This document shows, piece by piece, positions 1 to 64,000 of a stretch of 64,000 nt of DNA (positions are counted from its first letter, which is position 1; every line of letters starts with the position of its first letter). Position numbers and translations under genes: made by a program. This stretch comes from an uncultured Gemmatimonadales bacterium (GTDB lineage: Bacteria > Gemmatimonadota > Gemmatimonadetes > Gemmatimonadales > Gemmatimonadaceae): contig CAVPLX010000003.1 of the NCBI GenBank assembly GCA_963706505.1, positions 31,569 to 95,568 on the forward strand, given 5' to 3'. The notes beneath the pieces were generated by a model that did not search any database, had not been told where the DNA came from, and was given only the letters and a program-made list of their open reading frames with translations.

Positions 1-184
1 CGAAGCTCAGGAGGAATGCCATGAGCGATGGAGCCATCCGGACGAACGCATGCCAGAGATCACCCGCGTTTCGGATAGACTCGGCCTCCGGCGGTTTGAC
101 ATCCAGCACCAGCAGTGTCAAGGCAATGGCAAACACCCCGTCACAGAACGTCTCCAGGCGCGCGTTGTGAGTTTCTGCAGGCAT
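1..184 (-). CDS. TMEM175/DUF1211-family putative K+ channel, N-terminal fragment (gene runs off the left edge)
   Basis: ATG at 184-182 on the minus strand. Translation MPAETHNARLETFCDGVFAIALTLLVLDVKPPEAESIRNAGDLWHAFVRMAPSLMAFLLSF carries the RLExFSDGVFAIAxTLLVL signature helix of DUF1211/TMEM175. It is missing from the ORF track only because the window edge truncates it. Confidence 0.6.
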   Translation of the reverse strand, partial: MPAETHNARLETFCDGVFAIALTLLVLDVKPPEAESIRNAGDLWHAFVRMAPSLMAFLLSF

Positions 185-456
185 GTCGGAAACGGAAAGT
201 AAGGATGTCGGGGAAACCCGGTCAGGCCATGGGAGGGGCTGGCGATGCTCCCACACACCGCGCGACGGCGGCCGTGACTCTGGGCGCGCCAAGCTTACGT
301 CAGTCCACTCGCCCTCGGATAGGGGCGACCGGCGCGGAAGGTACGAAGCGCCATATTCCGCGTTCGGGTCACGCGGAACCGACGCGGAGTTCGTGCACTA
401 AGTCTTGCGGGCCCATTCACGGGATCGGGCAGGGGGCATCCTTCACGAGGTCGCGG

Positions 457-903
457 ATGTTCAAAGTGGCAATGGTGGCACTGGTGGGCGCTGCGTTTTT
501 TCTGTCATGGTATGCCAATGATGTCCGGCGCCTGATCCGTGACTATGGGTGCACGGCGCCGTTCGACGGGACGCTCGCGGAAGTGCTCGTACGATTCGCG
601 CTCGAGGAGTACCAGGCCCACTGTTCGATCGGTGCCAACGCCGATGGGCTCTACATCGCACCCTCTGCCGAGACTTTGAGGCGGCGACACTGGTGGAAGC
701 CTTGGCATTACGTGATCGGGGCTCCCCTCTTCATTCCGTGGACTGCGCTCCAATATCATGCGCTCGATACGCCGTTCGGCGCATACGTCCGATTCGATGT
801 GCCGTCGCTGCGAGTCGGCAGGTCACCGGTCTGTTTCTTCATCCGGCGCAAGGATGCGGAGCCGCTGCTGGCGAGCGTCGGACGGCAGGTGCCACCTGGC
901 TAG
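457..903 (+). CDS. hypothetical protein with N-terminal hydrophobic helix
   Basis: Internal ATG of ORF 115..903. MFKVAMVALVGAAFFLSWYAN... looks like a signal/anchor. The upstream 114 codons are Arg/Gly/Pro-rich high-GC read-through. No family recognised. Confidence 0.4.
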   Translation: MFKVAMVALVGAAFFLSWYANDVRRLIRDYGCTAPFDGTLAEVLVRFALEEYQAHCSIGANADGLYIAPSAETLRRRHWWKPWHYVIGAPLFIPWTALQYHALDTPFGAYVRFDVPSLRVGRSPVCFFIRRKDAEPLLASVGRQVPPG

Positions 904-1149
904 CGGAGTCGCCCTGAATCCCCGGCAGTTGCGGTGGTCCCAAGGGCCGCCCCCGGGCATGGCAGAGCTCGGTATGCCGGTTTCCGAACGCCCGCGTTCA
1001 ATTGCCAACGCCGCGCGGAGCGGTGATGCCAGCCGCGGAGATCCAGCCGCGCACACACGCTGATCTGGCGGCATGCGGGCGACGCGGGCTGGCCCTGCAC
1101 CTACACCGACAGTATTTCATACCCGTCTTCGCAGGGACGCCAGCGCACC

Positions 1150-3822
1150 ATGAATTCTGATCTGACCGGTAGGCTGCAAAAGGCACTCGAAGGGGCCTAC
1201 CTCGTCGACCGGGAGATAGGCGCCGGCGGCATGGCGACGGTGTATCTCGCCCGCGACCGCAAACATGACCGATCCGTTGCCGTCAAAGTCGTGCACCCGG
1301 AACTCGCCGCGGTACTGGGGCCCGAGAGATTCCTGCGCGAGATCGCCATCACCGCGCAACTCAATCATCCGCACATTCTGCCGCTCTTTGACTCCGGGCG
1401 GTCCGACGGGCTGCTCTACTATGTGATGCCGTACGTCACCGGCGAGTCACTCCGCGGCCGGCTCGAACGCGAACGGCAGTTGTCGGTCGAAGAAGCTCTT
1501 CGTATCACCGAAGGGGTCGCGTCAGCCCTCGATTACGCGCACCGGCACGGCGTCGTGCACAGGGACATCAAACCGGAAAACATCCTGCTGGCCGATGGTG
1601 CGGTGCTCGTCGCCGATTTTGGTGTCGCACTGGCGATCACGAACTCGACCGACCGGCGGATGACCGAGACCGGCCTGTCGCTCGGCACCCCGCAATACAT
1701 GTCCCCCGAACAATCGATGGGAGAACGCACCATCGACGGGCGCAGCGACATCTATTCGTTGTCATGCGTGCTCTACGAGATGTTGGCCGGCGAGCCGCCG
1801 TTCACGGGGCCGAGCTCTCAGGCCATCGTGGCCAAGATCCTGACCGAGGCGCCTCCACCTGTAACTGCGCAAAGACCGGCGACTCCCCCGTCAGTCGCGG
1901 AGGCCATCCGCCGTGGACTCGAGAAGATTCCGGCCGATCGGTTCGCCACGGCGAGCGACTTCGCTTCGGCACTCCGGGCGACCACAGCGCTTCGGTCCGA
2001 TACGCGCGACGTGACCCTCGGCCCAGCGGGCGCAATATCGGCCAGGCGAGTCGGACGTTGGCGAGCTCTTGCCATTTCCAGCGTGATCGTCGCGCTGGCG
2101 GCAATCGGTGTCGCAACCGCCGTATTTGTCGCGCGCGGTACCGGCCCTGAAACCACCTTCCAACTCGCGCGCCAGCTCACCTTCGACGGAACCGTGGCCC
2201 AGATCGCGATCTCCGACGACGGACGTTGGATCGCATACACGACGAACCAATGCAACGCGGACCATACCAGCTGCACCGGCGCGTTGCAGGTCCGGGAGGT
2301 CGATGGCACGCAGTCTGTCCGTATTCTGTCGTGGCCGTCGCTCGGCGAGCATGTGGCCTGGTCGCCCGACGGAGGGACGGTCCTGTTTACCGGGTCGCCC
2401 GACACCGGCCCGATTGGCCTGTACGCGACGAGCCGACTGGGCGGGTCGGTTCGACGCATCACATCCGGCGACAATCCAATGGCATACGCACCGGATGGTC
2501 AAACCGTCGCGGTGGCCGAGTCCCGGCCCCACGGCCAGTTGATGGTTCGATTCGACCTGCACACGTTCGCTCCGGTCGACAGCGTCGCTCTTCCAGGCGC
2601 CTACCGTATCGTCGGCCTCGCTCTGTCGCCACACCAGGATCTCATTGCAGCGGTTGGCTATCCACACGTCAAGTTTTCTACGGTCCTCCTGCTCTCGCAT
2701 GATGGGAAGGTCCTCGACACCGCGGCCCTGCACTACGATGCGTTCCAGGGGGCACGTGCGCCGATTCGATGGGAGCCGTCGGGGTCTGGAGTCGTGTTCT
2801 TCACTGTGCGGCCCGGCGTCGCAGACGATTTGATGCGACTCTCGGTCCGCGGCTCACGATTCGAATCGCATCGCGGCCAGATCGTATTGGGCCAGGTTCC
2901 GACGGGATACCAGGGAGAGTTCGACTTGTCGCGAAGCGGGCGCCTTGCGATCGTTGTCGTCCCGACGATCCATACCCTGTCGAGCCGGCCGCTTGATAAC
3001 AGCAGCACGACATGGACATCCGTTATGTCCCGGACCGGCTACCTGGCGTGGCCAGCCATCGCGCCCGATGGCAAGCGCATCGCGCTGACGGCCACCGACA
3101 ACCTCGGCGACAACATTTACCTGGTGCCCGCGCGCGGAGGCGAGCCACAGGCGATGACAGCCTCCCGCGGCACACGGGAGGACTTGCACTGGTCACCCGA
3201 TGGTCATCGCATGTCCTACTATGACGACGTCTCAGGGAGAGTTGGGATGGTCTCCATCAGCGACGCGGCCGAGCATCTCTCGCCACTGTTTGGAGAGTTC
3301 AACTGCTGGCTTGGGAATGATGTTTTGACGGTAGCCGAGACGCCGACGATGTTCGTGCTGCTCGACACGCTCGAGCGCCGGGTCGACAGCATTCGGGTTG
3401 CGGACTCCGTCGCCGTGGGGTCGCTGATGGAAGCCAATCCGTCGAACGGACAGATCGCGTATTGGTCTGATGCTGCCCACGGCACGGTCTGGATCGACAG
3501 CCACACGGGACGCACGATCGCAATCGTTCACTCGCCGCAGCGCGCCGACGTCATCGGATGGGACGGCGATGCGTCGGTGATCTCGGCGACCATGGCAACA
3601 AGAAGCTGGAATGTGAGCTCCCCGGCCGAGAGATTCGAGGGCCCCCAAAGGGCCATCGCTCGCGTGTCGCGCGATGGGGCGGTGACTCAACTCGCCGCCA
3701 CGCCCCCCACATGTCAGGCAGAAATCAGCGCGAGCGCCCCCGCCCATCTCGTCGTATGCACCGGCGCAGAGTCTCGGCCGGATGTCTGGCTTGCTGACGC
3801 ACCGGGCAAGTCGGGATGGTAA
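1150..3822 (+). CDS. serine/threonine protein kinase fused to a TolB-like PD40 beta-propeller
   Basis: 890-aa ORF. Hanks kinase motifs are present: GAGGMATVYLA, VAVK, HRDIKPENILL, DFGVA, GTPQYMSPEQ. One TM segment (WRALAISSVIVALAAIGVATAVFV) is followed by repeated WSPDG/APDG PD40 motifs. Confidence 0.9.
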   Translation: MNSDLTGRLQKALEGAYLVDREIGAGGMATVYLARDRKHDRSVAVKVVHPELAAVLGPERFLREIAITAQLNHPHILPLFDSGRSDGLLYYVMPYVTGESLRGRLERERQLSVEEALRITEGVASALDYAHRHGVVHRDIKPENILLADGAVLVADFGVALAITNSTDRRMTETGLSLGTPQYMSPEQSMGERTIDGRSDIYSLSCVLYEMLAGEPPFTGPSSQAIVAKILTEAPPPVTAQRPATPPSVAEAIRRGLEKIPADRFATASDFASALRATTALRSDTRDVTLGPAGAISARRVGRWRALAISSVIVALAAIGVATAVFVARGTGPETTFQLARQLTFDGTVAQIAISDDGRWIAYTTNQCNADHTSCTGALQVREVDGTQSVRILSWPSLGEHVAWSPDGGTVLFTGSPDTGPIGLYATSRLGGSVRRITSGDNPMAYAPDGQTVAVAESRPHGQLMVRFDLHTFAPVDSVALPGAYRIVGLALSPHQDLIAAVGYPHVKFSTVLLLSHDGKVLDTAALHYDAFQGARAPIRWEPSGSGVVFFTVRPGVADDLMRLSVRGSRFESHRGQIVLGQVPTGYQGEFDLSRSGRLAIVVVPTIHTLSSRPLDNSSTTWTSVMSRTGYLAWPAIAPDGKRIALTATDNLGDNIYLVPARGGEPQAMTASRGTREDLHWSPDGHRMSYYDDVSGRVGMVSISDAAEHLSPLFGEFNCWLGNDVLTVAETPTMFVLLDTLERRVDSIRVADSVAVGSLMEANPSNGQIAYWSDAAHGTVWIDSHTGRTIAIVHSPQRADVIGWDGDASVISATMATRSWNVSSPAERFEGPQRAIARVSRDGAVTQLAATPPTCQAEISASAPAHLVVCTGAESRPDVWLADAPGKSGW

Positions 3823-3931
3823 TGATGCTGGTGCAATACCGGTTGGAACGGTTAGTGTTTGCTCGCTCGCTCACGCCATCCCGGCTCTCGCTTCCTGATG
3901 GCTGGGAACTACCCTGCGGAGGTACCTCGCC

Positions 3932-4472
3932 ATGATGCGCTCAATCTCCCTGCTGTCGATTGCCGCCTTGCTCGGCGCGGCCCCTGCGAATCCCAGTGCC
4001 CCCACCCCCACATTGGCGGTGGCGGCGGACCGGCAGATCTGGGCACAAGTCATTGGTTACGTCACAGCGGCGGCCGAGCAAATGCCTGATTCGAGCTACG
4101 CGTACCACCCCGTGCCGTCGGTACGTACCTTCGGCCAGCTCATCGCGCACATCGCCGGATCGCAGCACATGTTCTGCGCCGCTGCCCTCGGGGACAAGAC
4201 GACCGCCGAGGACGACATCGAGAAAACCACGACGGCGAAGGCCGCACTGGTGACGGCACTCAAGGCCTCCACGGAGTACTGTCAGAAAGCGTACCTGATG
4301 ACCGACGCCGAGGCGCTGAAGCGGGAGACCAAGCTGTTCGGCAGAGAGCAGACAGCCATTCTGGGCACTGCTCGCGAACACGTCGCACGACGATGAGCAC
4401 TACGGCAACATCGTCACCTACATGCGCACCCTCGGCATGGTGCCGCCGTCGAGCCAGCCGCAGGGACGTTAG
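3932..4472 (+). pseudogene. DinB-family protein, one frame change near the 3' end in this sequence
   Basis: GGAGG precedes ATG 3932, followed by a signal-like N-terminus. ORF 3932..4396 ends prematurely (..[12 protein letters not shown]). The +1 frame continues ..[38 protein letters not shown] (stop 4470-4472), which is the expected DinB C-terminal His helix. Confidence 0.75.
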
Positions 4473-4480
4473 CGGCGCGC

Positions 4481-4873
4481 TTACACCAATTCGACGCGCG
4501 CGCGATGCCCGGGTGACGCCGCAAGGCGCCGGTCGCGCGTCAGGAGCGGCGCGTCCAGCGCTTCTGCGAGCGCGACGTACATCGCGTCATACGCGGTGAG
4601 GTTGCTCCGCAATTCCCAGACTCGCGGGAGCAGGACTCGATGGGGATATCGGCGCACGGGAAAGTCGGCGAGATCGGCGAGCGCTGCGCGTCCGCGCGCC
4701 TGTCCTATCTCGCCGGCCGCCGCATAGCGGCGAATGACCTGAGCGACCTCGACGTCGAGCAAATGGGGCGCGTGCAGGGTTTCTCGAGCATCGAATAACC
4801 ACCGTTCGACGGATTCCGCCGCCGGGGTCCCCAGCAGCGCCTCGATCAGCGCCGACGCGTCGACAACGATCAC
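4481..4873 (-). CDS. vapC: type II toxin, PIN-domain ribonuclease VapC
   Basis: 130 aa, (M)IVVDASALIEALLG... PIN N-terminal Asp motif. The GTG start overlaps the upstream antitoxin stop (GTGA at 4870-4873). Confidence 0.85.
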   Translation of the reverse strand: MIVVDASALIEALLGTPAAESVERWLFDARETLHAPHLLDVEVAQVIRRYAAAGEIGQARGRAALADLADFPVRRYPHRVLLPRVWELRSNLTAYDAMYVALAEALDAPLLTRDRRLAASPGHRARVELV

Positions 4874-5100
4874 AGGCGGTCACGCTCGGCACGAACAGCC
4901 CGGGCCGGGGCAACCGACGGCCTCACCTTCGGCCGGCTGTGCAATCGAGTCCGCAACTCCTCGAGCGTCGGCCGCTCGGCTACCTCCCGGATCTCGTTCA
5001 ACAGGTAGTCGGACAGTGACGTGCCTGCCAGCGCTGCCAGCGACTTGAGCCGCCGGTGTACGGGATCGGGGACATTTCGGATCTGGATCATGATTGACAT
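4870..5100 (-). CDS. vapB: type II antitoxin, ribbon-helix-helix (FitA/VapB-like)
   Basis: 76 aa. MSIMIQIRNVPDPVHRRLKSLAALAGTSLSDYLLNEI is a typical Arc/MetJ-type RHH antitoxin N-terminus. It is translationally coupled to vapC. Confidence 0.8.
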   Translation of the reverse strand: MSIMIQIRNVPDPVHRRLKSLAALAGTSLSDYLLNEIREVAERPTLEELRTRLHSRPKVRPSVAPARAVRAERDRL

Positions 5101-5135
5101 GTGATAAACATGCTAACATGTGCTCCGCATGTCAA
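5094..5135. promoter_or_regulatory. candidate vapBC operator: 8-bp inverted repeat TTGACATG...CATGTCAA enclosing four (A/G)CATG(T/C) palindromic cores
   Basis: Cores at 5097-5102, 5108-5113, 5116-5121 and 5127-5132, spaced 11/8/11 nt. This is the most AT-rich stretch in the neighbourhood, and the first core contains the vapB ATG. Confidence 0.35.
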
Positions 5136-5251
5136 CGATTATATGGGGAGAAACCCCGGCGTTTCAGCGCAACCTGAAGGGTCCACAGGTTTGGACCGGC
5201 CCGTCGTTGACGGGCACCCGAATGGACGGTAGGATCACCGCCGTGACGGTG

Positions 5252-5659
5252 ATGTCTGGTTCGGCCACGAGTCGTGTCTTCATGACCGCAAGCGCCGCCA
5301 TCCTCGGCGTTGCCGCGCTCGCGCTGATCTTCGCAGCGGACGCTGTCCTCTCGGCGGCCGGCGCCCCGGTGACGGCGATTTCCGTCGTGATCGCCCAGCT
5401 CTATGGCGCCGCGCTCGCGGGACTCGCCACCGTCACCTGGGTGAGCCGCACCGCCCTCCTCGGCGGCATCTTCGGACGAGCCGTCGTCGCCGGCGGCGCG
5501 ACGCACGGCATGATCGGCGCGCTCACGCTCGCTCGCGAAATATTTGTCCGGCACGCGCTGCCGGTCACGCCGGTTGTGTGCGTCGCGTTGGGAGCCTATG
5601 CGCTTCTCGCCTGCGGCTTCGGAGCACTGATGTTCGGACCTACGCCGTCCGCGCCGTAG
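5252..5659 (+). CDS. hypothetical integral membrane protein (start uncertain; ORF opens at 5120)
   Basis: ORF 5120..5659. From MSGSATSRVFMTASAAILGVAALALIF onward it reads as about four hydrophobic helices. Alternative starts at 5129, 5222 and 5282 cannot be excluded. Confidence 0.45.
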   Translation: MSGSATSRVFMTASAAILGVAALALIFAADAVLSAAGAPVTAISVVIAQLYGAALAGLATVTWVSRTALLGGIFGRAVVAGGATHGMIGALTLAREIFVRHALPVTPVVCVALGAYALLACGFGALMFGPTPSAP

Positions 5660-5741
5660 CAGGGGCGAAACCAGCCCGACGCGCGACGCTCCGCGCCCCA
5701 CGGCGCCGGCATGACCGCGACCGTGGGGCGATGGCCACGCG

Positions 5742-7904
5742 TCAGTTCCCGACCGCTTTGCGCTGACGCTCGTCTGCCGGGGGCGGCGCAAAGTACTTGT
5801 CATACCACTGCATACTGCGGGTGAGCTTGTCCACCTGATGGCCCGTCCCGCGGATGCCGTGGCCTTCATTCGGATAGAGCACCAATTCGGTTTGGTCGCC
5901 GGCCTCCTTCAGGGCGATATAGAATTCCTCCGCCTCTACCCACGGCACGTCGTTGTCGTTCGCGCCGTGGATGATCAGCATCGGCGTCGTCACCTTGTTG
6001 GCAAAACGAACCGCTGAATGATTCCAGAGGATGTCCTTGCGCTCTGGCGAATTGAAGCGCCCCTTGTACTCGGACGGCAGGTAGTCGTGGTAGTAGGAGA
6101 CATAGGTTTGCGTCACCAGGTTGGAGACGCCGGCAGTGGGAATGGCCGCCTTGAAGCGCGTCGTCATGGTGGGGACGAAGTCGGCCACCTGTCCACCGTA
6201 GCTGGTGCCCTCGACGCCAAGCCGGTTGGGATCGAGCCACGAATACTTGGCCAGTGCCGCATCGACCCCCTCGATCACGTCGCGCATCTCGCCGCCATCC
6301 TGGTCGTTCAGGATCTTGTCCTCGAACGCCTGGCCGTAGCCAGTCGAACCGCGGTAGTTGACCATCAGCGTGGCAAAACCGTGGCCCGCATAGATCTGGT
6401 TCGTGGAGTTGAACTCTGGTCCTTGCTCGCCGTGCGGACCCCCGTGGGCGTTGACCACCAAGGGAACAGAATGGGCAGCGGGCGAGGCGCCCGCGGTCGC
6501 TGGACGCGTGAGGAACGCTTCCACCGAGAGGCCGTCCTTGGTCTTGAACTCCAACCGCTCGACCGGCGCGATCTGCTTGCCACCGAGTACGTCCTGGTCG
6601 AGATGCGTGAGTTGCTGCGGCGAACCGGTTCCGCTCGCCACGTAGAGCTGCGGCGGCGACGTGGGCGTGCTGTACGCGTAGGCCACGGCGCCCGTCTTCG
6701 CCAGAGACCATCCGCTGTATCCCAGCGAGCCCTCGCCTCCGACCACCACCTCGGGTGCACCGCCGGCGGCGGGCTCGCGCTCGAGCCTCACCTGCCCGTG
6801 GTCCTGCAAGGTGAAGTAGATCTGCGAACCGTCCGCCGACCACTGCGGCATCCCGTAGCGCAGATCCGCCTGCCCCGTGACCAGGTGCGCGTCCGATCCA
6901 TCGGCGTTCATGATGTAGAGGTGATCGTCCTCCGCCGTCGTTTCCATCGAGGTGATCGGGCGGACGGTGTGGGTGTAGGCAATCTTCGACCCATCCGGCG
7001 ACCAGACAGCGCCGTACTTGGGACCCACCTGATGGGTGAGCCGGTGAATCGCGCCATCGCTCGCGCCGGCAGTCAGAATGTCGTAGTTGAAGTTCTCGTC
7101 CGCGTTCTCTTCCATGTTCGACTCGAACAGAATCCGGTCACCAGAGGGCGCCCACGCGATGGAATGTTCGTAGCGGTCGCCGCTGGTGAGCTGGTGCACC
7201 TGCTTGGACGCGACGTCGGCGATGAACACGTGCAACCGCTTGTTGTCCTGGAAGGGATGGACGCCTTCCGAGGCGTCCGGCTTATAGAGGTACCGGGTAA
7301 AGACGTGCGGATCGCCCTCGGCAGCCGCCGTCTCCGGGCCCGGGGTGGAGGAGACGAAGGCGATCTGTTTGCCGTCGGGCGACCAACTAATGGCGTTGCC
7401 CGCCCCCGGCACGGGCGCGTCGGTTCCGTCCATCGGCGCGATGAAGGTGGCGCCCGAGCCGTTCGCCTGGGCCACCCACAGGCCTGACTGATCATTGGCG
7501 CTGCCTTCATAGGCGATCGATTTGCTGTCCGGCGACCAGTGCGGCGAGCTGCCGCTCGATTGCGCCGGCCCGACAGCAGCAGGCTGCCCGCTGGGCAGCT
7601 CGATCACCATCAAGCTCGGCGTCGTCCGCTGGGGTGAGTCGTGATGACTCACGGCGTACGCCACGCGCTTGCCATCCGGAGAGATGGCGACGGACGACAC
7701 GGACTCCAGATGGTAGAGATCGGCCGGTTGCAGCGCCGGGCCGGACGACACCGGCGCGGGAACGAAGGCCGGCGCGGCGTCAGCCGGCGAAGGCTCGGTC
7801 TTGGGACTACAGGCCGCCAGGCCGGCGGTGACGAGTGCAGCGGCGGCAAGTGTATTCGCCGCGCCGATGGGCAAGGAGCATACAATACGCTGGAACGGGT
7901 GCAC
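5742..7904 (-). CDS. S9-family serine peptidase (prolyl oligopeptidase/dipeptidyl peptidase type) with N-terminal PD40 propeller, probable lipoprotein
   Basis: GTG at 7904 lies 5 nt after GGAGG (7910-7914). Lipobox-like ..LVTAGLAAC. Repeated SPDG PD40 motifs. C-terminal alpha/beta hydrolase with the GTSYGG nucleophile elbow and a GHG His motif. The 115 upstream codons of ORF 5742..8249 are rejected. Confidence 0.9.
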   Translation of the reverse strand: MHPFQRIVCSLPIGAANTLAAAALVTAGLAACSPKTEPSPADAAPAFVPAPVSSGPALQPADLYHLESVSSVAISPDGKRVAYAVSHHDSPQRTTPSLMVIELPSGQPAAVGPAQSSGSSPHWSPDSKSIAYEGSANDQSGLWVAQANGSGATFIAPMDGTDAPVPGAGNAISWSPDGKQIAFVSSTPGPETAAAEGDPHVFTRYLYKPDASEGVHPFQDNKRLHVFIADVASKQVHQLTSGDRYEHSIAWAPSGDRILFESNMEENADENFNYDILTAGASDGAIHRLTHQVGPKYGAVWSPDGSKIAYTHTVRPITSMETTAEDDHLYIMNADGSDAHLVTGQADLRYGMPQWSADGSQIYFTLQDHGQVRLEREPAAGGAPEVVVGGEGSLGYSGWSLAKTGAVAYAYSTPTSPPQLYVASGTGSPQQLTHLDQDVLGGKQIAPVERLEFKTKDGLSVEAFLTRPATAGASPAAHSVPLVVNAHGGPHGEQGPEFNSTNQIYAGHGFATLMVNYRGSTGYGQAFEDKILNDQDGGEMRDVIEGVDAALAKYSWLDPNRLGVEGTSYGGQVADFVPTMTTRFKAAIPTAGVSNLVTQTYVSYYHDYLPSEYKGRFNSPERKDILWNHSAVRFANKVTTPMLIIHGANDNDVPWVEAEEFYIALKEAGDQTELVLYPNEGHGIRGTGHQVDKLTRSMQWYDKYFAPPPADERQRKAVGN

Positions 7905-8351
7905 GCGCGCCTCCGCTAGGTGCCAATGACTGCGCAAGATCGTGAAAGATTCTTGCCACGTGAGACCACATTGCACCCAAGATCCTCGCCTTTCAAGTAA
8001 TGCGGGCCTGTGTCCCACAATTTGCGCATTGATCCGCAGTCTCATATATCGCGCAATGGCCTCCAATCCAGAAGCCGCACCCGCCATCCCTGGCGGTCGC
8101 GAGCTAGCGCGGCCCGGATGCACGCTGTAGCGCCGTGTGCAAAGCGACGCCCAACGAAGTTGGCGGCGGGATCGCGCGCCAGATACCGGGTCACGTTGAC
8201 GACATTCGCTCGCGCGATGGCCATCGTCCCGGCTGACGGATAGCCCCACGCAGCGCGCCGATGAGCACCGCTGGCACCCCTCAGGTGGTGGCCCGCCGTT
8301 CGTCGGCTACTGCACCGCTCCTGCGGAGGTTATGCGGCGACACCACTCACG

Positions 8352-8672
8352 CTAGCTGGATCGTTCCGCGCGCAAGCCAACCACAACTACGCGAGCGGCA
8401 AGCACAATTCCGAGGCTCGCTGCAAGCGCCATTACATAGGCCGTCGCCCCATAGTCGCGATGCTCGATCAGCAGGGCGTAGAGTTGAGCCCCCAGGATGA
8501 TGGCGTTCAGCAGGATCGCCAGGATGCCGCGCCGGACCTTTTCTCTCGGCGACTGCCTTGGCCATTTCTCATCCCCACGTGCGGCTCTCGTCCTCGCTCG
8601 ATACAGCTCCAGCCCCCAGACCAGAGCGAGCAGCGCGAACGGCGTCACTATGATCCATGAGTACTTAGCCAT
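8352..8672 (-). CDS. small hypothetical membrane protein (106 aa)
   Basis: ATG at 8672 is preceded by GGAGG. Hydrophobic segments: WIIVTPFALLALVWGL, ILAILLNAIILGAQLYALL, AYVMALAASLGIVLAARVVVV. The N-terminal part of ORF 8352..8780 is actually the tRNA-Leu. Confidence 0.5.
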   Translation of the reverse strand: MAKYSWIIVTPFALLALVWGLELYRARTRAARGDEKWPRQSPREKVRRGILAILLNAIILGAQLYALLIEHRDYGATAYVMALAASLGIVLAARVVVVGLRAERSS

Positions 8673-8693
8673 TTCGCCTCCGATGGGGCAACG

Positions 8694-8777
8694 TGCCAGG
8701 GGCGGGTCTCGAACCCGCACGGGGTTGCCCCCAAGGGATTTTAAGTCCCTCGCGTCTACCAGTTTCGCCACCCCGGC
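8694..8777 (-). tRNA. tRNA-Leu (anticodon UAA), long variable arm, no encoded CCA
   Basis: Reverse complement GCCGGGGTGGCGAAACTGGTAGACGCGAGGGACTTAAAATCCCTTGGGGGCAACCCCGTGCGGGTTCGAGACCCGCCCCTGGCA. It has a 7-bp acceptor stem (one G-U), anticodon loop CUUAAAA and a GGTTCGAGA T-loop. Confidence 0.9.
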
Positions 8778-9143
8778 CAATCACGCCAACGACGACCCGC
8801 ACGCCGCCTGGTCCCACGCGCAACTCGGTCGCTCTCCCGGGAACCTACATGCCCCGACCGCCGGGCGTCGAGAGCGCCCCGGGCGTCCTGGCGGCACACC
8901 GGCAGTCCGCGAACCGTCTCACCTACCGGGACAGTTCGATCGCCCTCCGCCGGCGACGCCCCGGGCAGCGGCGCGCCAACAGGCCTCGGTGCCCAGCCGC
9001 CACTTGCTCGCCGCCCCAGGAATCATCACACTTCGCCCCGGACGGCAGGTCAATCGCCACGCGTCTCTCTCTCAGTGATGCATCACGACTCCGCATCAGA
9101 CACCGAGACATCGGCGGCGCACTCGGTCGAAGGGAGGCCATTG

Positions 9144-11117
<1,974 letters not shown>

Positions 11118-11135
11118 CGGTATCCACACGCCCCG

Positions 11136-12248
11136 TTACCCCCCCGCGTTCGGCCAATCGACCACTTCCTTGATCGCCTCCGCTTCAGCGTGGCTCACCA
11201 CCTCGCTGAAGCGATCCGGCGGGTAGTGTGAGATCAAACGGCAGAGGTGCCCGGGCCACCGAAGCTCCGCCCGGGCCAGGTCGTCGACCGCCATCTGAAA
11301 ATGTCCGGCGGACGCGTTCACACTGCCCAGCATCACCTGGTTGCCCAGGACGAGGTGCCGCACGAGTTCCGCGCCCGGAATCTGGAGCGGCCGGTCTCCT
11401 GTCGGTATGCCGGTGAGCACGTACACGCCGTTGAGCGCGAGCGCGTCCAGCAGGTTGAACTCGAGCACCGCCACCCCCGTCGCCTCCACAATGACCTCCA
11501 TCGGACCCACTTCCCTTTCGACTCGTTTCGCGGGCACCCGCCGGCCGTCGATGTACTCTCCACCCAGGCCGCGCAGCCACGCCGGGCGCGCCGTCGCCGC
11601 ATCCATGACGTCGAGCCCGTAGACACGGGCGCCACGCAGCGACAGCACCATCGCCGCCAGCAAGCCCACAGGCCCGAGCCCCGCCACCAGACACGGGCGC
11701 CCCACAATCCAGTCCGGCATCGTCGCCGCGTCAGGACGCCGCGCGTCTTGCAACCGAAGCGCTTCGCCGATCGCCTTCTCGACGATCGACAATGGCTCGA
11801 CCAGCACGCCCACCGATGCGAGTCCCGCTGGAACACGGATGACGTACCGCTCGCAATCGGCCACGTATTCGGTTTGATACCCATCCAACCCGCGGATCCC
11901 ACGCTCACGATATTCGCCGGTCTCACACATGTCGGAGCGGCCCATCCCGCACGACGCGCACCGCCCACACCCCCGCCGAACAGTGAGCACCGCGTGATCC
12001 CCGACCGCCACCCGGGTGACCGCGTTGCCCACCCGCACGACCTGGCCCAGCATCTCGTGGCCGATCACCAGCTCATGCTGCCCGTCCGGCGCTGTGGCCC
12101 GTCCGCCTGAGACCTCGTCCCGGTCCGTACCGCAGATCCCAACCGACACCACTCGCATCATCACTCCGTCCGGCGCCGTCACCGCCGGGTCGGGCCGGTC
12201 CACCATGATGGCGCCCGGGGTCCCCGGGACGACCGCGATGGCCTTCAC
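11136..12248 (-). CDS. zinc-dependent MDR-family dehydrogenase (glucose 1-dehydrogenase-like)
   Basis: The GTG at 12248 overlaps the stop of the upstream gene (GTGA). (V)KAIAVVPG..., GICGTDRDEV, GHEMLGQVV, CGRCASCGMGRSDMC (structural Zn Cys cluster) and a GLGPVGLL Rossmann motif are present. Confidence 0.85.
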   Translation of the reverse strand: MKAIAVVPGTPGAIMVDRPDPAVTAPDGVMMRVVSVGICGTDRDEVSGGRATAPDGQHELVIGHEMLGQVVRVGNAVTRVAVGDHAVLTVRRGCGRCASCGMGRSDMCETGEYRERGIRGLDGYQTEYVADCERYVIRVPAGLASVGVLVEPLSIVEKAIGEALRLQDARRPDAATMPDWIVGRPCLVAGLGPVGLLAAMVLSLRGARVYGLDVMDAATARPAWLRGLGGEYIDGRRVPAKRVEREVGPMEVIVEATGVAVLEFNLLDALALNGVYVLTGIPTGDRPLQIPGAELVRHLVLGNQVMLGSVNASAGHFQMAVDDLARAELRWPGHLCRLISHYPPDRFSEVVSHAEAEAIKEVVDWPNAGG

Positions 12249-15200
12249 GACTGCCCTCTGATCGGGGGCATGTACGCCAGCTCGGGCCGCGGACCGGGCG
12301 TCGCACCGTCCAGCGCCATCTTCACGACCTGCGCGATGTGCAGAGCCTGGCGATCGGTCGTCTGCGCGATCTGCTCGCGGCAACTGAATCCGTTGCCCAC
12401 GATCACCGTGTCCAGCGCGGCCTCCCGAACTCTCGGTAACAACACGCGCTCGCCGCACGTGATGGACACGTCGTAATGCTCCCCCTTCTCGAAACCAAAC
12501 GCTCCCGCCATCCCACAGCACCCGGAATCCACGATCGTGTAGTCGGCTCCGAGCTTCTTCAGAAGCGCCTCCTCATCGCTGAATCCGAGGACGGCCTTTT
12601 GATGACAGTGACCGTGCACCAATAGCTTGGCGTGCAGCGGCGGCACCACGAAATCCGGCGCCTGCTTCGCGAGGAACTCACTCAGGAGATAGGTTTGCTT
12701 GCTCAGCCGCTGCGCATTTTCGTCGTCGTGCAGCAGGTTCACGAGTTCGTCGCGGAACACCGACACGCAACTCGGCTCCAGGCCGACCACGCTGACGCCG
12801 GAGAGGATCTGGGGCGCCAGGCCATCGAGCACCCGGTGCAGCATCCGCTTGGCGAGGCCGAGCATCCCGTAGTCGTATAGAGGTCGCCCGCAACACAGAG
12901 ACATCTGCGGGATGATCACCCGGAAGCCCGCCGCCTCCAGCACCTCCACCGCCGCTTGCAGCGTCGCCGGATGGAAGTGGTTGTTCCACGTGTCCGGCCA
13001 CAACAGGACCGGAGGCTTGTCCGGATTCCGGGCGGGCCTCTTCGCGAACCACGCCCTGAATGTTTGGCGCGCAAAGACGGGGATCCGGCGCTGCGGCGCC
13101 ACCGTCGCCAGGGCCTTCGCGATGCGGCGCAGCCCCGGCGTTTGCGTGAGGAAGTTCGTGATCCGGGGAATTCGCGCCGCGGCCCGCGCCCACCAGTACA
13201 TGAGGCCGAACGCGTAGGCGGCGGCGGGCCGGAGATGGCCCTCGAAGTAATGCGACAGGAACTCCGCCTTGTACGTCGCCATGTCCACGCTGACCGGGCA
13301 TTCGCCCCGGCACCCCTTGCAAGCCAGGCACAGGTCGAGCGCCTGCTTCACCGACTCGTCCCGCCACCCCTTCCCGAGCGGGTTGCCCTCGAGCATCTCG
13401 AAGAGAAGCCGCGCACGGCCCCGCGTCGAATGCCGCTCCTCACGTGTCGCCATGTAGCTCGGGCACATCGTCCCGGTATCATGCTTCCGGCATTTCCCCG
13501 TTCCCACGCACCGGTTCGCGGCATACGCGAAGCTCCCGCGATCGTCGGGAAAAGCGAAATGCGTCGCGGGCTCCCACGGGTGATAGTGGGTCCCCCAGCG
13601 CAGATTCTCGTCCACCGGATAGGCATCGATCACCTTTCCCGGGTTCATCTTGCCCTGCGGATCCCAGATGGACTTGAATTCGCGGAACGCCTCCATGATC
13701 TCGTCGCCGAACATGATCGGCAGCAGTGACCCGCGAGCCTGCCCGTCACCATGCTCGCCCGACAACGAACCACCGTACGACGTGACGAGGTGCGCGGCCT
13801 CGTTCAGAAATAGTTTCCACCGGCCGATCCCCTCAGCGGTGTACAGATCGAAGTCGATGCTGCAATGGATGCAGCCCTGCCCGAAGTGCCCGTAAAGGGA
13901 CGCGGTGTATCCGTACTTGTCGAATAGTCCCTGGAGGTCGCGCAAATACCGGCCGACCGCGTCGGGCGGTACCGCGGAATCCTCCCAGCCAGGGTAGAAG
14001 TCCGGCAGGTTCGGGATCTTGGACGTCGAACCCAACCCGGATTCGCGAATGTCCCAGAGCGCCCTCTCCTCAACAGGGTTGTCGAAGAGTTTCATCGTCG
14101 GGGGATGCGGCTGCCGGCCGAAATCCCCCATCAGCCCGCGCGCCTGCTCGTCGGCCTCCGCCTTCGACTCCGCCCCGAACTCCACGACCAGCCACGCGTT
14201 GCCCGCCGGCAGCATGTTCCGGCCCGATGTCGACATCCCCTTGTCGTGCATGTACGTGAACATGCTGCTGTCGATCCCTTCGAGCGCGATCGGCCGGTGC
14301 GCGTTGCAGAACGGCACGTGGTCGCCGGCCGTGAAGATGTCGGCGAACCCGAACACCGCTAGCGTCCGGCTCGGAGGACTGTGCACGAGGCGCAGTTTGG
14401 CCTGGAGTACCGTGACGCACGTGTTCTCGGTCCCGACGAGCGCTCGGGCGACGTTGAACCCGTGCTCGGGCAGCAGCTCGTGCAGCGGATAGCCCGAGAC
14501 GAGCCGCGGAATGTGCGGGAACTTCTTCCGGATCTGAACCGCATACCGGTCGCGGATGCTCCTGAGCCGCGAATAGATCTCGCCCCGCCGGCCGCCGGCG
14601 GCGATGATCGCCGCCAGCTCCTCGTCGCTCGTGGCGCCGACCCACATCCGAAGCCCGTCGTAGGTGACGATCTCGAGGGCCTCGGTATTCTCCTCGACCT
14701 TGCCGGCCATCTGCGCGTGCATCCCACAGGAGTTGTTCCCGATCATCCCGCCGAGCGTGTTGCGGCTGTGAGTGGCAGGGTCCGGGCCGAAGGTGAGATG
14801 CCGCGCCTCCGCCCGATGCCGCAGGTCATCCAGCACGGTACCCGGCTCGACACGCGCCCACCGCCCCTCCCAATCGATTTCCAGCACGTGGTTCATGTAC
14901 TTGCTCATGTCGAGCACCACGGCGGCATTGCAGGTCGACCCCGCCAGATCGGTCGCGCCCCCGCGCGCGACGATGGGAGCGCCGGACTCACGGCAGACGC
15001 CGATCGCGGCCACGACGTCGTCGGCGTCCCGCGGAATCACCACGCCGATCGGGATCTGCCTGTAGTTGGAGGCGTCGGTCGAATACAGCGCCCGGTCCCC
15101 AGCCGTAAACCGAACCTCGCCCCGGACGGTCTTCCGGAGCGCCGCGGCCAGACGATCCATGTCGGCTCCGGTCTGGGCCGGCGCCACGGCGTCCGGGCGT

Positions 15201-15277
15201 GGCAGCACGGGAAGCGGAGCGCGCGTCCCGCGCGCGGAACCGCGTTCCGCCGGCGCCGGGGCCCCGGTCATTGTCAT
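12245..15277 (-). CDS. FAD-binding oxidase fused to a (Fe-S)/CCG-domain module (GlcD-GlcF / D-2-hydroxyacid dehydrogenase-like, ~1010 aa)
   Basis: Start MTMTGAPAP at 15277. FAD_binding_4-like N-terminal half (IVARGGATDLAGS). Two ferredoxin-type Cys clusters (CVGTGKCRK..., CLACKGCRGECP). C-terminal cysteine-rich repeats (CCGRP..., CCGMAG). Confidence 0.9.
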   Translation of the reverse strand: MTMTGAPAPAERGSARGTRAPLPVLPRPDAVAPAQTGADMDRLAAALRKTVRGEVRFTAGDRALYSTDASNYRQIPIGVVIPRDADDVVAAIGVCRESGAPIVARGGATDLAGSTCNAAVVLDMSKYMNHVLEIDWEGRWARVEPGTVLDDLRHRAEARHLTFGPDPATHSRNTLGGMIGNNSCGMHAQMAGKVEENTEALEIVTYDGLRMWVGATSDEELAAIIAAGGRRGEIYSRLRSIRDRYAVQIRKKFPHIPRLVSGYPLHELLPEHGFNVARALVGTENTCVTVLQAKLRLVHSPPSRTLAVFGFADIFTAGDHVPFCNAHRPIALEGIDSSMFTYMHDKGMSTSGRNMLPAGNAWLVVEFGAESKAEADEQARGLMGDFGRQPHPPTMKLFDNPVEERALWDIRESGLGSTSKIPNLPDFYPGWEDSAVPPDAVGRYLRDLQGLFDKYGYTASLYGHFGQGCIHCSIDFDLYTAEGIGRWKLFLNEAAHLVTSYGGSLSGEHGDGQARGSLLPIMFGDEIMEAFREFKSIWDPQGKMNPGKVIDAYPVDENLRWGTHYHPWEPATHFAFPDDRGSFAYAANRCVGTGKCRKHDTGTMCPSYMATREERHSTRGRARLLFEMLEGNPLGKGWRDESVKQALDLCLACKGCRGECPVSVDMATYKAEFLSHYFEGHLRPAAAYAFGLMYWWARAAARIPRITNFLTQTPGLRRIAKALATVAPQRRIPVFARQTFRAWFAKRPARNPDKPPVLLWPDTWNNHFHPATLQAAVEVLEAAGFRVIIPQMSLCCGRPLYDYGMLGLAKRMLHRVLDGLAPQILSGVSVVGLEPSCVSVFRDELVNLLHDDENAQRLSKQTYLLSEFLAKQAPDFVVPPLHAKLLVHGHCHQKAVLGFSDEEALLKKLGADYTIVDSGCCGMAGAFGFEKGEHYDVSITCGERVLLPRVREAALDTVIVGNGFSCREQIAQTTDRQALHIAQVVKMALDGATPGPRPELAYMPPIRGQS

Positions 15278-15302
15278 CGCTGGTTCACCACCTCGGAAAG
15301 GC

Positions 15303-16406
15303 TCATATCGCGAATCGGGCGGCATCGGCCCGCTTGAAGTCCAGGCCAATGCCAGGCCGCGTGAGGTCGGGCCGGAGTTCTCCGGCCACGGGCGTGAGCA
15401 CGCCATCGAACAGCATGTGCTCGATCCGGACGTGATCGTGGAAATACTCGATGTGCCGCACCCGCTTCGCCGCACAGGCGGGATGGGCGTGAAGCGACGG
15501 CGCACAATGTGTGGAGAGCGCAACGCCCTTCGCCTCGCACAGGCCATCCACCACCAGCAGCCCAGTGATCCCCTCACAGCGCGACGCGTCCGCCTGCAGA
15601 ACGTCCACCGCACCCGCATCCAGTATCCGTGAAAAATCCGCGGGCTCGTATCCGTACTCGCCCACGGAGATCTCCATGGACACAGGCGCCCGGTCGCGAC
15701 AGAGCCGCAATCCCTCGAGATCCTGGTGGTACACCGGCTCCTCGTACCACGTTACCCGTGACTCCGCGAAACGCGCGGCTTGCGCCAGCGCCTGCTTCCG
15801 GGTGTAAGCGCCATTCGCGTCGACGAACAACTCGGCGGCATCACCGATGGCGGACCGTGCAGCCGCGATGCGCTCGATATCGGCAACGGGATCCCGGCCG
15901 ATCTTCATCTTGACACGGGCGATTCCGGACTCGACCCACGCCGCGAGTTGCGCCTGTAGCTGCCGGATCGAATACGACGTGAATCCGCCACTGCCATAGA
16001 CCGGCACCGCATCCCGGGCGGCGCCAAGCAGCGTCACGAGTGGCACGCCGATCAGCCGGGCCCTGAGGTCCCATACAGCCACATCGACGGCCGCGATCGC
16101 CATCGCCGCGATGCCGGGCCGTCCGAGATTGCGAATTTGAGCCACGAGGCTGGCCCAGATCCGCGCGCTCGCCATCACGTCCTGCCCGTGGACGACGCCG
16201 GCCAACGTGTCCCGGATCAGACACGCGGTTGCAGTGTCGGCGTAGGTGTAGCCGAGGCCTGTCATACCGCCGGCATGCATCTCGACGACGACGAGCGTGG
16301 TCGCCGCCCACTCCAGCGTACCGTCCGACTCGGCCGGCGCATCCGTCGGGATCCGATACGCAGACACCGCGACGCGGTCGACCGGCACGCGACTGGTCCC
16401 GAGCAC
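15303..16406 (-). CDS. enolase-superfamily enzyme, mandelate racemase/acid-sugar dehydratase subgroup
   Basis: 367 aa. VKMKIG (KxK), FVDANGA, WYEEP and SVGEYG metal ligands, and LSTHC. Substrate not inferable. Confidence 0.9.
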   Translation of the reverse strand: MLGTSRVPVDRVAVSAYRIPTDAPAESDGTLEWAATTLVVVEMHAGGMTGLGYTYADTATACLIRDTLAGVVHGQDVMASARIWASLVAQIRNLGRPGIAAMAIAAVDVAVWDLRARLIGVPLVTLLGAARDAVPVYGSGGFTSYSIRQLQAQLAAWVESGIARVKMKIGRDPVADIERIAAARSAIGDAAELFVDANGAYTRKQALAQAARFAESRVTWYEEPVYHQDLEGLRLCRDRAPVSMEISVGEYGYEPADFSRILDAGAVDVLQADASRCEGITGLLVVDGLCEAKGVALSTHCAPSLHAHPACAAKRVRHIEYFHDHVRIEHMLFDGVLTPVAGELRPDLTRPGIGLDFKRADAARFAI

Positions 16407-16429
16407 GGATACGCTCCTACCGCCCGTTC

Positions 16430-18229
16430 CTAGCCTCGGCTCCCCCGCCCCGAGAAGATGCCGGCCATGACGCCCTTCACGGACTCGATGAGGACCCCCT
16501 TCTCATCCGGATCTCCTTTGACCATGGCTGCCACGAAATTCTTCGCTTGCTCGAAGGTGATGTGCGGCGGAAGAATCGAGACGTTGGGGTCGGTATACGC
16601 CTCGTACACCACCGGGCGCGTTGCGGACAAGGCTACATCCCACGCCGGCCCCACCTGCTCCGGACTGTCGACCCGGATCCCCGTGAAGCCGAGTAACTCC
16701 GCATAGCGCGCATACGGGAAATCCGGGAGATCCTGCGAGGCGTCGAATTTCGGATCTCCACTCTCGATGCGCATCTCCCACGACACTTGATTGAGGTCGC
16801 GGTTGTTGAGCACGAGGAAAATGATGCGAGGGTCTCGCCACTGCCTCCAGTACTTGGCGACGGTAATCAGCTCGTTCAGGCCATTCATTTGCATCGCCCC
16901 GTCGCCGGTCATGGCGATCGCGACGCGACCCGGAAACGCGAACTTCGCGGCAATCGCGTACGGGACCGCCGGCCCCATCGTGGCGAGGCTCCCCGAGAGG
17001 GAGAACTTCATCCCGCGGCGCATGACGAGATACCGCGCAAGCCAGTTCGTCGCGGTGCCGGCGTCGCCGCTGAGGATGCAGTCATCCGGCAGCCGCCGCG
17101 ACAGCTCCGCGAAGACGAGCGCCGGATTGAGCGGGTTCGCCTCGACTCTCGCCCGGCTGGCATCGACGCGCTGCTGCTCGTCACGGTTGGCGGCGATGGT
17201 ATCCCGCCACGCGCGGTCAGGATGTGCCCTCAGAAGAGGCAGCAGCGCGCGAAGCGTTTCCGCCGCATCGCCCGTCAGGTTCACTTCCATCGGGTACCGC
17301 AGGCTGAGCATCGCCCCGTTGATGTCGATCTGTACGCCACGAGCCTGGCCCTCCTTGGGCAGAAACTCCCCGTAAGGAAAGGTCGAGCCGATCATGAGCA
17401 GTGTGTCGCAATCCCGCATCATGTCGTGGCTGGGGCGGGTGCCAAGGAGACCGATCGTTCCGGTCACCCACGGTAGATCATCAGGCAACACGGCCTTACC
17501 GAGCAACGCCTTCGCGCAGCCAGCGCCGAGACGGTCGGCCACTGCGATGACCTCATCGACCGCGCCTATGGCGCCCGCGCCCACCAGCATCGCGACACGC
17601 TTCCCGGCGTTGAGCACCTCCGCCGCACGGTGAAGATCTGCGTCTGTCGGGAGGATCCGTGGACGGCTGAATCCGATGCCCGTATGCACCGAGTTGTGGA
17701 TGTGCGGGGGAACCGCGACCGCGTCCATCTCGGCCACATCCTTCGGCACGATGATGCACGTGACCGATCGCGTCGCCATCGCGATGCGGAGTGCGCGGTC
17801 GACGACGTGCCGGACCGCCGTTGGGTTCGAGATCGTGAAGCAATATTCGCTCGCGACGTCCTTGAATAGGGCGTTGAGATCGACCTCCTGCTGATAGTTT
17901 CCCCCGATTGCCATGGTCGATGTCTGACCCACGATTGCGACGACCGGCTGGTGATCGTTCTTCGCATCGTAAAGTCCGTTCAGCAGGTGGATGGCGCCCG
18001 GCCCAGACGTCGCGAGGCAAACACCCACCTCACCCGTGTATTTGGCATGCGCGCATGCCATGAAAGCGGCTTGCTCTTCATGCCGCACCTGGATGAAACC
18101 AATTGCTCCGTCGGCCCGGGCGATCGCGGCCACGAGCCCGTTGATGCCGTCGCCCGGATAGCCGAAGATTCGCCGCACGCCCCATTCGGTGAGGCGCTTC
18201 ATGAGGAAGTCCGCCGCTGTGCTGCTCAT
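16430..18229 (-). CDS. thiamine-diphosphate-dependent enzyme, pyruvate oxidase/pyruvate dehydrogenase (quinone) PoxB-like
   Basis: Start MSSTAADFLMKRL at 18229. Contains GYPGDGINGL, ATSGPGAIHLLNGLYDA and the TPP motif GDGAMQMNG...NN. Confidence 0.85.
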   Translation of the reverse strand: MSSTAADFLMKRLTEWGVRRIFGYPGDGINGLVAAIARADGAIGFIQVRHEEQAAFMACAHAKYTGEVGVCLATSGPGAIHLLNGLYDAKNDHQPVVAIVGQTSTMAIGGNYQQEVDLNALFKDVASEYCFTISNPTAVRHVVDRALRIAMATRSVTCIIVPKDVAEMDAVAVPPHIHNSVHTGIGFSRPRILPTDADLHRAAEVLNAGKRVAMLVGAGAIGAVDEVIAVADRLGAGCAKALLGKAVLPDDLPWVTGTIGLLGTRPSHDMMRDCDTLLMIGSTFPYGEFLPKEGQARGVQIDINGAMLSLRYPMEVNLTGDAAETLRALLPLLRAHPDRAWRDTIAANRDEQQRVDASRARVEANPLNPALVFAELSRRLPDDCILSGDAGTATNWLARYLVMRRGMKFSLSGSLATMGPAVPYAIAAKFAFPGRVAIAMTGDGAMQMNGLNELITVAKYWRQWRDPRIIFLVLNNRDLNQVSWEMRIESGDPKFDASQDLPDFPYARYAELLGFTGIRVDSPEQVGPAWDVALSATRPVVYEAYTDPNVSILPPHITFEQAKNFVAAMVKGDPDEKGVLIESVKGVMAGIFSGRGSRG

Positions 18230-18368
18230 CGTCAAATGCCTGCTCTCGTGGAAGAATCCGGCCACGCCGGCTGGATCCAACGAAGCGCATGAGGTGTGCC
18301 GTGATCAGCACTTGCAGTGTGCAAGCGTGACTCGATTCGCTGGCGCGACAAACCGGACACGACCGGAG

Positions 18369-18740
18369 TCATCGGGGCGCGTACAGATACGCGGCAATGT
18401 CGCGAGCCGACCGGTCGTCGACGCCAAGGTCGGGCATGGCCGACCCCGGCTCAATGGCCTGCGGAGTCCGAATCCACGCGACCAGACTGTCGGCTGTGTT
18501 CGGAATTTCACCCGCAATCGTCACCCGGCGGCTGAACGCCGTAAGCGGTGGCCCGACGTTGCCGGCAGCGTCCGTCATGCCCGGGATGACATGGCATGCG
18601 CCACAACCATATCGCGCAATGGCTGCTCGGCCGCGTGCGGCGTCGCCGCCCTGGACCACCCGCAGCGGCGCGCCGCCGCATGCCGCAGCGAGCATCCCGG
18701 CTGCCGCCAGCGCGACAGCTCGCCTGGCCGGCGATCTCAT
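18369..18740 (-). CDS. monohaem c-type cytochrome, probable lipoprotein
   Basis: MRSPARRAVALAAAGMLAAACGG lipobox-like signal, CGACH haem motif and a distal MPDLG Met. Paralog of the next gene. Confidence 0.8.
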   Translation of the reverse strand: MRSPARRAVALAAAGMLAAACGGAPLRVVQGGDAARGRAAIARYGCGACHVIPGMTDAAGNVGPPLTAFSRRVTIAGEIPNTADSLVAWIRTPQAIEPGSAMPDLGVDDRSARDIAAYLYAPR

Positions 18741-18760
18741 GAGAGCATCGCCCCTCCCGA

Positions 18761-19144
18761 TCATCGAAGGGTATACAGGTATGTGGCAATGTCGCGCGCA
18801 TCGGCTGCCCGAACGCCCAGGTTGGGCATGAGCGTCCGCGGTTTGATTGCCCGGGGGTCCATGATCCACGCCATGAGTTGATCCGGCGTGTTGGCGGCCT
18901 CGCCTGCAATGGTGATACGTGTTCCGAAGGATTCGAGCGGAGGGGCGGCCGTCCCGGTCGCATCGTGGACGCCGGGAATCACGTGACAATAGCCGCAGCC
19001 GTAGGTGCCGATCGCCTGCGCTCCGCGCGCCGCATCGCCGCCGGCCACCGTGACGCCGGAACGTCGTCCCTGGCCCGTGCACGCGATGGCCAACAATGCG
19101 GCGGCCGCCGCCCATCCGCTACGGAACCGCGGAGGATGCCACAT
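18761..19144 (-). CDS. monohaem c-type cytochrome, probable lipoprotein
   Basis: MWHPPRFRSGWAAAAALLAIACTG signal, CGYCH haem motif and MPNLG. Its start overlaps the ctaG 3' end by 26 nt. Confidence 0.8.
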   Translation of the reverse strand: MWHPPRFRSGWAAAAALLAIACTGQGRRSGVTVAGGDAARGAQAIGTYGCGYCHVIPGVHDATGTAAPPLESFGTRITIAGEAANTPDQLMAWIMDPRAIKPRTLMPNLGVRAADARDIATYLYTLR

Positions 19145-20008
19145 AGGCTGCTTCCCGCGAGTGTCGGGTGCGTTCGATCGTGCGCGTGGGCGGTGCGGTG
19201 CCGTCGGCCTCCAGCCAACGGGCAAAACACAACCCCACGGCCGCCAGGTAGACGACGCCGCCGGGAATCCACATGATGAGTCCCGCGAGCTGCTGATCCT
19301 CGAGCGCCGTCAGGCCCGCCCCCCATGCCGGAACGGCTTGCGCGACGTACCACGGCGTCCGCGCGAATGTCAGCAGGGCGGCATAGACGCCCATCACGGC
19401 CGCAAACGTGGCGACATAGACGATCGCCGCGCCATACCCCAATCGGCGCCGGCCGGTTGGCTGCAGCACGACCCACCAGAAGAGACATCCGGTGACGAGA
19501 AAGCTGGCATGCTCGGCCGCATGCACCGGCTCGTATCGCAACGCCCACGCATACGCCACGGGAATGTGCCAGAATCCCAACGCTGCAGCGTGAGCGATCC
19601 ACACAACGCTCGGCGCCGTCATGGCGGCGAGGCCCACACGCACTGCCGGAACGCCGGCCCACCACCGCCCGCCGCGCCTCCGCCATGACGGTGGAAGCGT
19701 CCAGATCGCCGGCAGCAGTGGGCGGCCCAGTACGAGAAGGGGGGCCGCGACCAGGATCAGCACCAGATGCTGGGTCATATGGGCCGCAAATGACCTCTCG
19801 GCAGCCGCATCGAGCGGCGACAAAAGCGCGAAGGCGATGGCGAGCAATCCCCCGCCGAACAGCCACGCGTGACCCCGTCCGAATGCTGTGACCCGGGCCC
19901 GCCCGCAACCAGAGGCGGCGCAGACCGGCGCCATACCAGAATGGCCAATACAGCGACGCCGAGCACAACGGTTGGCTCCCACGTCCACCGGCCCAACAGG
20001 TGCGACAT
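19119..20008 (-). pseudogene. ctaG: cytochrome c oxidase assembly factor CtaG (Bacillus-type, COG3336), N-terminal region in other frame(s)
   Basis: The body (..LLSPLDAAAERSFAAHMTQHLVLILVAAPLL.. to stop 19119) is in one frame. The canonical N-terminus MSHLLGRWTWEPTVVLGVAVLAIL starts at 20008 in another frame. A third frame reads WYGAGLRRLWLRAGPGH between them. Confidence 0.75.
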
Positions 20009-20442
20009 CACCAGCAGACCGGAGTGAGAAAGAGCGCGATCGCGCTGAGCGCCACCGCGCCGGTGAACAACACGCTCATCATGATTCCCGAGTGAGCCAT
20101 GAACCGCGCTCGCTCCCGCGCGCCATCGACGTGGCCCGCACTCTGCTGGGGTGCCTCGCGAAGCGCACGCGAGGCTGCCATTGCAGTCAAGAGCGCGGCA
20201 ATGGATCCCGCCAGGGCGACAACGATGATGATGCAGACCGCGCCCCAGACGGCCGGCGCGCTCGATCCCAGCAACGGCTGCCGTCGCGGAAAGCATGCGT
20301 GAGCAGCGACCGCGTAAGTGGCGATGAGCTGCACGCTCCAGAATCCCGGTGCCCCGAACAGCCCAAACCAGAGTGAGCCCAGGCCGGCAACCGGATCGCC
20401 GCTCATCGCCGCGCCTGAACGCGCGCCACCGCCGTGACGCAT
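20008..20442 (-). CDS. small polytopic membrane protein, candidate accessory (subunit IV-like) oxidase component
   Basis: The ATG at 20442 shares its A with the ctaE stop (TGATG). Its own stop shares an A with the ctaG ATG (TGATG at 20006-20010). It has three to four hydrophobic helices. An alternative start at 20406 is possible. Confidence 0.55.
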   Translation of the reverse strand: MRHGGGARSGAAMSGDPVAGLGSLWFGLFGAPGFWSVQLIATYAVAAHACFPRRQPLLGSSAPAVWGAVCIIIVVALAGSIAALLTAMAASRALREAPQQSAGHVDGARERARFMAHSGIMMSVLFTGAVALSAIALFLTPVCW

Positions 20443-21029
20443 CACCCAAACCTCGGAAGGAGATAGAGCGCCGTGAACACGGCAATCCAGACGACGTCGA
20501 CGAAGTGCCAGTACAATGCGGCGTTCGAGAGCAGCCCGTGACGCTCGGCGGACAAAAAGCCGCGCCATGCCCACACCTGCACCACGGCGTTCATCAGTAA
20601 TCCAGCCACGACGTGCGCGCCGTGAAAGCCGGTCACGATGAAATAGAGCGAGCCGTACGCGTTCGTCCGTGGCGTAAAGCTCTTGTGCGACCATTCCAGC
20701 GCCTGCAGCCCGATGAAGATCGCGCCAAGGACGAACGTGATGAGCAGACCGCTCCGAAGCTGGCCCTGCGAGCCGCGCTCGATCGACCGCTCCGCCCACC
20801 AGAGGGTCACACTGCTGAGAAGGAGAATGACCGTGTCGGGCCCGGCGATCGTGAGTGAAGGCGGTCCGCCAGGCGGCCACGCCGCCGCCATCGACCCGAG
20901 ATAGAAGTAGCTGAACAACAAATACGCGAAGAACGATGCTTCGGTAGCGATCAGAAGGCGCATCGCCCACCTGCCCGATGCGTCTGCGGCGTAGGCGCTT
21001 GGCGGAAGGGACACCACGGCCGTTGCCAT
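20442..21029 (-). CDS. ctaE: cytochrome c oxidase subunit III
   Basis: 195 aa from MATAVVSLPP. Contains ..YFIVTGFHGAHVVAGLLM.. and YWHFVDVVWIAVF. It starts 3 nt after the ctaD stop. Confidence 0.9.
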   Translation of the reverse strand: MATAVVSLPPSAYAADASGRWAMRLLIATEASFFAYLLFSYFYLGSMAAAWPPGGPPSLTIAGPDTVILLLSSVTLWWAERSIERGSQGQLRSGLLITFVLGAIFIGLQALEWSHKSFTPRTNAYGSLYFIVTGFHGAHVVAGLLMNAVVQVWAWRGFLSAERHGLLSNAALYWHFVDVVWIAVFTALYLLPRFG

Positions 21030-21031
21030 GC

Positions 21032-22939
21032 TCAGCCCCCTCGGACGGTTTGGCCAGCCCGCGACGGCGAGATCCAACCGACGAGACACGCGAATACGAA
21101 AAGCAACCCGAGGCCGGCCCAGACCCAGGACACCGCGAGCAGCGCGTAGAACACGATCGTGAGCGCAAGCGCCAGCAACAGCGGCCACGGCGAATCGGCC
21201 GGCATGTGCAGTATCGCCACTGGCTCCGCATCGAGCGGCAATGTGCCGATCGTCTCGCGGCCATCGTCGAGTGCCGGCCCGCGGTCCACGATGCTGCTCG
21301 CCGCCATGCGAAGCCGCGACTCCCACAACGGATAGCGGCTCCGGACGGTCGGGAGCACCGCGAAGTTGTACGGCGGCGGCGGCGACGGCGTCGCCCACTC
21401 AAGTGTTGGCGCATCCCAGGGGTTGTCGCCCGCGGCCGGTCCGCTGCGAACGCTCAGGACGACGTCGATCAGGAACAGCACCACGCCAGCCGCGAACACC
21501 ACCGCACCGATCGTCGTGACGAGGTTCGCCAGATCCCAGCCCATGCCTGCCGGGTAGGTATAGATCCGCCGCGGCATTCCCATCATGCCGGTGATGTGCA
21601 TGGGAAAGAAGGCGGCGTTCATGCCCGCGAACATGAGCCAGAACACCCAGCGGCCGATCCGCTCGCTCAGCATGCGGCCGGTCATCTTCGGCAACCAGTA
21701 GTACAGGGCACCGAATACGGGGAATACGTTGATGCCGAGCAGCACGTAGTGCAAATGGGCAACGACGAAGTAGGTATCCGTGAGCTGCCAATCGAAGGGC
21801 ACCGGCGCGGTCATCACGCCGTTGACGCCCCCTGCGACGAACAGGACGATGAAGCCGGCCATGAACAGAAGCGGGACGTTGAAGACAGGCCGCCCATACC
21901 AGATCGTCGCCAGCCACGCCGCGATCGAAACACCGCTTGGGATCGCGATCGTCATGCTCGCCCCACTGAAGAACGACATCGCGAGAGGCGGGAGGCCAGT
22001 GGCGAACATGTGATGCAGCCACACGCCGGAGCCCACGACGCCGGTTGCGACGGTCGCCAACGCGACGTAGGTGTAGCCGGCCAGCGGGCGCCGGCAGAAT
22101 GTCGGAATCATGTCCGACGCCAGCCCCATGGCTGGCAGGACGACGACGTAGACCCACGGATGGCCGAAGATCCAGAACAGATGCTGCCATAGGAGCGGAT
22201 GGCCGCCGTGTGCCGGATCGAAGAAGTGCGTCCCAATGTTGCGGTCCAGATAGAGGAAGATGGACGCAACCGTCAGAGCCGGCACGAAGAACACAATGAG
22301 AAACGAGACCGTCAGTGTCCCCCACAAGATGATCGGAACACGGTCGACCGACATTCCCGGCGCCCGCATCGTGAAGAACGTCGCGATGAAATTGACCGCG
22401 CCGATCGTGGTGGAGATCCCGAGGTAGATCAGCCCGAGGGTGTAGAAGTCGATGTTCACACCCGGAGAGTACGCTCGCGCGGTCATCGGCACGTACGCAA
22501 ACCATCCCCCGTCGGGTGCCTGGCCGACGAGGAAGCTGGAGTAGAGGAACACGCCGGACAGCAGGAACGTCCAGTAACTCAGGGCGTTCACCCGGGGGAA
22601 CGCCATGTCGCGCGCCCCGATCATCAACGGCCACAGATAGTTACTGAAGCCGGACAACACGGGCGACGCGAACAGGAAGATCATCGTGACGCCGTGCATC
22701 GTGAATAACTGGTCGTATAGCTCGGGCGAGACCAGACGCAGATCCGAGTGCACCAGCTGTGCGCGCATCACCATGGCTTCGAGGCCGCCGATCGCGAAGA
22801 AGACGAATGCCGTCACGAGGTATCGCTTGCCGATCGTCTTGTGATCCACGCTCGTCAACGTCCCGAGAAGACCGCGAGGGGTCGCCCACGACCGTGTCAG
22901 CCTCGCGCGCGAGGACTCGGAGGAAACGGCCGTGGCCAT
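21032..22939 (-). CDS. ctaD: cytochrome c oxidase subunit I
   Basis: Start MATAVSSESS at 22939. Contains TSVDHKTIGKRYL, WFAYVP, GHPWVYVVVLP, HHMFATG and VAHLHYVLLG. Confidence 0.95.
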   Translation of the reverse strand: MATAVSSESSRARLTRSWATPRGLLGTLTSVDHKTIGKRYLVTAFVFFAIGGLEAMVMRAQLVHSDLRLVSPELYDQLFTMHGVTMIFLFASPVLSGFSNYLWPLMIGARDMAFPRVNALSYWTFLLSGVFLYSSFLVGQAPDGGWFAYVPMTARAYSPGVNIDFYTLGLIYLGISTTIGAVNFIATFFTMRAPGMSVDRVPIILWGTLTVSFLIVFFVPALTVASIFLYLDRNIGTHFFDPAHGGHPLLWQHLFWIFGHPWVYVVVLPAMGLASDMIPTFCRRPLAGYTYVALATVATGVVGSGVWLHHMFATGLPPLAMSFFSGASMTIAIPSGVSIAAWLATIWYGRPVFNVPLLFMAGFIVLFVAGGVNGVMTAPVPFDWQLTDTYFVVAHLHYVLLGINVFPVFGALYYWLPKMTGRMLSERIGRWVFWLMFAGMNAAFFPMHITGMMGMPRRIYTYPAGMGWDLANLVTTIGAVVFAAGVVLFLIDVVLSVRSGPAAGDNPWDAPTLEWATPSPPPPYNFAVLPTVRSRYPLWESRLRMAASSIVDRGPALDDGRETIGTLPLDAEPVAILHMPADSPWPLLLALALTIVFYALLAVSWVWAGLGLLFVFACLVGWISPSRAGQTVRGG

Positions 22940-23020
22940 CACGCGTCCGCTACGCGAGTCCAGGCCACGCCAGACGGCGTGCGCGGCCGGTGGACCAATC
23001 GGGCGCCGCACATTCGCGGA

Positions 23021-24127
23021 TCATCGCAGTGTCTCCAGATATGCGATGAGCGATTGGAGATCGCGGCCGCTCAACAGGATGTCCGGCATCCCGCTGCCCG
23101 GCTTGAGTCTTTGTGCGTTCACGACCCAGCCGGCCAGATTACCGCGTGTGTTGAGCAGCGTGCCGGCAGCGAGCGCGCGCCGGCTGGCGAGGTGACTCAG
23201 GTCCGGGCCCAGGTGCGCGTCCATGCCTGTACCGCGAATCGCATGGCAGCGTACGCACGCCGACCGGTGGAAGACCGCCAGGCCGGACGCGCCGGCCGGA
23301 TCCGACGGCGCGGGAGCCGAGACTCGCTGGCGGGCAAGCCACACGGCATAATCGGCAGGCTCGTCCGCGACGACCACGAAGCCCATGTGCGCGTGCTGGA
23401 TCCCGCAATACTCCGCGCACTCACCCACATATGTTCCGGGATGGTCCGCCTCGATCCACATCGAATTGTCCTGGCCCGGTATGACATCAGTCTTGCCCGC
23501 CAGGGCCGGCACCGAGAAACTGTGGATCACATCGTTTGAGACGAGGTCGATCCGTACCGCGCGGCCCACGGGTACGTGCAACTCGTTCGCGGTGATGACG
23601 GCCTGATCGGGATCCGCGGCGGCGTACCGCATTTCCCACCACCAGCGGTGCGCGGTCACCTGAACGGTCACAGCCACCGGGCTCGCCGGCCGGGCGATCG
23701 CGGATTGCGTCAGAACTGTGCAGACGAAGCACACCATCAGAATGACCGCCGGAAGCGCCACACCGCCAACCACGATCCACCGGGCTGCAGCCTTCTGGTC
23801 ACCGTCCGGCTGCACCACCGCCATCCGACCGGACCGAGGCCAATGTAGTGCGGCAACCAGGACCCCGGCGACGATCAGCGTCACGGCCACGGCAACGACA
23901 GTGAAAAGCCATCCTAACCGCGCGATGGCCGCTGCATTCGGGCCGGCTGTGCGAAAGATCGAGGGCGAACTGGCGTGACGCGCTGCCCCGTGTAACACCG
24001 CCACCGCGAATCCCGCCGACCTGCCGCGTTCGAACGTCACGGGCACCATGCGCAAGCGTGGGCTCCCAGGCGACACGGGCGCTCGCGTTACCGGGTCATA
24101 CATCGCCGCCCCGTGCACGCGGCTCAT
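23021..24127 (-). CDS. ctaC: cytochrome c oxidase subunit II with fused C-terminal cytochrome c (caa3-type); start uncertain
   Basis: Two TM helices, the CuA site CAEYCGIQHAHM and C-terminal CVRCH...GSGMP. Candidate starts at 24127, 24103 and 24049. Confidence 0.85.
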   Translation of the reverse strand: MSRVHGAAMYDPVTRAPVSPGSPRLRMVPVTFERGRSAGFAVAVLHGAARHASSPSIFRTAGPNAAAIARLGWLFTVVAVAVTLIVAGVLVAALHWPRSGRMAVVQPDGDQKAAARWIVVGGVALPAVILMVCFVCTVLTQSAIARPASPVAVTVQVTAHRWWWEMRYAAADPDQAVITANELHVPVGRAVRIDLVSNDVIHSFSVPALAGKTDVIPGQDNSMWIEADHPGTYVGECAEYCGIQHAHMGFVVVADEPADYAVWLARQRVSAPAPSDPAGASGLAVFHRSACVRCHAIRGTGMDAHLGPDLSHLASRRALAAGTLLNTRGNLAGWVVNAQRLKPGSGMPDILLSGRDLQSLIAYLETLR

Positions 24128-24557
24128 CGCTACTTGTGCCTTGCGGCCTGCTGGCTGCGGGATCCACTCGTGCGGGACTCCGTTCCGTCCGGGGTGTGTA
24201 ACTGACCGACGAAGGACGGTGGAGGATCGGTGAGCGCCGATGTGATGGCACCCGACGTAATGGCACCCATGGATCCGATGCGACGGCGGGCAAGTTGTAT
24301 GCCGCCTGCTGCTCGCCGGAATCGCCACGATCCGCCAGGTGCCTGGGCTATCGCGAATGGCTCGCAGGCACCGCCCGTTTGCGGTACGTCTGTCAGCCGC
24401 GACACATGGTACGCGATCTGCGGATCATTGCCGCATCTCCGGCGGACTTTCGCGAATACTCATGGCAAGCAACGCGGCGGACGGTCACGCCACCTCATCG
24501 GCCCGCGGAGCGCCAGCCCCGCGATTGCCGCACGACGGTGCGCCCAGGCCGCGAGTC

Positions 24558-25758
24558 ATGCGGTCCACACAGGCCGCAACCGCGGCCGCGTCCCGTATCA
24601 CCCGCATTCGCGACGCCCTCGGCCGCGCCGATCTCGCGGCGATCGTCTGTACGCTTCCGAGCAACGTGCTGCTCGTGTCAGGGTACTGGCCGGTGGTCGG
24701 CCCGGCGTGCGCGGTCGTCTGGCAAACCGGCCCCACGCTGCTCATGGTCCCCCTCGACGAGCGAGCCGCCGCAAGGCGCGGATGGGCCGATGAGGTACGC
24801 ATCCTGACGGAATCCTCCGACGCAGACACCGGATCGCGTACGCTCGTATCGTGGCTCGCAGCCGAGGCCCGGCAGTGGGGCGGACGCCGGATCGGCGTGG
24901 AGCATGGACCGGCCTGCGAGCCGGCGTCGTATGCCGGGATGTGTCTGTATGGTTCGAGGCTGTGGGAGGCCGTTCGCGCGGCGTGGCCCGATGCGGATCT
25001 CGTACCCGTAGACCCGATGCTCGCCGATCTCCGGGCCACCAAGACTGGAGCCGAGATCGCTCGCATCAGGACGGCATGCCGCATCGCGGAAGTTGGATTC
25101 GCGGCCGGCGCCAGAGCGCTCCGTCCGGGGCGCACGGAGCGGCAGATCGCGGCGCAGGTCCGGACCCGGTTCAGCACCAGCGCCGGACGGGCCGTGGGTC
25201 GCGCCAATGGCTTCGCGTTTTGTATGTCGGGGAAGAACGCCGCCGAGGCGTATCGCGCGTACGCCCGGTCGACCGCCAAGCGGATCGCCCCCGGTGAGTT
25301 GGTCCTCGTTCACGCGAATTCGTACGTGGATGGCTATTGGACCGACATCACGCGGACGTATTGCATGGGATGGCCGGATCATCGGCAACGCGCGTTGTAC
25401 GATGCGATCTTCGAAGCCCGGCGTGCGGCGCTCGATGCGATCAAACCTGGTGTAGCCGGGCAGGCCGTGGACGCCGCCGCGCGGCAAATGCTCGAATCAC
25501 GCGGACTCGGCGCGGCCTTCAGGCACTCGGCCGGCCACGGGGTCGGGTTCTCGGCAATCAGTCACGATGCGCGTCCTCGTCTTGCGCGGAACTCGACGGG
25601 ATGTGCTCCAGGCGGGAATGGTGTGCAACGTCGAGCCGGCCATTTATCTCGACGGCTATGGGGGCATTCGGCATTGTGACGTTGTCGAAGTCACCGGCAC
25701 TGGCGCTCGCGTCCTCACGCCATTTCACGCGACGCTCGAGGAGTTGGCGGTGACATGA
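24558..25758 (+). pseudogene. M24-family metallopeptidase (Xaa-Pro aminopeptidase/creatinase-like), one frame change near the 3' end
   Basis: Creatinase_N-like N-terminus (ITRIRDALGRADLAAIV). Pita-bread motifs: HANSYVDGYWTDITRT and SAGHGVGFS. After ..ISHDARPRL the conserved end DVLQAGMVCNVEPAIYLDGYGGIRHCDVVEVT.. is in the next frame (ORF 25567..25758). The start could also be 24462. Confidence 0.75.
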
Positions 25759-26243
25759 GCAATGCCGCGACGCCGCGACGGCGCTTTCTCGCGTGGCTCT
25801 CCGCGGGGCTGGGTGCGGCAGCCGCCGCCGCGGTCGGCGTACCCATTGTCGGATTTTTCTTCGCACCGCTGATGCGACGGCCTGTCGAAGCGTGGCGATC
25901 GCTGGGCCCCGTTGACCAATTCCGGATTGGCGAGACCGTCGAAGTACGGATCCCATCCGCGGCACCGGTCCCATGGGCCGGAGAAGCGGCCGAGATCGCG
26001 GCGTGGCTCCGCCGCATGGGTCCGACCGAGTTTGTGGCCTTCTCGGTGAACTGCACACATCTCGGCTGTCCCGTCCGGTGGATGCCGAACGCCCGGATTT
26101 TTCTCTGTCCCTGTCACGGCGGCGTCTACTATGAGGACGGCGCGGTCGCCGGCGGCCCGCCCCCTCGCGCCCTTGCCCAATACCCGGTGCGCATCGACAA
26201 CGGCAACGTCCTGCTCAGAACCAGTGCCCTCCCGCTTGGCTGA
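25755..26243 (+). CDS. Rieske [2Fe-2S] subunit of a cytochrome bc-type complex
   Basis: Twin-arginine-like N-terminus (RRRFLAWL), CTHLGCPVRW and CPCHGGVY boxes. Its ATG overlaps the M24 stop (ATGA 25755-25758). Confidence 0.9.
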   Translation: MSNAATPRRRFLAWLSAGLGAAAAAAVGVPIVGFFFAPLMRRPVEAWRSLGPVDQFRIGETVEVRIPSAAPVPWAGEAAEIAAWLRRMGPTEFVAFSVNCTHLGCPVRWMPNARIFLCPCHGGVYYEDGAVAGGPPPRALAQYPVRIDNGNVLLRTSALPLG

Positions 26244-27645
26244 GCCGATCCGCGCCCTGGGACGGTGGCTCGAAGACCGGACCGGTCTCTGGGCAGTGGT
26301 GCGGCGGCTCGCCGAGCATCCCGTGCCGCCGGGCACGGATTGGCGCTATGTGCTCGGCAGCGCCACCCTCGTGGCTTTTCTGCTGCAGGTCGCCACCGGA
26401 GTCGCTCTGTCCACCGTCTACGTGCCATCGACGGGCTCCGCCTATCAGAGCCTGCAGTTCATTACGCACGATGCACCATTCGGGCGCGTGCTGCGGGGAA
26501 TGCACTACTTCGGGGCGAGTGCGATGGTCATACTCATCGGCGCCCACATGGCGCGGGTGTTCCTGACCGGCTCCTACAAGTTTCCGCGCGAGATGAATTG
26601 GCTCTCCGGCGCCGCGTTGTTGCTGCTGACACTCGTGATGGCGTTCACCGGCCAGTTACTGCGGTGGGATCAGGACGGCGTGTGGTCGGCGGTGGTCGCG
26701 TCGGAACAGGCGGCCCGCGTGCCGGCCATCGGCCATTGGCTCGCACACCTCATACTGGGCGGTGCGACCGTGAGCGGCCCGACGCTCTCCCGCTCCTTCA
26801 CGGTGCACGTCTTTCTGATTCCTGCTCTCATCTTTGGGGGCGTAGGCCTGCACCTCTATCTGATCCTGCGCAATGGGATATCGGAACCCGCGAGCATCGG
26901 ACCGCCCACGGTGAATCCCGCCACCTACCGTGCCTGGTATCGAAAGCTGCTGGATCGCGAGGGCCGCCCGTTCTGGCCCGACGCCGCGTGGCGCGACGCG
27001 GTCATGGCGATCCTTGTCGTCGGCGCCGTACTCGCGCTCGCACTGACGCTTGGCCCCAAGGCGCTCGGCAAGCCACCTGATCCGACCGCGATCAACGCGT
27101 CGCCTCGCCCCGACTGGTACTTCCTCTGGTATTTCGCAGTGCTGGCGCTCATTCCGAGAGCGATCGAGCCGTCCGTCATCGTGGTCGCGCCACTCGCCTT
27201 CGGGCTCATCCTCGTCCTGCTCCCGCTCGTCGCGAATCGGGGCAGCCGAAAGATTCGTCACCGCCCCTGGGCCGTCGCTGTCGTTGCTGTCGCCGTCGGG
27301 ACGATTGCGTGGTTCTCGCAAGTGGGGGCACGTTCACCCTGGTCACCGGATTTTGACGCCCAGCCCCTGGCTCCCCGCGCGATCGCCAGTAGCGATCCGG
27401 ACGTGGTAGCGGGAGCCGCACTCTTTCACAGCCGCGGTTGCGAGTATTGTCATGCGGTCGGCGACCAGGGAGGCAGCCGTGGCCCCGACCTGACGAGTGT
27501 TGCCCTGCGGCTCACCCATCCCCAGCTCGAAGCGCGTATTCTGGGCGGCGGCGCCACCATGCCGGCATACATGGGGAAGCTGTCGGCCGGGGAGCTCGCC
27601 CAACTGGTGGCCTTTCTTGAATCCCGCCGGGGTCCCCGGCGATGA
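26224..27645 (+). CDS. cytochrome b (b6 + subunit IV-like) fused to a C-terminal monohaem cytochrome c
   Basis: GTG 26224 or TTG 26236 overlaps the Rieske 3' end. His pairs in MHYFGA/GAHMARVF and FTVHVFL/GLHLYL, a PDWYFLWYF (PEWY-like) motif, and C-terminal CEYCH ... MPAY. Confidence 0.9.
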   Translation: MPSRLAEPIRALGRWLEDRTGLWAVVRRLAEHPVPPGTDWRYVLGSATLVAFLLQVATGVALSTVYVPSTGSAYQSLQFITHDAPFGRVLRGMHYFGASAMVILIGAHMARVFLTGSYKFPREMNWLSGAALLLLTLVMAFTGQLLRWDQDGVWSAVVASEQAARVPAIGHWLAHLILGGATVSGPTLSRSFTVHVFLIPALIFGGVGLHLYLILRNGISEPASIGPPTVNPATYRAWYRKLLDREGRPFWPDAAWRDAVMAILVVGAVLALALTLGPKALGKPPDPTAINASPRPDWYFLWYFAVLALIPRAIEPSVIVVAPLAFGLILVLLPLVANRGSRKIRHRPWAVAVVAVAVGTIAWFSQVGARSPWSPDFDAQPLAPRAIASSDPDVVAGAALFHSRGCEYCHAVGDQGGSRGPDLTSVALRLTHPQLEARILGGGATMPAYMGKLSAGELAQLVAFLESRRGPRR

Positions 27646-27664
27646 CCAGCGGCCTGACCTCCGA

Positions 27665-29045
27665 TCACCGGTCACGCCGCGGTGCCTCGCCTCCAGCCAA
27701 CCACCCGCCCTGGAATCCGGCGCGGCGGAGCCCCGTCACAACGTAGGGACATCGCCGCATCAACCGCCACATTAGGCCGGACCGATAATTCTCGAGCATG
27801 AGGACTACGGGACCTTGATTGATCGCGTAGTGCGCCGGCGAGCGCCACCCGCGCGTGGCTATCGGGCCGGATGCGGGCGTCGCACGTCCCGTGACGCCGA
27901 AAGACGGATTGAGGCTCGCCGTGTAGCCGTAGTCGTGCTTTCCGGCAGGGTACTCGGAGTCGAGGATCTCCATCGAGGGCAGCACGATCTCTGGTGCAAA
28001 CGGGAGCGACGCCACGACCGCCCACGGCGAGACAGTCCCGTCGTCGGGACCAAACGGCGCACCGCGAGCATGGTAGCCGTAGAACATTCGCTTCTTCCCC
28101 GCCCAGTCCTGGGTCGCTGGACCCGGCCCGTCGCTCGCTGTGATGCCCCAGCACGACGCCGAATACCCTGCCCATTTTCGCGGATTCCGTTTGGCGTATT
28201 CCTGATGGACGTACGCCGCCCGGCGGCTGTTCTCGAAGTAGTCGATGCCGTGCCGCCGCATGAACGCGTCCTGGATACCCCGGCAATCGATCCAGCATTG
28301 GCTCAGATGATGGATGAACAAGGGGCCGGAATAGAGCATTCTCGTATCCGTAGATGCGGGCCCACCGATACGTCTCCGTCCAGGCGGAGTAGCTCTCGGC
28401 CGGCAGCGGATGCGTTGGGGAGCCGAGGCCTAGAACGTACAGGATCAACGCTTCCGCATATCCCCGCCACCCGCGTCGAGAGAAACCCAATTCGGGACAC
28501 CACCCGAGCGATACGGCCGGCGAGCCGCCCATCGACCACGGCCAGTCCACTCGCCGATAGATCGCGTCGGCAAGCTCTCGGACACGTCGCTCGGCGGCGG
28601 TGTCGCGGTCAAAGTACACGCCGGCCGTGAGCACGCCCGCCAAGGCGATCGTCGTGTCGATCGTCGAAAGCTCGCATTCCCACACTCGACGGCCCGTGTC
28701 GGGCGTCATGAAATGGTAGAAGAAGCCTCGATCCGGCGTTCGCGGCTCGCCGCCGTGCGGTGCATCCCACAGGAACTGCAGCGCAGCCCGGACACGTTCC
28801 GTGGCGTCCGCCCGGGAGATATATCCGCGCTCCGCCCCCACGACGTAACACGAGAACGCGAATCCTGAACCCGCAATGGTCGCGGGGGACGTCGGGCGCG
28901 TGTTGTCGCGAATCAGGCCCGTTTGGGCGTTTGCTTCGTGCAGGAAATACGAGAACGCCCGCCGCTCGAGCTGGTCGAGGGCGGCATCATCGATCCGGGT
29001 TTTCGGGAGTGATGCGGACAGACCGCCCCCGAACGGCATCATCAT
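27665..29045 (-). pseudogene. glucoamylase-like DUF3131/GH144-like (endo-beta-1,2-glucanase family) protein, one frame change
   Basis: The N-terminal half (ORF 27672..29489 from MMMPFGG..: LIRDNTRPTSPATIAGSGFAFS.., GFFYHFM, STIDTTIALAG) ends ..YRWARIYGYEN. The continuation (M)LYSGPLFIHHLSQCWIDCRGIQD... is ORF 27665..28339 in another frame. Confidence 0.65.
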
Positions 29046-29098
29046 GCGCGTCCCACCTGCGGCTCCGCGGCATCGACGAATTGCATCATCCAACCGGC

Positions 29099-30590
29099 TC
29101 AACCACAGGTTGCACCAGCACCATCTGGAGAGGCCGGTGGTAGCGCGTAGTCCGCGGTCACCGCGACGACGGCGTGAGGCGGAATGACGAGGTCGACCCG
29201 CAGCGATCCATTCTCGTACGCCGGCGTGATGCGCTCCGGGGCCACGCGTGACGCGTCGTGGAGCTCTGCCACCTGCGCGGCTGACAGATACGGCGGCCTT
29301 CCGAGTGCCAGCCACCGTGTCTTCGCATTGGCGTGGTCCGCGTCGATACGCCGGGCCGTGACGGCGCCGCAGGAAGGCATGCCATCGAGCTGCAGATGGA
29401 CACACTGCGCTTCGATCGGGTGCCGCGGCAGTGCATGGTTCGTGATCACGGTGGTCGCGCCATGTCCATTGGCGCTGCGAACGACCCATGCGTCGACCGT
29501 GGCGTGCCGGTCCTCAAAGGCAAAGATCAGGTCAGTGCCGAGCCGGTGGAGAAGCTCGAAAGCGCGATAGGAGGGCTTGGCGATACCGTAGAGATTGAGC
29601 AGGCCAAACCCGCCGTGAAACGGCTCCGACGGAAAGAAGTTTTCGTCGAAAATGTCGGAGAACGCCCACCAGCTATAGCCATCCACCAACCCGCGCGCTT
29701 CGAGCATCGTCTTGACGACCACCGCCGCCGCATACGGATCGTCGTGGAGCGGGTCTCGCGAATTCGAGGACGTACTCCATTCCGTGTAGTAGAGTGGCAG
29801 ATCACCGACGAGCTGCCGCGTCGCGCGCGCTTTGTCACGCAGCACACTACGCGTGCTCGCGGCAAGCTGCGCCTCCGTGTCATCCCCCGGACGCCCGAAG
29901 GCATCGGTTGGATAGTGATGGGTACTGACGAAATCGATCGGCACGTGGCCGGATGCGCAATATTCGACGAATGGTGCGATCCACCCGTTGTCGGCGGTTG
30001 CTGGGCCGCCAACGCGAAGACGATCTGAGACACTCTTCAGCGCAAGCGCCGTCTCGCGGTACAACCTGAAGTACTCGGCCTGGGTGCCCGTCCAGAACGC
30101 CGGGAGATTCGGCTCGTTCCACACCTCGAAGAACCACTGCGATACTTCGTCAATGCCGTAGCGCTCGATGGCATGCGCCGCGAGCCGGCGGATCAAGGCC
30201 GTCCATGCGGTCACGTCGCGCGGCGGCGTGATGTTGCCTCGGTATTGAAAGACCGTTGCGGTCCCGGAATGCCAGGGCAGAGGGCATGAAGCTGAGTTCG
30301 ACGAATGGCCGCACGCCTGCCGACAGAAGGGCATCCCAGATCGTGTCGGCATTGAAGAAGGAGTAGAGCAGTGTGTTCCGCTCGCACACCAGAGTGCCGA
30401 GGTCATCGGACAGAACTGCGTGGAAACGCACGTACTTCACACCCAGTTCGTCGTGGCAACGGCCTAACTGGGCCTGATAGTCGGCGCGAAGGGCCAACAC
30501 CGCGTGACCACTCCCGACGCAACGCTCCCATGCATGCGCCAATGGCGTACCCTGTCGCCGCAGGTCGCACGATACGTCAACTGTGCTCAA
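29099..30590 (-). pseudogene. GH39-like glycoside hydrolase (beta-xylosidase family), one frame change; start uncertain
   Basis: The N-terminus (..PLAHAWERCVGSGHAVLALRADYQAQL.., FVELSFMPSALA) is in ORF 30150..30869. The remainder (GTATVFQYRGNITPP.., WFFEVWNEPNL acid/base motif) is in ORF 29099..30406. Confidence 0.7.
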
Positions 30591-30935
30591 CCGCCACCAC
30601 CATCCATTCAAACCCACACTGATGATTGCCCACACCGTGACCCGGCCGTCCGCGCTCTGCGAAGGCTTGGAATCCGGATGAGCTTCAGGTTTGCAAAGTC
30701 CAAGCCCCTTCGTTTTGTCAGAAGCAGAAATTGGATGCGCGTCCCGGTTGAGTTCGTCGGTCGGCCTCGTAAAGGCCCCCCGTTTTCGGTTCGACAATTG
30801 CGTTACGCGGCTGTGAACAGATCGGCGGAGGGGACAAATGAACCGCGCGGCTCTCGTGTCCCCACGCAAGGTCTATCCTCAGAGCTCGGGCGCGTGCCTC
30901 GGGCCAGCCGCGTGTCACGGGACGGTGTCTTCCCC

Positions 30936-33403
30936 ATGCCCCCTAACACAGCCGGCACCCCGGCCACCGCCGACGGTCCCGACACCTTTGAGTTCCTCGC
31001 CGAGGGGTTCTTCCCGACCCACGCGCCCCGGCCCACCGGCGGCGCACCGGCGCCCAAGCTTCAGGCCGCGGTCGGCCAGGCTTGCACCGCCACCGCCGAC
31101 GGCCACCCCGCGGCGCTCCTGGCTCAACCACCCATCGAGCGAGATTGGGCCGCGATTCGAACACCGTCGCATTCCGCGGCCGGGCTCCCCGCAATCGCGA
31201 ACACCTTTCGCGTTGCCCTGCCCCGGCTCGGGCTGCGCGACACGCTCCGCGTGTTCACCACGGTCAACCAGAAGAACGGGTTTGACTGCCAGAGCTGTGC
31301 GTGGCCCGCGCCGGACGGCAAGCGGCACACGTTCGAGTTCTGCGAGAATGGCGCCAAGGCGATGGCCAACGAAGGATCACGCCGCCGCATCGGCGCGGAG
31401 TTCTTCAGGAAGTGGCCCATCGATGCGCTCGCCGCACAGCCGGACTGGTGGCTCAACCAGCAAGGGCGTCTCACGCAGCCCATGGTCCGCCGCGAAGGCG
31501 CGCGTATTACGAGCCGATCGAATGGGATGAGGCGTTCGCGCTGATCGCGCGCGAGCTCACGCGCCTCGAATCGCCGGACCACGCCACGTTCTATACATCG
31601 GGCCGGGCCAGCAATGAGGCGGCTTTTCTCTACCAGCTGTTCGCGCGGCGGTTCGGGACCAACAACCTCCCCGACTGCTCCAACATGTGCCACGAGTCGT
31701 CCGGCACCGCACTCGTCGAGAGCCTCGGCATCGGCAAAGGCACGGTCACGCTCGAAGACTTCGAGCAGACTGACCTGATAGTCATCATCGGCCACAACCC
31801 CGGCACGAACCATCCGCGGATGCTCACGTCGCTGGAGCACGCGAAGAAGCACGGCGCAAAGATCATTGCGATCAATCCGCTGCCCGAGCCCGGGCTCATG
31901 CGATTCACGGATCCGAATCCGCAGGAGTACCCGAACCCGGTGAGCTTCGCCGCCCATCTCCTGGGCACCGGTACCGCGCTCGCCGACCTGCACCTTCCCG
32001 TCCGCATCAACGGCGACATTGCGCTCGCCAAGGGCCTCATGAAGGTGATGCTGGCCGAGGAGGCCGAACACGGCGGCGTCATCGATCACGAGTTCATCCG
32101 GGAGTACACCGACGGCTTCGATGCGCTGGTGGCCGATCTCGACTCCACCTCGTGGCAGGCGATCGTCGATGGCTCGCAAATCCCGCGTGAAGACATCGAG
32201 CGCGCCGGACGCGTGATGGCCGGCGCCAAGCGCATGATCTGCTGCTGGGCCATGGGCATGACGCAGCACCGGGACGCCGTCGCCGGCATTCAGATCATGG
32301 TCGACCTCCTGCTGCTCGGCGGACACATCGGACGCCCAGGCGCCGGAACGTGCTGCGTCCGCGGGCATTCGAATGTCCAGGGCGATCGCACCGTCGGAAT
32401 CTGGGAGCGACCGACCGGCCCATTCCTCGATGCCCTCGCCCGCGAGTTTCAGTTCGAGCCGCCGCGCCACGCGGGCAAGGACACGGTCGACACGATCGGC
32501 GCGATGCACGACGGCTCAATCGAGGTCTTCGTGGGACTCGGCGGCAATTTCCTCTCCGCGACACCGGATACCGCCTGCACAGCGGAGGCAATGCGGCGGT
32601 GTGCGCTGACGGCCCAGATCGCGACGACACTCAATCGAGGCCACCTCATCACCGGCAGGCAGGCTCTGCTCCTTCCCTGCCTGGGCCGCTCCGAGCGCGA
32701 TCCCAGCGGTTTCGTGACCGTCGAGGATGCGTTCGGAATCATCAGTTCCTCGCGCGGGAGTCTCCAACCTGCCTCCCCGGACCTGCGGAGTGAATCCGCC
32801 ATTATCGGCGGCATCGCCCACGCCACGCTCGGCTCGGACGAGGGGATCGCCTGGCAGAGTCTCAGCGCCGACTACAGCCGCATCCGGGACCACATCAGCC
32901 GCGTTGTTCCGGGCTTCGAGCGGTACAATGAACGGATCGAAGAGGGGCCGTTCTATCTGCCCAACCCGGCGCGCGACCGCCGATTCGTGACGGCCACCAA
33001 GCGCGCGCGCTTCACCGTGGCCCCGATCTCGGAACACCACCTCGAGCCGGATCAATACCTGATGACGACCATCCGGAGCCACGATCAGTTCAATACCACG
33101 GTCTACGGATTGCACGACCGCTATCGCGGCGTACATGGCGGCCGGCGGGTCCTCTTCATGAACCGGGACGATGCGGCCGAGCGGGGATGGACGGGCGGCA
33201 TTCGCGTTGACATCACCAGTCACTTCGGCGACGAACGCCGCGTGGCCAGATCGTTTCAGGTCGTGCCCTTCCCCATCCCGCGCCGCTGTGTGGCGGCATA
33301 TTTCCCGGAGGCCAACGTGCTGGTCCCCGTCGGCAGCGTGGCCGAGCGAAGCAACACACCCACATCCAAGTCGATTCACGTCTCGCTGGCACCCGCCGCC
33401 TAG
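30936..33403 (+). pseudogene. FdhF/YdeP-family molybdopterin oxidoreductase, one frame change
   Basis: The N-terminus MPPNTAG.. with NQKNGFDCQSCAWP (Fe-S Cys motif) is in ORF 30504..31544 up to ..PMVRREGA. The continuation YYEPIEWDEAFALIA.. NNLPDCSNMCHESSG .. is in ORF 31301..33403. Confidence 0.8.
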
Positions 33404-33425
33404 CCGTCCGGCACATTGGCGCGAG

Positions 33426-35237
33426 TCACCGATACGCCGCCGCCTGGATTCCATAGAGCTCGGCGTACTGTCCGCCTTTGGCCATGAGCGCCTCATGGCT
33501 TCCCGATTGGGTGACCCGCGCCCCATCGAGCACCACGATCATGTCCGCCATCCGCGCGGTGCTGAACCGGTGCGACACGAGCACGGTGACGCGGCCGTTT
33601 CCGGTGGACCGCCCCACAGCGGAGGCCGTTTCGCGGGCCGCCGCCGCGAACCGCTCGAACAACGCGTGCTCGGTCTCCGCGTCGAGCGCCGCCGTCGGTT
33701 CATCGAGCACGAGCACGAGCGGCTGTTCACGCATGAATCCGCGCGCCAACGCTAGTTTCTGCCACTGGCCGAAGCTGAGATCAGCACCCTCGGGCCACGT
33801 CGGACCGAGTTGGGTCTCGAGGCCTGAGCTGGCCCGCTCGACGACGTCGTCCGCTCCGGCGCGTTGGACCGCCGCCGTGACGGCAGGCACATCGTCGAGA
33901 CGAGGAACGTCGCCTAGCCCCACGGTGTGCTGCATCCGGAACTCGAACTTGCAGAAATCCTGGAAGGCACCCGCCAGCCGCTCCCGCCACGCCGCCGCGG
34001 GCATCCGCGACAGTGGCACGCCGTCCACCAGAATCCGACCGCTGGTAGGCTGATACATCCGGCACAGAAGCTTCACGAGCGTGGACTTCCCCGCGCCGTT
34101 CTCGCCGACGATCGCAACGACCGACCCGGGAGAGATGTGCAGATTCACATCGTCGAGCACGAGCCGGCCGGTCCCGGGATACGCGAAGGACACGTGCTCG
34201 AATTGAATCCCGGTGTTGAGGCGCGCGGGCACCGTCGCGTCTTCACCCTGCGCCCTTGACGCGGCATAGTCCTCGAGCCACGCCAGCCGGCGCGAGCCGT
34301 CGAGCCAGATCCCGCGCATGAAGCCGATCTCCCCGACCGTCGCACCGATGTAGGCGGAGAGACGCGACCCCGCCGTCAGCACCAGCACGACATCGCCCAG
34401 TGATGCGCGCAGTGTGACGGACACGAAGGCGACGGCCGCGACGTATGCCGCACCGAAAAGCGCCCACCCGGCCGCGAGCCACAGCGCGCTACGCGTCCGC
34501 GCGGCACCCACCGGCCCGTACCACCGTTCCCACGCCACGCGCCGCTCGGCGAGCAGTCGCGGTCCGATGCCCGTCACCCGCACTTCCTTGCCCGGCGCCG
34601 CCGTCGTGGCGAGGTCGAAGAGATGGCGCGCGAGCCGGTTCGCCGCCGCACCACGCTCTTCGGCGGTCCGCTCGACACCGGGGCGCCACGTCGATGCCAC
34701 TACGGTCGGCAATGCGAAGACCGCCAGGAGCGCGAGTGCTGGATGGATCGCCATGAGAAGCGCGAGTGTCACGCCGAGACGCAGGATCCAGCCACATGTC
34801 GAGAAGATCGACATGTACATGTGGTCGAGGACGAACACCTGGTTGCGGAGCACCGCGAGGCGATCGAGGTACTCGGGCCGTTCATGATGCTCGATCGTCG
34901 CCACCGAGGCCTGGAGCTTCGCCACGTGCGACTCCAGCGCGACCGTCAGCCGGTCCCGGAACCGCCGCTGCACGCGGTCGCTCATCACCCGAAGGAACCA
35001 CGTCGCGACGGCCGACACCCCGAGCCCCATCAGCGATGCCATGACGACGCCGCCCCTCCGCGCAGCCAACGCATCGGCCAGGATCTTGAACCAGAGCGCC
35101 AGCAGCGCGTCCGGAAGCGCCGCGAGCAGTACCAGCCAGAACGAAACGCTCAGCAGCAGCGGCTCGGCCTCATAGCCGCGCTTGAGCGCCCGCCACATGG
35201 CGGGAATCGCCGGCGGCAGGTCGTCAGTCGAGGACAT
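33426..35237 (-). CDS. ABC exporter, fused permease/ATPase (heterodimer partner B)
   Basis: Six-helix TMD followed by Walker A GENGAGKST, signature LSFGQWQKL and Walker B LVLDEPTAALD. It overlaps the upstream partner by 14 nt. Confidence 0.85.
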   Translation of the reverse strand: MSSTDDLPPAIPAMWRALKRGYEAEPLLLSVSFWLVLLAALPDALLALWFKILADALAARRGGVVMASLMGLGVSAVATWFLRVMSDRVQRRFRDRLTVALESHVAKLQASVATIEHHERPEYLDRLAVLRNQVFVLDHMYMSIFSTCGWILRLGVTLALLMAIHPALALLAVFALPTVVASTWRPGVERTAEERGAAANRLARHLFDLATTAAPGKEVRVTGIGPRLLAERRVAWERWYGPVGAARTRSALWLAAGWALFGAAYVAAVAFVSVTLRASLGDVVLVLTAGSRLSAYIGATVGEIGFMRGIWLDGSRRLAWLEDYAASRAQGEDATVPARLNTGIQFEHVSFAYPGTGRLVLDDVNLHISPGSVVAIVGENGAGKSTLVKLLCRMYQPTSGRILVDGVPLSRMPAAAWRERLAGAFQDFCKFEFRMQHTVGLGDVPRLDDVPAVTAAVQRAGADDVVERASSGLETQLGPTWPEGADLSFGQWQKLALARGFMREQPLVLVLDEPTAALDAETEHALFERFAAAARETASAVGRSTGNGRVTVLVSHRFSTARMADMIVVLDGARVTQSGSHEALMAKGGQYAELYGIQAAAYR

Positions 35238-37032
35238 CGAGCGCCGCCTCGGCCGCGTTGTCATCAAACCGCGCCGCTTGCAGGTCGAACATCGTCCGGT
35301 AGCGGCCGCCGGCCGCTATGAGCTCGTCGTGGGTCCCGAGTTCCACGACCGCGCCATTTTCGAGCACGCAGATACGGTCGGCGTGGCGCACGGTGGAAAA
35401 GCGATGGGAGATCAGGATCGTCGTGGCGAGCCGGGTGGCGGACAACACCCGGTCGAAAATCTCGGCCTCGCCCCGCACATCGAGCTGCGCGGTCGGTTCA
35501 TCCAGCAGCACGACGCGGGCGCCCCGCTCCACTGCGCACAGTGCCCGCGCCAATGCGATGCGCTGCCACTGGCCGCCGGACAGGTCGGTGCCGCCGGGAT
35601 AGGCGCGTGACAATATCGTATCCAGTCCGGCCAGCCCGGACGCGCCCGCGGCGGCGAGCGCCGGCAGGATCATCGCATCCGGTGCCCCGCCGGGAGCAAC
35701 GTTGTCGCGAAGCGGCAGCTCGAAGCGGATGAAGTCCTGGAAGACAGCGGTCAGCCCGCTGCGCCACTGATCGATGTCCAGGCTGCGGAGATCCACGCCG
35801 TCGATCTCGATGGATCCTTCCTGCGGGTCGTACAGGCGGCAAAGGAGTTTCGCGATCGTGGTCTTGCCCGCGCCATTGACGCCGACAATCGCGAGCGAGG
35901 AGCCGGCGGGGACGACGAGATCGAATCGCGAGAGAACGGGAGCGGTGGATGAGGGATATGCGAACGTGACCCCCCGGAACCGGATTTCGCGGGCGGGGAG
36001 ACCTGTCGCCGGTCCACTTCCACGGACGAGAGCACCGGTGGGCGCCATCGCGGCTTCGAGGCGCAGCACCGCTCCAACGGGTGCGTCGGCGCCCTGAAGG
36101 GCCCATGAAAGCCCCCCGAAAGCGATCGTGCTGGTCGCGATCGCCGCACTGGCAAATGTGACCAGCCGGCCCAATGTCAGGTGTCCGTCGAGGGCGGCAT
36201 CGCCGAGTGACCAGAAAACGAGGACGTTCGCCGCGATCACGAGCAGGAGGCTCCACAGGACCGGCTGCTCGCGCAGCCGGGTCGCGTGCCATTGCAGATC
36301 TTGCAAGCGTTTGCGTCGCGTACGAAAACGGTCCACGACCCAATCGGCGAGCCCGAACAGCCGAAGCTCCTTGGCGGCTGGCGCATCGACCGCGAGCCGA
36401 TAGGCGTACTCCGCGTGCCGCTGCGCCTCGCGTACCTCGGTCGTATTGCGATCGTGCCAGACGCCGCTCTCGCGCAAGAGCCAATGCGTTCCGAGCCAGG
36501 CGCCAGCCAGCACGAGGGGCGCCCACCAGGCGTACGCGATGAGGACCGCGGCTGCCGCTAGGCCGCCGACCATCATCACGAGGCCGCTCGAGATGAAATC
36601 CATTGCAATGAACAGCGGTGGTCCCGTGATCCCCAGGTCGAAGTCGCGCGCGACCGTGAGATCCTGGCTGAGCGCCGGATTCTCCAGGTGACCCATTCCA
36701 GGAGGCTCGATGCAGGCCCGGGTCAACTGGTCGTACAGCCACGCCGCGGTCCGGCTCCCCAGATTGGTGCCCGTCGCGTAGTGGATCGGCGGAAGCACTT
36801 GCATGAGCACGAACACGACGCCGACGGCCGCGAGCGGCGTGGCCAGCGAGGCGCGCTCCTGCAAGGCGGCAACCAGCCCGCCCATGACGATCGCGAACAC
36901 CGCCGGGAGTACGCCTCGCAACACGAGAAGCAACGACCACGCGGTGGCGAGCGGGCGATCGGCCTTCACGAGTGCACTCGCAAACTTCCACTCATCGCGC
37001 GCGCGAAAGCGCTCCCACCGGCTGCCGATCAT
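35224..37032 (-). CDS. ABC exporter, fused permease/ATPase (heterodimer partner A)
   Basis: 602 aa. Walker A GVNGAGKTT, signature LSGGQWQRI, Walker B VLLDEPTAQLD. Confidence 0.85.
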   Translation of the reverse strand: MIGSRWERFRARDEWKFASALVKADRPLATAWSLLLVLRGVLPAVFAIVMGGLVAALQERASLATPLAAVGVVFVLMQVLPPIHYATGTNLGSRTAAWLYDQLTRACIEPPGMGHLENPALSQDLTVARDFDLGITGPPLFIAMDFISSGLVMMVGGLAAAAVLIAYAWWAPLVLAGAWLGTHWLLRESGVWHDRNTTEVREAQRHAEYAYRLAVDAPAAKELRLFGLADWVVDRFRTRRKRLQDLQWHATRLREQPVLWSLLLVIAANVLVFWSLGDAALDGHLTLGRLVTFASAAIATSTIAFGGLSWALQGADAPVGAVLRLEAAMAPTGALVRGSGPATGLPAREIRFRGVTFAYPSSTAPVLSRFDLVVPAGSSLAIVGVNGAGKTTIAKLLCRLYDPQEGSIEIDGVDLRSLDIDQWRSGLTAVFQDFIRFELPLRDNVAPGGAPDAMILPALAAAGASGLAGLDTILSRAYPGGTDLSGGQWQRIALARALCAVERGARVVLLDEPTAQLDVRGEAEIFDRVLSATRLATTILISHRFSTVRHADRICVLENGAVVELGTHDELIAAGGRYRTMFDLQAARFDDNAAEAALDVLD

Positions 37033-37137
37033 GCGGGTAAACTGTATGGGGGCCTCGGTTCCTCCAAGTGAAGGTCCGCCAACTCATTCCCCTGCCGATC
37101 CCGGCGGTCTCCGCTCGGGCCCTTCCATCCAGAGCAC

Positions 37138-39567
37138 GTGAACAGCATCCGCACCCTCATCAAAGCCCCTGGCTTCACGGTAGCGGCGCTCCTGTCGCTC
37201 ACGATCGGCATCGGAGCCTCTAGCGCCATATTCGGCGTGGCGAATGGGCTCCTGCTCCGCCCACTCCCGTATCCGCACGCCGAGCGGCTCGCGATGCTGT
37301 GGCAGCGGTCGCCTGGCCTCAATGTCCCGCGTGATTGGCTGTCGCTCGGCCAATACCTCGATATCAAGACCGAGAATACGGTCTTCGACCGCGTGGCGGC
37401 CGCGATAGGGGCCAGCTTCAACATGACGGGGAACGGCACGCCGGAGCGTGTCGATGGCGTCCGCATGTCGGCCGCGCTCCTGCCCATGCTCGGCGCGCGC
37501 GCGATGGTGGGCCACCTGTTCACGGCTGAGGACGACGAGCCGGGCCGGCCGCTCGGGGTCGTCCTGACACACGGATTCTGGCAACGGCGCTTCGGGGGCG
37601 ACCCCGGGGCGATCGGCAAGACGCTGACGCTGAACGGCAACAGCGTCCCGATCGTGGGCGTCTTATCGCCGGATTTTGCGTTCGACAAGGACGTGATGCC
37701 AGCGGTCAACGGCGTGCAGCGGATAGACCTCATTCTTCCGCTTCCGATGCCCCCGAGCGCGCGCGCCGACCGCGATGGCGAAGACTACAACATCTTCGCG
37801 TCGCTCAAGGCCGGCGTGTCCCAGGCGTCGGCACAGGCCGAGATGAAGACGATCGCGACACGGATGCAACAGGAGTATCCGGCTTTCTACCCGGCGACCA
37901 GCGGCCTCACGATCAGCGTCGTACCCCTGATTGACCAGGTCGTCGGCGACACGCGCCTGGCGCTGTACGTACTGTTGGGCGCCGTGGCTCTGTTGCTCGC
38001 GATCGCGTGCAGTAACGTCGGCGGCCTCCTCATCTCGCGCTCCGTCGTGCGGGAGAAGGAGCTCGCCATACGGGCGGCGATCGGCGCGGACCGGCGGCAC
38101 CTCATTCGCCAGCTCGCCACCGAGAATCTCACCCTCGCGCTCGCGGCCGGCGTGCTGGGATTCGGGGTCGCGCTCGCGAGCGTCTGGTTCCTGCGCCACG
38201 CCGGCCCCGCCGGCATCCCGCGCCTCGACGCGATCCGCATCGATCTCAGGGTGCTGGCGTTCACGGTCGCGATCTCCGTGTTCAGCACACTCCTGTTCGG
38301 CCTCGCGCCTGCGCTCCGCGCCTCGGAGGTGGACGCGAGGAGCGTCCTCAAGGAAGGCACCCGCGGGTCGACGATCGACCGGTCGCGCACACGGAGTACG
38401 CTGATCACGGCGGAAGTCGCGCTGTCGCTCGTTATGCTCATCGGCGCCGGGCTTCTGGTCCGGAGCTACGCGCGCGTGCTGCGCGCCGGCCCCGGGTTCG
38501 ACCCGCGGAACACGTTGTCGCTCCGGCTGTCGCTGCCCGCGTCGCGATACAACACACCGGAATCGGTGACGAACTTCTACCGGGCGCTGGACCAGAAGCT
38601 GACATCACTCCCCGGCGTCGAATTCGTCGGCAGCAATTACCAGCTCCCGTTGAGCTCCGTGTCCCTCGCGTGGGAAGATGTCAGGATCGAAGGGTACGTG
38701 CCGAGGGGCGCCGGCGGCGACATCATTATCACGAGCAGCGGGTACGTCAGCCCCGATTATTTTCGCGCGATGGGGATGCCGCTCGTCCAGGGGCGGTCTT
38801 TCGATGCACACGACAACCAGCAGTCGCCGCCGGTTGTCATCGTCGACGAGGCGTTGGCGGCGCGATTCTGGCCGGACGGCGCGATCGGCAAACGCTTGCG
38901 CCAACGGGCCGATGGACCATGGCGCACCGTCGTCGGCGTCGTGCGCGACAAGCGCGAGTACCAGGCCGACGTCGCGCCGCCGATCACGGCCTATTTCCCG
39001 GTGGAGCAGTACACGATCGGGAGCCGCTTCGTCGTCGTACGAACGCACACCGCGCTCGCGGATGTGTCGCGGCTCACGAGCGCTGTGATGGGAGAGGTTC
39101 ACGCGCTGGATCAGGAGCTGCCGGCGTATGACGTGAGCACCATGGAGCAGCGGCTCAGCGACTCGTTCGCCCGGCGGCGCCTCTCGATGCTGCTCCTCGC
39201 CACATTCGCGGCCGCCGCCCTCATCCTCGCCGCCGTCGGCGTGTATGGCACGATCGCGTATTGGGTAGGCCAGCGCCGCCGCGAGATCGGCATCAGAATG
39301 GCGCTCGGCGCCGGCCGGGCGAGCATCCTCCGGCTCGTCGCCCACGAGTTCGGCCTTACCGTGGGCGCCGGCGTCGTGGCCGGCCTGGCCGGCGCGTTCG
39401 CGCTGACGCGCCTGATGTCGGGGCTCCTGTACGGCGTGAGCGCGACGGACAGCGTCACGTTTACCGTGATCCCGATTCTCATGGCGGCGATCGCCGCCGC
39501 GGCCGTCTACATACCCACACGAAGTGCGATCCGCGCGGCGCCGAATGACGCACTGCGCGCGGAGTGA
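37138..39567 (+). CDS. ADOP-family duplicated FtsX/MacB-like permease
   Basis: 809 aa. N-terminus ..APGFTVAALLSLTIGIGASSAIFGVANGLLLRPLPYP, and two FtsX-type 4-TM modules separated by large periplasmic domains. Confidence 0.9.
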   Translation: MNSIRTLIKAPGFTVAALLSLTIGIGASSAIFGVANGLLLRPLPYPHAERLAMLWQRSPGLNVPRDWLSLGQYLDIKTENTVFDRVAAAIGASFNMTGNGTPERVDGVRMSAALLPMLGARAMVGHLFTAEDDEPGRPLGVVLTHGFWQRRFGGDPGAIGKTLTLNGNSVPIVGVLSPDFAFDKDVMPAVNGVQRIDLILPLPMPPSARADRDGEDYNIFASLKAGVSQASAQAEMKTIATRMQQEYPAFYPATSGLTISVVPLIDQVVGDTRLALYVLLGAVALLLAIACSNVGGLLISRSVVREKELAIRAAIGADRRHLIRQLATENLTLALAAGVLGFGVALASVWFLRHAGPAGIPRLDAIRIDLRVLAFTVAISVFSTLLFGLAPALRASEVDARSVLKEGTRGSTIDRSRTRSTLITAEVALSLVMLIGAGLLVRSYARVLRAGPGFDPRNTLSLRLSLPASRYNTPESVTNFYRALDQKLTSLPGVEFVGSNYQLPLSSVSLAWEDVRIEGYVPRGAGGDIIITSSGYVSPDYFRAMGMPLVQGRSFDAHDNQQSPPVVIVDEALAARFWPDGAIGKRLRQRADGPWRTVVGVVRDKREYQADVAPPITAYFPVEQYTIGSRFVVVRTHTALADVSRLTSAVMGEVHALDQELPAYDVSTMEQRLSDSFARRRLSMLLLATFAAAALILAAVGVYGTIAYWVGQRRREIGIRMALGAGRASILRLVAHEFGLTVGAGVVAGLAGAFALTRLMSGLLYGVSATDSVTFTVIPILMAAIAAAAVYIPTRSAIRAAPNDALRAE

Positions 39568-39790
39568 TCAGCATGGCGCACCTCCGCGGAGAGATTGATC
39601 GTTGACCCGGCTCCACGACCACCGCCTTGACCCTCGCCCACCCCGTCTCCTCGCCCTGCTATAGTTTGAGTAGCATTGCCCGTCTCCTCGGTCGCTCCGC
39701 GCATAGTGGGTACAGAGTATTGACCTTATGTTCTGCGGAGAGGCCGCGTCCGTACAACAGGTGCCCATCTTAAGCCGATTCGGGAGCTCC

Positions 39791-40252
39791 TTGACGATAT
39801 TCTTCCGATGGCTACGTGCCATTGCCGTGGCTACTGCCATGGCAGGTGTCCCGGCTCACGCACAAACCGCCGCCGACACCGCCCCGCTGGTACAGCTCGA
39901 GCACGACATCGGCGACGCCAATATTCGGCGCGACCGGGCATTCTTTGAGCGCGTCGAGGCCGATGAGTTTCTGTTTACGGGGTCCGACGGGTCGCTCACG
40001 ACGAAGCGCGAAGACGTCGGCAGTCTGGACCAGATCCCAATGGTCACCTTGACCACGTGGGTAGTAGACTCGATGCGCGTGAAACGCTACGGCTCGACAG
40101 CCATCGTATGGGGGCTGATCACGACGGGCGGACGCCGAAGAGACGACACCGCGTTTTCGCACCGCTCACGGTTCACCGACGTGTTCGTGTTTCGCGATGA
40201 ACGCTGGCAACTTGTGGCCGGCCATTCATCGGGGGTGGCAAACTCGCACTAG
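39791..40252 (+). CDS. secreted NTF2-fold protein (DUF4440/SnoaL-like)
   Basis: A TTG start at 39791 gives a 25-aa signal peptide (..AVATAMAGVPAHAQ). The body ends ..FVFRDERWQLVAGHSS, typical of DUF4440. The ATG at 39728 is an alternative start. Confidence 0.6.
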   Translation: MTIFFRWLRAIAVATAMAGVPAHAQTAADTAPLVQLEHDIGDANIRRDRAFFERVEADEFLFTGSDGSLTTKREDVGSLDQIPMVTLTTWVVDSMRVKRYGSTAIVWGLITTGGRRRDDTAFSHRSRFTDVFVFRDERWQLVAGHSSGVANSH

Positions 40253-40402
40253 GTGAGCAGTGGAGAACTCGCCCGAATAGTCCTGAGACACGCACGGGCC
40301 GGCACCGCCGACAACGCATCGCTCCCTAGGCATCAGGTCGCCGCGTCCCGCGCCGTGCCTCCTATTGTGCCACTTGCACGGGGCGGCACCGGTCCACGAT
40401 GC

Positions 40403-40432
40403 AAAAACCGCTAATCCCGTTGGATTAGCGGT
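40403..40432 (-). terminator. intrinsic terminator downstream of tRNA-Gly
   Basis: Minus strand ACCGCUAAUCC-AACG-GGAUUAGCGGU followed by UUUUU, 10 nt after the tRNA 3' end. Confidence 0.6.
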
Positions 40433-40441
40433 CTACCCGAG

Positions 40442-40514
40442 AGCGGGAAACGGGACTCGAACCCGCGACCCCAACCTTGGCAAGGTTGTGCTCTACCAAC
40501 TGAGCTATTCCCGC
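40442..40514 (-). tRNA. tRNA-Gly (anticodon GCC), no encoded CCA
   Basis: Reverse complement GCGGGAATAGCTCAGTTGGTAGAGCACAACCTTGCCAAGGTTGGGGTCGCGGGTTCGAGTCCCGTTTCCCGCT. It forms a canonical cloverleaf with anticodon loop UUGCCAA. Confidence 0.9.
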
Positions 40515-40540
40515 ATTGCACTGCTCTACTAACGGGGTAA

Positions 40541-40569
40541 AGTATACCCCGGGCCAACCGGCCCTACAA
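40541..40569 (-). promoter_or_regulatory. sigma70-like promoter for tRNA-Gly (TTGTAG-17 nt-TATACT)
   Basis: -35 at 40564-40569 and -10 at 40541-40546 (minus strand). The -10 ends 26 nt upstream of the mature tRNA 5' end. Confidence 0.5.
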
Positions 40570-40595
40570 GCGCCGCCAACAGCCGAAAACCCTGC

Positions 40596-42421
40596 CTAAC
40601 CGCCGCTTACCGCCCCCACGCCGAGCGCATGCACGGCGTACCACACACTGTACGCGAGAAGACCCGACAACGACGCATCGCCACCGTTCCCGATCGCCGC
40701 GCCAGCCGCATCGAGCGTCTCAGCGGCAACACCGTTGTCCAGCGGCGCCTCCCGCAGCCACTCCAGCGCCGAGGATGCGTCCGGACCCACGAGCCGGGCG
40801 CACCACTGTACCAGCGACAGGGTCTCACGATTCGCCGCCGACGCCTTGACGGTCCGCCGGTACACGCTCTCCTGCCGGTCCAGCGTCTCGTACAGCGGCA
40901 ACCAGAGCACCGATGCAACCGGATCATCGTGCCGGTCCACGCTGCCGCGAAGATCGGCGGCCGCCGCCAGCACGGACTTTCCGTCCGCATCCGTCGTGAA
41001 ATGCCGCAGGATCGCGGCCCGCACCGCACTCGGATCCTGCACTTCCTTCGCCGTCTCGGCGTCCAGCGTCCGCCTGAACACATCGAGGGCCAGCGCCGCG
41101 ACGGCGTTGCCATGTAAGGTGTATGGATACGGAACCGGCGCGCCCGATGGATAGACCTCGCTTCCGTACAGCGGAATCTCCGGGTGCCGCCGCGCCGCGA
41201 GGTCGTCGGCGCTCGCGTAGAGCGTGTCGGCGAGCACCGGCTCCTCCACGATCTGGTCGTCGCCGGTCTCACGGATGTAGCGCTCCGTCGCCCACGCGAA
41301 CGCCGCCACGCCCTCCAGCGAAAAGCCCGGCTCGAACAGGGCCCCGTCCATGTAGTGGATACCACTTCCCGGCGCCGCGCCATGGACCTCGCACGCGCGA
41401 AGGATGAGCTCCCGTGCGAGCCCCGCATCGGCGAGTTGCACCGCGGGTACCGTCCACGTGAGTGCATCCCAGTCACGCACGGTGACTCCGCGGCCATTCC
41501 AGGGCGCGCGCGTGCGGACCAGATAGAACCGCGCATCATCGACGGCCCGGCCCACGGCGTAGAAATACGCGAACAGGAGATTGCGATTCACGACGCGGTC
41601 GAGCGCGGCGTTGCCCGTGGACTGCTCCAGCGACCGCAATGCCTCGACGGTCGACGCGAGCAGGGGCCGCCACCCGCGCCGCCGCATCGCCTGCACGGTC
41701 GCCGCGGCACCGTCCCGCTCTGGCGCCGCCGCGACATAGAACGCGGCCTCGAATGTCGCGCCCGCCGCGACGTCGCCGGCGCACCGGAGCGCGAACTGCG
41801 GAGCCGGGCCATCGGTGTCGCACTCCACGACCGGCACGCCATCGGCACCCACGGCGAGCGCGGCCGGCCCGGCACCGCCGATCCATCCAGCAGCACCGTG
41901 TCGCCCGCCCCCGCCGCCACGCGATGCGCGTCGGCAAACGCGCTCGGCGTCCGCACACGCTGCTGCCGGTGGCCCAGGGTCCCATGCACGGAAAGCTCCA
42001 CCCGTGCCGCTGCACGCGTCTGATTCGCGATGCTGAGCACGTAGATCACGCCCGGCACATCGGCATCGCGGCCTGCCGGCGCGAAAATCGTCCCTCGCAC
42101 CGCGAACATGCCGTCACGCACGGTCGTCGAGAACGACGGCACCCACTCCACACTCTGGTCCCACGCGAGCGGCTCACTGCCCACCGCGAACGGCTCGCCA
42201 TCGATGCGCACCGCGGGACGCAGGAGCGCCGGGCCGCCCCCGGCGATGAACTCCGGGCCGCCAGCAAACTCGATCGCCGCCCGCGCCCCCCGATGCAACA
42301 TGCCAAGGGCGTGGATCGAACCGTCCGCCGGGTGGATACAGGGCACCGCGAGCCAATGATTGCCGGTTAATCGCCACGCCACTGCGGGGATCGGGAGGAC
42401 CGGGCCGGGGTACTGTGTCAC
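40596..42421 (-). pseudogene. conserved hypothetical two-domain protein (beta-rich N-domain + helical, glycoside-hydrolase-like C-domain?), one frame change
   Basis: ORF 41588..42421 (MTQYPGPVLPIPAVAWRL.. to ..GDTVLLDGSA) continues as GPAALAVGADGVPVVECDTDG.. in ORF 40596..41852. No confident family assignment. Confidence 0.55.
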
Positions 42422-42626
42422 GCGTTCGCCTGTGCCCCGGCGCCCGAGGTCATGCGTCGCGTTTGGTGTTGTGTTAGCATTGTCGCGGAAGATCGCTTCC
42501 CACGATTTGTTTATCTACTCCGCTCCCCTCCCCTCGCCCGCGCCGCCACGTCCTCGCGCGCGCCGCCGCGGACGCCGGCCCGGGATCTTCCGTATCCCTC
42601 CGCGCGTCACCGCAGCCGCACGCATC

Positions 42627-44369
42627 GTGTGTGCGGTGTGCCTGGCGGTGTGTCTGGCGGTGCCCCCGGCACTGCTGTCCGCCGCGCTTGCGCTCGCCGC
42701 CAGCGCAGCGCCCGCCAGGGCGCAGGCCGTGGACGCGGTCGCGGATGAGGCGCTGACGCTGCCGCCAGGCGTTGTGCGACTGAGTGTCAGCGAGTCGGAT
42801 ACCCGATACAGCGACCGCTACGGCACCGGCGGTCTCCAGCCCCTCGGCTACGGCCTCTCCGTCGATTCTCTCGGCGTCAGCCAGTTGCCGATCCTCGCAC
42901 CCCTGCAGTCCTCCCTCCGGGCCCTGACGCAAGACCCGGCGTTCAACCTCACGCTCGGCACCATGCAGGTACAGTCGAGCGTCCGCGTGCAGATGACGCC
43001 GATCGGACTGGACATCGGGGTCGCCCGCCGCCTCACGCTCCGCGCCATCGTGCCGATCGTGCAGACGCACAACGAGATCTTTTTCAACCCCAACCCGGGC
43101 GGCAAGACCGGGAACGTCGGCTTCAACCCCGCACTCGCGTTCAAGAACGCCCTCGCGATCGACACGGGACTCTACGGGCAGTTCACCAATGCGAGTGCCA
43201 GCCTCGCGGCCGCCGTGGCGGCGTGCCGCGCCAATCCCGGCCATGCGGCGTACTGCCCCGCGCTGAATGCGCAGAGCGCGACCGCGAACGCCCTCATCTC
43301 ACAATCGTCCAGCTACGCCTCGCAGCTCGCAAATGTGTACGGCGGCCACGGTCACAAGACTGGCATCATCGTTCCCGTGGACAGCAGTGCGCCATGGACC
43401 GCGATCACTCGGCGATTCCATTCGCTCTCCGCCGCGTTCGCGCACTTCGACTCGTTGACCGGCGGACCAGGCATTGGGACCCAGGGCCCGGTCGGCGCTC
43501 CTCCGATCGGCCTCGGTGACGCCCAGGCCTTGCTCACGTCCAGCGCCCTTGGCCTCGGCTTCGACTCGCTGCATTCGGTGGATTACGTCCACGTCGGCGA
43601 TATCGAGCTGGGCGCCACGGTGCTGCTGCTCGACTCCTTTCACGGCAGCGACAGCGCACGATTCCATCCGTCAGGCTTCAACTATCGCCTCTCTGCGTCC
43701 GGCTTTTATCGCCTGGGCACCGGCGGGACCTTGCCGGCCGACGCGCTCGTCGGCGCCGCGACCGGCACGGGCGCCAGTGCCATCGAAATTCACGCGGCGA
43801 GCGACCTGCTCTTCGGCCGCCATTTCTGGACGTCGGTCATGGTCAAGGGAACCATGCCTATCGCCGACCACATCTCGGCGCGCATCCCGCTCGGACTCGG
43901 CGAGGCCTACACACCGGACTTCGCGGACCAGTTCGTGGGGCGGACCCTGGGACGGACGATCGTCGTCGAAGTGGCTCCCCGCTACACGTTCAACGATTAT
44001 TTCGGTCTCTCGACGGACTACCAGTTCATCCAGCACAGCGCGGATCAGTACTCGGGCGTCGTCAAACTCGATTCCGCGGTCACCGGATTCGGTCCGGTTA
44101 CGCTCGACGCCAACACCCTCGGCGCAGGCACCGGGTCCACCGAACAGCGCTGGGGCGTCGGGCTGACATTCTCGACGCTCGCGGGCTCCGCACGCCATCC
44201 GTCGCGGATTCCCTTCGAGCTGACCTACCTCCACTACCAGACCATCACCGGCTCCGCCGGCATCGGGGGCTTTCTGCCGAAGCTCGCGACCGACATGGTT
44301 CAGATCCGCCTCTATACGCGCATTTTCGGAAGTGGCGGGGCCTTCGGCAAGCGGCCAAAGCCGCAATAG
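42627..44369 (+). CDS. secreted hypothetical protein, possibly outer-membrane beta-barrel (start uncertain)
   Basis: ORF 42360..44369 has no ATG in its first ~90 codons. GTG 42627 gives the signal peptide (M)CAVCLAVCLAVPPALLSAALALAASAAPARAQA. The body is Gly/Ser/Thr/aromatic-rich and the C-terminus ..VQIRLYTRIF is followed by a short tail. Confidence 0.5.
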   Translation: MCAVCLAVCLAVPPALLSAALALAASAAPARAQAVDAVADEALTLPPGVVRLSVSESDTRYSDRYGTGGLQPLGYGLSVDSLGVSQLPILAPLQSSLRALTQDPAFNLTLGTMQVQSSVRVQMTPIGLDIGVARRLTLRAIVPIVQTHNEIFFNPNPGGKTGNVGFNPALAFKNALAIDTGLYGQFTNASASLAAAVAACRANPGHAAYCPALNAQSATANALISQSSSYASQLANVYGGHGHKTGIIVPVDSSAPWTAITRRFHSLSAAFAHFDSLTGGPGIGTQGPVGAPPIGLGDAQALLTSSALGLGFDSLHSVDYVHVGDIELGATVLLLDSFHGSDSARFHPSGFNYRLSASGFYRLGTGGTLPADALVGAATGTGASAIEIHAASDLLFGRHFWTSVMVKGTMPIADHISARIPLGLGEAYTPDFADQFVGRTLGRTIVVEVAPRYTFNDYFGLSTDYQFIQHSADQYSGVVKLDSAVTGFGPVTLDANTLGAGTGSTEQRWGVGLTFSTLAGSARHPSRIPFELTYLHYQTITGSAGIGGFLPKLATDMVQIRLYTRIFGSGGAFGKRPKPQ

Positions 44370-44414
44370 CCAAGCACGCAGTAGCGGAGGTGGCGTAGTG
44401 CTGACGGCGCGCCG

Positions 44415-46140
44415 CTATCTGCTCCGCTGCCGCGGCTCCTCTGTCCGCTCCGCCTTCTCCTTCCTGCCTTCTCCACGAAGGAGCTCGCGGGCATGCGCCC
44501 TCGCGACTTCGCGGTCCGGGTCGCCCAGCATCCGGGCGACTTCGAGCACGCGGGCCTCGCCGTCGAGCACCCGCACGTCGGCAGTCGTGACGCCGCCGCG
44601 CGCGCCCTTGCTGACGACGATGTGGTGGTGCGCGCGCGCCGCGATCTGCGGCAGGTGCGTGATCGCGAACACCTGATGGTGCGCGGCGACGCGCCGCAGC
44701 GTCTCACCGACCTGCAGCCCGACCCGACCGCCGATGCCGGCGTCCACTTCGTCGAACACGAGCGTCGGCACGCGATCGAGCCGCGCGAGGATCGTCTTGA
44801 GCGCGAGCATGACGCGCGACAGCTCGCCGCCCGACGCGACGCGCGCCAAGCGGCCGCGCCTCGTGGCCGACGTTGAGCGCGACGCGAAACTCCACATCCT
44901 CGGCGCCCGCGGCGCCGGTCTCGTCGCGGCGGTCCAGCGCGACCGCGAGGTGCCCGTCGGGCATGCCGAGCTCGGGCAGCACTTCGTCGACGGCGCGCGC
45001 CAGCCGCTCCGCCGCGCTCACGCCGCGCCACCGTGAGCGCCGGCCGCCTCGTCGAGCTTCGCGCGAGCCTCGCGCCTCGCGCGCTCCGAGCTGGCGGAGG
45101 TCGAGCCCCGCCGAGTCGACGAGATCGAGCTCGCGCGCGACTGCGCGCCCGGTCTCGATGACGTCGTCGAGCGTCGGCCCGTATTTCTTGGTCGAGCCGG
45201 AAGAGCAGGTCGCGCCGCCGCTGGACCTCCTCGAGCCGCGCCGGATCGAGATCGACCGCGCTGGCGTACTCCTCGCAGCTCGCGCGCGAGCTCCTCGAGC
45301 GCGTAGTAGGCGGTGTCGTACAGCTCCTGCAGGCGGGCGAGCGACGGATCGATGCGCTGAATCGCCGCCAGCGCGCGCGTGCACCGCCGCGAGTTGCTCG
45401 AGCACCGCGGCCTCCTCCTCGCCATCGAGCGCGGCCGCGATCGCTCGGGCCAGCGTCGCGCAGCTCCTCGGCGTGCTCGAGCCGGCGCGCTTCGTCCTCG
45501 AGGCGCACATCCTCGCCGTGCTTCGAGCCTCGCGCGTCTCGATCTCGCTCGCCGACGTGCCGCAGATAGTCCGCGCGCCGCTCCGCCTCGGCACGGCGCG
45601 GCGGTGAGGTCGGCGATCTCGCGGCGGATGCTGGCCAGCGTCGTCGTACGCGCTCGCGCACGCGCGGCGGCCGACTCGGTCGCGCCGGCGAACGCATCGA
45701 GGATGCGGCGCTGCGCCTCGGCGTCGAGCAGCGTCTGCGCCTCGTGCTGTCCGTGCAGGTTCACGAGCAGGCGGCCGACCTCGGCGAGGACGGCCGCGGT
45801 GACGGTCGTGCCGTTGATCCACGCGCGCGCGCGGCCGGTCGGCCGACCTCGCGCTTGAGCACGACCAGTCGCGTCGTCGACGTCGATGCCGCGCTCGTCG
45901 AGCAGGGCGATGACCTCCGGCCGTCCCGCTGACGTCGAACACGCCTTCGACCGTCGCCCGGTCGGCGCCGGTGCGGATGAGGTCGGCGCTCGCGCGCTCG
46001 CCGAGCAGCAGGCCGAGCGCGCCGACGATGATCGACTTGCCCGCGCCCGTCTCGCCCGAGAGCACGTTGAAGCCGGGCGCGAGCGGCAGCGTGAGCGATT
46101 CGATGATCGCGAAGTTCCTGATGCGCAGCTCGGTCAGCAT
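44415..46140 (-). pseudogene. recN: DNA repair protein RecN, at least a dozen frame changes in this sequence
   Basis: [38 protein letters not shown] at 46140. NLHGQHEAQTLLD, RRADYLRHV, KKYGPTLDDVIETG and VEFRVALNVGHEARPL appear in alternating frames. The clean 3' end reads ASGGELSRVMLALK..LVFDEVDAGIGG..FAITHLPQIAA (44415-44897). Total length is 1726 nt, normal for RecN. Confidence 0.85.
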
Positions 46141-47050
46141 CCGGTGTCGGCTCGTCGCGCTCGCGGCAAGCCACCCCAGCCGAGCTTCTGCCGCAGCGTC
46201 GCGAAGAAGCGTCGCGCCCGGAAAGCGCACGATGAGCACCGGCCGTCCGGCGCGCCGCACCGTCGAGCGTCTCGCCGGCGGCGAACGTCGTGCCGACCTG
46301 GCCGTCGACCGTCACCAGAAGCTCCTCGGGCCCATCTTCCGCCTGCACCGTCACCTCGCCGTCGGCGGCAGCACCAGCGGCCGGATCGCCAGCGTGTGCG
46401 GCGAGACCGGCGTGAGGAGGATCGTCTCGAGCGTCGGCACGACGACCGGTCCGCCCGCCGACAGGCTGTACGCCGTCGATCCGGTCGGCGTCGAGATCAC
46501 GACGCCGTCCGCCGCGTAGGTCGCCACCGCCTCGCCGTTCGACTCGACACGCGCAGCGCGCACGACGCGCGCGAAGCCGCCCTTGTGCAGCACGACGTCG
46601 TTGAGCGCGCGCCACCGGCGCCGCTCGGTCGCCGTCGCGGTCGAGCACGCGCGCCTCGAGCGCCATGCGCGCCTCGGCGACGATAGTCGCCGCCGCGCGA
46701 ACCGCCGCAGCGCCTCCTCCAGCTCGTGACCGCCGGCAGCAGGTGAGGAAGCCGAGCCGCCCGAGATTGACGCCGAGGATCGGCACCTGGCGCCCGGCGA
46801 GGAGGCGCGCGCCGCGCAGCAGCGTGCCGTCGCCGCCGAGCGTGAGCAAGCGCATCGATGCTCGGCGCCGGCATCTTCGAGCCGGCATCGTCCGATGTCG
46901 GCCGCGCGACGTCGAACCGCAGCTCGTCGCTCGAACACGAGCAGCAGTCCGAGCTCGAGCGCGGGGCGCCAGAGCGGTCGTCAGCGTCCGCAGCACGCCG
47001 GCGACAGCCCGCCGGATAGCCGAGGTGCCGACGACGCCGAGTCGGATCAC
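46134..47050 (-). pseudogene. nadK: NAD kinase, multiple frame changes
   Basis: The GTG at 47050 overlaps the dxs stop (GTGA). [37 protein letters not shown] and [24 protein letters not shown] occur in different frames. The inferred end [12 protein letters not shown] stops at 46134-46136, inside recN codons 2-3. Confidence 0.8.
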
Positions 47051-48959
47051 CCGGCGATCGCCTCGCTCTCGTGCAGCGCGCGCACGCGCTCGGCGATGCC
47101 GGCCGCGTCGAGCCCGCACGTGCGCGAGCTGCCGGACGCGCGACGCCGCGTCGATGATGCGATCGGGCACGCCGTGCACGGCGACGCGCACCGCCGGATC
47201 GCATCGCGCCGATGACGGGCGACATGAACGCGCCGAAGCCGTTGACCACCGTGCCCTCTTCGACGACGAGGACATGCCGGTGGTCGGCGAGGATCGCGGC
47301 GAGCGTGACCTCGTCGTACGGCTTGAGGTAGCGGCAGTTGACGACCGTGACGTCGAGCCCCTCGGCCGCCAGCGTCGTCGGCGGCGGCGAGCGCCGGGAG
47401 CACCATCGTGCCGACGGCGAGGATCGCGACCTCGGCGCCGCTGGCGCAGCACTTCCCACGTCGCCGTAACGGGACGGCCGCGATCGTCGCTGATCGGCGG
47501 CGCGACGTCGGGCGCGACGTCGCGCGGATAGCGCAGGCAGAACGGACCGGCCGTGTGCTCGACGCCGGCGCGCAGGAGCGCCGAGCATCTCGGTCGCAGT
47601 CCTTCGGCGCGGTGACCGTCATGCCGGGCACGGCGAGCATGTACGCGATGTCGTAGAGCCCCATGTGCGTCTCGCCGTCCTCGCCGACGAGGCCCGCGCG
47701 GTCCATGCAGAACACGACCGGCAGCGACTGGATCGCGACGTCGTGGATGATGTTGTCGTAGGCGCGCTGCAGGAACGTCGAGTAGATCGCGCACGACCGG
47801 GCGGACGCCGCGCGTCGCCAGGCCGGCGGCGAAGGTCACCGCGTGTCCCTCGGCGATGCCGACGTCGAAGAAGCGCGTCGGGATGTGCCTTGGCGAACGC
47901 GCCCGTGCCCGTGCCGCTCGGCATCGCCGCGGTGATCGCGACGAGCGTCGGTGCGCTCGGCGCCGAGCTCGGCGAGTCCCGTGCCGAAGACCGCGGTGTA
48001 GGCCGGGTTGCCGGTCGACGCCGCTGCGCTGCTTGCCGGTGGCCGGATCGTGACCGGGCGGAAGCGCGTGCCACTTCTCGCGCGTGCTCGCCCGCCGGGA
48101 AGCCCTTCCCCTTCTGCGTGATGACGTGCACGAGCCGCGGGCCCTTCATGTCGCGCACCGCGCGCGAACGTGTCGAGCAGCGCATCGATGTCGTGGCCGT
48201 CGATCGGGCCGAAGTAGCGGAAGCCGAGCTCCTCGAACAGCACGCCCGGCGTGAGGAACGTCTTGACGCTCTCCTCCCACTTCCGCACGAGCGTGCCGAC
48301 GCCCGACAGCGGCCCGGCGCGTCGTCGACGAGCTCGCCGATCGCCGAGCGCACGCGGTTGTAGAGCGGGTTGCGCTGAATCGACGTCAGATACTTGCGAC
48401 ATCGCGCCGACGTTCGGCGCGATCGACATCTCGTTGTCGTTCAGCACGACGACGATGTCGCGGTCCGATGGCCCGGCGTTGTTGAGTCCCTCGTACGCCA
48501 GGCCGGACGTGAGCGCGCCATCGCCGAGGATGGCGACGACCTTGAAGTCCTCGTCGCTTGAGGTCGCGCGCGGCGGCCATGCCGAGCGCCGCGGAGATCG
48601 CGGTGGCGGCGTGGCCGGCGCCGAACGCGTCGTACTCGCTCTCGCTGCGCTTGAGGAAGCCCGGAGACGCCGTCCTCCTGGCGCAGCGTCTCGAAGCCGG
48701 TCGTTGCGCCCGGTGAGCAGCTTGTGCGGGATAGCCCTGATGTCCGACGTCCCAGACGAGCTGGTCGCGCGGCGTGTCGAAGACGTAGTGCAGCGCGATC
48801 GTCAGCTCGACGACGCCGAGGCCGGCGCCGATGTGGCCGCCGGTGCGCGAGCAGACGTCGATGAGCCGCGCACGCATGTCCGCGGCCAGCGTCGCGGAGC
48901 TCGTCGCGCGTCAGCGACTTGAGATCGGCGGGCGACTGGACGCGATCGAGAAGAGACAT
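47047..48959 (-). pseudogene. dxs: 1-deoxy-D-xylulose-5-phosphate synthase, more than ten frame changes
   Basis: MSLLDRVQSPADLKSL at 48959. [96 protein letters not shown] and [18 protein letters not shown] appear in alternating frames. The end ..[10 protein letters not shown] is at 47047. Confidence 0.85.
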
Positions 48960-49035
48960 ACGCGAAGGGTGGCAGTGTGAATGCCGAAAGCTAGTCGTTT
49001 GCCGGGCTCGGCCTCATGGCCGCGGAATCCGGCGC

Positions 49036-49948
49036 TCAGCTACTGCGACTCACAGCGAAGCGGGCCAGATGCTCCAGCGCGGGCGTCAGCAGGCCCGCGC
49101 CCTCGAGGGCGCGCGCACCCCTCGTCCACCAGCGCGCTCGCGCGCGCCCGCGCCCCCTCGACACCGAGCAGCGCCGGATAGGTGCTCTTGCGCAGCGCGA
49201 GATCGCGTCCGGCGGTCTTGCCGAGCTGGTCGGTGGTCGCCGTGACATCGAGCACGTCGTCGGCGATCTGGAAGGCCAGGCCGATCGCGTCGCCGTACGC
49301 GGCCGAGCGCCGTCGAGCACCGCGTCGTCCGCGCCCGCGGCGATCCCGCCGAGCCGCACCGACGCCGCGATCAGCGCGCCCGTCTTCGCGCGGTGGATGC
49401 GCTCCAGCTCCGCGAGCGACGAGCGGCCGCCCCTCGCCCTCGAGATCGAGCAGCTGGCCGCCGATCATGCCGCCGGCGCCGGACGCGCGCATCAGCTCTC
49501 GAACGAATGGCGCCGCGCCGCGTCCGCCGGCAACCCGAGCGCGCGCCGCCGTCGCGCGCGCAGCGCGCCGCGAGCGGCACCATCGCCACGCCGGCCGCCG
49601 TCGCGGTCGCGACGCCGTAGCACGCGATGCACCGTCGGCCGTCCGCGGCGCATGTCGTCGTCGTCCATGCACGGCAGATCGTCGTGGACGAGCGAGTACG
49701 CGTGCACGACCTCGACGGCCGCGGCGAGCGCCGACGCGTCGCCCGCACCGCCCGCCGCCCGGTAGGCCGCCAGCAGGAGAACGGCCGCGCAGCCGCTTGC
49801 CCTCCCCCAGCAGCGTGTATCGCATCGCTTCACCCGCGAGAGCCGGCGTCGCGGCGAGGTAGCGCGCGCAGAACCTGCCGAGAGCCGCCTGAACGGCCGC
49901 CCGGTCCGCGGCGAAGGTGGCGTCGATCGCTTCCACGCCCGCCGGCAC
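49036..49948 (-). pseudogene. ispA: polyprenyl (farnesyl/geranyl) diphosphate synthase, multiple frame changes
   Basis: The GTG at 49948 overlaps the xseB stop (TAGTG). First DDxxD motif: [27 protein letters not shown]. Second: GLAFQIADDVLDVT..LGKTAGRDL..KSTYPALLG. The end ..LEHLARFAVSRSS* is also present. The pieces lie in all three frames. Confidence 0.8.
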
Positions 49949-50214
49949 TACGGGCGGCTCCCGCGCCCGCTCCTGCTCCCGCCTTCGACGGAGCCCTCGC
50001 CGCGATCGCGCATCGGCCGCAGCTCGAAGACGCCTTCGGCCTGCTCCACGAGGAGCGCCACCTGGGCCTCGACTCGTACCAGCTCCGCGGACGCGCGCCG
50101 GAGTCGCGCCACGCCCTCCTCGAACAGCGCCAGCGCGCGATCGAGCGCCACGCCATCGCCGCCCAGCTCGGCCGCGATCTCCTCGAGACGCGCCACGTCT
50201 TCCTCGAACGTCAT
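49948..50214 (-). CDS. xseB: exodeoxyribonuclease VII small subunit
   Basis: MTFEEDVARLEEIAAELGGDGVALDRALALFEEGVARLRRASAELVRVEAQV.. is a typical XseB helical hairpin. This is the only uninterrupted gene inside the frameshift-dense block. Confidence 0.75.
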   Translation of the reverse strand: MTFEEDVARLEEIAAELGGDGVALDRALALFEEGVARLRRASAELVRVEAQVALLVEQAEGVFELRPMRDRGEGSVEGGSRSGRGSRP

Positions 50215-51467
50215 GCGGCGCCCCCGGGGCGTCCGGCGCCACGGATGTCGCGATCGCTCCAACTCTGCCGTCACGGAGCGTGAGATCGAATGGCATGCCG
50301 GCGGCGAAGTCGGCAGTCGCCGTCAGGGCGTGCCCGTCCGCGCCGCGGGCGACCGCGTAGCCGCGCGCGAGGGTGGCGAGGGGGCTCAGCGCGTCCAGCC
50401 GGCCGGCAGCCGCGTCGAGCCGCGAGCGGCGTCGCTCCGTGGCTCGCGTCGCACCGCGAAGGGTCATCTCGCGAACCCGGCCGAGCCGTGACGCCGCCGT
50501 CTGGACGCAGCGCGCCGCCGCACTGGCCAGTTGGACGGCCGCGAGCCGCAACCGCTGCTCCTCGTCCGCCCAGAGCGGGACAGCCGCTTCGGCCGCCGCC
50601 GACGGCGTCGGCGCGCGGACGATCGGCGACGAGGTCACAGATCGTGATATCGACCTCGTGGCCGACGGCCGAGATGGTGGGTACGAGGCAGGCGGCGACC
50701 GCGCGCGCGACCCGCTCGTCGTTGAACGCCCAGAGGTCTTCGCGGCCCCGCCACCGCGTCCGACGATGACGACGTCCGCCTCGCCCCACCGGGCGACGCC
50801 GTCGAGCGCCGAGCACAGCTCCTCGGGCGCTCCGTCGCCCTGCACTTCGCAGGCGACCACCACGATGCGCAGCGACGGGAGCGCCGGCGACGGGCCACCG
50901 CGATGATGTCGTGCAGCGCCGCGCCGTCGGGGCTCGTGACGACCGCGAGGCAGCGCGGGAACCGCGGCAGCGGCCGCTTGCGCTCCGGGGCGAGCAGGCC
51001 GTCGCGACGCAGACGTTCGCGCGTGCGTTCGAGCGCCTTGCGCCAGCAGCCCGTCGCCGTCGGCTCGATCGCGGTCACCGCGAACTGCATCTCGCCGCGC
51101 GCGGCGTACACGGTCAGCTGGCCGTAGACCACCACCTGCATGCCGTCTTCGGCGGCGCCGGAATTCGCCGCTGATCGTCGCGACCACACGACGCAGCGCA
51201 GCTGCGCGGCCCGGTCGCGCAGGCAGAAGTACCAGTGGCCGTTGCGATGCGCCTTGAAGTCGCTGATCTCGCCGCGCACCCAGAGCGGCAGGAACGCGCC
51301 CTCGATGATATGCCTCGCCGACTGCGCGAGCGTCGAGACGGCGACCGCGGTCTCGGTGCTGCCGCCGGGAAGTCGCTCCGCGTCCGAACAAAGACAGCCG
51401 CGGCCGCAGCGCCGGCTGCGCCGGTGATCGGGTCGTCCGACGCTCGGACGCCGCGCCCGCGCGTCAT
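50211..51467 (-). pseudogene. xseA: exodeoxyribonuclease VII large subunit, multiple frame changes
   Basis: The ATG at 51467 overlaps the folD stop (ATGA). [68 protein letters not shown] and [13 protein letters not shown] occur in different frames. The inferred TGA 50211-50213 overlaps the xseB ATG. Confidence 0.8.
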
Positions 51468-52341
51468 CGCAGCTCTGCGCGGCGCGCACGGTGTTCTTGC
51501 AGCAGCATGGCGATCGTCATCGGCCCGACGCCGCCCGGCACCGGCGTGATCAGGCGACGCCACTTCGCGCGCACTCGCGAAGTCCACGTCGCCCACGAGA
51601 CGTATGCCGCTTTTCGCGCGACGCGTCATCCACGCGATTGATGCCGACGTCGATCACGACCGCACCCGGCTTCACCATGTCGCCGGTCACGATCTGCGGC
51701 CGGCCCGCCGCGACGATGAGGATGTCGGCGCGCCGCGTGTGCGCCGCGAGATCGCGCGGTCGCGGCTGTGGCAGACCGTGACCGTCGCGTTGGCGCCGGG
51801 ACGGTCCTGCATCATCAGCGCCGCCATCGGCTTGCCGACGATGTTGCTGCGGCCGACGATCACGCACTCGGCCCCTTGGTCTCGACGCCGGATCGCACGA
51901 GCAGCTCCTGCACGCCCGCCGGCGTGCACGGCGCGAAGCCGTCGCGCTCGCCGATCAGCAGCTTGCCGACGTTCACCGGATGAAATCCGTCCACGTCCTT
52001 CTCGGGACGGATGCGGCGAATCACGACCTCGGCGGATCGATGTGCTTCGGCAGCGGCATCTGGACGAGAATGCCGTGGATCGCCGGATCGGCGTTGAGCC
52101 GATCCACGTGCGCGAGCAGCTCGGCCTCGCTGGCGGTCGGCCGGCAGGCGGATCGTGACGCTGTGCATCCCCGCCTCTTCGCGACGCCTTGCCCTTTGCC
52201 GCGCACGTAGACCGCGCTCGCCGGATCGTCGCCGACGAGCACGACCGCGAGCCCGGGCCGCACCCCGCGCGCGACGAGACTGGCCGCGACTTCGCGCGCC
52301 ACTCCCGCCGCGAACGGCTCCGCGCGATCGCGTTGCGCCAT
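51464..52341 (-). pseudogene. folD: bifunctional methylenetetrahydrofolate dehydrogenase/cyclohydrolase, multiple frame changes
   Basis: [77 protein letters not shown] and (P)MTIAMLLQ..* are scattered over three frames. Confidence 0.8.
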
Positions 52342-52349
52342 CGATCAGC

Positions 52350-53943
52350 TCAGCGGGCAAAGTCCACCGCCCGCGTCTCGCGGATCAGCACGACCTTGAT
52401 CTGACCCGGATACTGCAGCTCCGCCTCGATGCGGCGCGCGATCTCCTCGGAGAGCGACGCCATGCGCGCATCGTCGACGTCGTCCGGGTGTCACGATCAC
52501 GCGGATCTCGCGCCCCGCCTGAATCGCGAACACCTTCTCGACGCCCGGTAGCTCGCCGCGATCCGCTCGAGCCCCTCGAGGCGCTTCACGTACGTCTCGA
52601 ACGCCTCGCGGCGCGCGCCGGGACGCGAGCCCGAGATCGCGTCGGCGGCCTGCACCAGCACCGAGACCTCGCTCTCGTGCGGCACGTCGTCGTGGTGCGC
52701 GGCGATGCAGTTCACGACGAGCGGGTTCTCGCCGTACCGGGTCGCCACCTCGACGCCGAGCTGGACGTGTGTCCCTTCGTGCTCGTGCGTCAGCACCTTG
52801 CCGACGTCGTGCAGCAGCGCGCCCGCGCTTGGCCATCGCGACGTCGAGCCCCAGCTCGGCGGCCATGATCCCGGCGAGCCAGGCGACTTCCTTCGAGTGC
52901 TGCAGGATGTTCTGGCCATAGCTCGTGCGCCACCGCATGCGGCCGATCAGCTTCACCAGCTCGGCGATGCAGGCCGTGCACGCCGGTCTCGTACGCCGCC
53001 TGCTCGCCGGTCTCGACGATCGGCGACGTCGACTTCCTTCCGCGACTTGTTGACGACTTCCTCGATGCGGCCCGGATGGATGCGGCCGTCGGCGACGAGC
53101 TTCTCGAGCGCCAGCCGCGCGATCTCGCGCCGGACCGGGTCGAAGCAGGAGACGACGACGGTGTCGGGCGTGTCGTCGATGATGACGTCGACACCGGTTG
53201 CCAGCTCGAAGGCGCGAATGTTTCGCCCCTCGCGACCGATGATGCGGCCCTTCATCTCGTCGTTCGGGCAGCGCCACCGCGGATACCGTGGTCTCGGCGG
53301 TGTGCTCGGCCGCGATACGCTGGATCGCGAGCGCGACGATCTTCTTCGCCTCCCGCTCCGCCGTACGGCGCGCGGTCTCGCGAATCTCGCGCACCCGGTT
53401 GGCCGCGTCGGCCTGCGCCTCCTCTTCCATGCGGCTGATCAGCTCGGCCTTCGCGTCCCCCGCGGAGAGCCCGGCGAGCTGCTCCAGCCGCCGCTGCTCT
53501 TCGGCGTGCATCCGGCCGGCTTCCTGCTCCCGCTCGCTCACTTGCTTCTCGCGCCGGCTGATTTCTCCCGACTGGCGAGTGGTCTCCTTCTCCCGCTGGT
53601 CGATGATCTCGAATTTGCGGTCGAGGATCGTGTCGCGCTCCTTGAGGCGCTTCTCCTCGCGCTCGACCTCGGACCGGCGCTCGCGCACTTCTTCGTCCCA
53701 GGATTCCCGGAGCTTCATGAGCTCCTCCTTCCCCGCGAGCACCCCGGACTTCCGCAGAGTGTCGGCCTCGCGTTCGGCTTCGGCGACGACGCGCCGGCTC
53801 AACTCTTCGGCGGACTGTCCGGCGGCCGTCTGGCGTTCATGTTCCGCGGCCTGGCCAGCTCGCCGGCCCATGATGAACGCGACCACCCCGGCAATGAGGC
53901 CGCACAGCACACAGGCCGCGGCAAGGGCGACCACTGACGACAT
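52350..53943 (-). pseudogene. rny: ribonuclease Y; 5' third intact, 3' two-thirds with multiple frame changes
   Basis: The TM anchor [21 protein letters not shown] and coiled coil are intact to ~53270. The KH domain ([30 protein letters not shown]), HD domain ([17 protein letters not shown].., AAHHDD) and C-terminus ([33 protein letters not shown], stop 52350-52352) lie in alternating frames. Confidence 0.85.
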
Positions 53944-54004
53944 ACGATCTATACTCCAGCGCGGCACTGGCCGCGGCGTTGGTCGTGAATCGGGCGTTCG
54001 ATAC

Positions 54005-54319
54005 CTACACTACCGTGACATCGCCTCGCTTTGCGGGCGGCAGCCAGCGGCGGACTTCACTGCCCAGCGTCCGCATGGCTCCGGTGAGCTCCTCCGAAGC
54101 CTGCTGGGCCTGGAACAACTGATCCGTAATCTGAAGCGCGGCCAGGATCGCCGCCTTGCGTGTCTCGACCGCGCCCCCTGCACTCATTACCCGCCGGATC
54201 GCCGCATCGACATACTCCGCGACCGCACGCGTATGCTCCGGCGTCGAGTCGCTCCGGATCGAGTACTCCTCACCGACTATCGTGACGCGAACGACCTGCT
54301 TGGACCCCTTGTCGGTCAT
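54005..54319 (-). CDS. zapA: cell division protein ZapA
   Basis: 104 aa. [35 protein letters not shown].. is a typical ZapA fold signature. It overlaps the upstream gene by 4 nt. Confidence 0.75.
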
Positions 54320-54630
54320 CGCTCACCACCCGCGCTACCCGCGACGGCCGCCTGCTCCTGCTGCTGGCGGAGGAACCGGACCCGGTCGAGCATCGATTGC
54401 GCTTGGCCCGCCGCTGCTTCCAGACGCCCCCGGAGCACGGCATTCTCGGCCTCCAGCGCCGCCACCCGCGAGGCGTCCGCTACCGGACCCCCACGCACGT
54501 CGAACGCACGTAACTGTGTCTCGGCCTGAAGCGCCCGGCGGCGAAAGCTAGCGAGTTCATCTCCGAGGTGACGGATGAGAACTTCCAGCTCCCGGAACGC
54601 GATGCGATCATGCCGTTCGTTGTCGGACAC
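54316..54630 (-). CDS. hypothetical coiled-coil protein (ZapB-like?)
   Basis: GTG 54630 (or TTG 54633) follows GGAGA. The heptad-rich sequence is FRELEVLIRHLGDELASFRRRALQAETQLRAF..ALEAENAVLRGRLEAAAGQAQSMLDRVRFLRQQQ. It overlaps the pheT 3' end by ~23 nt. Confidence 0.5.
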   Translation of the reverse strand: MSDNERHDRIAFRELEVLIRHLGDELASFRRRALQAETQLRAFDVRGGPVADASRVAALEAENAVLRGRLEAAAGQAQSMLDRVRFLRQQQEQAAVAGSAGGER

Positions 54631-57085
54631 CAAGATGAGTCTCCAAGGCGCGCAATAGCTTATCTCGTCGAGCCTCAACCTCTTTCTCGCGAAGAGTGCG
54701 CTCCGGATGCCTGAACGTCAACCGCCAGGTAAGGCTGCGGTGTCCCGCGGGCACGTTGTCGCCGTGGAATTGGCTCAGCAGGTCGATCCGCTCGAGGATC
54801 GGCTCCTTCGCGCCATGCAACACGGTCTCGACTGCACCGGCTGAGACCGCCGCTGGCACCAGCAGCGTGATGTCGATCCGAACGGCCGGAAACGACGGCG
54901 GCCGCCGGTACCGAGGCACCGGATCCCGCGCCACACCGTCGGACGCCGCCGCGGGTGCATGGCGCCCAGGAGGGGCGACGTCGGTCACGTCCATCGCCTC
55001 CATCAGGATCTCCACGCCATAGGCCGTGGCAGCCCACGGGGGCGCATCGAGCGTCACCACGGCGGCCCGCCCAGCGTCGATCTCGCCAGCGCGAACTCGC
55101 CACAGCGTCCCCGCACCACCACCCGGCTCCATCATGATGGCCGCACCGGGATGGGCGGCGCCCGCCACCGCCTCGGCCAGCGCCCTGACATCCCATTCGT
55201 CCCACGCCGGCGGTGACGGCTCCGTGAAATGCGGCGGCCGCCGGGCCCCCATGCATAGCATCCCGACCCGAACGTCCTCGGCGGGCCGTCCTGGGCTCCC
55301 GGCCTGTGTGCGGAACACGGTGCCGATCTCGAACAGGCGCAGATCGCCCTCCATCCGCGCGAGGTTGAACTCCGCACGCCGGGCGAGCGATGTGAGGAGA
55401 TCGGAGCGCAGGTACGACTCGTTGCCCGCGAGCGGGTTTGTCACCCGGACCGATGTACCGGCGGGATCGGGGGCCGACACGAACGGCATCGGACGCACTT
55501 CAATGAAGCCCATACCCACGAGCAACTCACGGAGACGCGCACTGCGCGCGACCAGCGGATCATCCGGCACGGTCCCGATCCGGTACGCACGCAGCTCCGT
55601 CGGGAAGCTTCCGTAACCCCGGAGGCGCGCCACCTCCTCGACCAGGTCGATCTCCGCGGTCACGTCCGTCCGCCAGAGCGGCGCCACGACATCGAGCGCA
55701 CGCTCCGCCGGGCCCACGCCAAATCCGACGCTCGCGAGGAGCATGGCGCATTCGGCGGCCGGCACCGCCACACCCAGCACCTGCGCGACGCGCTGCGTCC
55801 GGAGGCGGATTCGTGACCGGCGTTCCGGAGCCTCCAGTGCAGGTCCGATGAGCACGGGCGCAGCGGCGCACTGTCCGCCAGCGACGGCAGCCATCAGCCG
55901 TACGACGATGGGATACACCTCCGCCGGCGATGCCGGAGGGACCAGCCGCTCGAAGCGGAAGGACGCCTCGGTCGACACGCCGAGCGCCCGCCGGGCGCCA
56001 CGGACCCGGCGCGGATCGAACGAGGCGATCTCGAGGAAGATGTCCGTGGTCTCGCCGGAGACCTCGCTTCCCTTCCCGCCGATCACTCCCGCGACTCCCT
56101 GCGCGTGCTGCGCATCGGCGATCACCAGCATGTTCGCCTCGAGGACCCGGTCCACGCCGTCCAGCGTCGTCAGGCGCTCGCCCGGATGCGCCCGTCGCAC
56201 GTGAATCGCCGCGTTGGCGCCGCCGATCCGCGCCAGATCGAACGCGTGCATCGGCTGGCCGTAGCCATGGAGCATGTAGTTGGTGACGTCCACGACATTG
56301 CTGACCGAACGCACACCCACCGCTGCCAATCGCGCCACGAGCCACGGAGGGCTCGCTCCGACGCGGACGCCGCGTATCACCACGCCGAGATACGCGGGGC
56401 ACTCGGTACTGTCATCGACGGTCACCCGGACGCCGTCGGTGGTCCCGGTACGCTCGGCGCGAACCGGTAGGGGCACGGCGGCCACCATGCCGCTCCCCAC
56501 GCCATCCGGAATCGCGGGCTCTCGCAGCGGCTTTCCGGTCGCCGCGGCGATTTCCCTGGCAACACCCTGGTGCGACAGCAGGTCTGGGCGGTTCGGCAGG
56601 ACATCGATGACGAGACGCGTATCGCCGATCGGCATCGCGTCCAGTAGCGGCGTGCCGGGAGCGGCTGTGGTGGCCAGGGCGAGAATCCCGTCGTGTTCCT
56701 CGCCGAGCCCCAACTCACGGGCGGAGCACAGCATGCCGTTCGAGACCTGACCACGAATCTTCCGCCGCTCGATCTTCAGGCCGTTCGGCATGGTCGTGCC
56801 GGCCGGCGCGAATGGATAGGCCGTGCCGACGGTGACATTGGGCGCGCCACACACGACGTCGAGCAACTCTGGGCCGCCCGCGTCCACGCGCGTCACCCAC
56901 AGGTGATCGCTGTCCGGGTGCCGGGCCGCGTCGATCACGCGGCCCACCACCAGCGCCGCGAGGTCGGCCCGCACGGGCTCGATCGCGTCGACCGTGGCAG
57001 CCCGTTCCGTGATCAGGTCGCGAAGCTCACGCGGCGAGAGGCCGCTGTCGACGAATGCCGACAGCCACTCGGCGGACGCGTTCAT
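54608..57085 (-). CDS. pheT: phenylalanine--tRNA ligase beta subunit
   Basis: 825 aa. MNASAEWLSAFVDSGLSPRELRDLIT.., tRNA-binding domain, B3/4, B5 and FDX-ACB domains in order. The ATG overlaps the pheS stop (ATGA). Confidence 0.95.
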   Translation of the reverse strand: MNASAEWLSAFVDSGLSPRELRDLITERAATVDAIEPVRADLAALVVGRVIDAARHPDSDHLWVTRVDAGGPELLDVVCGAPNVTVGTAYPFAPAGTTMPNGLKIERRKIRGQVSNGMLCSARELGLGEEHDGILALATTAAPGTPLLDAMPIGDTRLVIDVLPNRPDLLSHQGVAREIAAATGKPLREPAIPDGVGSGMVAAVPLPVRAERTGTTDGVRVTVDDSTECPAYLGVVIRGVRVGASPPWLVARLAAVGVRSVSNVVDVTNYMLHGYGQPMHAFDLARIGGANAAIHVRRAHPGERLTTLDGVDRVLEANMLVIADAQHAQGVAGVIGGKGSEVSGETTDIFLEIASFDPRRVRGARRALGVSTEASFRFERLVPPASPAEVYPIVVRLMAAVAGGQCAAAPVLIGPALEAPERRSRIRLRTQRVAQVLGVAVPAAECAMLLASVGFGVGPAERALDVVAPLWRTDVTAEIDLVEEVARLRGYGSFPTELRAYRIGTVPDDPLVARSARLRELLVGMGFIEVRPMPFVSAPDPAGTSVRVTNPLAGNESYLRSDLLTSLARRAEFNLARMEGDLRLFEIGTVFRTQAGSPGRPAEDVRVGMLCMGARRPPHFTEPSPPAWDEWDVRALAEAVAGAAHPGAAIMMEPGGGAGTLWRVRAGEIDAGRAAVVTLDAPPWAATAYGVEILMEAMDVTDVAPPGRHAPAAASDGVARDPVPRYRRPPSFPAVRIDITLLVPAAVSAGAVETVLHGAKEPILERIDLLSQFHGDNVPAGHRSLTWRLTFRHPERTLREKEVEARRDKLLRALETHLGVRQRTA

Positions 57086-58128
57086 TCGCCGAGGGCGCCG
57101 AGGACGCGCACATCACCGTCGTACAGCTCGCGAAGAAGCGGAATGTCGTATCGCTGCTGGGCAATCCGGCCAGGACCCATGCCGAAGGCCCAGCCGGTAT
57201 AGCGCTCGGAATCCACCCCTGCCGATTCCAGCACGGATGGATGGACCATGCCGCAACCGAGGATTTCGACCCAGCCGAGCATCTTGCACGTGGCACAGCC
57301 CGCACCATGACAGATCTGGCACTCGACGTCCATCTCCGCCGACGGCTCGGTAAACGGAAAGAAGCTCGGGCGGAAGCGTGTGGTCGTCGCGCCGAAGAAT
57401 CGCCGGGCGAAATGCGTCAGTGTCGCCTTGAGATCCACGAAGCTCACTCCCTCGTCCACCGCCAGCCCTTCGATCTGCGCGAACATCGGCGCATGCGATG
57501 CATCGAAGACGTCGCGGCGGTAGACATTGCCCGGGACGAGCACGCGGATCGGCGGCGGGTAGCGCTGGAGGGTACGGATCTGAACGGGTGACGTGTGTGT
57601 GCGCAGCAGGCCGCCGCCCTCGAGATACAGCGTGTCGTGCATGTCGAGCGCGGGATGCTCCGGCGGGAAATTCAGCGCGGTGAAATTGTACCACTCTGAT
57701 TCCGCCTCCGGCCCCAGCGCGATGGTGAAGCCGATCTCCCGGAAGATGTCCGCGATCTCGTCGATCACGATCGTCACGGGATGCCGGGCGCCGCGCCACA
57801 CCGCCCGCCCCGGCATCGTGAGGTCGATCCCTGGAGCCGACGCGGCCGCGGTGGACTCGACACGAGCGGCCACTGTCGCGAGTTGCTCCTGCAGCCGCGC
57901 GTGTGCGGCGTTGAAGGCCTGGCCAGCCGCGGGCCTGTCCGTGACGCTCATGCGCGCGACCATGCCGCTCAGCGCCGAGAGCCGCCCGGACTTGCGGCCG
58001 ACATACCGCACCCGCAGCGCCTCCACGTCGTCCGCCGTTCGGGCCGCACCGATCTCCGGCACGGCATCACGCTCGATGGCCGACAGCTCGTCGAGAAACT
58101 GCGTCAGCGAAGATATGGACTCAGTCAT
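57082..58128 (-). CDS. pheS: phenylalanine--tRNA ligase alpha subunit
   Basis: 348 aa. Class II motifs: HPVTIVIDEI.., FPPEHPALDMHDT, LRTHTSPVQIR, FRPSFFPFTEPSAEMDV, GCGMVHP. Confidence 0.95.
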   Translation of the reverse strand: MTESISSLTQFLDELSAIERDAVPEIGAARTADDVEALRVRYVGRKSGRLSALSGMVARMSVTDRPAAGQAFNAAHARLQEQLATVAARVESTAAASAPGIDLTMPGRAVWRGARHPVTIVIDEIADIFREIGFTIALGPEAESEWYNFTALNFPPEHPALDMHDTLYLEGGGLLRTHTSPVQIRTLQRYPPPIRVLVPGNVYRRDVFDASHAPMFAQIEGLAVDEGVSFVDLKATLTHFARRFFGATTTRFRPSFFPFTEPSAEMDVECQICHGAGCATCKMLGWVEILGCGMVHPSVLESAGVDSERYTGWAFGMGPGRIAQQRYDIPLLRELYDGDVRVLGALGE

Positions 58129-58218
58129 CGGATCAGGGTCGAAAACGGAGGCGGCGGCAGCGGCGACCGGAAGGTCGCGCTGCCGCCGCCAGAAACTGCC
58201 GACCTGCGGGTGGTAGTG

Positions 58219-58583
58219 CTAGGCGGCGGCCAGCGCGTCCCGCGCCCGGTCGGCGAGCAGCGTAAACGCCTGTGGATCGCGCACGGCGAGATCCGCCAGC
58301 AGTTTCCGGTCGACGTCGATGCCGGCCTTCTTCAGGCCGTTCATCAGCACGCTGTACGTCATCGCGTGCTGGTGGGCGGCCGCGTTGATGCGCGTGATCC
58401 AGAGGCGCCGGAAATCGCGCTTCTTGTTCTTGCGATCGCGGTAGGCATAGCGCCAGCCGCGCTCGACAGTCTCCTTGGCGGCTTTCCACAGCTTGCGACC
58501 GGCCGCCGTACGCACCACGGGCGGCCTTCATGATCTGCTTCTTGCGCTTCAGGCGCGCGACGTTCGATCTTGACGCGTGGCAT
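58219..58583 (-). pseudogene. rplT: 50S ribosomal protein L20, two frame changes near the 5' end
   Basis: MPRVK (frame 1, ATG 58583), [24 protein letters not shown] (frame 3) and [40 protein letters not shown].. (ORF 58219..58518). Confidence 0.85.
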
Positions 58584-58592
58584 TGGTCGCTC

Positions 58593-58790
58593 CTACGCCT
58601 GGATCAGGCGCTTGATGTTCCGGGCTTCGCCAGGCGTCTTGATCGATCGTCGGACGCCGGAGATTCCGCTTCCGCTTCGCGGACTTCTTGGTGAGGATGT
58701 GGCTCTTGAAGGCCTTCATGCGGCGCACCTTGCCGCTCGCGGTGATGGAAAACCGCTTCTTCGCCCCTTGTGGGTCTTCATCTTCGGCAT
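58593..58790 (-). pseudogene. rpmI: 50S ribosomal protein L35, two frame changes
   Basis: ATG 58790 gives MPKMKTHKG, then [39 protein letters not shown] in the next frame, then ..NIKRLIQA* (TAG 58593-58595). Not visible in the ORF track because the pieces are short. Confidence 0.8.
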
Positions 58791-58845
58791 GCTGATATCC
58801 GTCCCGTCATGCGGCACCGGCATCTCGGCGTTCGCCGTAGTTGGT

Positions 58846-59432
58846 TCATTTCCGAGGCGGCCGGTAGGCCGCACCCGCACACATTGCGCTGCGTGATCCC
58901 GCTCGGCCCGCCCGAACTTCGGGGGTGAGGATCATGATCATCGACTTGCCTTCCAGCTTCGTCGGGCTTTCGATCTTCGCCACATCCGCCAGCGTCGTTG
59001 CGACCCGGTCGACCACTTCACGCCCCAGCTCCGGGTGCGCGATCTGCCGGCCGCGAAACATCATCGTGACTTTGACCTTGTTGCCATCCTGCAGGAATTC
59101 ACGCGCGTGGCGGGTCTTCGTCTCGAAGTCGTGGTCCTCGATCCCCGGCCGGTACTTCACTTCCTTCAGGTGAATCACGTGCTGCTTCTTCTTGGCCTGG
59201 CGCGCCATCTTCGCCTGCTCGAACTTGAACTTCCCGTAGTCCATGATGCGGACCACGGGAGGGCGTCGCCATCGGCGCGACTTCGACCAGATCGAGCCCC
59301 TGGTCCATCGGCCGCCGCCAACGCTGCTTCCACATCCATGATCCCCATCTGACTCCCGTCGGCAGCGATCACCCGCAAAGGACTGATGCGGATCTGCCTG
59401 TTGACGCGCACTCGCTTCGTGGTGTCCTGGAT
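58846..59432 (-). pseudogene. infC: translation initiation factor IF-3, two frame changes; probable AUC start
   Basis: ..NRQIRISPLRVIAADGSQMGIMDVEAALAAA (ORF 59175..59411), GLDLVEVAPMATP (ORF 59099..59335), and PVVRIMDYGKFKFEQAKMARQAKKKQH...KSMIMILTP (ORF 58846..59574). GGGGGAGG lies 8 nt upstream of the in-frame ATC at 59432. Confidence 0.85.
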
Positions 59433-59480
59433 AGCGCCTGCCTCCCCCTGAGTGAACAGCCCGAATACGCCTCGCCGCCA

Positions 59481-59517
59481 AACAACAAAAAACGCGGACC
59501 CAATAGGAGCCCGCGCT
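59481..59517 (-). terminator. intrinsic terminator ~50 nt upstream of infC
   Basis: Minus strand CGCGGGCUC-CUAUU-GGGUCCGCG (9-bp stem with two G-U pairs) followed by UUUUUUGUUGUUU. Confidence 0.6.
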
Positions 59518-59644
59518 TGCGACCGCAGCCCTAGCCGGCGGCGCTCGCATTCGACGTGAACTCCTGCAGCACACCGGTCGAATACCCGACGCGGCGGCTA
59601 GAGGGTGAGCCCCTGCAGGGCTACTTAGCGTATTGTCTCACACC

Positions 59645-59673
59645 AACTTATGCCCCTTGCCGCCGTGCGTCAA
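59645..59673 (-). promoter_or_regulatory. sigma70-like promoter (TTGACG-17 nt-TAAGTT) driving a ~150-nt leader or small RNA toward infC
   Basis: -35 at 59668-59673 and -10 at 59645-59650 on the minus strand, in an otherwise gene-free 325-nt spacer. Confidence 0.45.
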
Positions 59674-59705
59674 GATGACGCGTCCTGCAGGCGGATACCT
59701 ACTTC

Positions 59706-59741
59706 GTCGAGCAGGTCGTCGACCAGGTCGTCGACCAGGTC
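59706..59741. repeat. three tandem 12-nt units (GTCGAGCAGGTC GTCGACCAGGTC GTCGACCAGGTC)
   Basis: Read directly from the sequence. It lies 16 nt downstream of the MBL-gene stop and 33 nt upstream of the -35 box above. Confidence 0.8.
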
Positions 59742-59757
59742 GTCACCCGGATCGTGA

Positions 59758-60652
59758 TCAGCCCGATCGGCCGGATGGCGTACTGACCACCCCGTAGCTC
59801 TTGCCGTCGTAGCCGAGCTCGGCCCACGACACGGTCGGGTCATGTCCGAAAAAGAGTCGCCACTCCTCGGCCAGGGCACGTGCCAGGATCCGCCGCTTCG
59901 TTTCCAGGGTCACCAGTGGCTCCACGTCGTACCCCATGATCCACGGGAGCGGCAGATGCGCCGCCGTCGGCACCAGATCGCCCAGCACGATCGCCCGGGC
60001 GCCGTCACTCTCCAGTAGCACACTCTGGTGAAACGGCGTGTGACCCGGTGTCGGAATGGCCGTGATCCCGGGAACGATCTGCCGCTCACCCTCCACGAAG
60101 TCGAATCGTCCCGCCTCGAACACGGGAACGAAATTGCGGGCGAAATAGCTCGCCGCGGTCCGCTCGTTCGTGTGGGTCGCATAGTGGTATTCCCCACCCT
60201 GCACCACGTATCGCGCCCTCGGAAACGAGAGCCGCACCTCGCCACGATCATCGCGGTACGTGTTGCCGCCGGCGTGATCGAAGTGGAGGTGCGTGTCGAT
60301 CACGATCGCGATGTCGTCCGGCGTGTACCCCGCCGCGCGCAGCCCATCCTCGAGCATCGTCCGGCCGTTCTCACCCTCGTTCTCGATCCCGTAGATGTCC
60401 TGGAACTTGCGGTCTTCCTTGTTGCCCGATCCCGTCTCGATGAGGATCAGCCCGGCGTCGTGCTCGATCACGAGGCACCGCATCCCGAGCGAGATGCGAT
60501 TCCTCGGGATCGGCCGGCATGCGCCGCTCCCACAGCACCTTGGGCACCACGCCGAACATGGCGCCGCCGTCGAGATGCTGGGCCCCCGACTGGATCACGT
60601 GAACGGTCCAGCCGCCGAATTGCTGGCGCTCGTGCAGTGGCCCGATCGTCAT
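59758..60652 (-). pseudogene. MBL-fold metallo-hydrolase, one frame change
   Basis: The N-terminus MTIGPLHERQQFGGWTVHVIQSG..GGAMFGVVPKVLWERRMPADPE is the tail of ORF 60371..62035. The continuation NRISLGMRCLVIEHDAGLILIETG.., THLHFDHAGG and PTPGHTPFH is ORF 59758..60483. Confidence 0.75.
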
Positions 60653-61342
60653 GCGCCCAGCTCCCAGAGGCCGCCAGTCGGCAGCGCCGATGGCCGGCGG
60701 CGGCGCTGGCCGGCGGGTCGAGAGATGCCGCCGGAGGTCGGCCCACGTGTCGAGGCCGAGCGCGCCGATCTCCTCCAGCATCCGGATGAAACACTGCGCG
60801 GTCGCCTTGGCGTCGCCCATCGCCCGATGGCGGTCACCGACCGGCACGCCGTAATAGTGCGCTACATGATCCAGCGACCGGCGGCGCAGGTGCGGCAGCA
60901 GCCGCCGCGCCAGCTTCACCGTGCACAGGGTCCGGGCCGCGGGCATCTGCTGCCCGGCGCGCTCGATTTCGGCCTGCACGAACCGCCGGTCGAACGCGAC
61001 GTTGTGCCCGACGAACACGTGGTCCCGCAGGAGATCGAGCACCCGCGGGCACACCTCGCCGAAGACCGGCTTGTCCTGCACCATGGCTGGCGTGATGTGC
61101 GTCAGTCGCGTGACGAAAATCGGAATCGGCCGCTGCGGGTTCACGAGCGTGTCGTAGGTCTCGGCGATCCGGCCATCCCGCACCACGACCGCCGCGATCT
61201 CCGTGACCCGGTCCCCGAACCATGGCGAGCCACCCGTCGTCTCGACGTCCACCACGACGTAGGACAGCGCTGCCAGGCGGTCCGACGGCAAGCCGCGATC
61301 CGGAAGCGCCGGGCGGGTGAACCGTGATCGCCCCACGAGCAT
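60649..61342 (-). CDS. DEDDh 3'-5' exonuclease (DnaQ/epsilon-like); 3' end ambiguous
   Basis: MLVGRSRF.. at 61342. Exo motifs YVVVDVETTGG, VGHNVAFDRRF and HRAMGDAKA. The main frame has no stop before the MBL gene, while an alternative frame stops at 60649-60651 overlapping the MBL ATG. Confidence 0.7.
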
Positions 61343-61350
61343 CGCCGCGG

Positions 61351-62585
61351 TCAGTTCCACACGTCGTCCCGCGTCACCGGACACGTCATGCACCGGGGTC
61401 CGCCGCCACCCCGCACCAGCTCGCTGCCCTCGACCGCGATCACCGCGCGATCGTCCTCGCCCACCCGCGTCGCACCGCTCAGGAAATCGGCACCCGCGAT
61501 CACACGGAATCCCGCCGCCTCCATCTCCCGGAGGGTCGCCTCGTTGCGGGCGTATGACACCACGAGCCCGGGCCGCAATGCCAGACAGTTGCACCCCGAC
61601 GCCCACTGCTCGCGATCCTGCACGACCCGCCTCGACCCGCCGCACAACACCGCCTCCATCGGGATGCCGCATGCGGACAACGCCGCGAAGATGCTCGGCA
61701 TCTGCTCGAGTTCTGCCTTGCCCTTGCGCCACAACAGGATCGGCAGCCGCTCGGGACCGATGAAGTGCGGCGGGTACAGCACGCACAACTCGCGATCGAG
61801 ATGGCAGAAAATCATGTCCAGGTGGATCGCAGTCTGCTCGGCTGGCATCACCACGACGATCACATTCTCGATCGCGGTGTGCCCAAACAACTGCTCGACC
61901 AGCGAATCGATCGCCGCTGGGCTCGACCGTTCGCTGAAGCCGATCGCCAACGTGTCGCGCCGCAACGGGTGCACGTCGCCACCCTCCAGGGTGAAGTCGT
62001 GCCGGCGCTCGAGGACCCGTCGTAGAGAACGCCACAGTTGGCGAGGACCGGGTGGTGCGAGAAGAGGATCTTCATGATCAGCTCCTCGGTCCACCGCGCC
62101 CCGTACCGCATCGCACCCACCATCACGTGGTCGTTGATCGCCATCGCCGCGTCGCGCGTGAAGAACAGGTTCGGGAGGGGGGGCAAGGCGTATCCACGCT
62201 CGTTGAGCGCCGCGGCCAGCGGTCCCGGCTGGTCTTCCCGCCCCTCGATCAGTGTCCGAACCAGGGCGTCCGGTGCCAGATCAGCCAATTCCCGGGCCAA
62301 CGGCGCCGACGGGACCACGTTGGTGGTCTCGTGAATCAGCAGATCGCGAACGTCGGGAGTCGCCGCGACGTCCGCCAGCAGGTCGCGCACCTGGTGGACG
62401 GTGGCGAACCGCTCCAGGATCGCCACGAACCGGCGGTGCTCCCGCTGCGCCGTGTCGAAGTCGATGATGTCGTCGTAGAGAAAGTGCTCGCGCGTCCGGG
62501 GCGTCACGGCGAGCAACTCGGGGCCCGGGGCGTGTACCAATACGGCGCGCAGGCGGCCGATCTCGCTGCTGACGTGGACGGGCAC
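61351..62585 (-). pseudogene. arcA: arginine deiminase-like amidinotransferase, one frame change
   Basis: The N-terminal part VHVSSEIGRLRAVLVHAPGPEL..FLYDDI..AQREH.. is ORF 61860..62585. The C-terminal part DFTLEGGDVHPL..AIGFSERS.. EGSELVRGGGGPRCMTCPVTRD is ORF 61351..62094. Confidence 0.75.
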
Positions 62586-62638
62586 GCTCCAACTTAATTA
62601 ATTCCCCAACGTGACACCGCACCGAGCCGCATGAACCC

Positions 62639-63392
62639 GTGACCCCCGCCCATCCCAATCCGCCCGCGCACGCCGCTCCGCCGCTCCGGCGGATCGCCCA
62701 GCCGACGGTCCGGCGCCTCTCGCTCTATCTCCGATTTCTCGAGGAGGTCCACGAGCGCGGACTCGCGACGGTCTCCAGCCAGGAGCTGGCCCGGCTCGGC
62801 GGCACGTCACCCGCACAGGTCCGCAAGGATCTGTCGGTGTTCGGATCGTTCGGCAAACGCGGGCTCGGGTATACGGTCGCCGAGTTGATCACGGCGCTGC
62901 GTTCGATTCTGGGCCTGGGCCGCGAGTGGCGCGTCGTCATCGTCGGTGCCGGCAAGATCGGCACGGCGCTGGCCCAGTACGCCGGATTCCGCCAGCGCGG
63001 CTTCAATGTGGTCGCCGTCTACGACAACGACGCGGCCAAGATCGGCGGGCAGTGGGCCGGCGCACACGGTCCGCGATGTCGCGCGCCTCGAATCCGACGC
63101 CGCACGTGAGCACCCGGACATCGCGGTGCTCGCCGTCCCCGCGGAGCGTGCACAGGGCACGGTGGATCGCATCGTCCGCGCCGGGATCGGTGGCATCCTC
63201 AGTTTCGCCCCCGTGCAGCTCCGCGTCCCCGCAGGGGTGGCGCTCCAAACCGTCAACATGGCTGCCGAGTTGGAGATTCTGTCGTACGCACTCGCCAATC
63301 GCGACCCTGAGGACGGCAGGTCACAGCCTCCCGACGTGCAGCCTGCGCGGCCGGACAAACCGGCGAGCCGCACCACGCGGCACTCCGGCTGA
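62639..63392 (+). pseudogene. rex: redox-sensing transcriptional repressor Rex, one frame change
   Basis: Winged-helix part PTVRRLSLYLRFLEE..VSSQELA and Rossmann motif VVIVGAGKIGTALA, up to ..KIGGQWAG (ORF 62639..63109). Then HTVRDVARLE..IAVLAVPAERAQ..GILSFAPVQLRVP..ELEILSYAL in ORF 62946..63392. Confidence 0.85.
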
Positions 63393-63405
63393 TCCGCTCT
63401 GGGAT

Positions 63406-64000
63406 TCAGCCGCCCAGCGCTCTCCACAGGTTCGCGAACTCGGCGGCCCCCAGTACCTCGGGCCGCACGTCGGGCGCGATGCCCGCCGCGTCGAGCGCCC
63501 GTTCGGCGGCAGCGGGGGTGAGGCCGCGCATCGTCCGCAACACCCGGCGCATCTGCTTCCGCCGCATGCCGAACGCTGCGATCACGAACGCCGCGAAGCC
63601 GCCCTGCTCCGCATCCGTCACCACCGGATCGGAACGCGGCTCGACCCGGATCAGCGCCGAGGCGACTTTGGGAGCCGGTGTGAACGCGCCAGCCGGGACG
63701 CCACGCACCAGGGTAGCCGTCGCGAGTGCCTGCACATTGGCCGAGAGCGCGCCGTACGCGTCCGACCCTGGAGCGGCGACCACGCGATCGGCGACTTCGC
63801 GCTGTACCAGGAATACGGAACGGCGCGCGCGCGGCGGCCGGAGCGCGTGGAAGAGTATCGGGGTCGTGATGTAGTACGGCACGTTGCCGGCGACGAGGAA
63901 ATCATCCGTCCCCGCGAACTCGGACAGTGGTGCGTCGAGGACGTCGCGCTCGTGCACCGTGATCCGGGGATCGTCCGCGTAAGCTGCGCGGAGCCTGGCG
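63406..64000 (-). CDS. rsmA: 16S rRNA (adenine1518/1519-N6)-dimethyltransferase RsmA/KsgA, C-terminal part (5' end beyond the window)
   Basis: ..FLVAGNVPYYITTPILFHAL.., FLVQREVADRVVA.PGSDAYGALS, FTPAPKVASALIRVEP. The reading frame stays open to position 64000. Confidence 0.85.
   Translation of the reverse strand, partial: ARLRAAYADDPRITVHERDVLDAPLSEFAGTDDFLVAGNVPYYITTPILFHALRPPRARRSVFLVQREVADRVVAAPGSDAYGALSANVQALATATLVRGVPAGAFTPAPKVASALIRVEPRSDPVVTDAEQGGFAAFVIAAFGMRRKQMRRVLRTMRGLTPAAAERALDAAGIAPDVRPEVLGAAEFANLWRALGG

What the first reader, a model, noticed from the sequence alone, without database searches (positions are those of the whole stretch)
44898..53275. 8.4-kb block in which seven of eight housekeeping genes are shredded by a frame change every ~100-300 nt
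I traced conserved peptide blocks by eye. recN changes frame at least a dozen times and dxs about 17 times. nadK, ispA, xseA, folD and the 3' two-thirds of rny are likewise mosaics of all three frames. Only xseB (267 nt) is uninterrupted. Three observations argue against real decay. First, each gene has a normal total length (recN 1726, nadK 917, dxs 1913, ispA 913, xseA 1257, folD 878, rny 1594 nt). Second, the peptide blocks themselves look undamaged. Third, every gene junction keeps a coupled start/stop overlap. The edges are sharp: the recN 3' 483 nt (44415-44897) and the rny 5' ~680 nt (53270-53943) are clean. dxs, ispA, folD and rny are normally indispensable, so real pseudogenisation of the array is implausible. 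The pattern fits a stretch with roughly 1% indels, such as unpolished, low-coverage or mis-assembled strain-chimeric sequence. Third codon positions here also look more G/C-saturated than in the flanks. The two longest ORFs in the track (692 and 783 aa) are artefacts of this block.
Basis: partly seen in the sequence, partly recalled or inferred. Interest (0 to 1): 0.7.

Follow-up and report, generated by a model that had tools for sequence, protein, structure and literature searches.

The report
Assembly artefact: two lineages blended
The "shredded" housekeeping genes are not decaying genes. They are an assembly error in which sequence from this bacterium and from a related one was merged base by base, often writing both variants of a site side by side, so the block should be discarded rather than interpreted.

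Summary
Frameshift-aware alignment finds 70-73 frame changes in rny, folD, xseA, ispA, dxs, nadK and recN (window 44,850-53,269, minus strand). xseB is intact. The cause is technical.

An independent Gemmatimonadales MAG contig (L081, GCA_044449365.1) is 99-100% identical to the window on both sides. Inside 44,517-53,442 it is only 79-93% identical, and there all eight of its genes are intact.

Three results argue for a blend of lineages:
- The substitutions are mostly third-codon-position and synonymous, so this is not random read noise.
- The window's version has almost no private alleles (dxs 5/1866, against 18-91 in every real lineage). No protein database entry matches it above about 88%.
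- 52 of 58 window-only one-base insertions (90%, background 35%, p=1.6e-17) repeat an allele that other lineages carry at the adjacent polymorphic column. In 53 of 56 cases one of the two adjacent bases is L081's own allele. Only 5 of 91 insertions extend a homopolymer.

The block is therefore a site-by-site blend of the contig's own population with another Gemmatimonadaceae lineage. It is a collapsed or mis-polished consensus over a conserved operon. A smaller copy of the same problem hits infC/rpmI/rplT. Biological interest is low, but the case is useful as a quality-control warning.

The parts
44517..53442 (.). Blended block. Identity to the same-population reference L081 drops from 99-100% to 79-93%. 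It holds 147 gap events and has GC 2-5 points higher.
44418..46140 (-). recN, 12-14 frame changes, the last at 44,850/1. After correction it is 84% identical to L081 RecN.
46158..47050 (-). nadK, 9-10 frame changes. The N-terminal ~250 nt are heavily gapped against L081 and lie closer to lineage L003.
47040..47060 (-). dxs stop / nadK start overlap (GGGTGATCCGACTCGGC), as in lineages L003/L004/L002. L081 has a 68-nt spacer here, so this is a structural trait of a non-A lineage.
   Evidence: L081 coordinates
47050..48959 (-). dxs, 19-21 frame changes. After correction it is 88% identical to L081 Dxs.
49039..49948 (-). ispA, 8 frame changes.
49948..50214 (-). xseB, uninterrupted, 95.5% identical to L081 XseB.
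49800..50600 (.). Low-divergence island (0-4 differences per 100 nt, one indel) covering the ispA 5' end, xseB and the xseA 3' end. These parts are poorly conserved between lineages.
50213..51436 (-). xseA, 6 frame changes, all in its conserved 5' two-thirds.
51460..52360 (-). folD, 9 frame changes.
52353..53943 (-). rny, 6 frame changes between 52,488 and 53,269. The 5' part is clean and becomes identical to L081 from about 53,450.
45761..47839 (-). 692-aa ORF running across the recN 5' end, nadK and the dxs 3' end. It is an artefact of stop-poor GC-rich sequence.
49040..51391 (-). 783-aa ORF running across ispA, xseB and xseA. It is an artefact.
58495..59306 (-). Second, smaller cluster: 2 frameshifts each in infC, rpmI and rplT. 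The proteins are otherwise 98-100% identical to L081.

Best explanation
The block is a consensus artefact.

The contig belongs to one Gemmatimonadales population, here called A, which is represented independently by L081. Over the conserved rny-folD-xseA-xseB-ispA-dxs-nadK-recN operon, sequence from at least one other, GC3-richer Gemmatimonadaceae lineage (B) was pulled into the same consensus. This could have happened as a collapsed inter-genome repeat during assembly, or through cross-recruited reads during polishing.

At sites where A and B differ, the consensus took the A base, the B base, both in tandem (a one-base insertion) or neither (a deletion). The 'both' and 'neither' outcomes give about 8 frameshifts per kb.

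Where the lineages are too different to align (the xseA 3' end, xseB and the genes outside the operon), only A contributed and the sequence is clean.

Shown here: the blend and the doubled sites. Inferred: which pipeline step produced it, and that the data are long reads.
For: 1. **Flanks against block.** L081 is 99-100% identical to window 40,000-44,500 and 53,550-60,250, but 79-93% identical in between, with 147 gap events. L081 has all eight genes intact with the expected Pfam domains.
2. **L081's version is the real population-A sequence.** It is evenly 86-93% identical to L001 and 94-96% to L090 through block and flanks. Eight independent contigs from NCBI, JGI and Logan match it at 99.5-99.9% with no gaps.
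3. **The substitutions are not noise.** They fall mainly on codon position 3 and are mostly synonymous. Counts by codon position are dxs 55/24/147, rny 14/7/69 and recN 29/35/121.
4. **The window's version is not a normal lineage.**
   - Private alleles are dxs 5/1866, against 18-91 in each of 15 real lineages, and are also the lowest in folD, nadK and ispA.
   - In three-way comparisons it has 43 private sites, against 142-193 for real control lineages.
   - It is closer to nearly every other lineage than L081 or L001 are; the few exceptions are nadK comparisons.
   - No Dxs among 5.8 billion proteins, or among members of the top clusters, exceeds about 85% identity (about 88% if frameshift X residues are ignored).
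   - A 36-mer from it has no match in 241 million metagenome records.
5. **Doubled polymorphic sites.**
   - 56/58 window-only one-base insertions equal an allele present in other lineages at the adjacent column, where the window carries a different base.
   - Requiring that allele in at least 20% of lineages gives 52/58 (90%), against 35% for ordinary positions (Fisher p=1.6e-17). The adjacent column is codon position 3 in 32/52.
   - In 53/56 cases one of the two adjacent bases is L081's allele and the other is a non-A allele.
   - All 6 clean one-base deletions fall on polymorphic columns.
6. **The insertions avoid homopolymers.** 5/91 observed against 54.5% expected (p=1e-23). 60/91 create CpG against 26.4% expected, as G/C third-position alleles written in tandem would.
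7. **Structural trait of a non-A lineage.** The dxs-nadK junction has the overlap architecture of L003/L004/L002, not L081's 68-nt spacer.
8. **Effect of conservation.** Within rny..recN, tiles with no 50% match to any non-A lineage have 1.6% divergence and 0 gaps. The rest have 11.1% divergence and 109 gaps.
9. **Background errors.** The contig also carries sporadic single frameshifts elsewhere, one of them in a G run, which fits an error-prone long-read consensus.
10. **Published behaviour.** Flye is reported to collapse similar genomes into consensus contigs (PMC8302730). Nanopore consensus indels are reported to cause frameshifts (PMC9262707).
Against: - No reads, coverage or assembly metadata are available, so neither the mixture nor the responsible pipeline step is observed directly.
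- The source record could not be retrieved.
- Lineage B itself was not found in any collection, so 'B' is inferred from shared alleles.
- Codon phase of the insertions, judged from the pairwise alignment alone, was not decisive (23/38/30).
- The 'closest to the family consensus' result at protein level used homologues chosen by similarity to the window. With a less biased set the window is high but not extreme.
- A conserved flank tile (L081 18,600-19,000, 77-80% to non-A lineages) is not blended, so conservation alone does not predict where blending happens.
- Within blended tiles there is no graded correlation with conservation (Spearman 0.17, n.s.).
Confidence: 0.88

Rival explanations
1. 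Clean chimera or genuine recombinant. The whole block comes from one real foreign lineage B (an A-B-A join by mis-assembly or by homologous recombination). The frameshifts are ordinary read errors because B had low coverage.
For: - The substitutions look evolutionary, being third-position and synonymous.
- The corrected proteins are plausible, and the L001-guided alignment found one in-frame stop, in xseA.
- The dxs-nadK junction is of a non-A type.
- At third positions the window agrees with the lineage majority about as much as real lineages L009/L004/L003 do.
Against: - A real lineage about 12-14% from its nearest relative should carry private alleles. The window has 5/1866 in dxs, against 18-91 in every real lineage.
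- The insertions are not random errors. 90% duplicate an allele of the adjacent polymorphic site, and 53/56 pairs include population A's own allele, so A sequence is present inside the block.
- The insertions avoid homopolymers.
- A and non-A alleles alternate site by site, not in tracts.
- No such lineage appears in protein or metagenome collections.
Confidence: 0.07
2. Plain unpolished or low-coverage stretch of population A, with about 1% random sequencing indels and nothing else.
For: - Sporadic single frameshifts occur elsewhere in the window, one of them in a G run.
- Long-read consensus indels are a known cause of frameshifts (PMC9262707).
Against: - The block differs from population A by about 7-20% substitutions, concentrated on synonymous third positions. 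Random errors would not respect codon positions.
- Only 5/91 insertions extend a base run (p=1e-23).
- Insertions outnumber deletions 91:24 and sit next to polymorphic sites.
Confidence: 0.03
3. Genuine biology. This would be real mass pseudogenisation of the operon, for example after a functional copy arose elsewhere, or a recoded or programmed-frameshift locus.
For: Nothing beyond the bare presence of the frameshifts in a deposited contig.
Against: - dxs, ispA, folD and rny are normally indispensable (established knowledge).
- Decay would relax codon-position bias, yet substitutions remain mostly synonymous third-position changes.
- Bacterial decay is deletion-biased, but here one-base insertions dominate 91:24.
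- Insertions that duplicate neighbouring polymorphic alleles have no known mutational basis.
- Nine independent contigs of the same population carry intact genes at this locus with 99.5-100% identity to each other.
Confidence: 0.01

Closest known systems
Collapsed strain or haplotype consensus in long-read metagenome assemblies (strain-oblivious assemblers such as Flye; described in the Strainberry paper, PMC8302730)
   Same: Sequences from more than one related genome are merged into a single consensus contig. The result matches no real organism, and indels then break reading frames.
   Different: The published cases concern strains at about 98-99% identity collapsed genome-wide. Here the second component is a different lineage: the block is 7-20% from A, and other lineages are about 25% from A in dxs. 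The merge is confined to one 8.9-kb conserved operon plus a 0.8-kb ribosomal-protein cluster. It also leaves a specific footprint, both alleles of a polymorphic site written in tandem.
Homopolymer indel errors in Nanopore or other long-read consensus sequences (PMC9262707; IDEEL-type truncated-protein diagnostics)
   Same: They produce frameshifted, fragmented gene calls in otherwise correct genes. At least one such event is seen outside the block (41,868-41,871, a G run).
   Different: Within the block only 5 of 91 insertions extend a base run. The block also carries about 12% substitutions. The density, about 8 per kb, far exceeds the sporadic single frameshifts found in the flanking genes.
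Genuine pseudogene arrays in decaying genomes (e.g. Mycobacterium leprae, recent endosymbionts; from general knowledge)
   Same: Several adjacent genes carry multiple frameshifts.
   Different: Here the genes are essential, the substitutions remain under apparent purifying selection, insertions dominate, and the same population has intact copies in independent assemblies.

Membership tests
Multi-lineage collapsed / mis-polished consensus (assembly artefact) | Flanks match a single real population, while the block deviates from that population's independently assembled sequence. | tested here: met
   L081 is 99-100% identical in the flanks and 79-93% in 44,517-53,442. L081's version is reproduced by 8 further contigs.
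Multi-lineage collapsed / mis-polished consensus (assembly artefact) | The block is a collage of alleles that exist in other lineages, with almost no private changes. | tested here: met
   Private sites are dxs 5/1866 against 18-91 in real lineages, and are also lowest in folD, nadK and ispA. The three-way private count is 43 against 142-193.
Multi-lineage collapsed / mis-polished consensus (assembly artefact) | Indels sit at sites that differ between the merged components (both alleles or neither retained). | tested here: met
   52/58 insertions duplicate an adjacent polymorphic allele, against 35% background (p=1.6e-17). 53/56 pairs include the A allele. 6/6 deletions fall on polymorphic columns.
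Multi-lineage collapsed / mis-polished consensus (assembly artefact) | Reads over the block split into two or more haplotype groups, with excess depth, and no group supports the indels. | not testable with these tools
   No reads or coverage are available, and the source record was not retrievable.
Homopolymer-type long-read indel errors | Indels lengthen or shorten runs of the same base. | tested here: not met
   5/91 insertions extend a run, against 54.5% expected by chance.
Homopolymer-type long-read indel errors | Apart from the indels, the sequence equals the true genome. | tested here: not met
   The block carries 7-20% substitutions relative to the same population.
Genuine pseudogenes (gene decay) | Relaxed selection: substitutions spread evenly over codon positions. 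| tested here: not met
   Third-position and synonymous changes are in excess in all seven genes.
Genuine pseudogenes (gene decay) | The lesions are reproducible in independent samples of the same population. | tested here: not met
   L081 to L089 all carry intact genes. The window's variant is found nowhere else.
Genuine pseudogenes (gene decay) | Deletion-biased indel spectrum, including larger deletions. | tested here: not met
   There are 91 one-base insertions against 24 one-base deletions, and every broken gene is 4-38 nt longer than its orthologue.

The most novel reading that the evidence does not exclude
The sequence is physically real. A Gemmatimonadales cell would then carry an rny-recN operon that is a fine-scale hybrid of two lineages, with about 70 genuine frameshifts. 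It would be kept alive by a second functional copy or by some unknown recoding. The tandem 'both alleles' sites would reflect an unknown mutational or repair process acting on heteroduplex DNA between divergent sequences.
Probability: 0.01. Interest if true: 0.9.

Novelty: not a real feature. Interest (0 to 1): 0.1.

Why it matters
This is not a biological discovery. It matters for data quality.

- **Misleading annotation.** A public 461-kb contig carries an 8.9-kb stretch that belongs to no organism. Seven essential genes would be scored as missing or pseudogenised. Chimeric ORFs of 692 and 783 aa would be called instead.
- **Database contamination.** At least some products of this contig are already in protein collections. 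xseB from the blended block and a truncated MBL-fold fragment from an isolated frameshift outside it were both found.
- **Phylogenetic risk.** Marker-gene phylogenies or ANI values that use recN, dxs, folD or rny from this MAG would be wrong.
- **A reusable test.** The footprint found here can be checked without reads whenever a few related genomes are available. It consists of one-base insertions that repeat the alternative allele of the neighbouring polymorphic site, avoidance of homopolymers, near-zero private alleles and locally raised GC3. It could be used to screen long-read MAGs for cross-lineage consensus errors in conserved operons.

Tried and rejected
- **Plain tblastn of intact orthologues.** HSPs ran straight through out-of-frame sequence because stops are rare at 73% GC. 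I replaced it with a frameshift-aware dynamic programme.
- **Looking up the window's own record.** Exact protein look-ups for pheT, xseB and pheS returned nothing. Only the contig length and the NCBI/ENA source are known.
- **'The block comes from a lineage already in hand.'** No fetched locus matches the block better than L081 overall. A few tiles are nearest to L003, L001 or L090.
- **'The block is the consensus of many lineages.'**
  - The protein test looked strong: 92% agreement with the majority residue against at most 87% for real sequences. However, the homologue set was chosen by similarity to the window.
  - With loci chosen through RecN, the window is high (0.676 at third positions) but not extreme, since L009 reaches 0.709.
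  - I therefore claim only a blend of A with at least one other lineage.
- **Codon phase of insertions from the pairwise alignment alone.** The result was 23/38/30, which is indecisive.
- **Graded relation between inter-lineage conservation and blending inside the operon.** None was found (Spearman 0.17, n.s.). Only a threshold effect appears. The window-wide correlation is confounded by how far the fetched loci extend.
- **Methylation-motif or CpG-specific error.** I considered this because 60/91 insertions create CpG. I rejected it in favour of tandem G/C alleles, because the inserted base tracks the neighbouring polymorphism.
- **Exact 36-mer scan of JGI metagenomes for a real lineage B.** No hit. 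This is weak negative evidence.
Full report

Yes. The window is GC-rich (63-76%), so long ORFs occur in all frames and ORF lists say little. Two independent approaches show the frame changes.

- *Composition.* The phase of highest GC (the third codon position) flips every 100-300 nt across 44.9-53.3 kb, while it is stable in the neighbouring gene at 42.6-44.3 kb. A Viterbi segmentation of that signal gives 10-18 segments per 2 kb in 44-54 kb. Elsewhere it gives mostly 1-6.
- *Frameshift-aware alignment.* I aligned intact orthologous proteins to the minus strand with a protein-to-DNA dynamic programme that allows frameshifts.
  - With proteins of relative L001 it finds 73 frameshifts: rny 6, folD 9, xseA 6, xseB 0, ispA 8, dxs 21, nadK 9, recN 14.
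  - With proteins of L081 it finds 70.
  - The first is at 53,268/9 and the last at 44,850/1.
  - After correction the proteins are 77.5-96.6% identical to L081's. The L001-guided alignment, the only one in which in-frame stops were counted, found one, in xseA.

The 692-aa and 783-aa ORFs each span three genes and are artefacts.

**2. What organism, and what should the sequence look like?**

A scan of GTDB species representatives with the RecN C-terminus places the window in Gemmatimonadota. L001 is colinear with window 43,000-54,822 and has all eight genes intact.

Exact protein look-ups show that the window comes from a 461,399-bp NCBI/ENA contig. They also led to L081 (GCA_044449365.1, JBIOHW010000004.1), where rny, folD, xseA, xseB, ispA, dxs, nadK and recN are all called full length with the expected Pfam domains.

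L081 is 99-100% identical to the window over 40,000-44,500 and 53,550-60,250. Between 44,517 and 53,442 identity falls to 79-93%, with 147 gap events and window GC 2-5 points higher.

L081's version is self-consistent:
- It is 86-93% identical to L001 and 94-96% to L090 throughout flanks and block.
- Eight further contigs from NCBI, JGI and Logan data sets reproduce it at 99.5-99.9% without a single gap.

So the true sequence of this population is known and intact. Only the window's version is aberrant.

**3. The block is not just population A plus indel noise.**

The substitutions separating the window from L081 fall mainly on third codon positions and are mostly synonymous. Counts by codon position are dxs 55/24/147, rny 14/7/69 and recN 29/35/121. 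Random read errors would not respect codon positions.

Dxs of L081 and L001 are 96.5% identical to each other. The corrected window Dxs is only 88.2% and 86.4% identical to them. A lineage outside the L081/L001 pair has therefore contributed.

The dxs-nadK junction in the window is a start/stop overlap (GGGTGATCCGACTCGGC), as in L003, L004 and L002. L081 has a 68-nt spacer there.

**4. Nor is the block one real foreign lineage.**

- A real lineage 12-14% from its nearest relative carries its own changes. In dxs the window has 5 private sites in 1,866. Each of 15 real lineages has 18-91. The window is also lowest in folD, nadK and ispA.
- In three-way comparisons with L081 and L004 it has 43 private sites, against 142-193 for real control lineages. 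A-type and non-A-type alleles alternate site by site rather than in tracts.
- It is closer to nearly every other lineage than L081 or L001 are; the few exceptions are nadK comparisons.
- Among 5.8 billion proteins the best Dxs match is 84-85% (about 88% if the frameshift X residues are ignored). Members of the top clusters are no closer.
- A 36-mer from the window's dxs has no match in 241 million metagenome records.

**5. The indels carry the signature of merging.**

Of 91 one-base insertions relative to L081, only 5 extend a base run, against 54.5% expected (p=1e-23). Sixty create a CpG, against 26.4% expected.

In multi-lineage alignments, 56 of 58 window-only one-base insertions equal an allele that other lineages carry at the immediately adjacent column, where the window has a different base. 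Requiring that allele in at least 20% of lineages gives 52/58 (90%), against 35% for ordinary positions (Fisher p=1.6e-17). The adjacent column is a third codon position in 32 of 52.

An example is in rny. The window reads T-G-C where all others have two bases, T then C in five lineages or T then G in three.

In 53 of 56 cases one of the two neighbouring bases is L081's allele and the other is a non-A allele. All six clean one-base deletions lie on polymorphic columns.

Each frameshift is thus a polymorphic site at which both alternatives, or neither, ended up in the consensus. This explains four things at once:
- the avoidance of homopolymers;
- the CpG excess, from G/C third-position alleles written in tandem;
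- the excess of insertions;
- why every broken gene is 4-38 nt longer than its orthologue.

**6. Where it happens.**

Inside rny..recN, the five 200-nt tiles with no 50% match to any non-A lineage (the rny 5' end, the xseA 3' end and xseB, and just past the recN stop) show 1.6% divergence and no gaps. The other 41 tiles show 11.1% divergence and 109 gaps (Mann-Whitney p=0.0006). This fits cross-lineage sequence being recruited only where it can align.

The effect is a threshold, not a gradient. One conserved flank tile is unaffected, so conservation is necessary but not sufficient.

A second, smaller cluster (58,495-59,306) puts two frameshifts each into infC, rpmI and rplT, which are again highly conserved genes.

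Isolated frameshifts at 30,269, 31,501, 41,868 (a G run), 60,502, 60,703, 62,011 and 63,062 show that the contig also has a background of ordinary consensus errors.

**7. Mechanism and confidence.**

Best explanation (0.88): during assembly or polishing, sequence from population A and from at least one other Gemmatimonadaceae lineage was merged over a conserved operon into one consensus. The blend and the doubled sites are shown. That the data are long reads and that a particular assembler or polisher is responsible is inferred. The inference rests on the sporadic run-length error, on the reported tendency of Flye to collapse similar genomes (PMC8302730) and on known long-read frameshift problems (PMC9262707).

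Rivals:
- A clean A-B-A chimera with low-coverage errors (0.07).
- Plain unpolished sequence (0.03).
- Genuine decay or recoding (0.01).

**8. Verdict.**

The interpretation (artefact, chimeric) is supported and sharpened. This is not a biological feature, so interest is low. Its value is as a warning about this contig and as a read-free diagnostic for cross-lineage consensus errors.

Noticed in passing
window 58,495-59,306 (minus strand): Second small cluster of the same kind. infC, rpmI and rplT each carry two frameshifts relative to L081, and the proteins are otherwise 98-100% identical. Several insertions look like tandem third-position alleles, for example AAG-TCG becoming AAGATCG.
   Followed up: partly
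window 30,269; 31,501; 41,868; 60,502; 60,703; 62,011; 63,062: Isolated single frameshifts split otherwise intact genes when compared with L081, L090 and L092. The genes are a GH39 glycosidase, a molybdopterin oxidoreductase, a 595-aa hypothetical protein, an MBL-fold hydrolase, an RNase T-like exonuclease, an arginine deiminase-like protein and Rex. The one at 41,868-41,871 is a GGGG to GGG run-length change. The truncated MBL fragment (59,758-60,483) is already its own cluster representative in the protein collection.
   Followed up: partly
L090 16,526-18,242 (ENA ERZ25039543 contig_2257, 3.29 Mb): In this related genome (94-96% to L081), recN is called as two pieces of 215 and 287 aa, while nadK, dxs, ispA and xseB are intact. 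recN may be disrupted or mis-assembled there too.
   Followed up: no
window 47,040-47,060 vs L081 13,144-13,213: Population A (L081) has a 68-nt spacer between dxs and nadK. L003, L004 and L002 have a stop/start overlap. This lineage-specific difference in operon architecture made the foreign contribution visible.
   Followed up: yes
window 33,426-37,032 vs L090: The two ABC-transporter ATPase/permease genes upstream of the MacB-like permease in the window have no aligned counterpart in the fetched part of L090. There the neighbours of the permease are MazE/PIN toxin-antitoxin genes. This looks like a gene-content difference between close relatives.
   Followed up: no

Follow-up and report, generated by a model that had tools for sequence, protein, structure and literature searches.

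What does a promoter, followed at once by a structured RNA and a strong intrinsic terminator, do directly in front of the essential gene infC? The question is raised by a spacer in the window, i.e., the whole stretch of 64,000 nucleotides from an uncultured Gemmatimonadales bacterium that was analysed here. On its minus strand, all three elements are found between a metallo-beta-lactamase (MBL)-fold gene and infC (Table 1). An initial annotation of this DNA had proposed either an attenuator leader of the L20/IF3 type or an independent small RNA.

The copy in the window has defects of its own. infC is spread over three frames, with changes near 59300 and 59255, and rplT has its MPRVK start in one frame and the remainder in another. 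These changes look like indel errors of the assembly rather than decay of essential genes; the source assembly consists of 3 contigs and its marker completeness is only 66 %. Because of the broken frames and this completeness, the analysis was based on relatives and not on this copy alone.

Table 1. Features of the spacer upstream of infC and of its surroundings, in positions of the window.
Feature	Position	Strand	Remarks
MBL-fold gene	59758-60483	-	stop at 59758
Tandem repeats	59704-59759		three 12-nt units with GTCGAC, just 5' of the -35 hexamer
-35 hexamer TTGACG	59668..59673	-	TTGnnn at the same position in 76/76 relatives
-10 hexamer TAAGTT	59645..59650	-	17-nt spacer to the -35 hexamer
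ACAA block, 5'-terminal	59633..59636	-	invariant or near-invariant columns
AAG (adenosine pair) just 5' of P1	59624..59626	-	invariant in 84/84 distinct sequences
P1 hairpin AGCCC-UGCAG-GGGCU	59608..59622	-	structure conserved, sequence variable
C-ACC junction and P2 5' strand, CACCCUCUAGCC	59596..59607	-	CACC invariant in 84/84
Distal variable P2, hairpin and short 3' bulge	59572..59595	-	from per-sequence folds; 5/5 pairs covary
P2 3' strand UGCUGCAGGAGU (UGCUGCAGGAGUUC)	59558..59571	-	overlaps the antiterminator 5' strand GGAGUUC (59564-59558)
P3 hairpin, variable sequence	59519..59548	-	enclosed by the antiterminator; hairpin predicted here in every relative
Intrinsic terminator hairpin GCGCGGGCUCC-UAUU-GGGUCCGCG	59492..59516	-	5' arm GCGGGCUCC (59514-59506) is the antiterminator 3' strand
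U tract UUUUUUGUUGUUU	59480..59492	-	from sequence reading and terminator scan
infC Shine-Dalgarno GGGGGAGG	59441-59448	-	from sequence reading; 3' of the terminator
infC start ATC, in-frame, non-canonical	59430-59432	-	ATC/ATT here in nearly all of 82 relatives
infC, rpmI and rplT (region)	58487-59318	-	infC spread over three frames, rplT over two

The promoter TTGACG-17-TAAGTT, as originally described, is confirmed: both hexamers are read on the minus strand and their spacing is kept in 76 of 76 relatives, where 16-18 nt separate TTGnnn from TAnnnT (17 nt in 57 of the 76). From this promoter to the ACAA block there are 6-12 nt, again in all 76, and 8 nt in 53 of them. Since the spacing is fixed throughout, the RNA very probably starts 1-2 bases 5' of ACAA, and in the window transcription would begin near 59638, about 7 nt past TAAGTT. 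A consensus promoter scan of the site did not list the pair because TAAGTT agrees with TATAAT at only three of six positions. The tandem repeats that lie just 5' of the -35 hexamer are not conserved in the relatives aligned, and a weak SAM-IV match (20.4 bits, E 1.2) is their spurious product. At the other end, the Shine-Dalgarno sequence of infC does lie downstream of the terminator, as had been stated. One relative, L062, has ACG at the aligned start position, and the first codons differ in L027 and L031.

The MBL-fold gene is a conserved neighbour across the order, standing upstream of infC on its strand in 80 of 83 loci. Its distance to the leader ranges from 10 to 2041 nt and the leader stays with infC. 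In some genomes the gene ends only 10-35 nt from the leader, so that the leader promoter overlaps its 3' end.

How widely the leader occurs was followed with a covariance model, R1, built from 75 sequences. Of 151 genomes from the phylum, 50 have a match to R1, and each of these has exactly one. The window's own family, Gemmatimonadaceae, accounts for matches in 30 of its 31 sampled genomes, a sister family for 16 of 71, and three further families for 1/2, 1/1 and 1/1; in the remaining seven Gemmatimonadota families R1 matched none of 44 genomes. With the speed filters off, further real matches were obtained upstream of infC in genomes first scored negative. The stretch is present in all nine genomes of the same genus. 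In 87 of 87 aligned loci it shares the strand of infC and precedes it by 25-60 nt, and rplT follows 890-1058 nt downstream in each of the 76 loci long enough to be informative. No second copy and no other context was seen in the R1-matched genomes, all of which have one copy, before infC. An alignment of 76 distinct infC upstream regions from the family shows a fixed order of blocks and three hairpins that are freely variable in sequence.

A pattern scan covering one genome per species, for about 185,000 species, gave almost only Gemmatimonadota among the matches listed. Ten of the matches listed carry no such label; one of these, L153, from a metagenome-assembled genome classified only as 'bacterium', is a true member (109.7 bits), and the other nine are chance matches, one of them inside a coding gene. 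In the literature searched, no description of an infC leader from Gemmatimonadota was found.

One Gemmatimonadaceae genome of 2.5 Mb lacks the leader (L264, G141:C3:256288-256958). Very shortly after its TTGACG promoter comes CCGCGCUUUGUUUU, apparently all that is left of the terminator (its 3' arm and U tract), and next a Shine-Dalgarno sequence and an ATT start. Judging by these apparent remnants, the locus is a natural deletion of the sensor.

The 166-nt RNA is more stable than its dinucleotide shuffles (z = -3.19), none of 200 being as good. In its conserved fold, P1 is followed by P2, which is long and irregular, then by P3, which varies, and finally by the terminator. Across 84 distinct sequences, in a model-based alignment that is fitted to, and hence leans towards, the structure of the model, 93.1 % of the cells in the four helices are paired compared with 35-47 % when the 3' partners are slid, and 20 of 26 pairs change on both sides; no shuffle reaches these values. 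P1 is the AGCCC-UGCAG-GGGCU hairpin that had been noticed in the single sequence. All five of its pairs covary, with changes on both sides and 98.3 % of cells paired, and its covariation is equally plain in a structure-blind MAFFT alignment. P2 is made up of CCU/AGG, a C-C mismatch, UGGC/GCUG, the distal variable hairpin and a short bulge on the 3' side, and nearly all species agree on this arrangement when the segment from CACCC to GGAGU is folded one sequence at a time. Its base extends by an A-U and a C-G pair if one adenosine (column 181) is bulged. This adenosine, the most variable base of the block, is replaced or missing in places, as a bulged base would be; in a sister family that does not have it, ACCCU/AGGGU is a continuous helix.

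The leader is therefore conserved in relatives and its helices covary, though the fold differs from the one drawn in the initial annotation, of which the promoter, the terminator, the structured RNA as such and P1 stand and two long-range helices do not. Neither the closing helix CCC(UC)UAGCCG/CGGCUAGGG nor the inner helix UUCGAC/GUCGAA is kept in relatives, and the first of them (CCCUCUAGCCG/CGGCUAGGG) competes for CCCUCUAGCC with the conserved, covarying P2. Three other candidates were discarded as well: a closing helix CGCU/AGCG from a first RNAalifold run is inconsistent in the wider set, a short GCU/AGU helix that would close a three-way junction shows no covariation by eye, and a hairpin with ACAA in its loop occurs in only a few sequences.

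The intrinsic terminator, already described as strong, was found independently by a terminator scan at 59518-59490 (12 pairs and a T tract). Its 5' arm, GCGGACUCC, is almost constant in the family, while P1, distal P2 and P3 vary freely. Within this arm, GGACUCC is complementary to GGAGUYC, which consists of the last bases of the P2 3' strand and two more. In this antiterminator pairing 94 % of cells pair, compared with 26-61 % in slid registers. True covariation amounts to 3 pairs and 6 cells and is not above that of shuffles, being scarce because both strands are conserved; 5 of 5 aligned sequences with GCGA in the terminator arm have U opposite.

In predicted folds of transcripts that end after the terminator 5' arm, at least 5 of the 7 antiterminator pairs are present in the minimum-energy structure of 62 of 81 sequences, and the base of P2, CCU/AGG, is then open. 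In the full-length RNA, the terminator belongs to the minimum-energy fold in 61 of the 81. When terminator and antiterminator are each forced, the two states differ by 3.8 +/- 5.6 kcal/mol. From the pairing and the truncated folds it follows that the P2 base and the antiterminator are mutually exclusive and that terminator and antiterminator are nearly balanced. As far as sequence and predicted folds tell, the anatomy of the leader is that of an attenuator with read-through as its default.

Control of translation was considered separately. The idea that the freed CCCUCU acts as an anti-Shine-Dalgarno in the read-through form was dropped, the Shine-Dalgarno sequence being paired with this segment in only 6 of 74 forced-antiterminator folds. 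In many relatives (e.g., L077, L054, and L066) a short CCUC-loop-GAGG hairpin stands between the terminator and the infC start and sequesters the Shine-Dalgarno sequence. Whether terminator or antiterminator is formed, the pairing is predicted in 57 of 74 sequences, and it may represent a separate translational control.

If the leader is a switch, what does it sense? The best indication comes from the P1/P2 junction, in which AAG, C-ACC and GG.GU are invariant in all 84 distinct sequences. The L20 leader of Rfam (RF00558), its consensus taken from a Clostridial example (40 bits), reads AAG-a-[AGAAGC ACCC GCUUCU]-C-[gCC U...CA GGc] and aligns with AAG-Y-[RG...CY]-C-[ACC CU...CA GG(A)GU] of our motif. 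In B. subtilis, L20 footprints at the junction of helix 1 and helix 2, adjoining two conserved adenosines, and the site is regarded as imitating the 23S helix 40/41 junction (PMC1865079, PMC3849166). An adenosine pair together with two G-C pairs in succession is common to L20 sites more generally (PMC7247131). By analogy, the P1/P2 junction of the leader would be an L20 binding site. A descriptor of the junction occurs 55 times in 7.7 Mb of the source genome, both strands included, which puts its chance occurrence at about 1e-3 per leader. Of 20 distant Gemmatimonadota that the first R1 scan had missed, 15 have it ahead of infC.

Mimicry of the organism's own rRNA is inexact, since its 23S rRNA has GAGA and not GAAGA before helix 40 in this error-prone assembly. 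Short likenesses to other parts of 23S rRNA (GCUAAGG, GCUCAC, and GUGCUGC) were judged to be due to chance, as the topology differs and the P1 sequence is variable. The 23S rRNA gene at L094 (G000:C1:319170-323124) spans 3955 nt compared with the 2925 positions of the model and has two insertions in domain IV, at about 3485-4160 and 4195-4498 of the locus. The first holds an open frame of 160 amino acids and matches a group I intron weakly (24.8 bits, E 5.6e-4); the second is of about 300 nt.

The relation to RF00558 has two sides. With a curated gathering threshold of 58.7 bits, the family model gives this leader 14.7 bits (E 6.7 genome-wide); this is the best match in the whole genome, and it was rejected as proof of membership, not being reproduced in 40 family relatives, none of whose leaders matched at E <= 10. 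In the reverse direction, R1 on the Clostridial L20 leader reaches a non-significant 4.5 bits. By model score the leader is for these reasons not a member of RF00558, and on this stretch all Rfam 15 families stay well short of their thresholds, with only weak, terminator-driven matches besides that of RF00558. In three other Gemmatimonadota families, RF00558 has full-length matches, below its threshold, on the infC leaders. L280 is matched by RF00558 with 32.1 bits (E 0.002) and by R1 with E 5e-5; L281 has 29.8 bits (E 0.0074) and a weak R1 match, L283 has 23.7 bits, and L279 is matched by R1, the Gemmatimonadales model. L281, from a sister family, has a helix 1 of the Firmicutes type, AGAAGC...GCUUCU, together with an antiterminator pairing of the Bacillus type, GCCCAC/GUGGGC.

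Since sequences like L280 bridge R1 and RF00558, the Gemmatimonadales leader is read as a diverged L20 leader. We read its sequence as that of a leader in which helix 1 lost its conserved loop, helix 2 grew and became conserved, and the antiterminator moved to the foot of helix 2. The remark in the initial annotation that the sequence does not look like the known motif is thus borne out at the level of the Rfam model (14.7 vs 58.7 bits), and the suggestion of an unrelated analogue gives way to a diverged relative that bridging sequences connect. The leader represents a known type of regulatory RNA, rewired and specific to its lineage, and is absent from Rfam 15.

Our main reading, to which we assign a probability of roughly two in three, is that the infC-rpmI-rplT mRNA begins with this element as its leader, and that the leader attenuates transcription in response to a protein, as a diverged and rewired member of the L20-leader kind. 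That an L20/IF3-type attenuator leader precedes this operon had been put forward at the outset, and the proposal is now supported by position, by the terminator and antiterminator, by the operator junction and by the bridge to RF00558. As the nascent RNA emerges, P1 would form and then P2, and the operator would be their junction, AAG-N-[P1]-C-[ACC...GGU]. By default, once P3 and the terminator 5' arm have been made, GGAGUYC would leave P2 and pair with GGACUCC, and with this antiterminator in place transcription would proceed into infC, rpmI and rplT. When L20, which rplT encodes, is free in excess of its sites on 23S rRNA, it would bind to the P1/P2 junction and lock the base of P2; the antiterminator could then not form, the terminator would fold and transcription would stop at the U tract. 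The AUC or AUU start of infC probably adds the usual translational self-control by IF3 as a second loop.

The closest known counterpart is the L20 leader of B. subtilis and other Firmicutes (RF00558; Choonee et al. 2007, PMC1865079; Deiorio-Haggar et al. 2013, PMC3849166), which is likewise located upstream of infC-rpmI-rplT. In both, a conserved AA(G) precedes helix 1, which a C joins to helix 2 (AAGNRG..CYC-NCC..GGN), such that AAGaAG..CUCgCC..CAGGc of the model consensus aligns with AAG, C-ACC and GG.GU of the leader. A non-conserved (fourth) stem before the terminator (PMC3849166) is paralleled by P3, and both end in an intrinsic terminator with antiterminator read-through as the default, which for our leader is deduced from sequence and folding only. 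The two differ in how the switch is built. Helix 1 is variable in sequence and loop in the Gemmatimonadota leader, whereas in Firmicutes it is a conserved domain of 26 nt; the P1 loop varies in length and sequence among relatives, and the loop-based switch feature of Firmicutes is not found in it. Helix 2, in contrast to that of Firmicutes, is an irregular helix of some length with a conserved sequence (CCCUCUGGCC / GUGCUGCAGGAGU), and its 3' foot provides the antiterminator, for which Firmicutes use the helix 1 loop. Moreover, the terminator 5' arm is conserved in sequence, whereas the terminator of Firmicutes covaries freely (PMC3849166), and the conserved 5' ACAA is an addition.

Other L20 sites were compared as well. 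The translational operator of E. coli (Guillier et al. 2002, 2005, as cited in PMC3616713) is located between infC and rpmI and represses translation with no terminator involved, one of its sites being a long-range pseudoknot. Shared with the Gemmatimonadota leader are the regulation of L35 and L20, the presumed ligand L20, and a rigorously conserved adenosine pair beside a helix, as a mimic of 23S helices 40/41. Rfam scans revealed no sequence likeness to this operator. A candidate L20 leader from Deltaproteobacteria (Eckert and Weinberg 2020, PMC7247131) is also lineage-restricted and, on a scaffold of its own, retains the AA pair and the two consecutive G-C pairs, but precedes the L20 gene alone and has another fold. 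The autoregulation of E. coli IF3 through the non-canonical infC start AUU, as summarised in PMC1865079, finds its counterpart in the ATC/ATT start of nearly all relatives, but is a separate translational loop outside the leader RNA.

The ligand could also be another product of the operon, the P1/P2 junction being the site of IF3 or of L35. As infC, rpmI and rplT are never apart in the loci seen, gene context cannot separate these two from L20: the leader stands directly before infC and the context fits any of the three. For IF3 one may add that CACCCUCU resembles the 3' end of 16S rRNA, which we take to be near the site of IF3 action. To our knowledge, however, no leader that binds IF3 or L35 has been described, and the conserved AUC/AUU start already accounts for self-control by IF3. 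Furthermore, the bridging sequences tie the leader to RF00558, and its invariant junction matches an operator on which L20 binding has been footprinted (PMC1865079), so that we regard sensing of IF3 or L35 as unlikely. A small-molecule riboswitch, responding for example to a growth-rate signal and resembling the L20 operator by chance, would also have the sensor, antiterminator and terminator seen here, and would agree with the failure of any known Rfam family to reach its threshold. Yet with both the P1 loop and the distal part of P2 variable, there are few conserved unpaired bases from which a ligand pocket could be built, and the bases that are conserved are those of the protein operator of a validated family, whose model matches leaders in sister families. 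In addition, riboswitch classes usually control several genes, whereas this motif occurs only before infC-rpmI-rplT. We consider such a riboswitch very improbable.

The leader might, on the other hand, sense nothing at all and be an unregulated structured 5' UTR, its terminator serving mainly the transcripts of the MBL gene, or else give rise to a stable sRNA of about 150 nt that acts in trans. A terminated product of 150 nt would exist in any case, and in 80 of 83 loci the MBL gene precedes the motif on its strand, sometimes by only 10-35 nt. Against a terminator of the MBL gene stands the position-conserved promoter that separates this gene from the leader in 76 of 76 cases; the 25-60 nt between leader and infC are kept even in loci that lack the gene or have it at a distance of 300-2041 nt. 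Nor does a simple terminator need an invariant junction, a conserved 5' arm or the complementary GGAGUYC. The motif is present in one copy per genome and in no other context, and the independent sRNA that had been offered as an alternative is not supported for a conserved cis-leader tied to infC in 87 of 87 loci. We hold both forms of this explanation to be quite improbable.

Leaders that bind ribosomal proteins are a classic case of RNA mimicry of rRNA, reinvented in different lineages. With the attenuator reading preferred here, an L20-type leader is now at hand for a poorly studied phylum with cultured members (Gemmatimonas aurantiaca and G. phototrophica), and the L20-leader family of Rfam extends far outside Firmicutes in forms that its model cannot see. 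There is also a natural series with the operator fixed and the terminator/antiterminator logic rebuilt, which is useful for the study of switch evolution and of minimal L20 recognition. For annotation, the leader explains the presence of a terminator ahead of an essential gene, and a new Rfam model, or a widened one, could be started from the alignment. A further proposal, which we advance tentatively and think rather doubtful as yet, is that the leader is a re-engineered L20 sensor in which the switch element passed from the helix 1 loop to the helix 2 foot with the junction fixed, intermediates being preserved in families f8, f9 and f12. In such a sensor, L20 or a second factor may also be contacted by the 5' ACAA and by the internal loop of P2, both conserved, in a manner not seen in Bacillus. 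If the switch element did move in this way, the phylum records the stepwise rebuilding of an expression platform around an unchanged operator.
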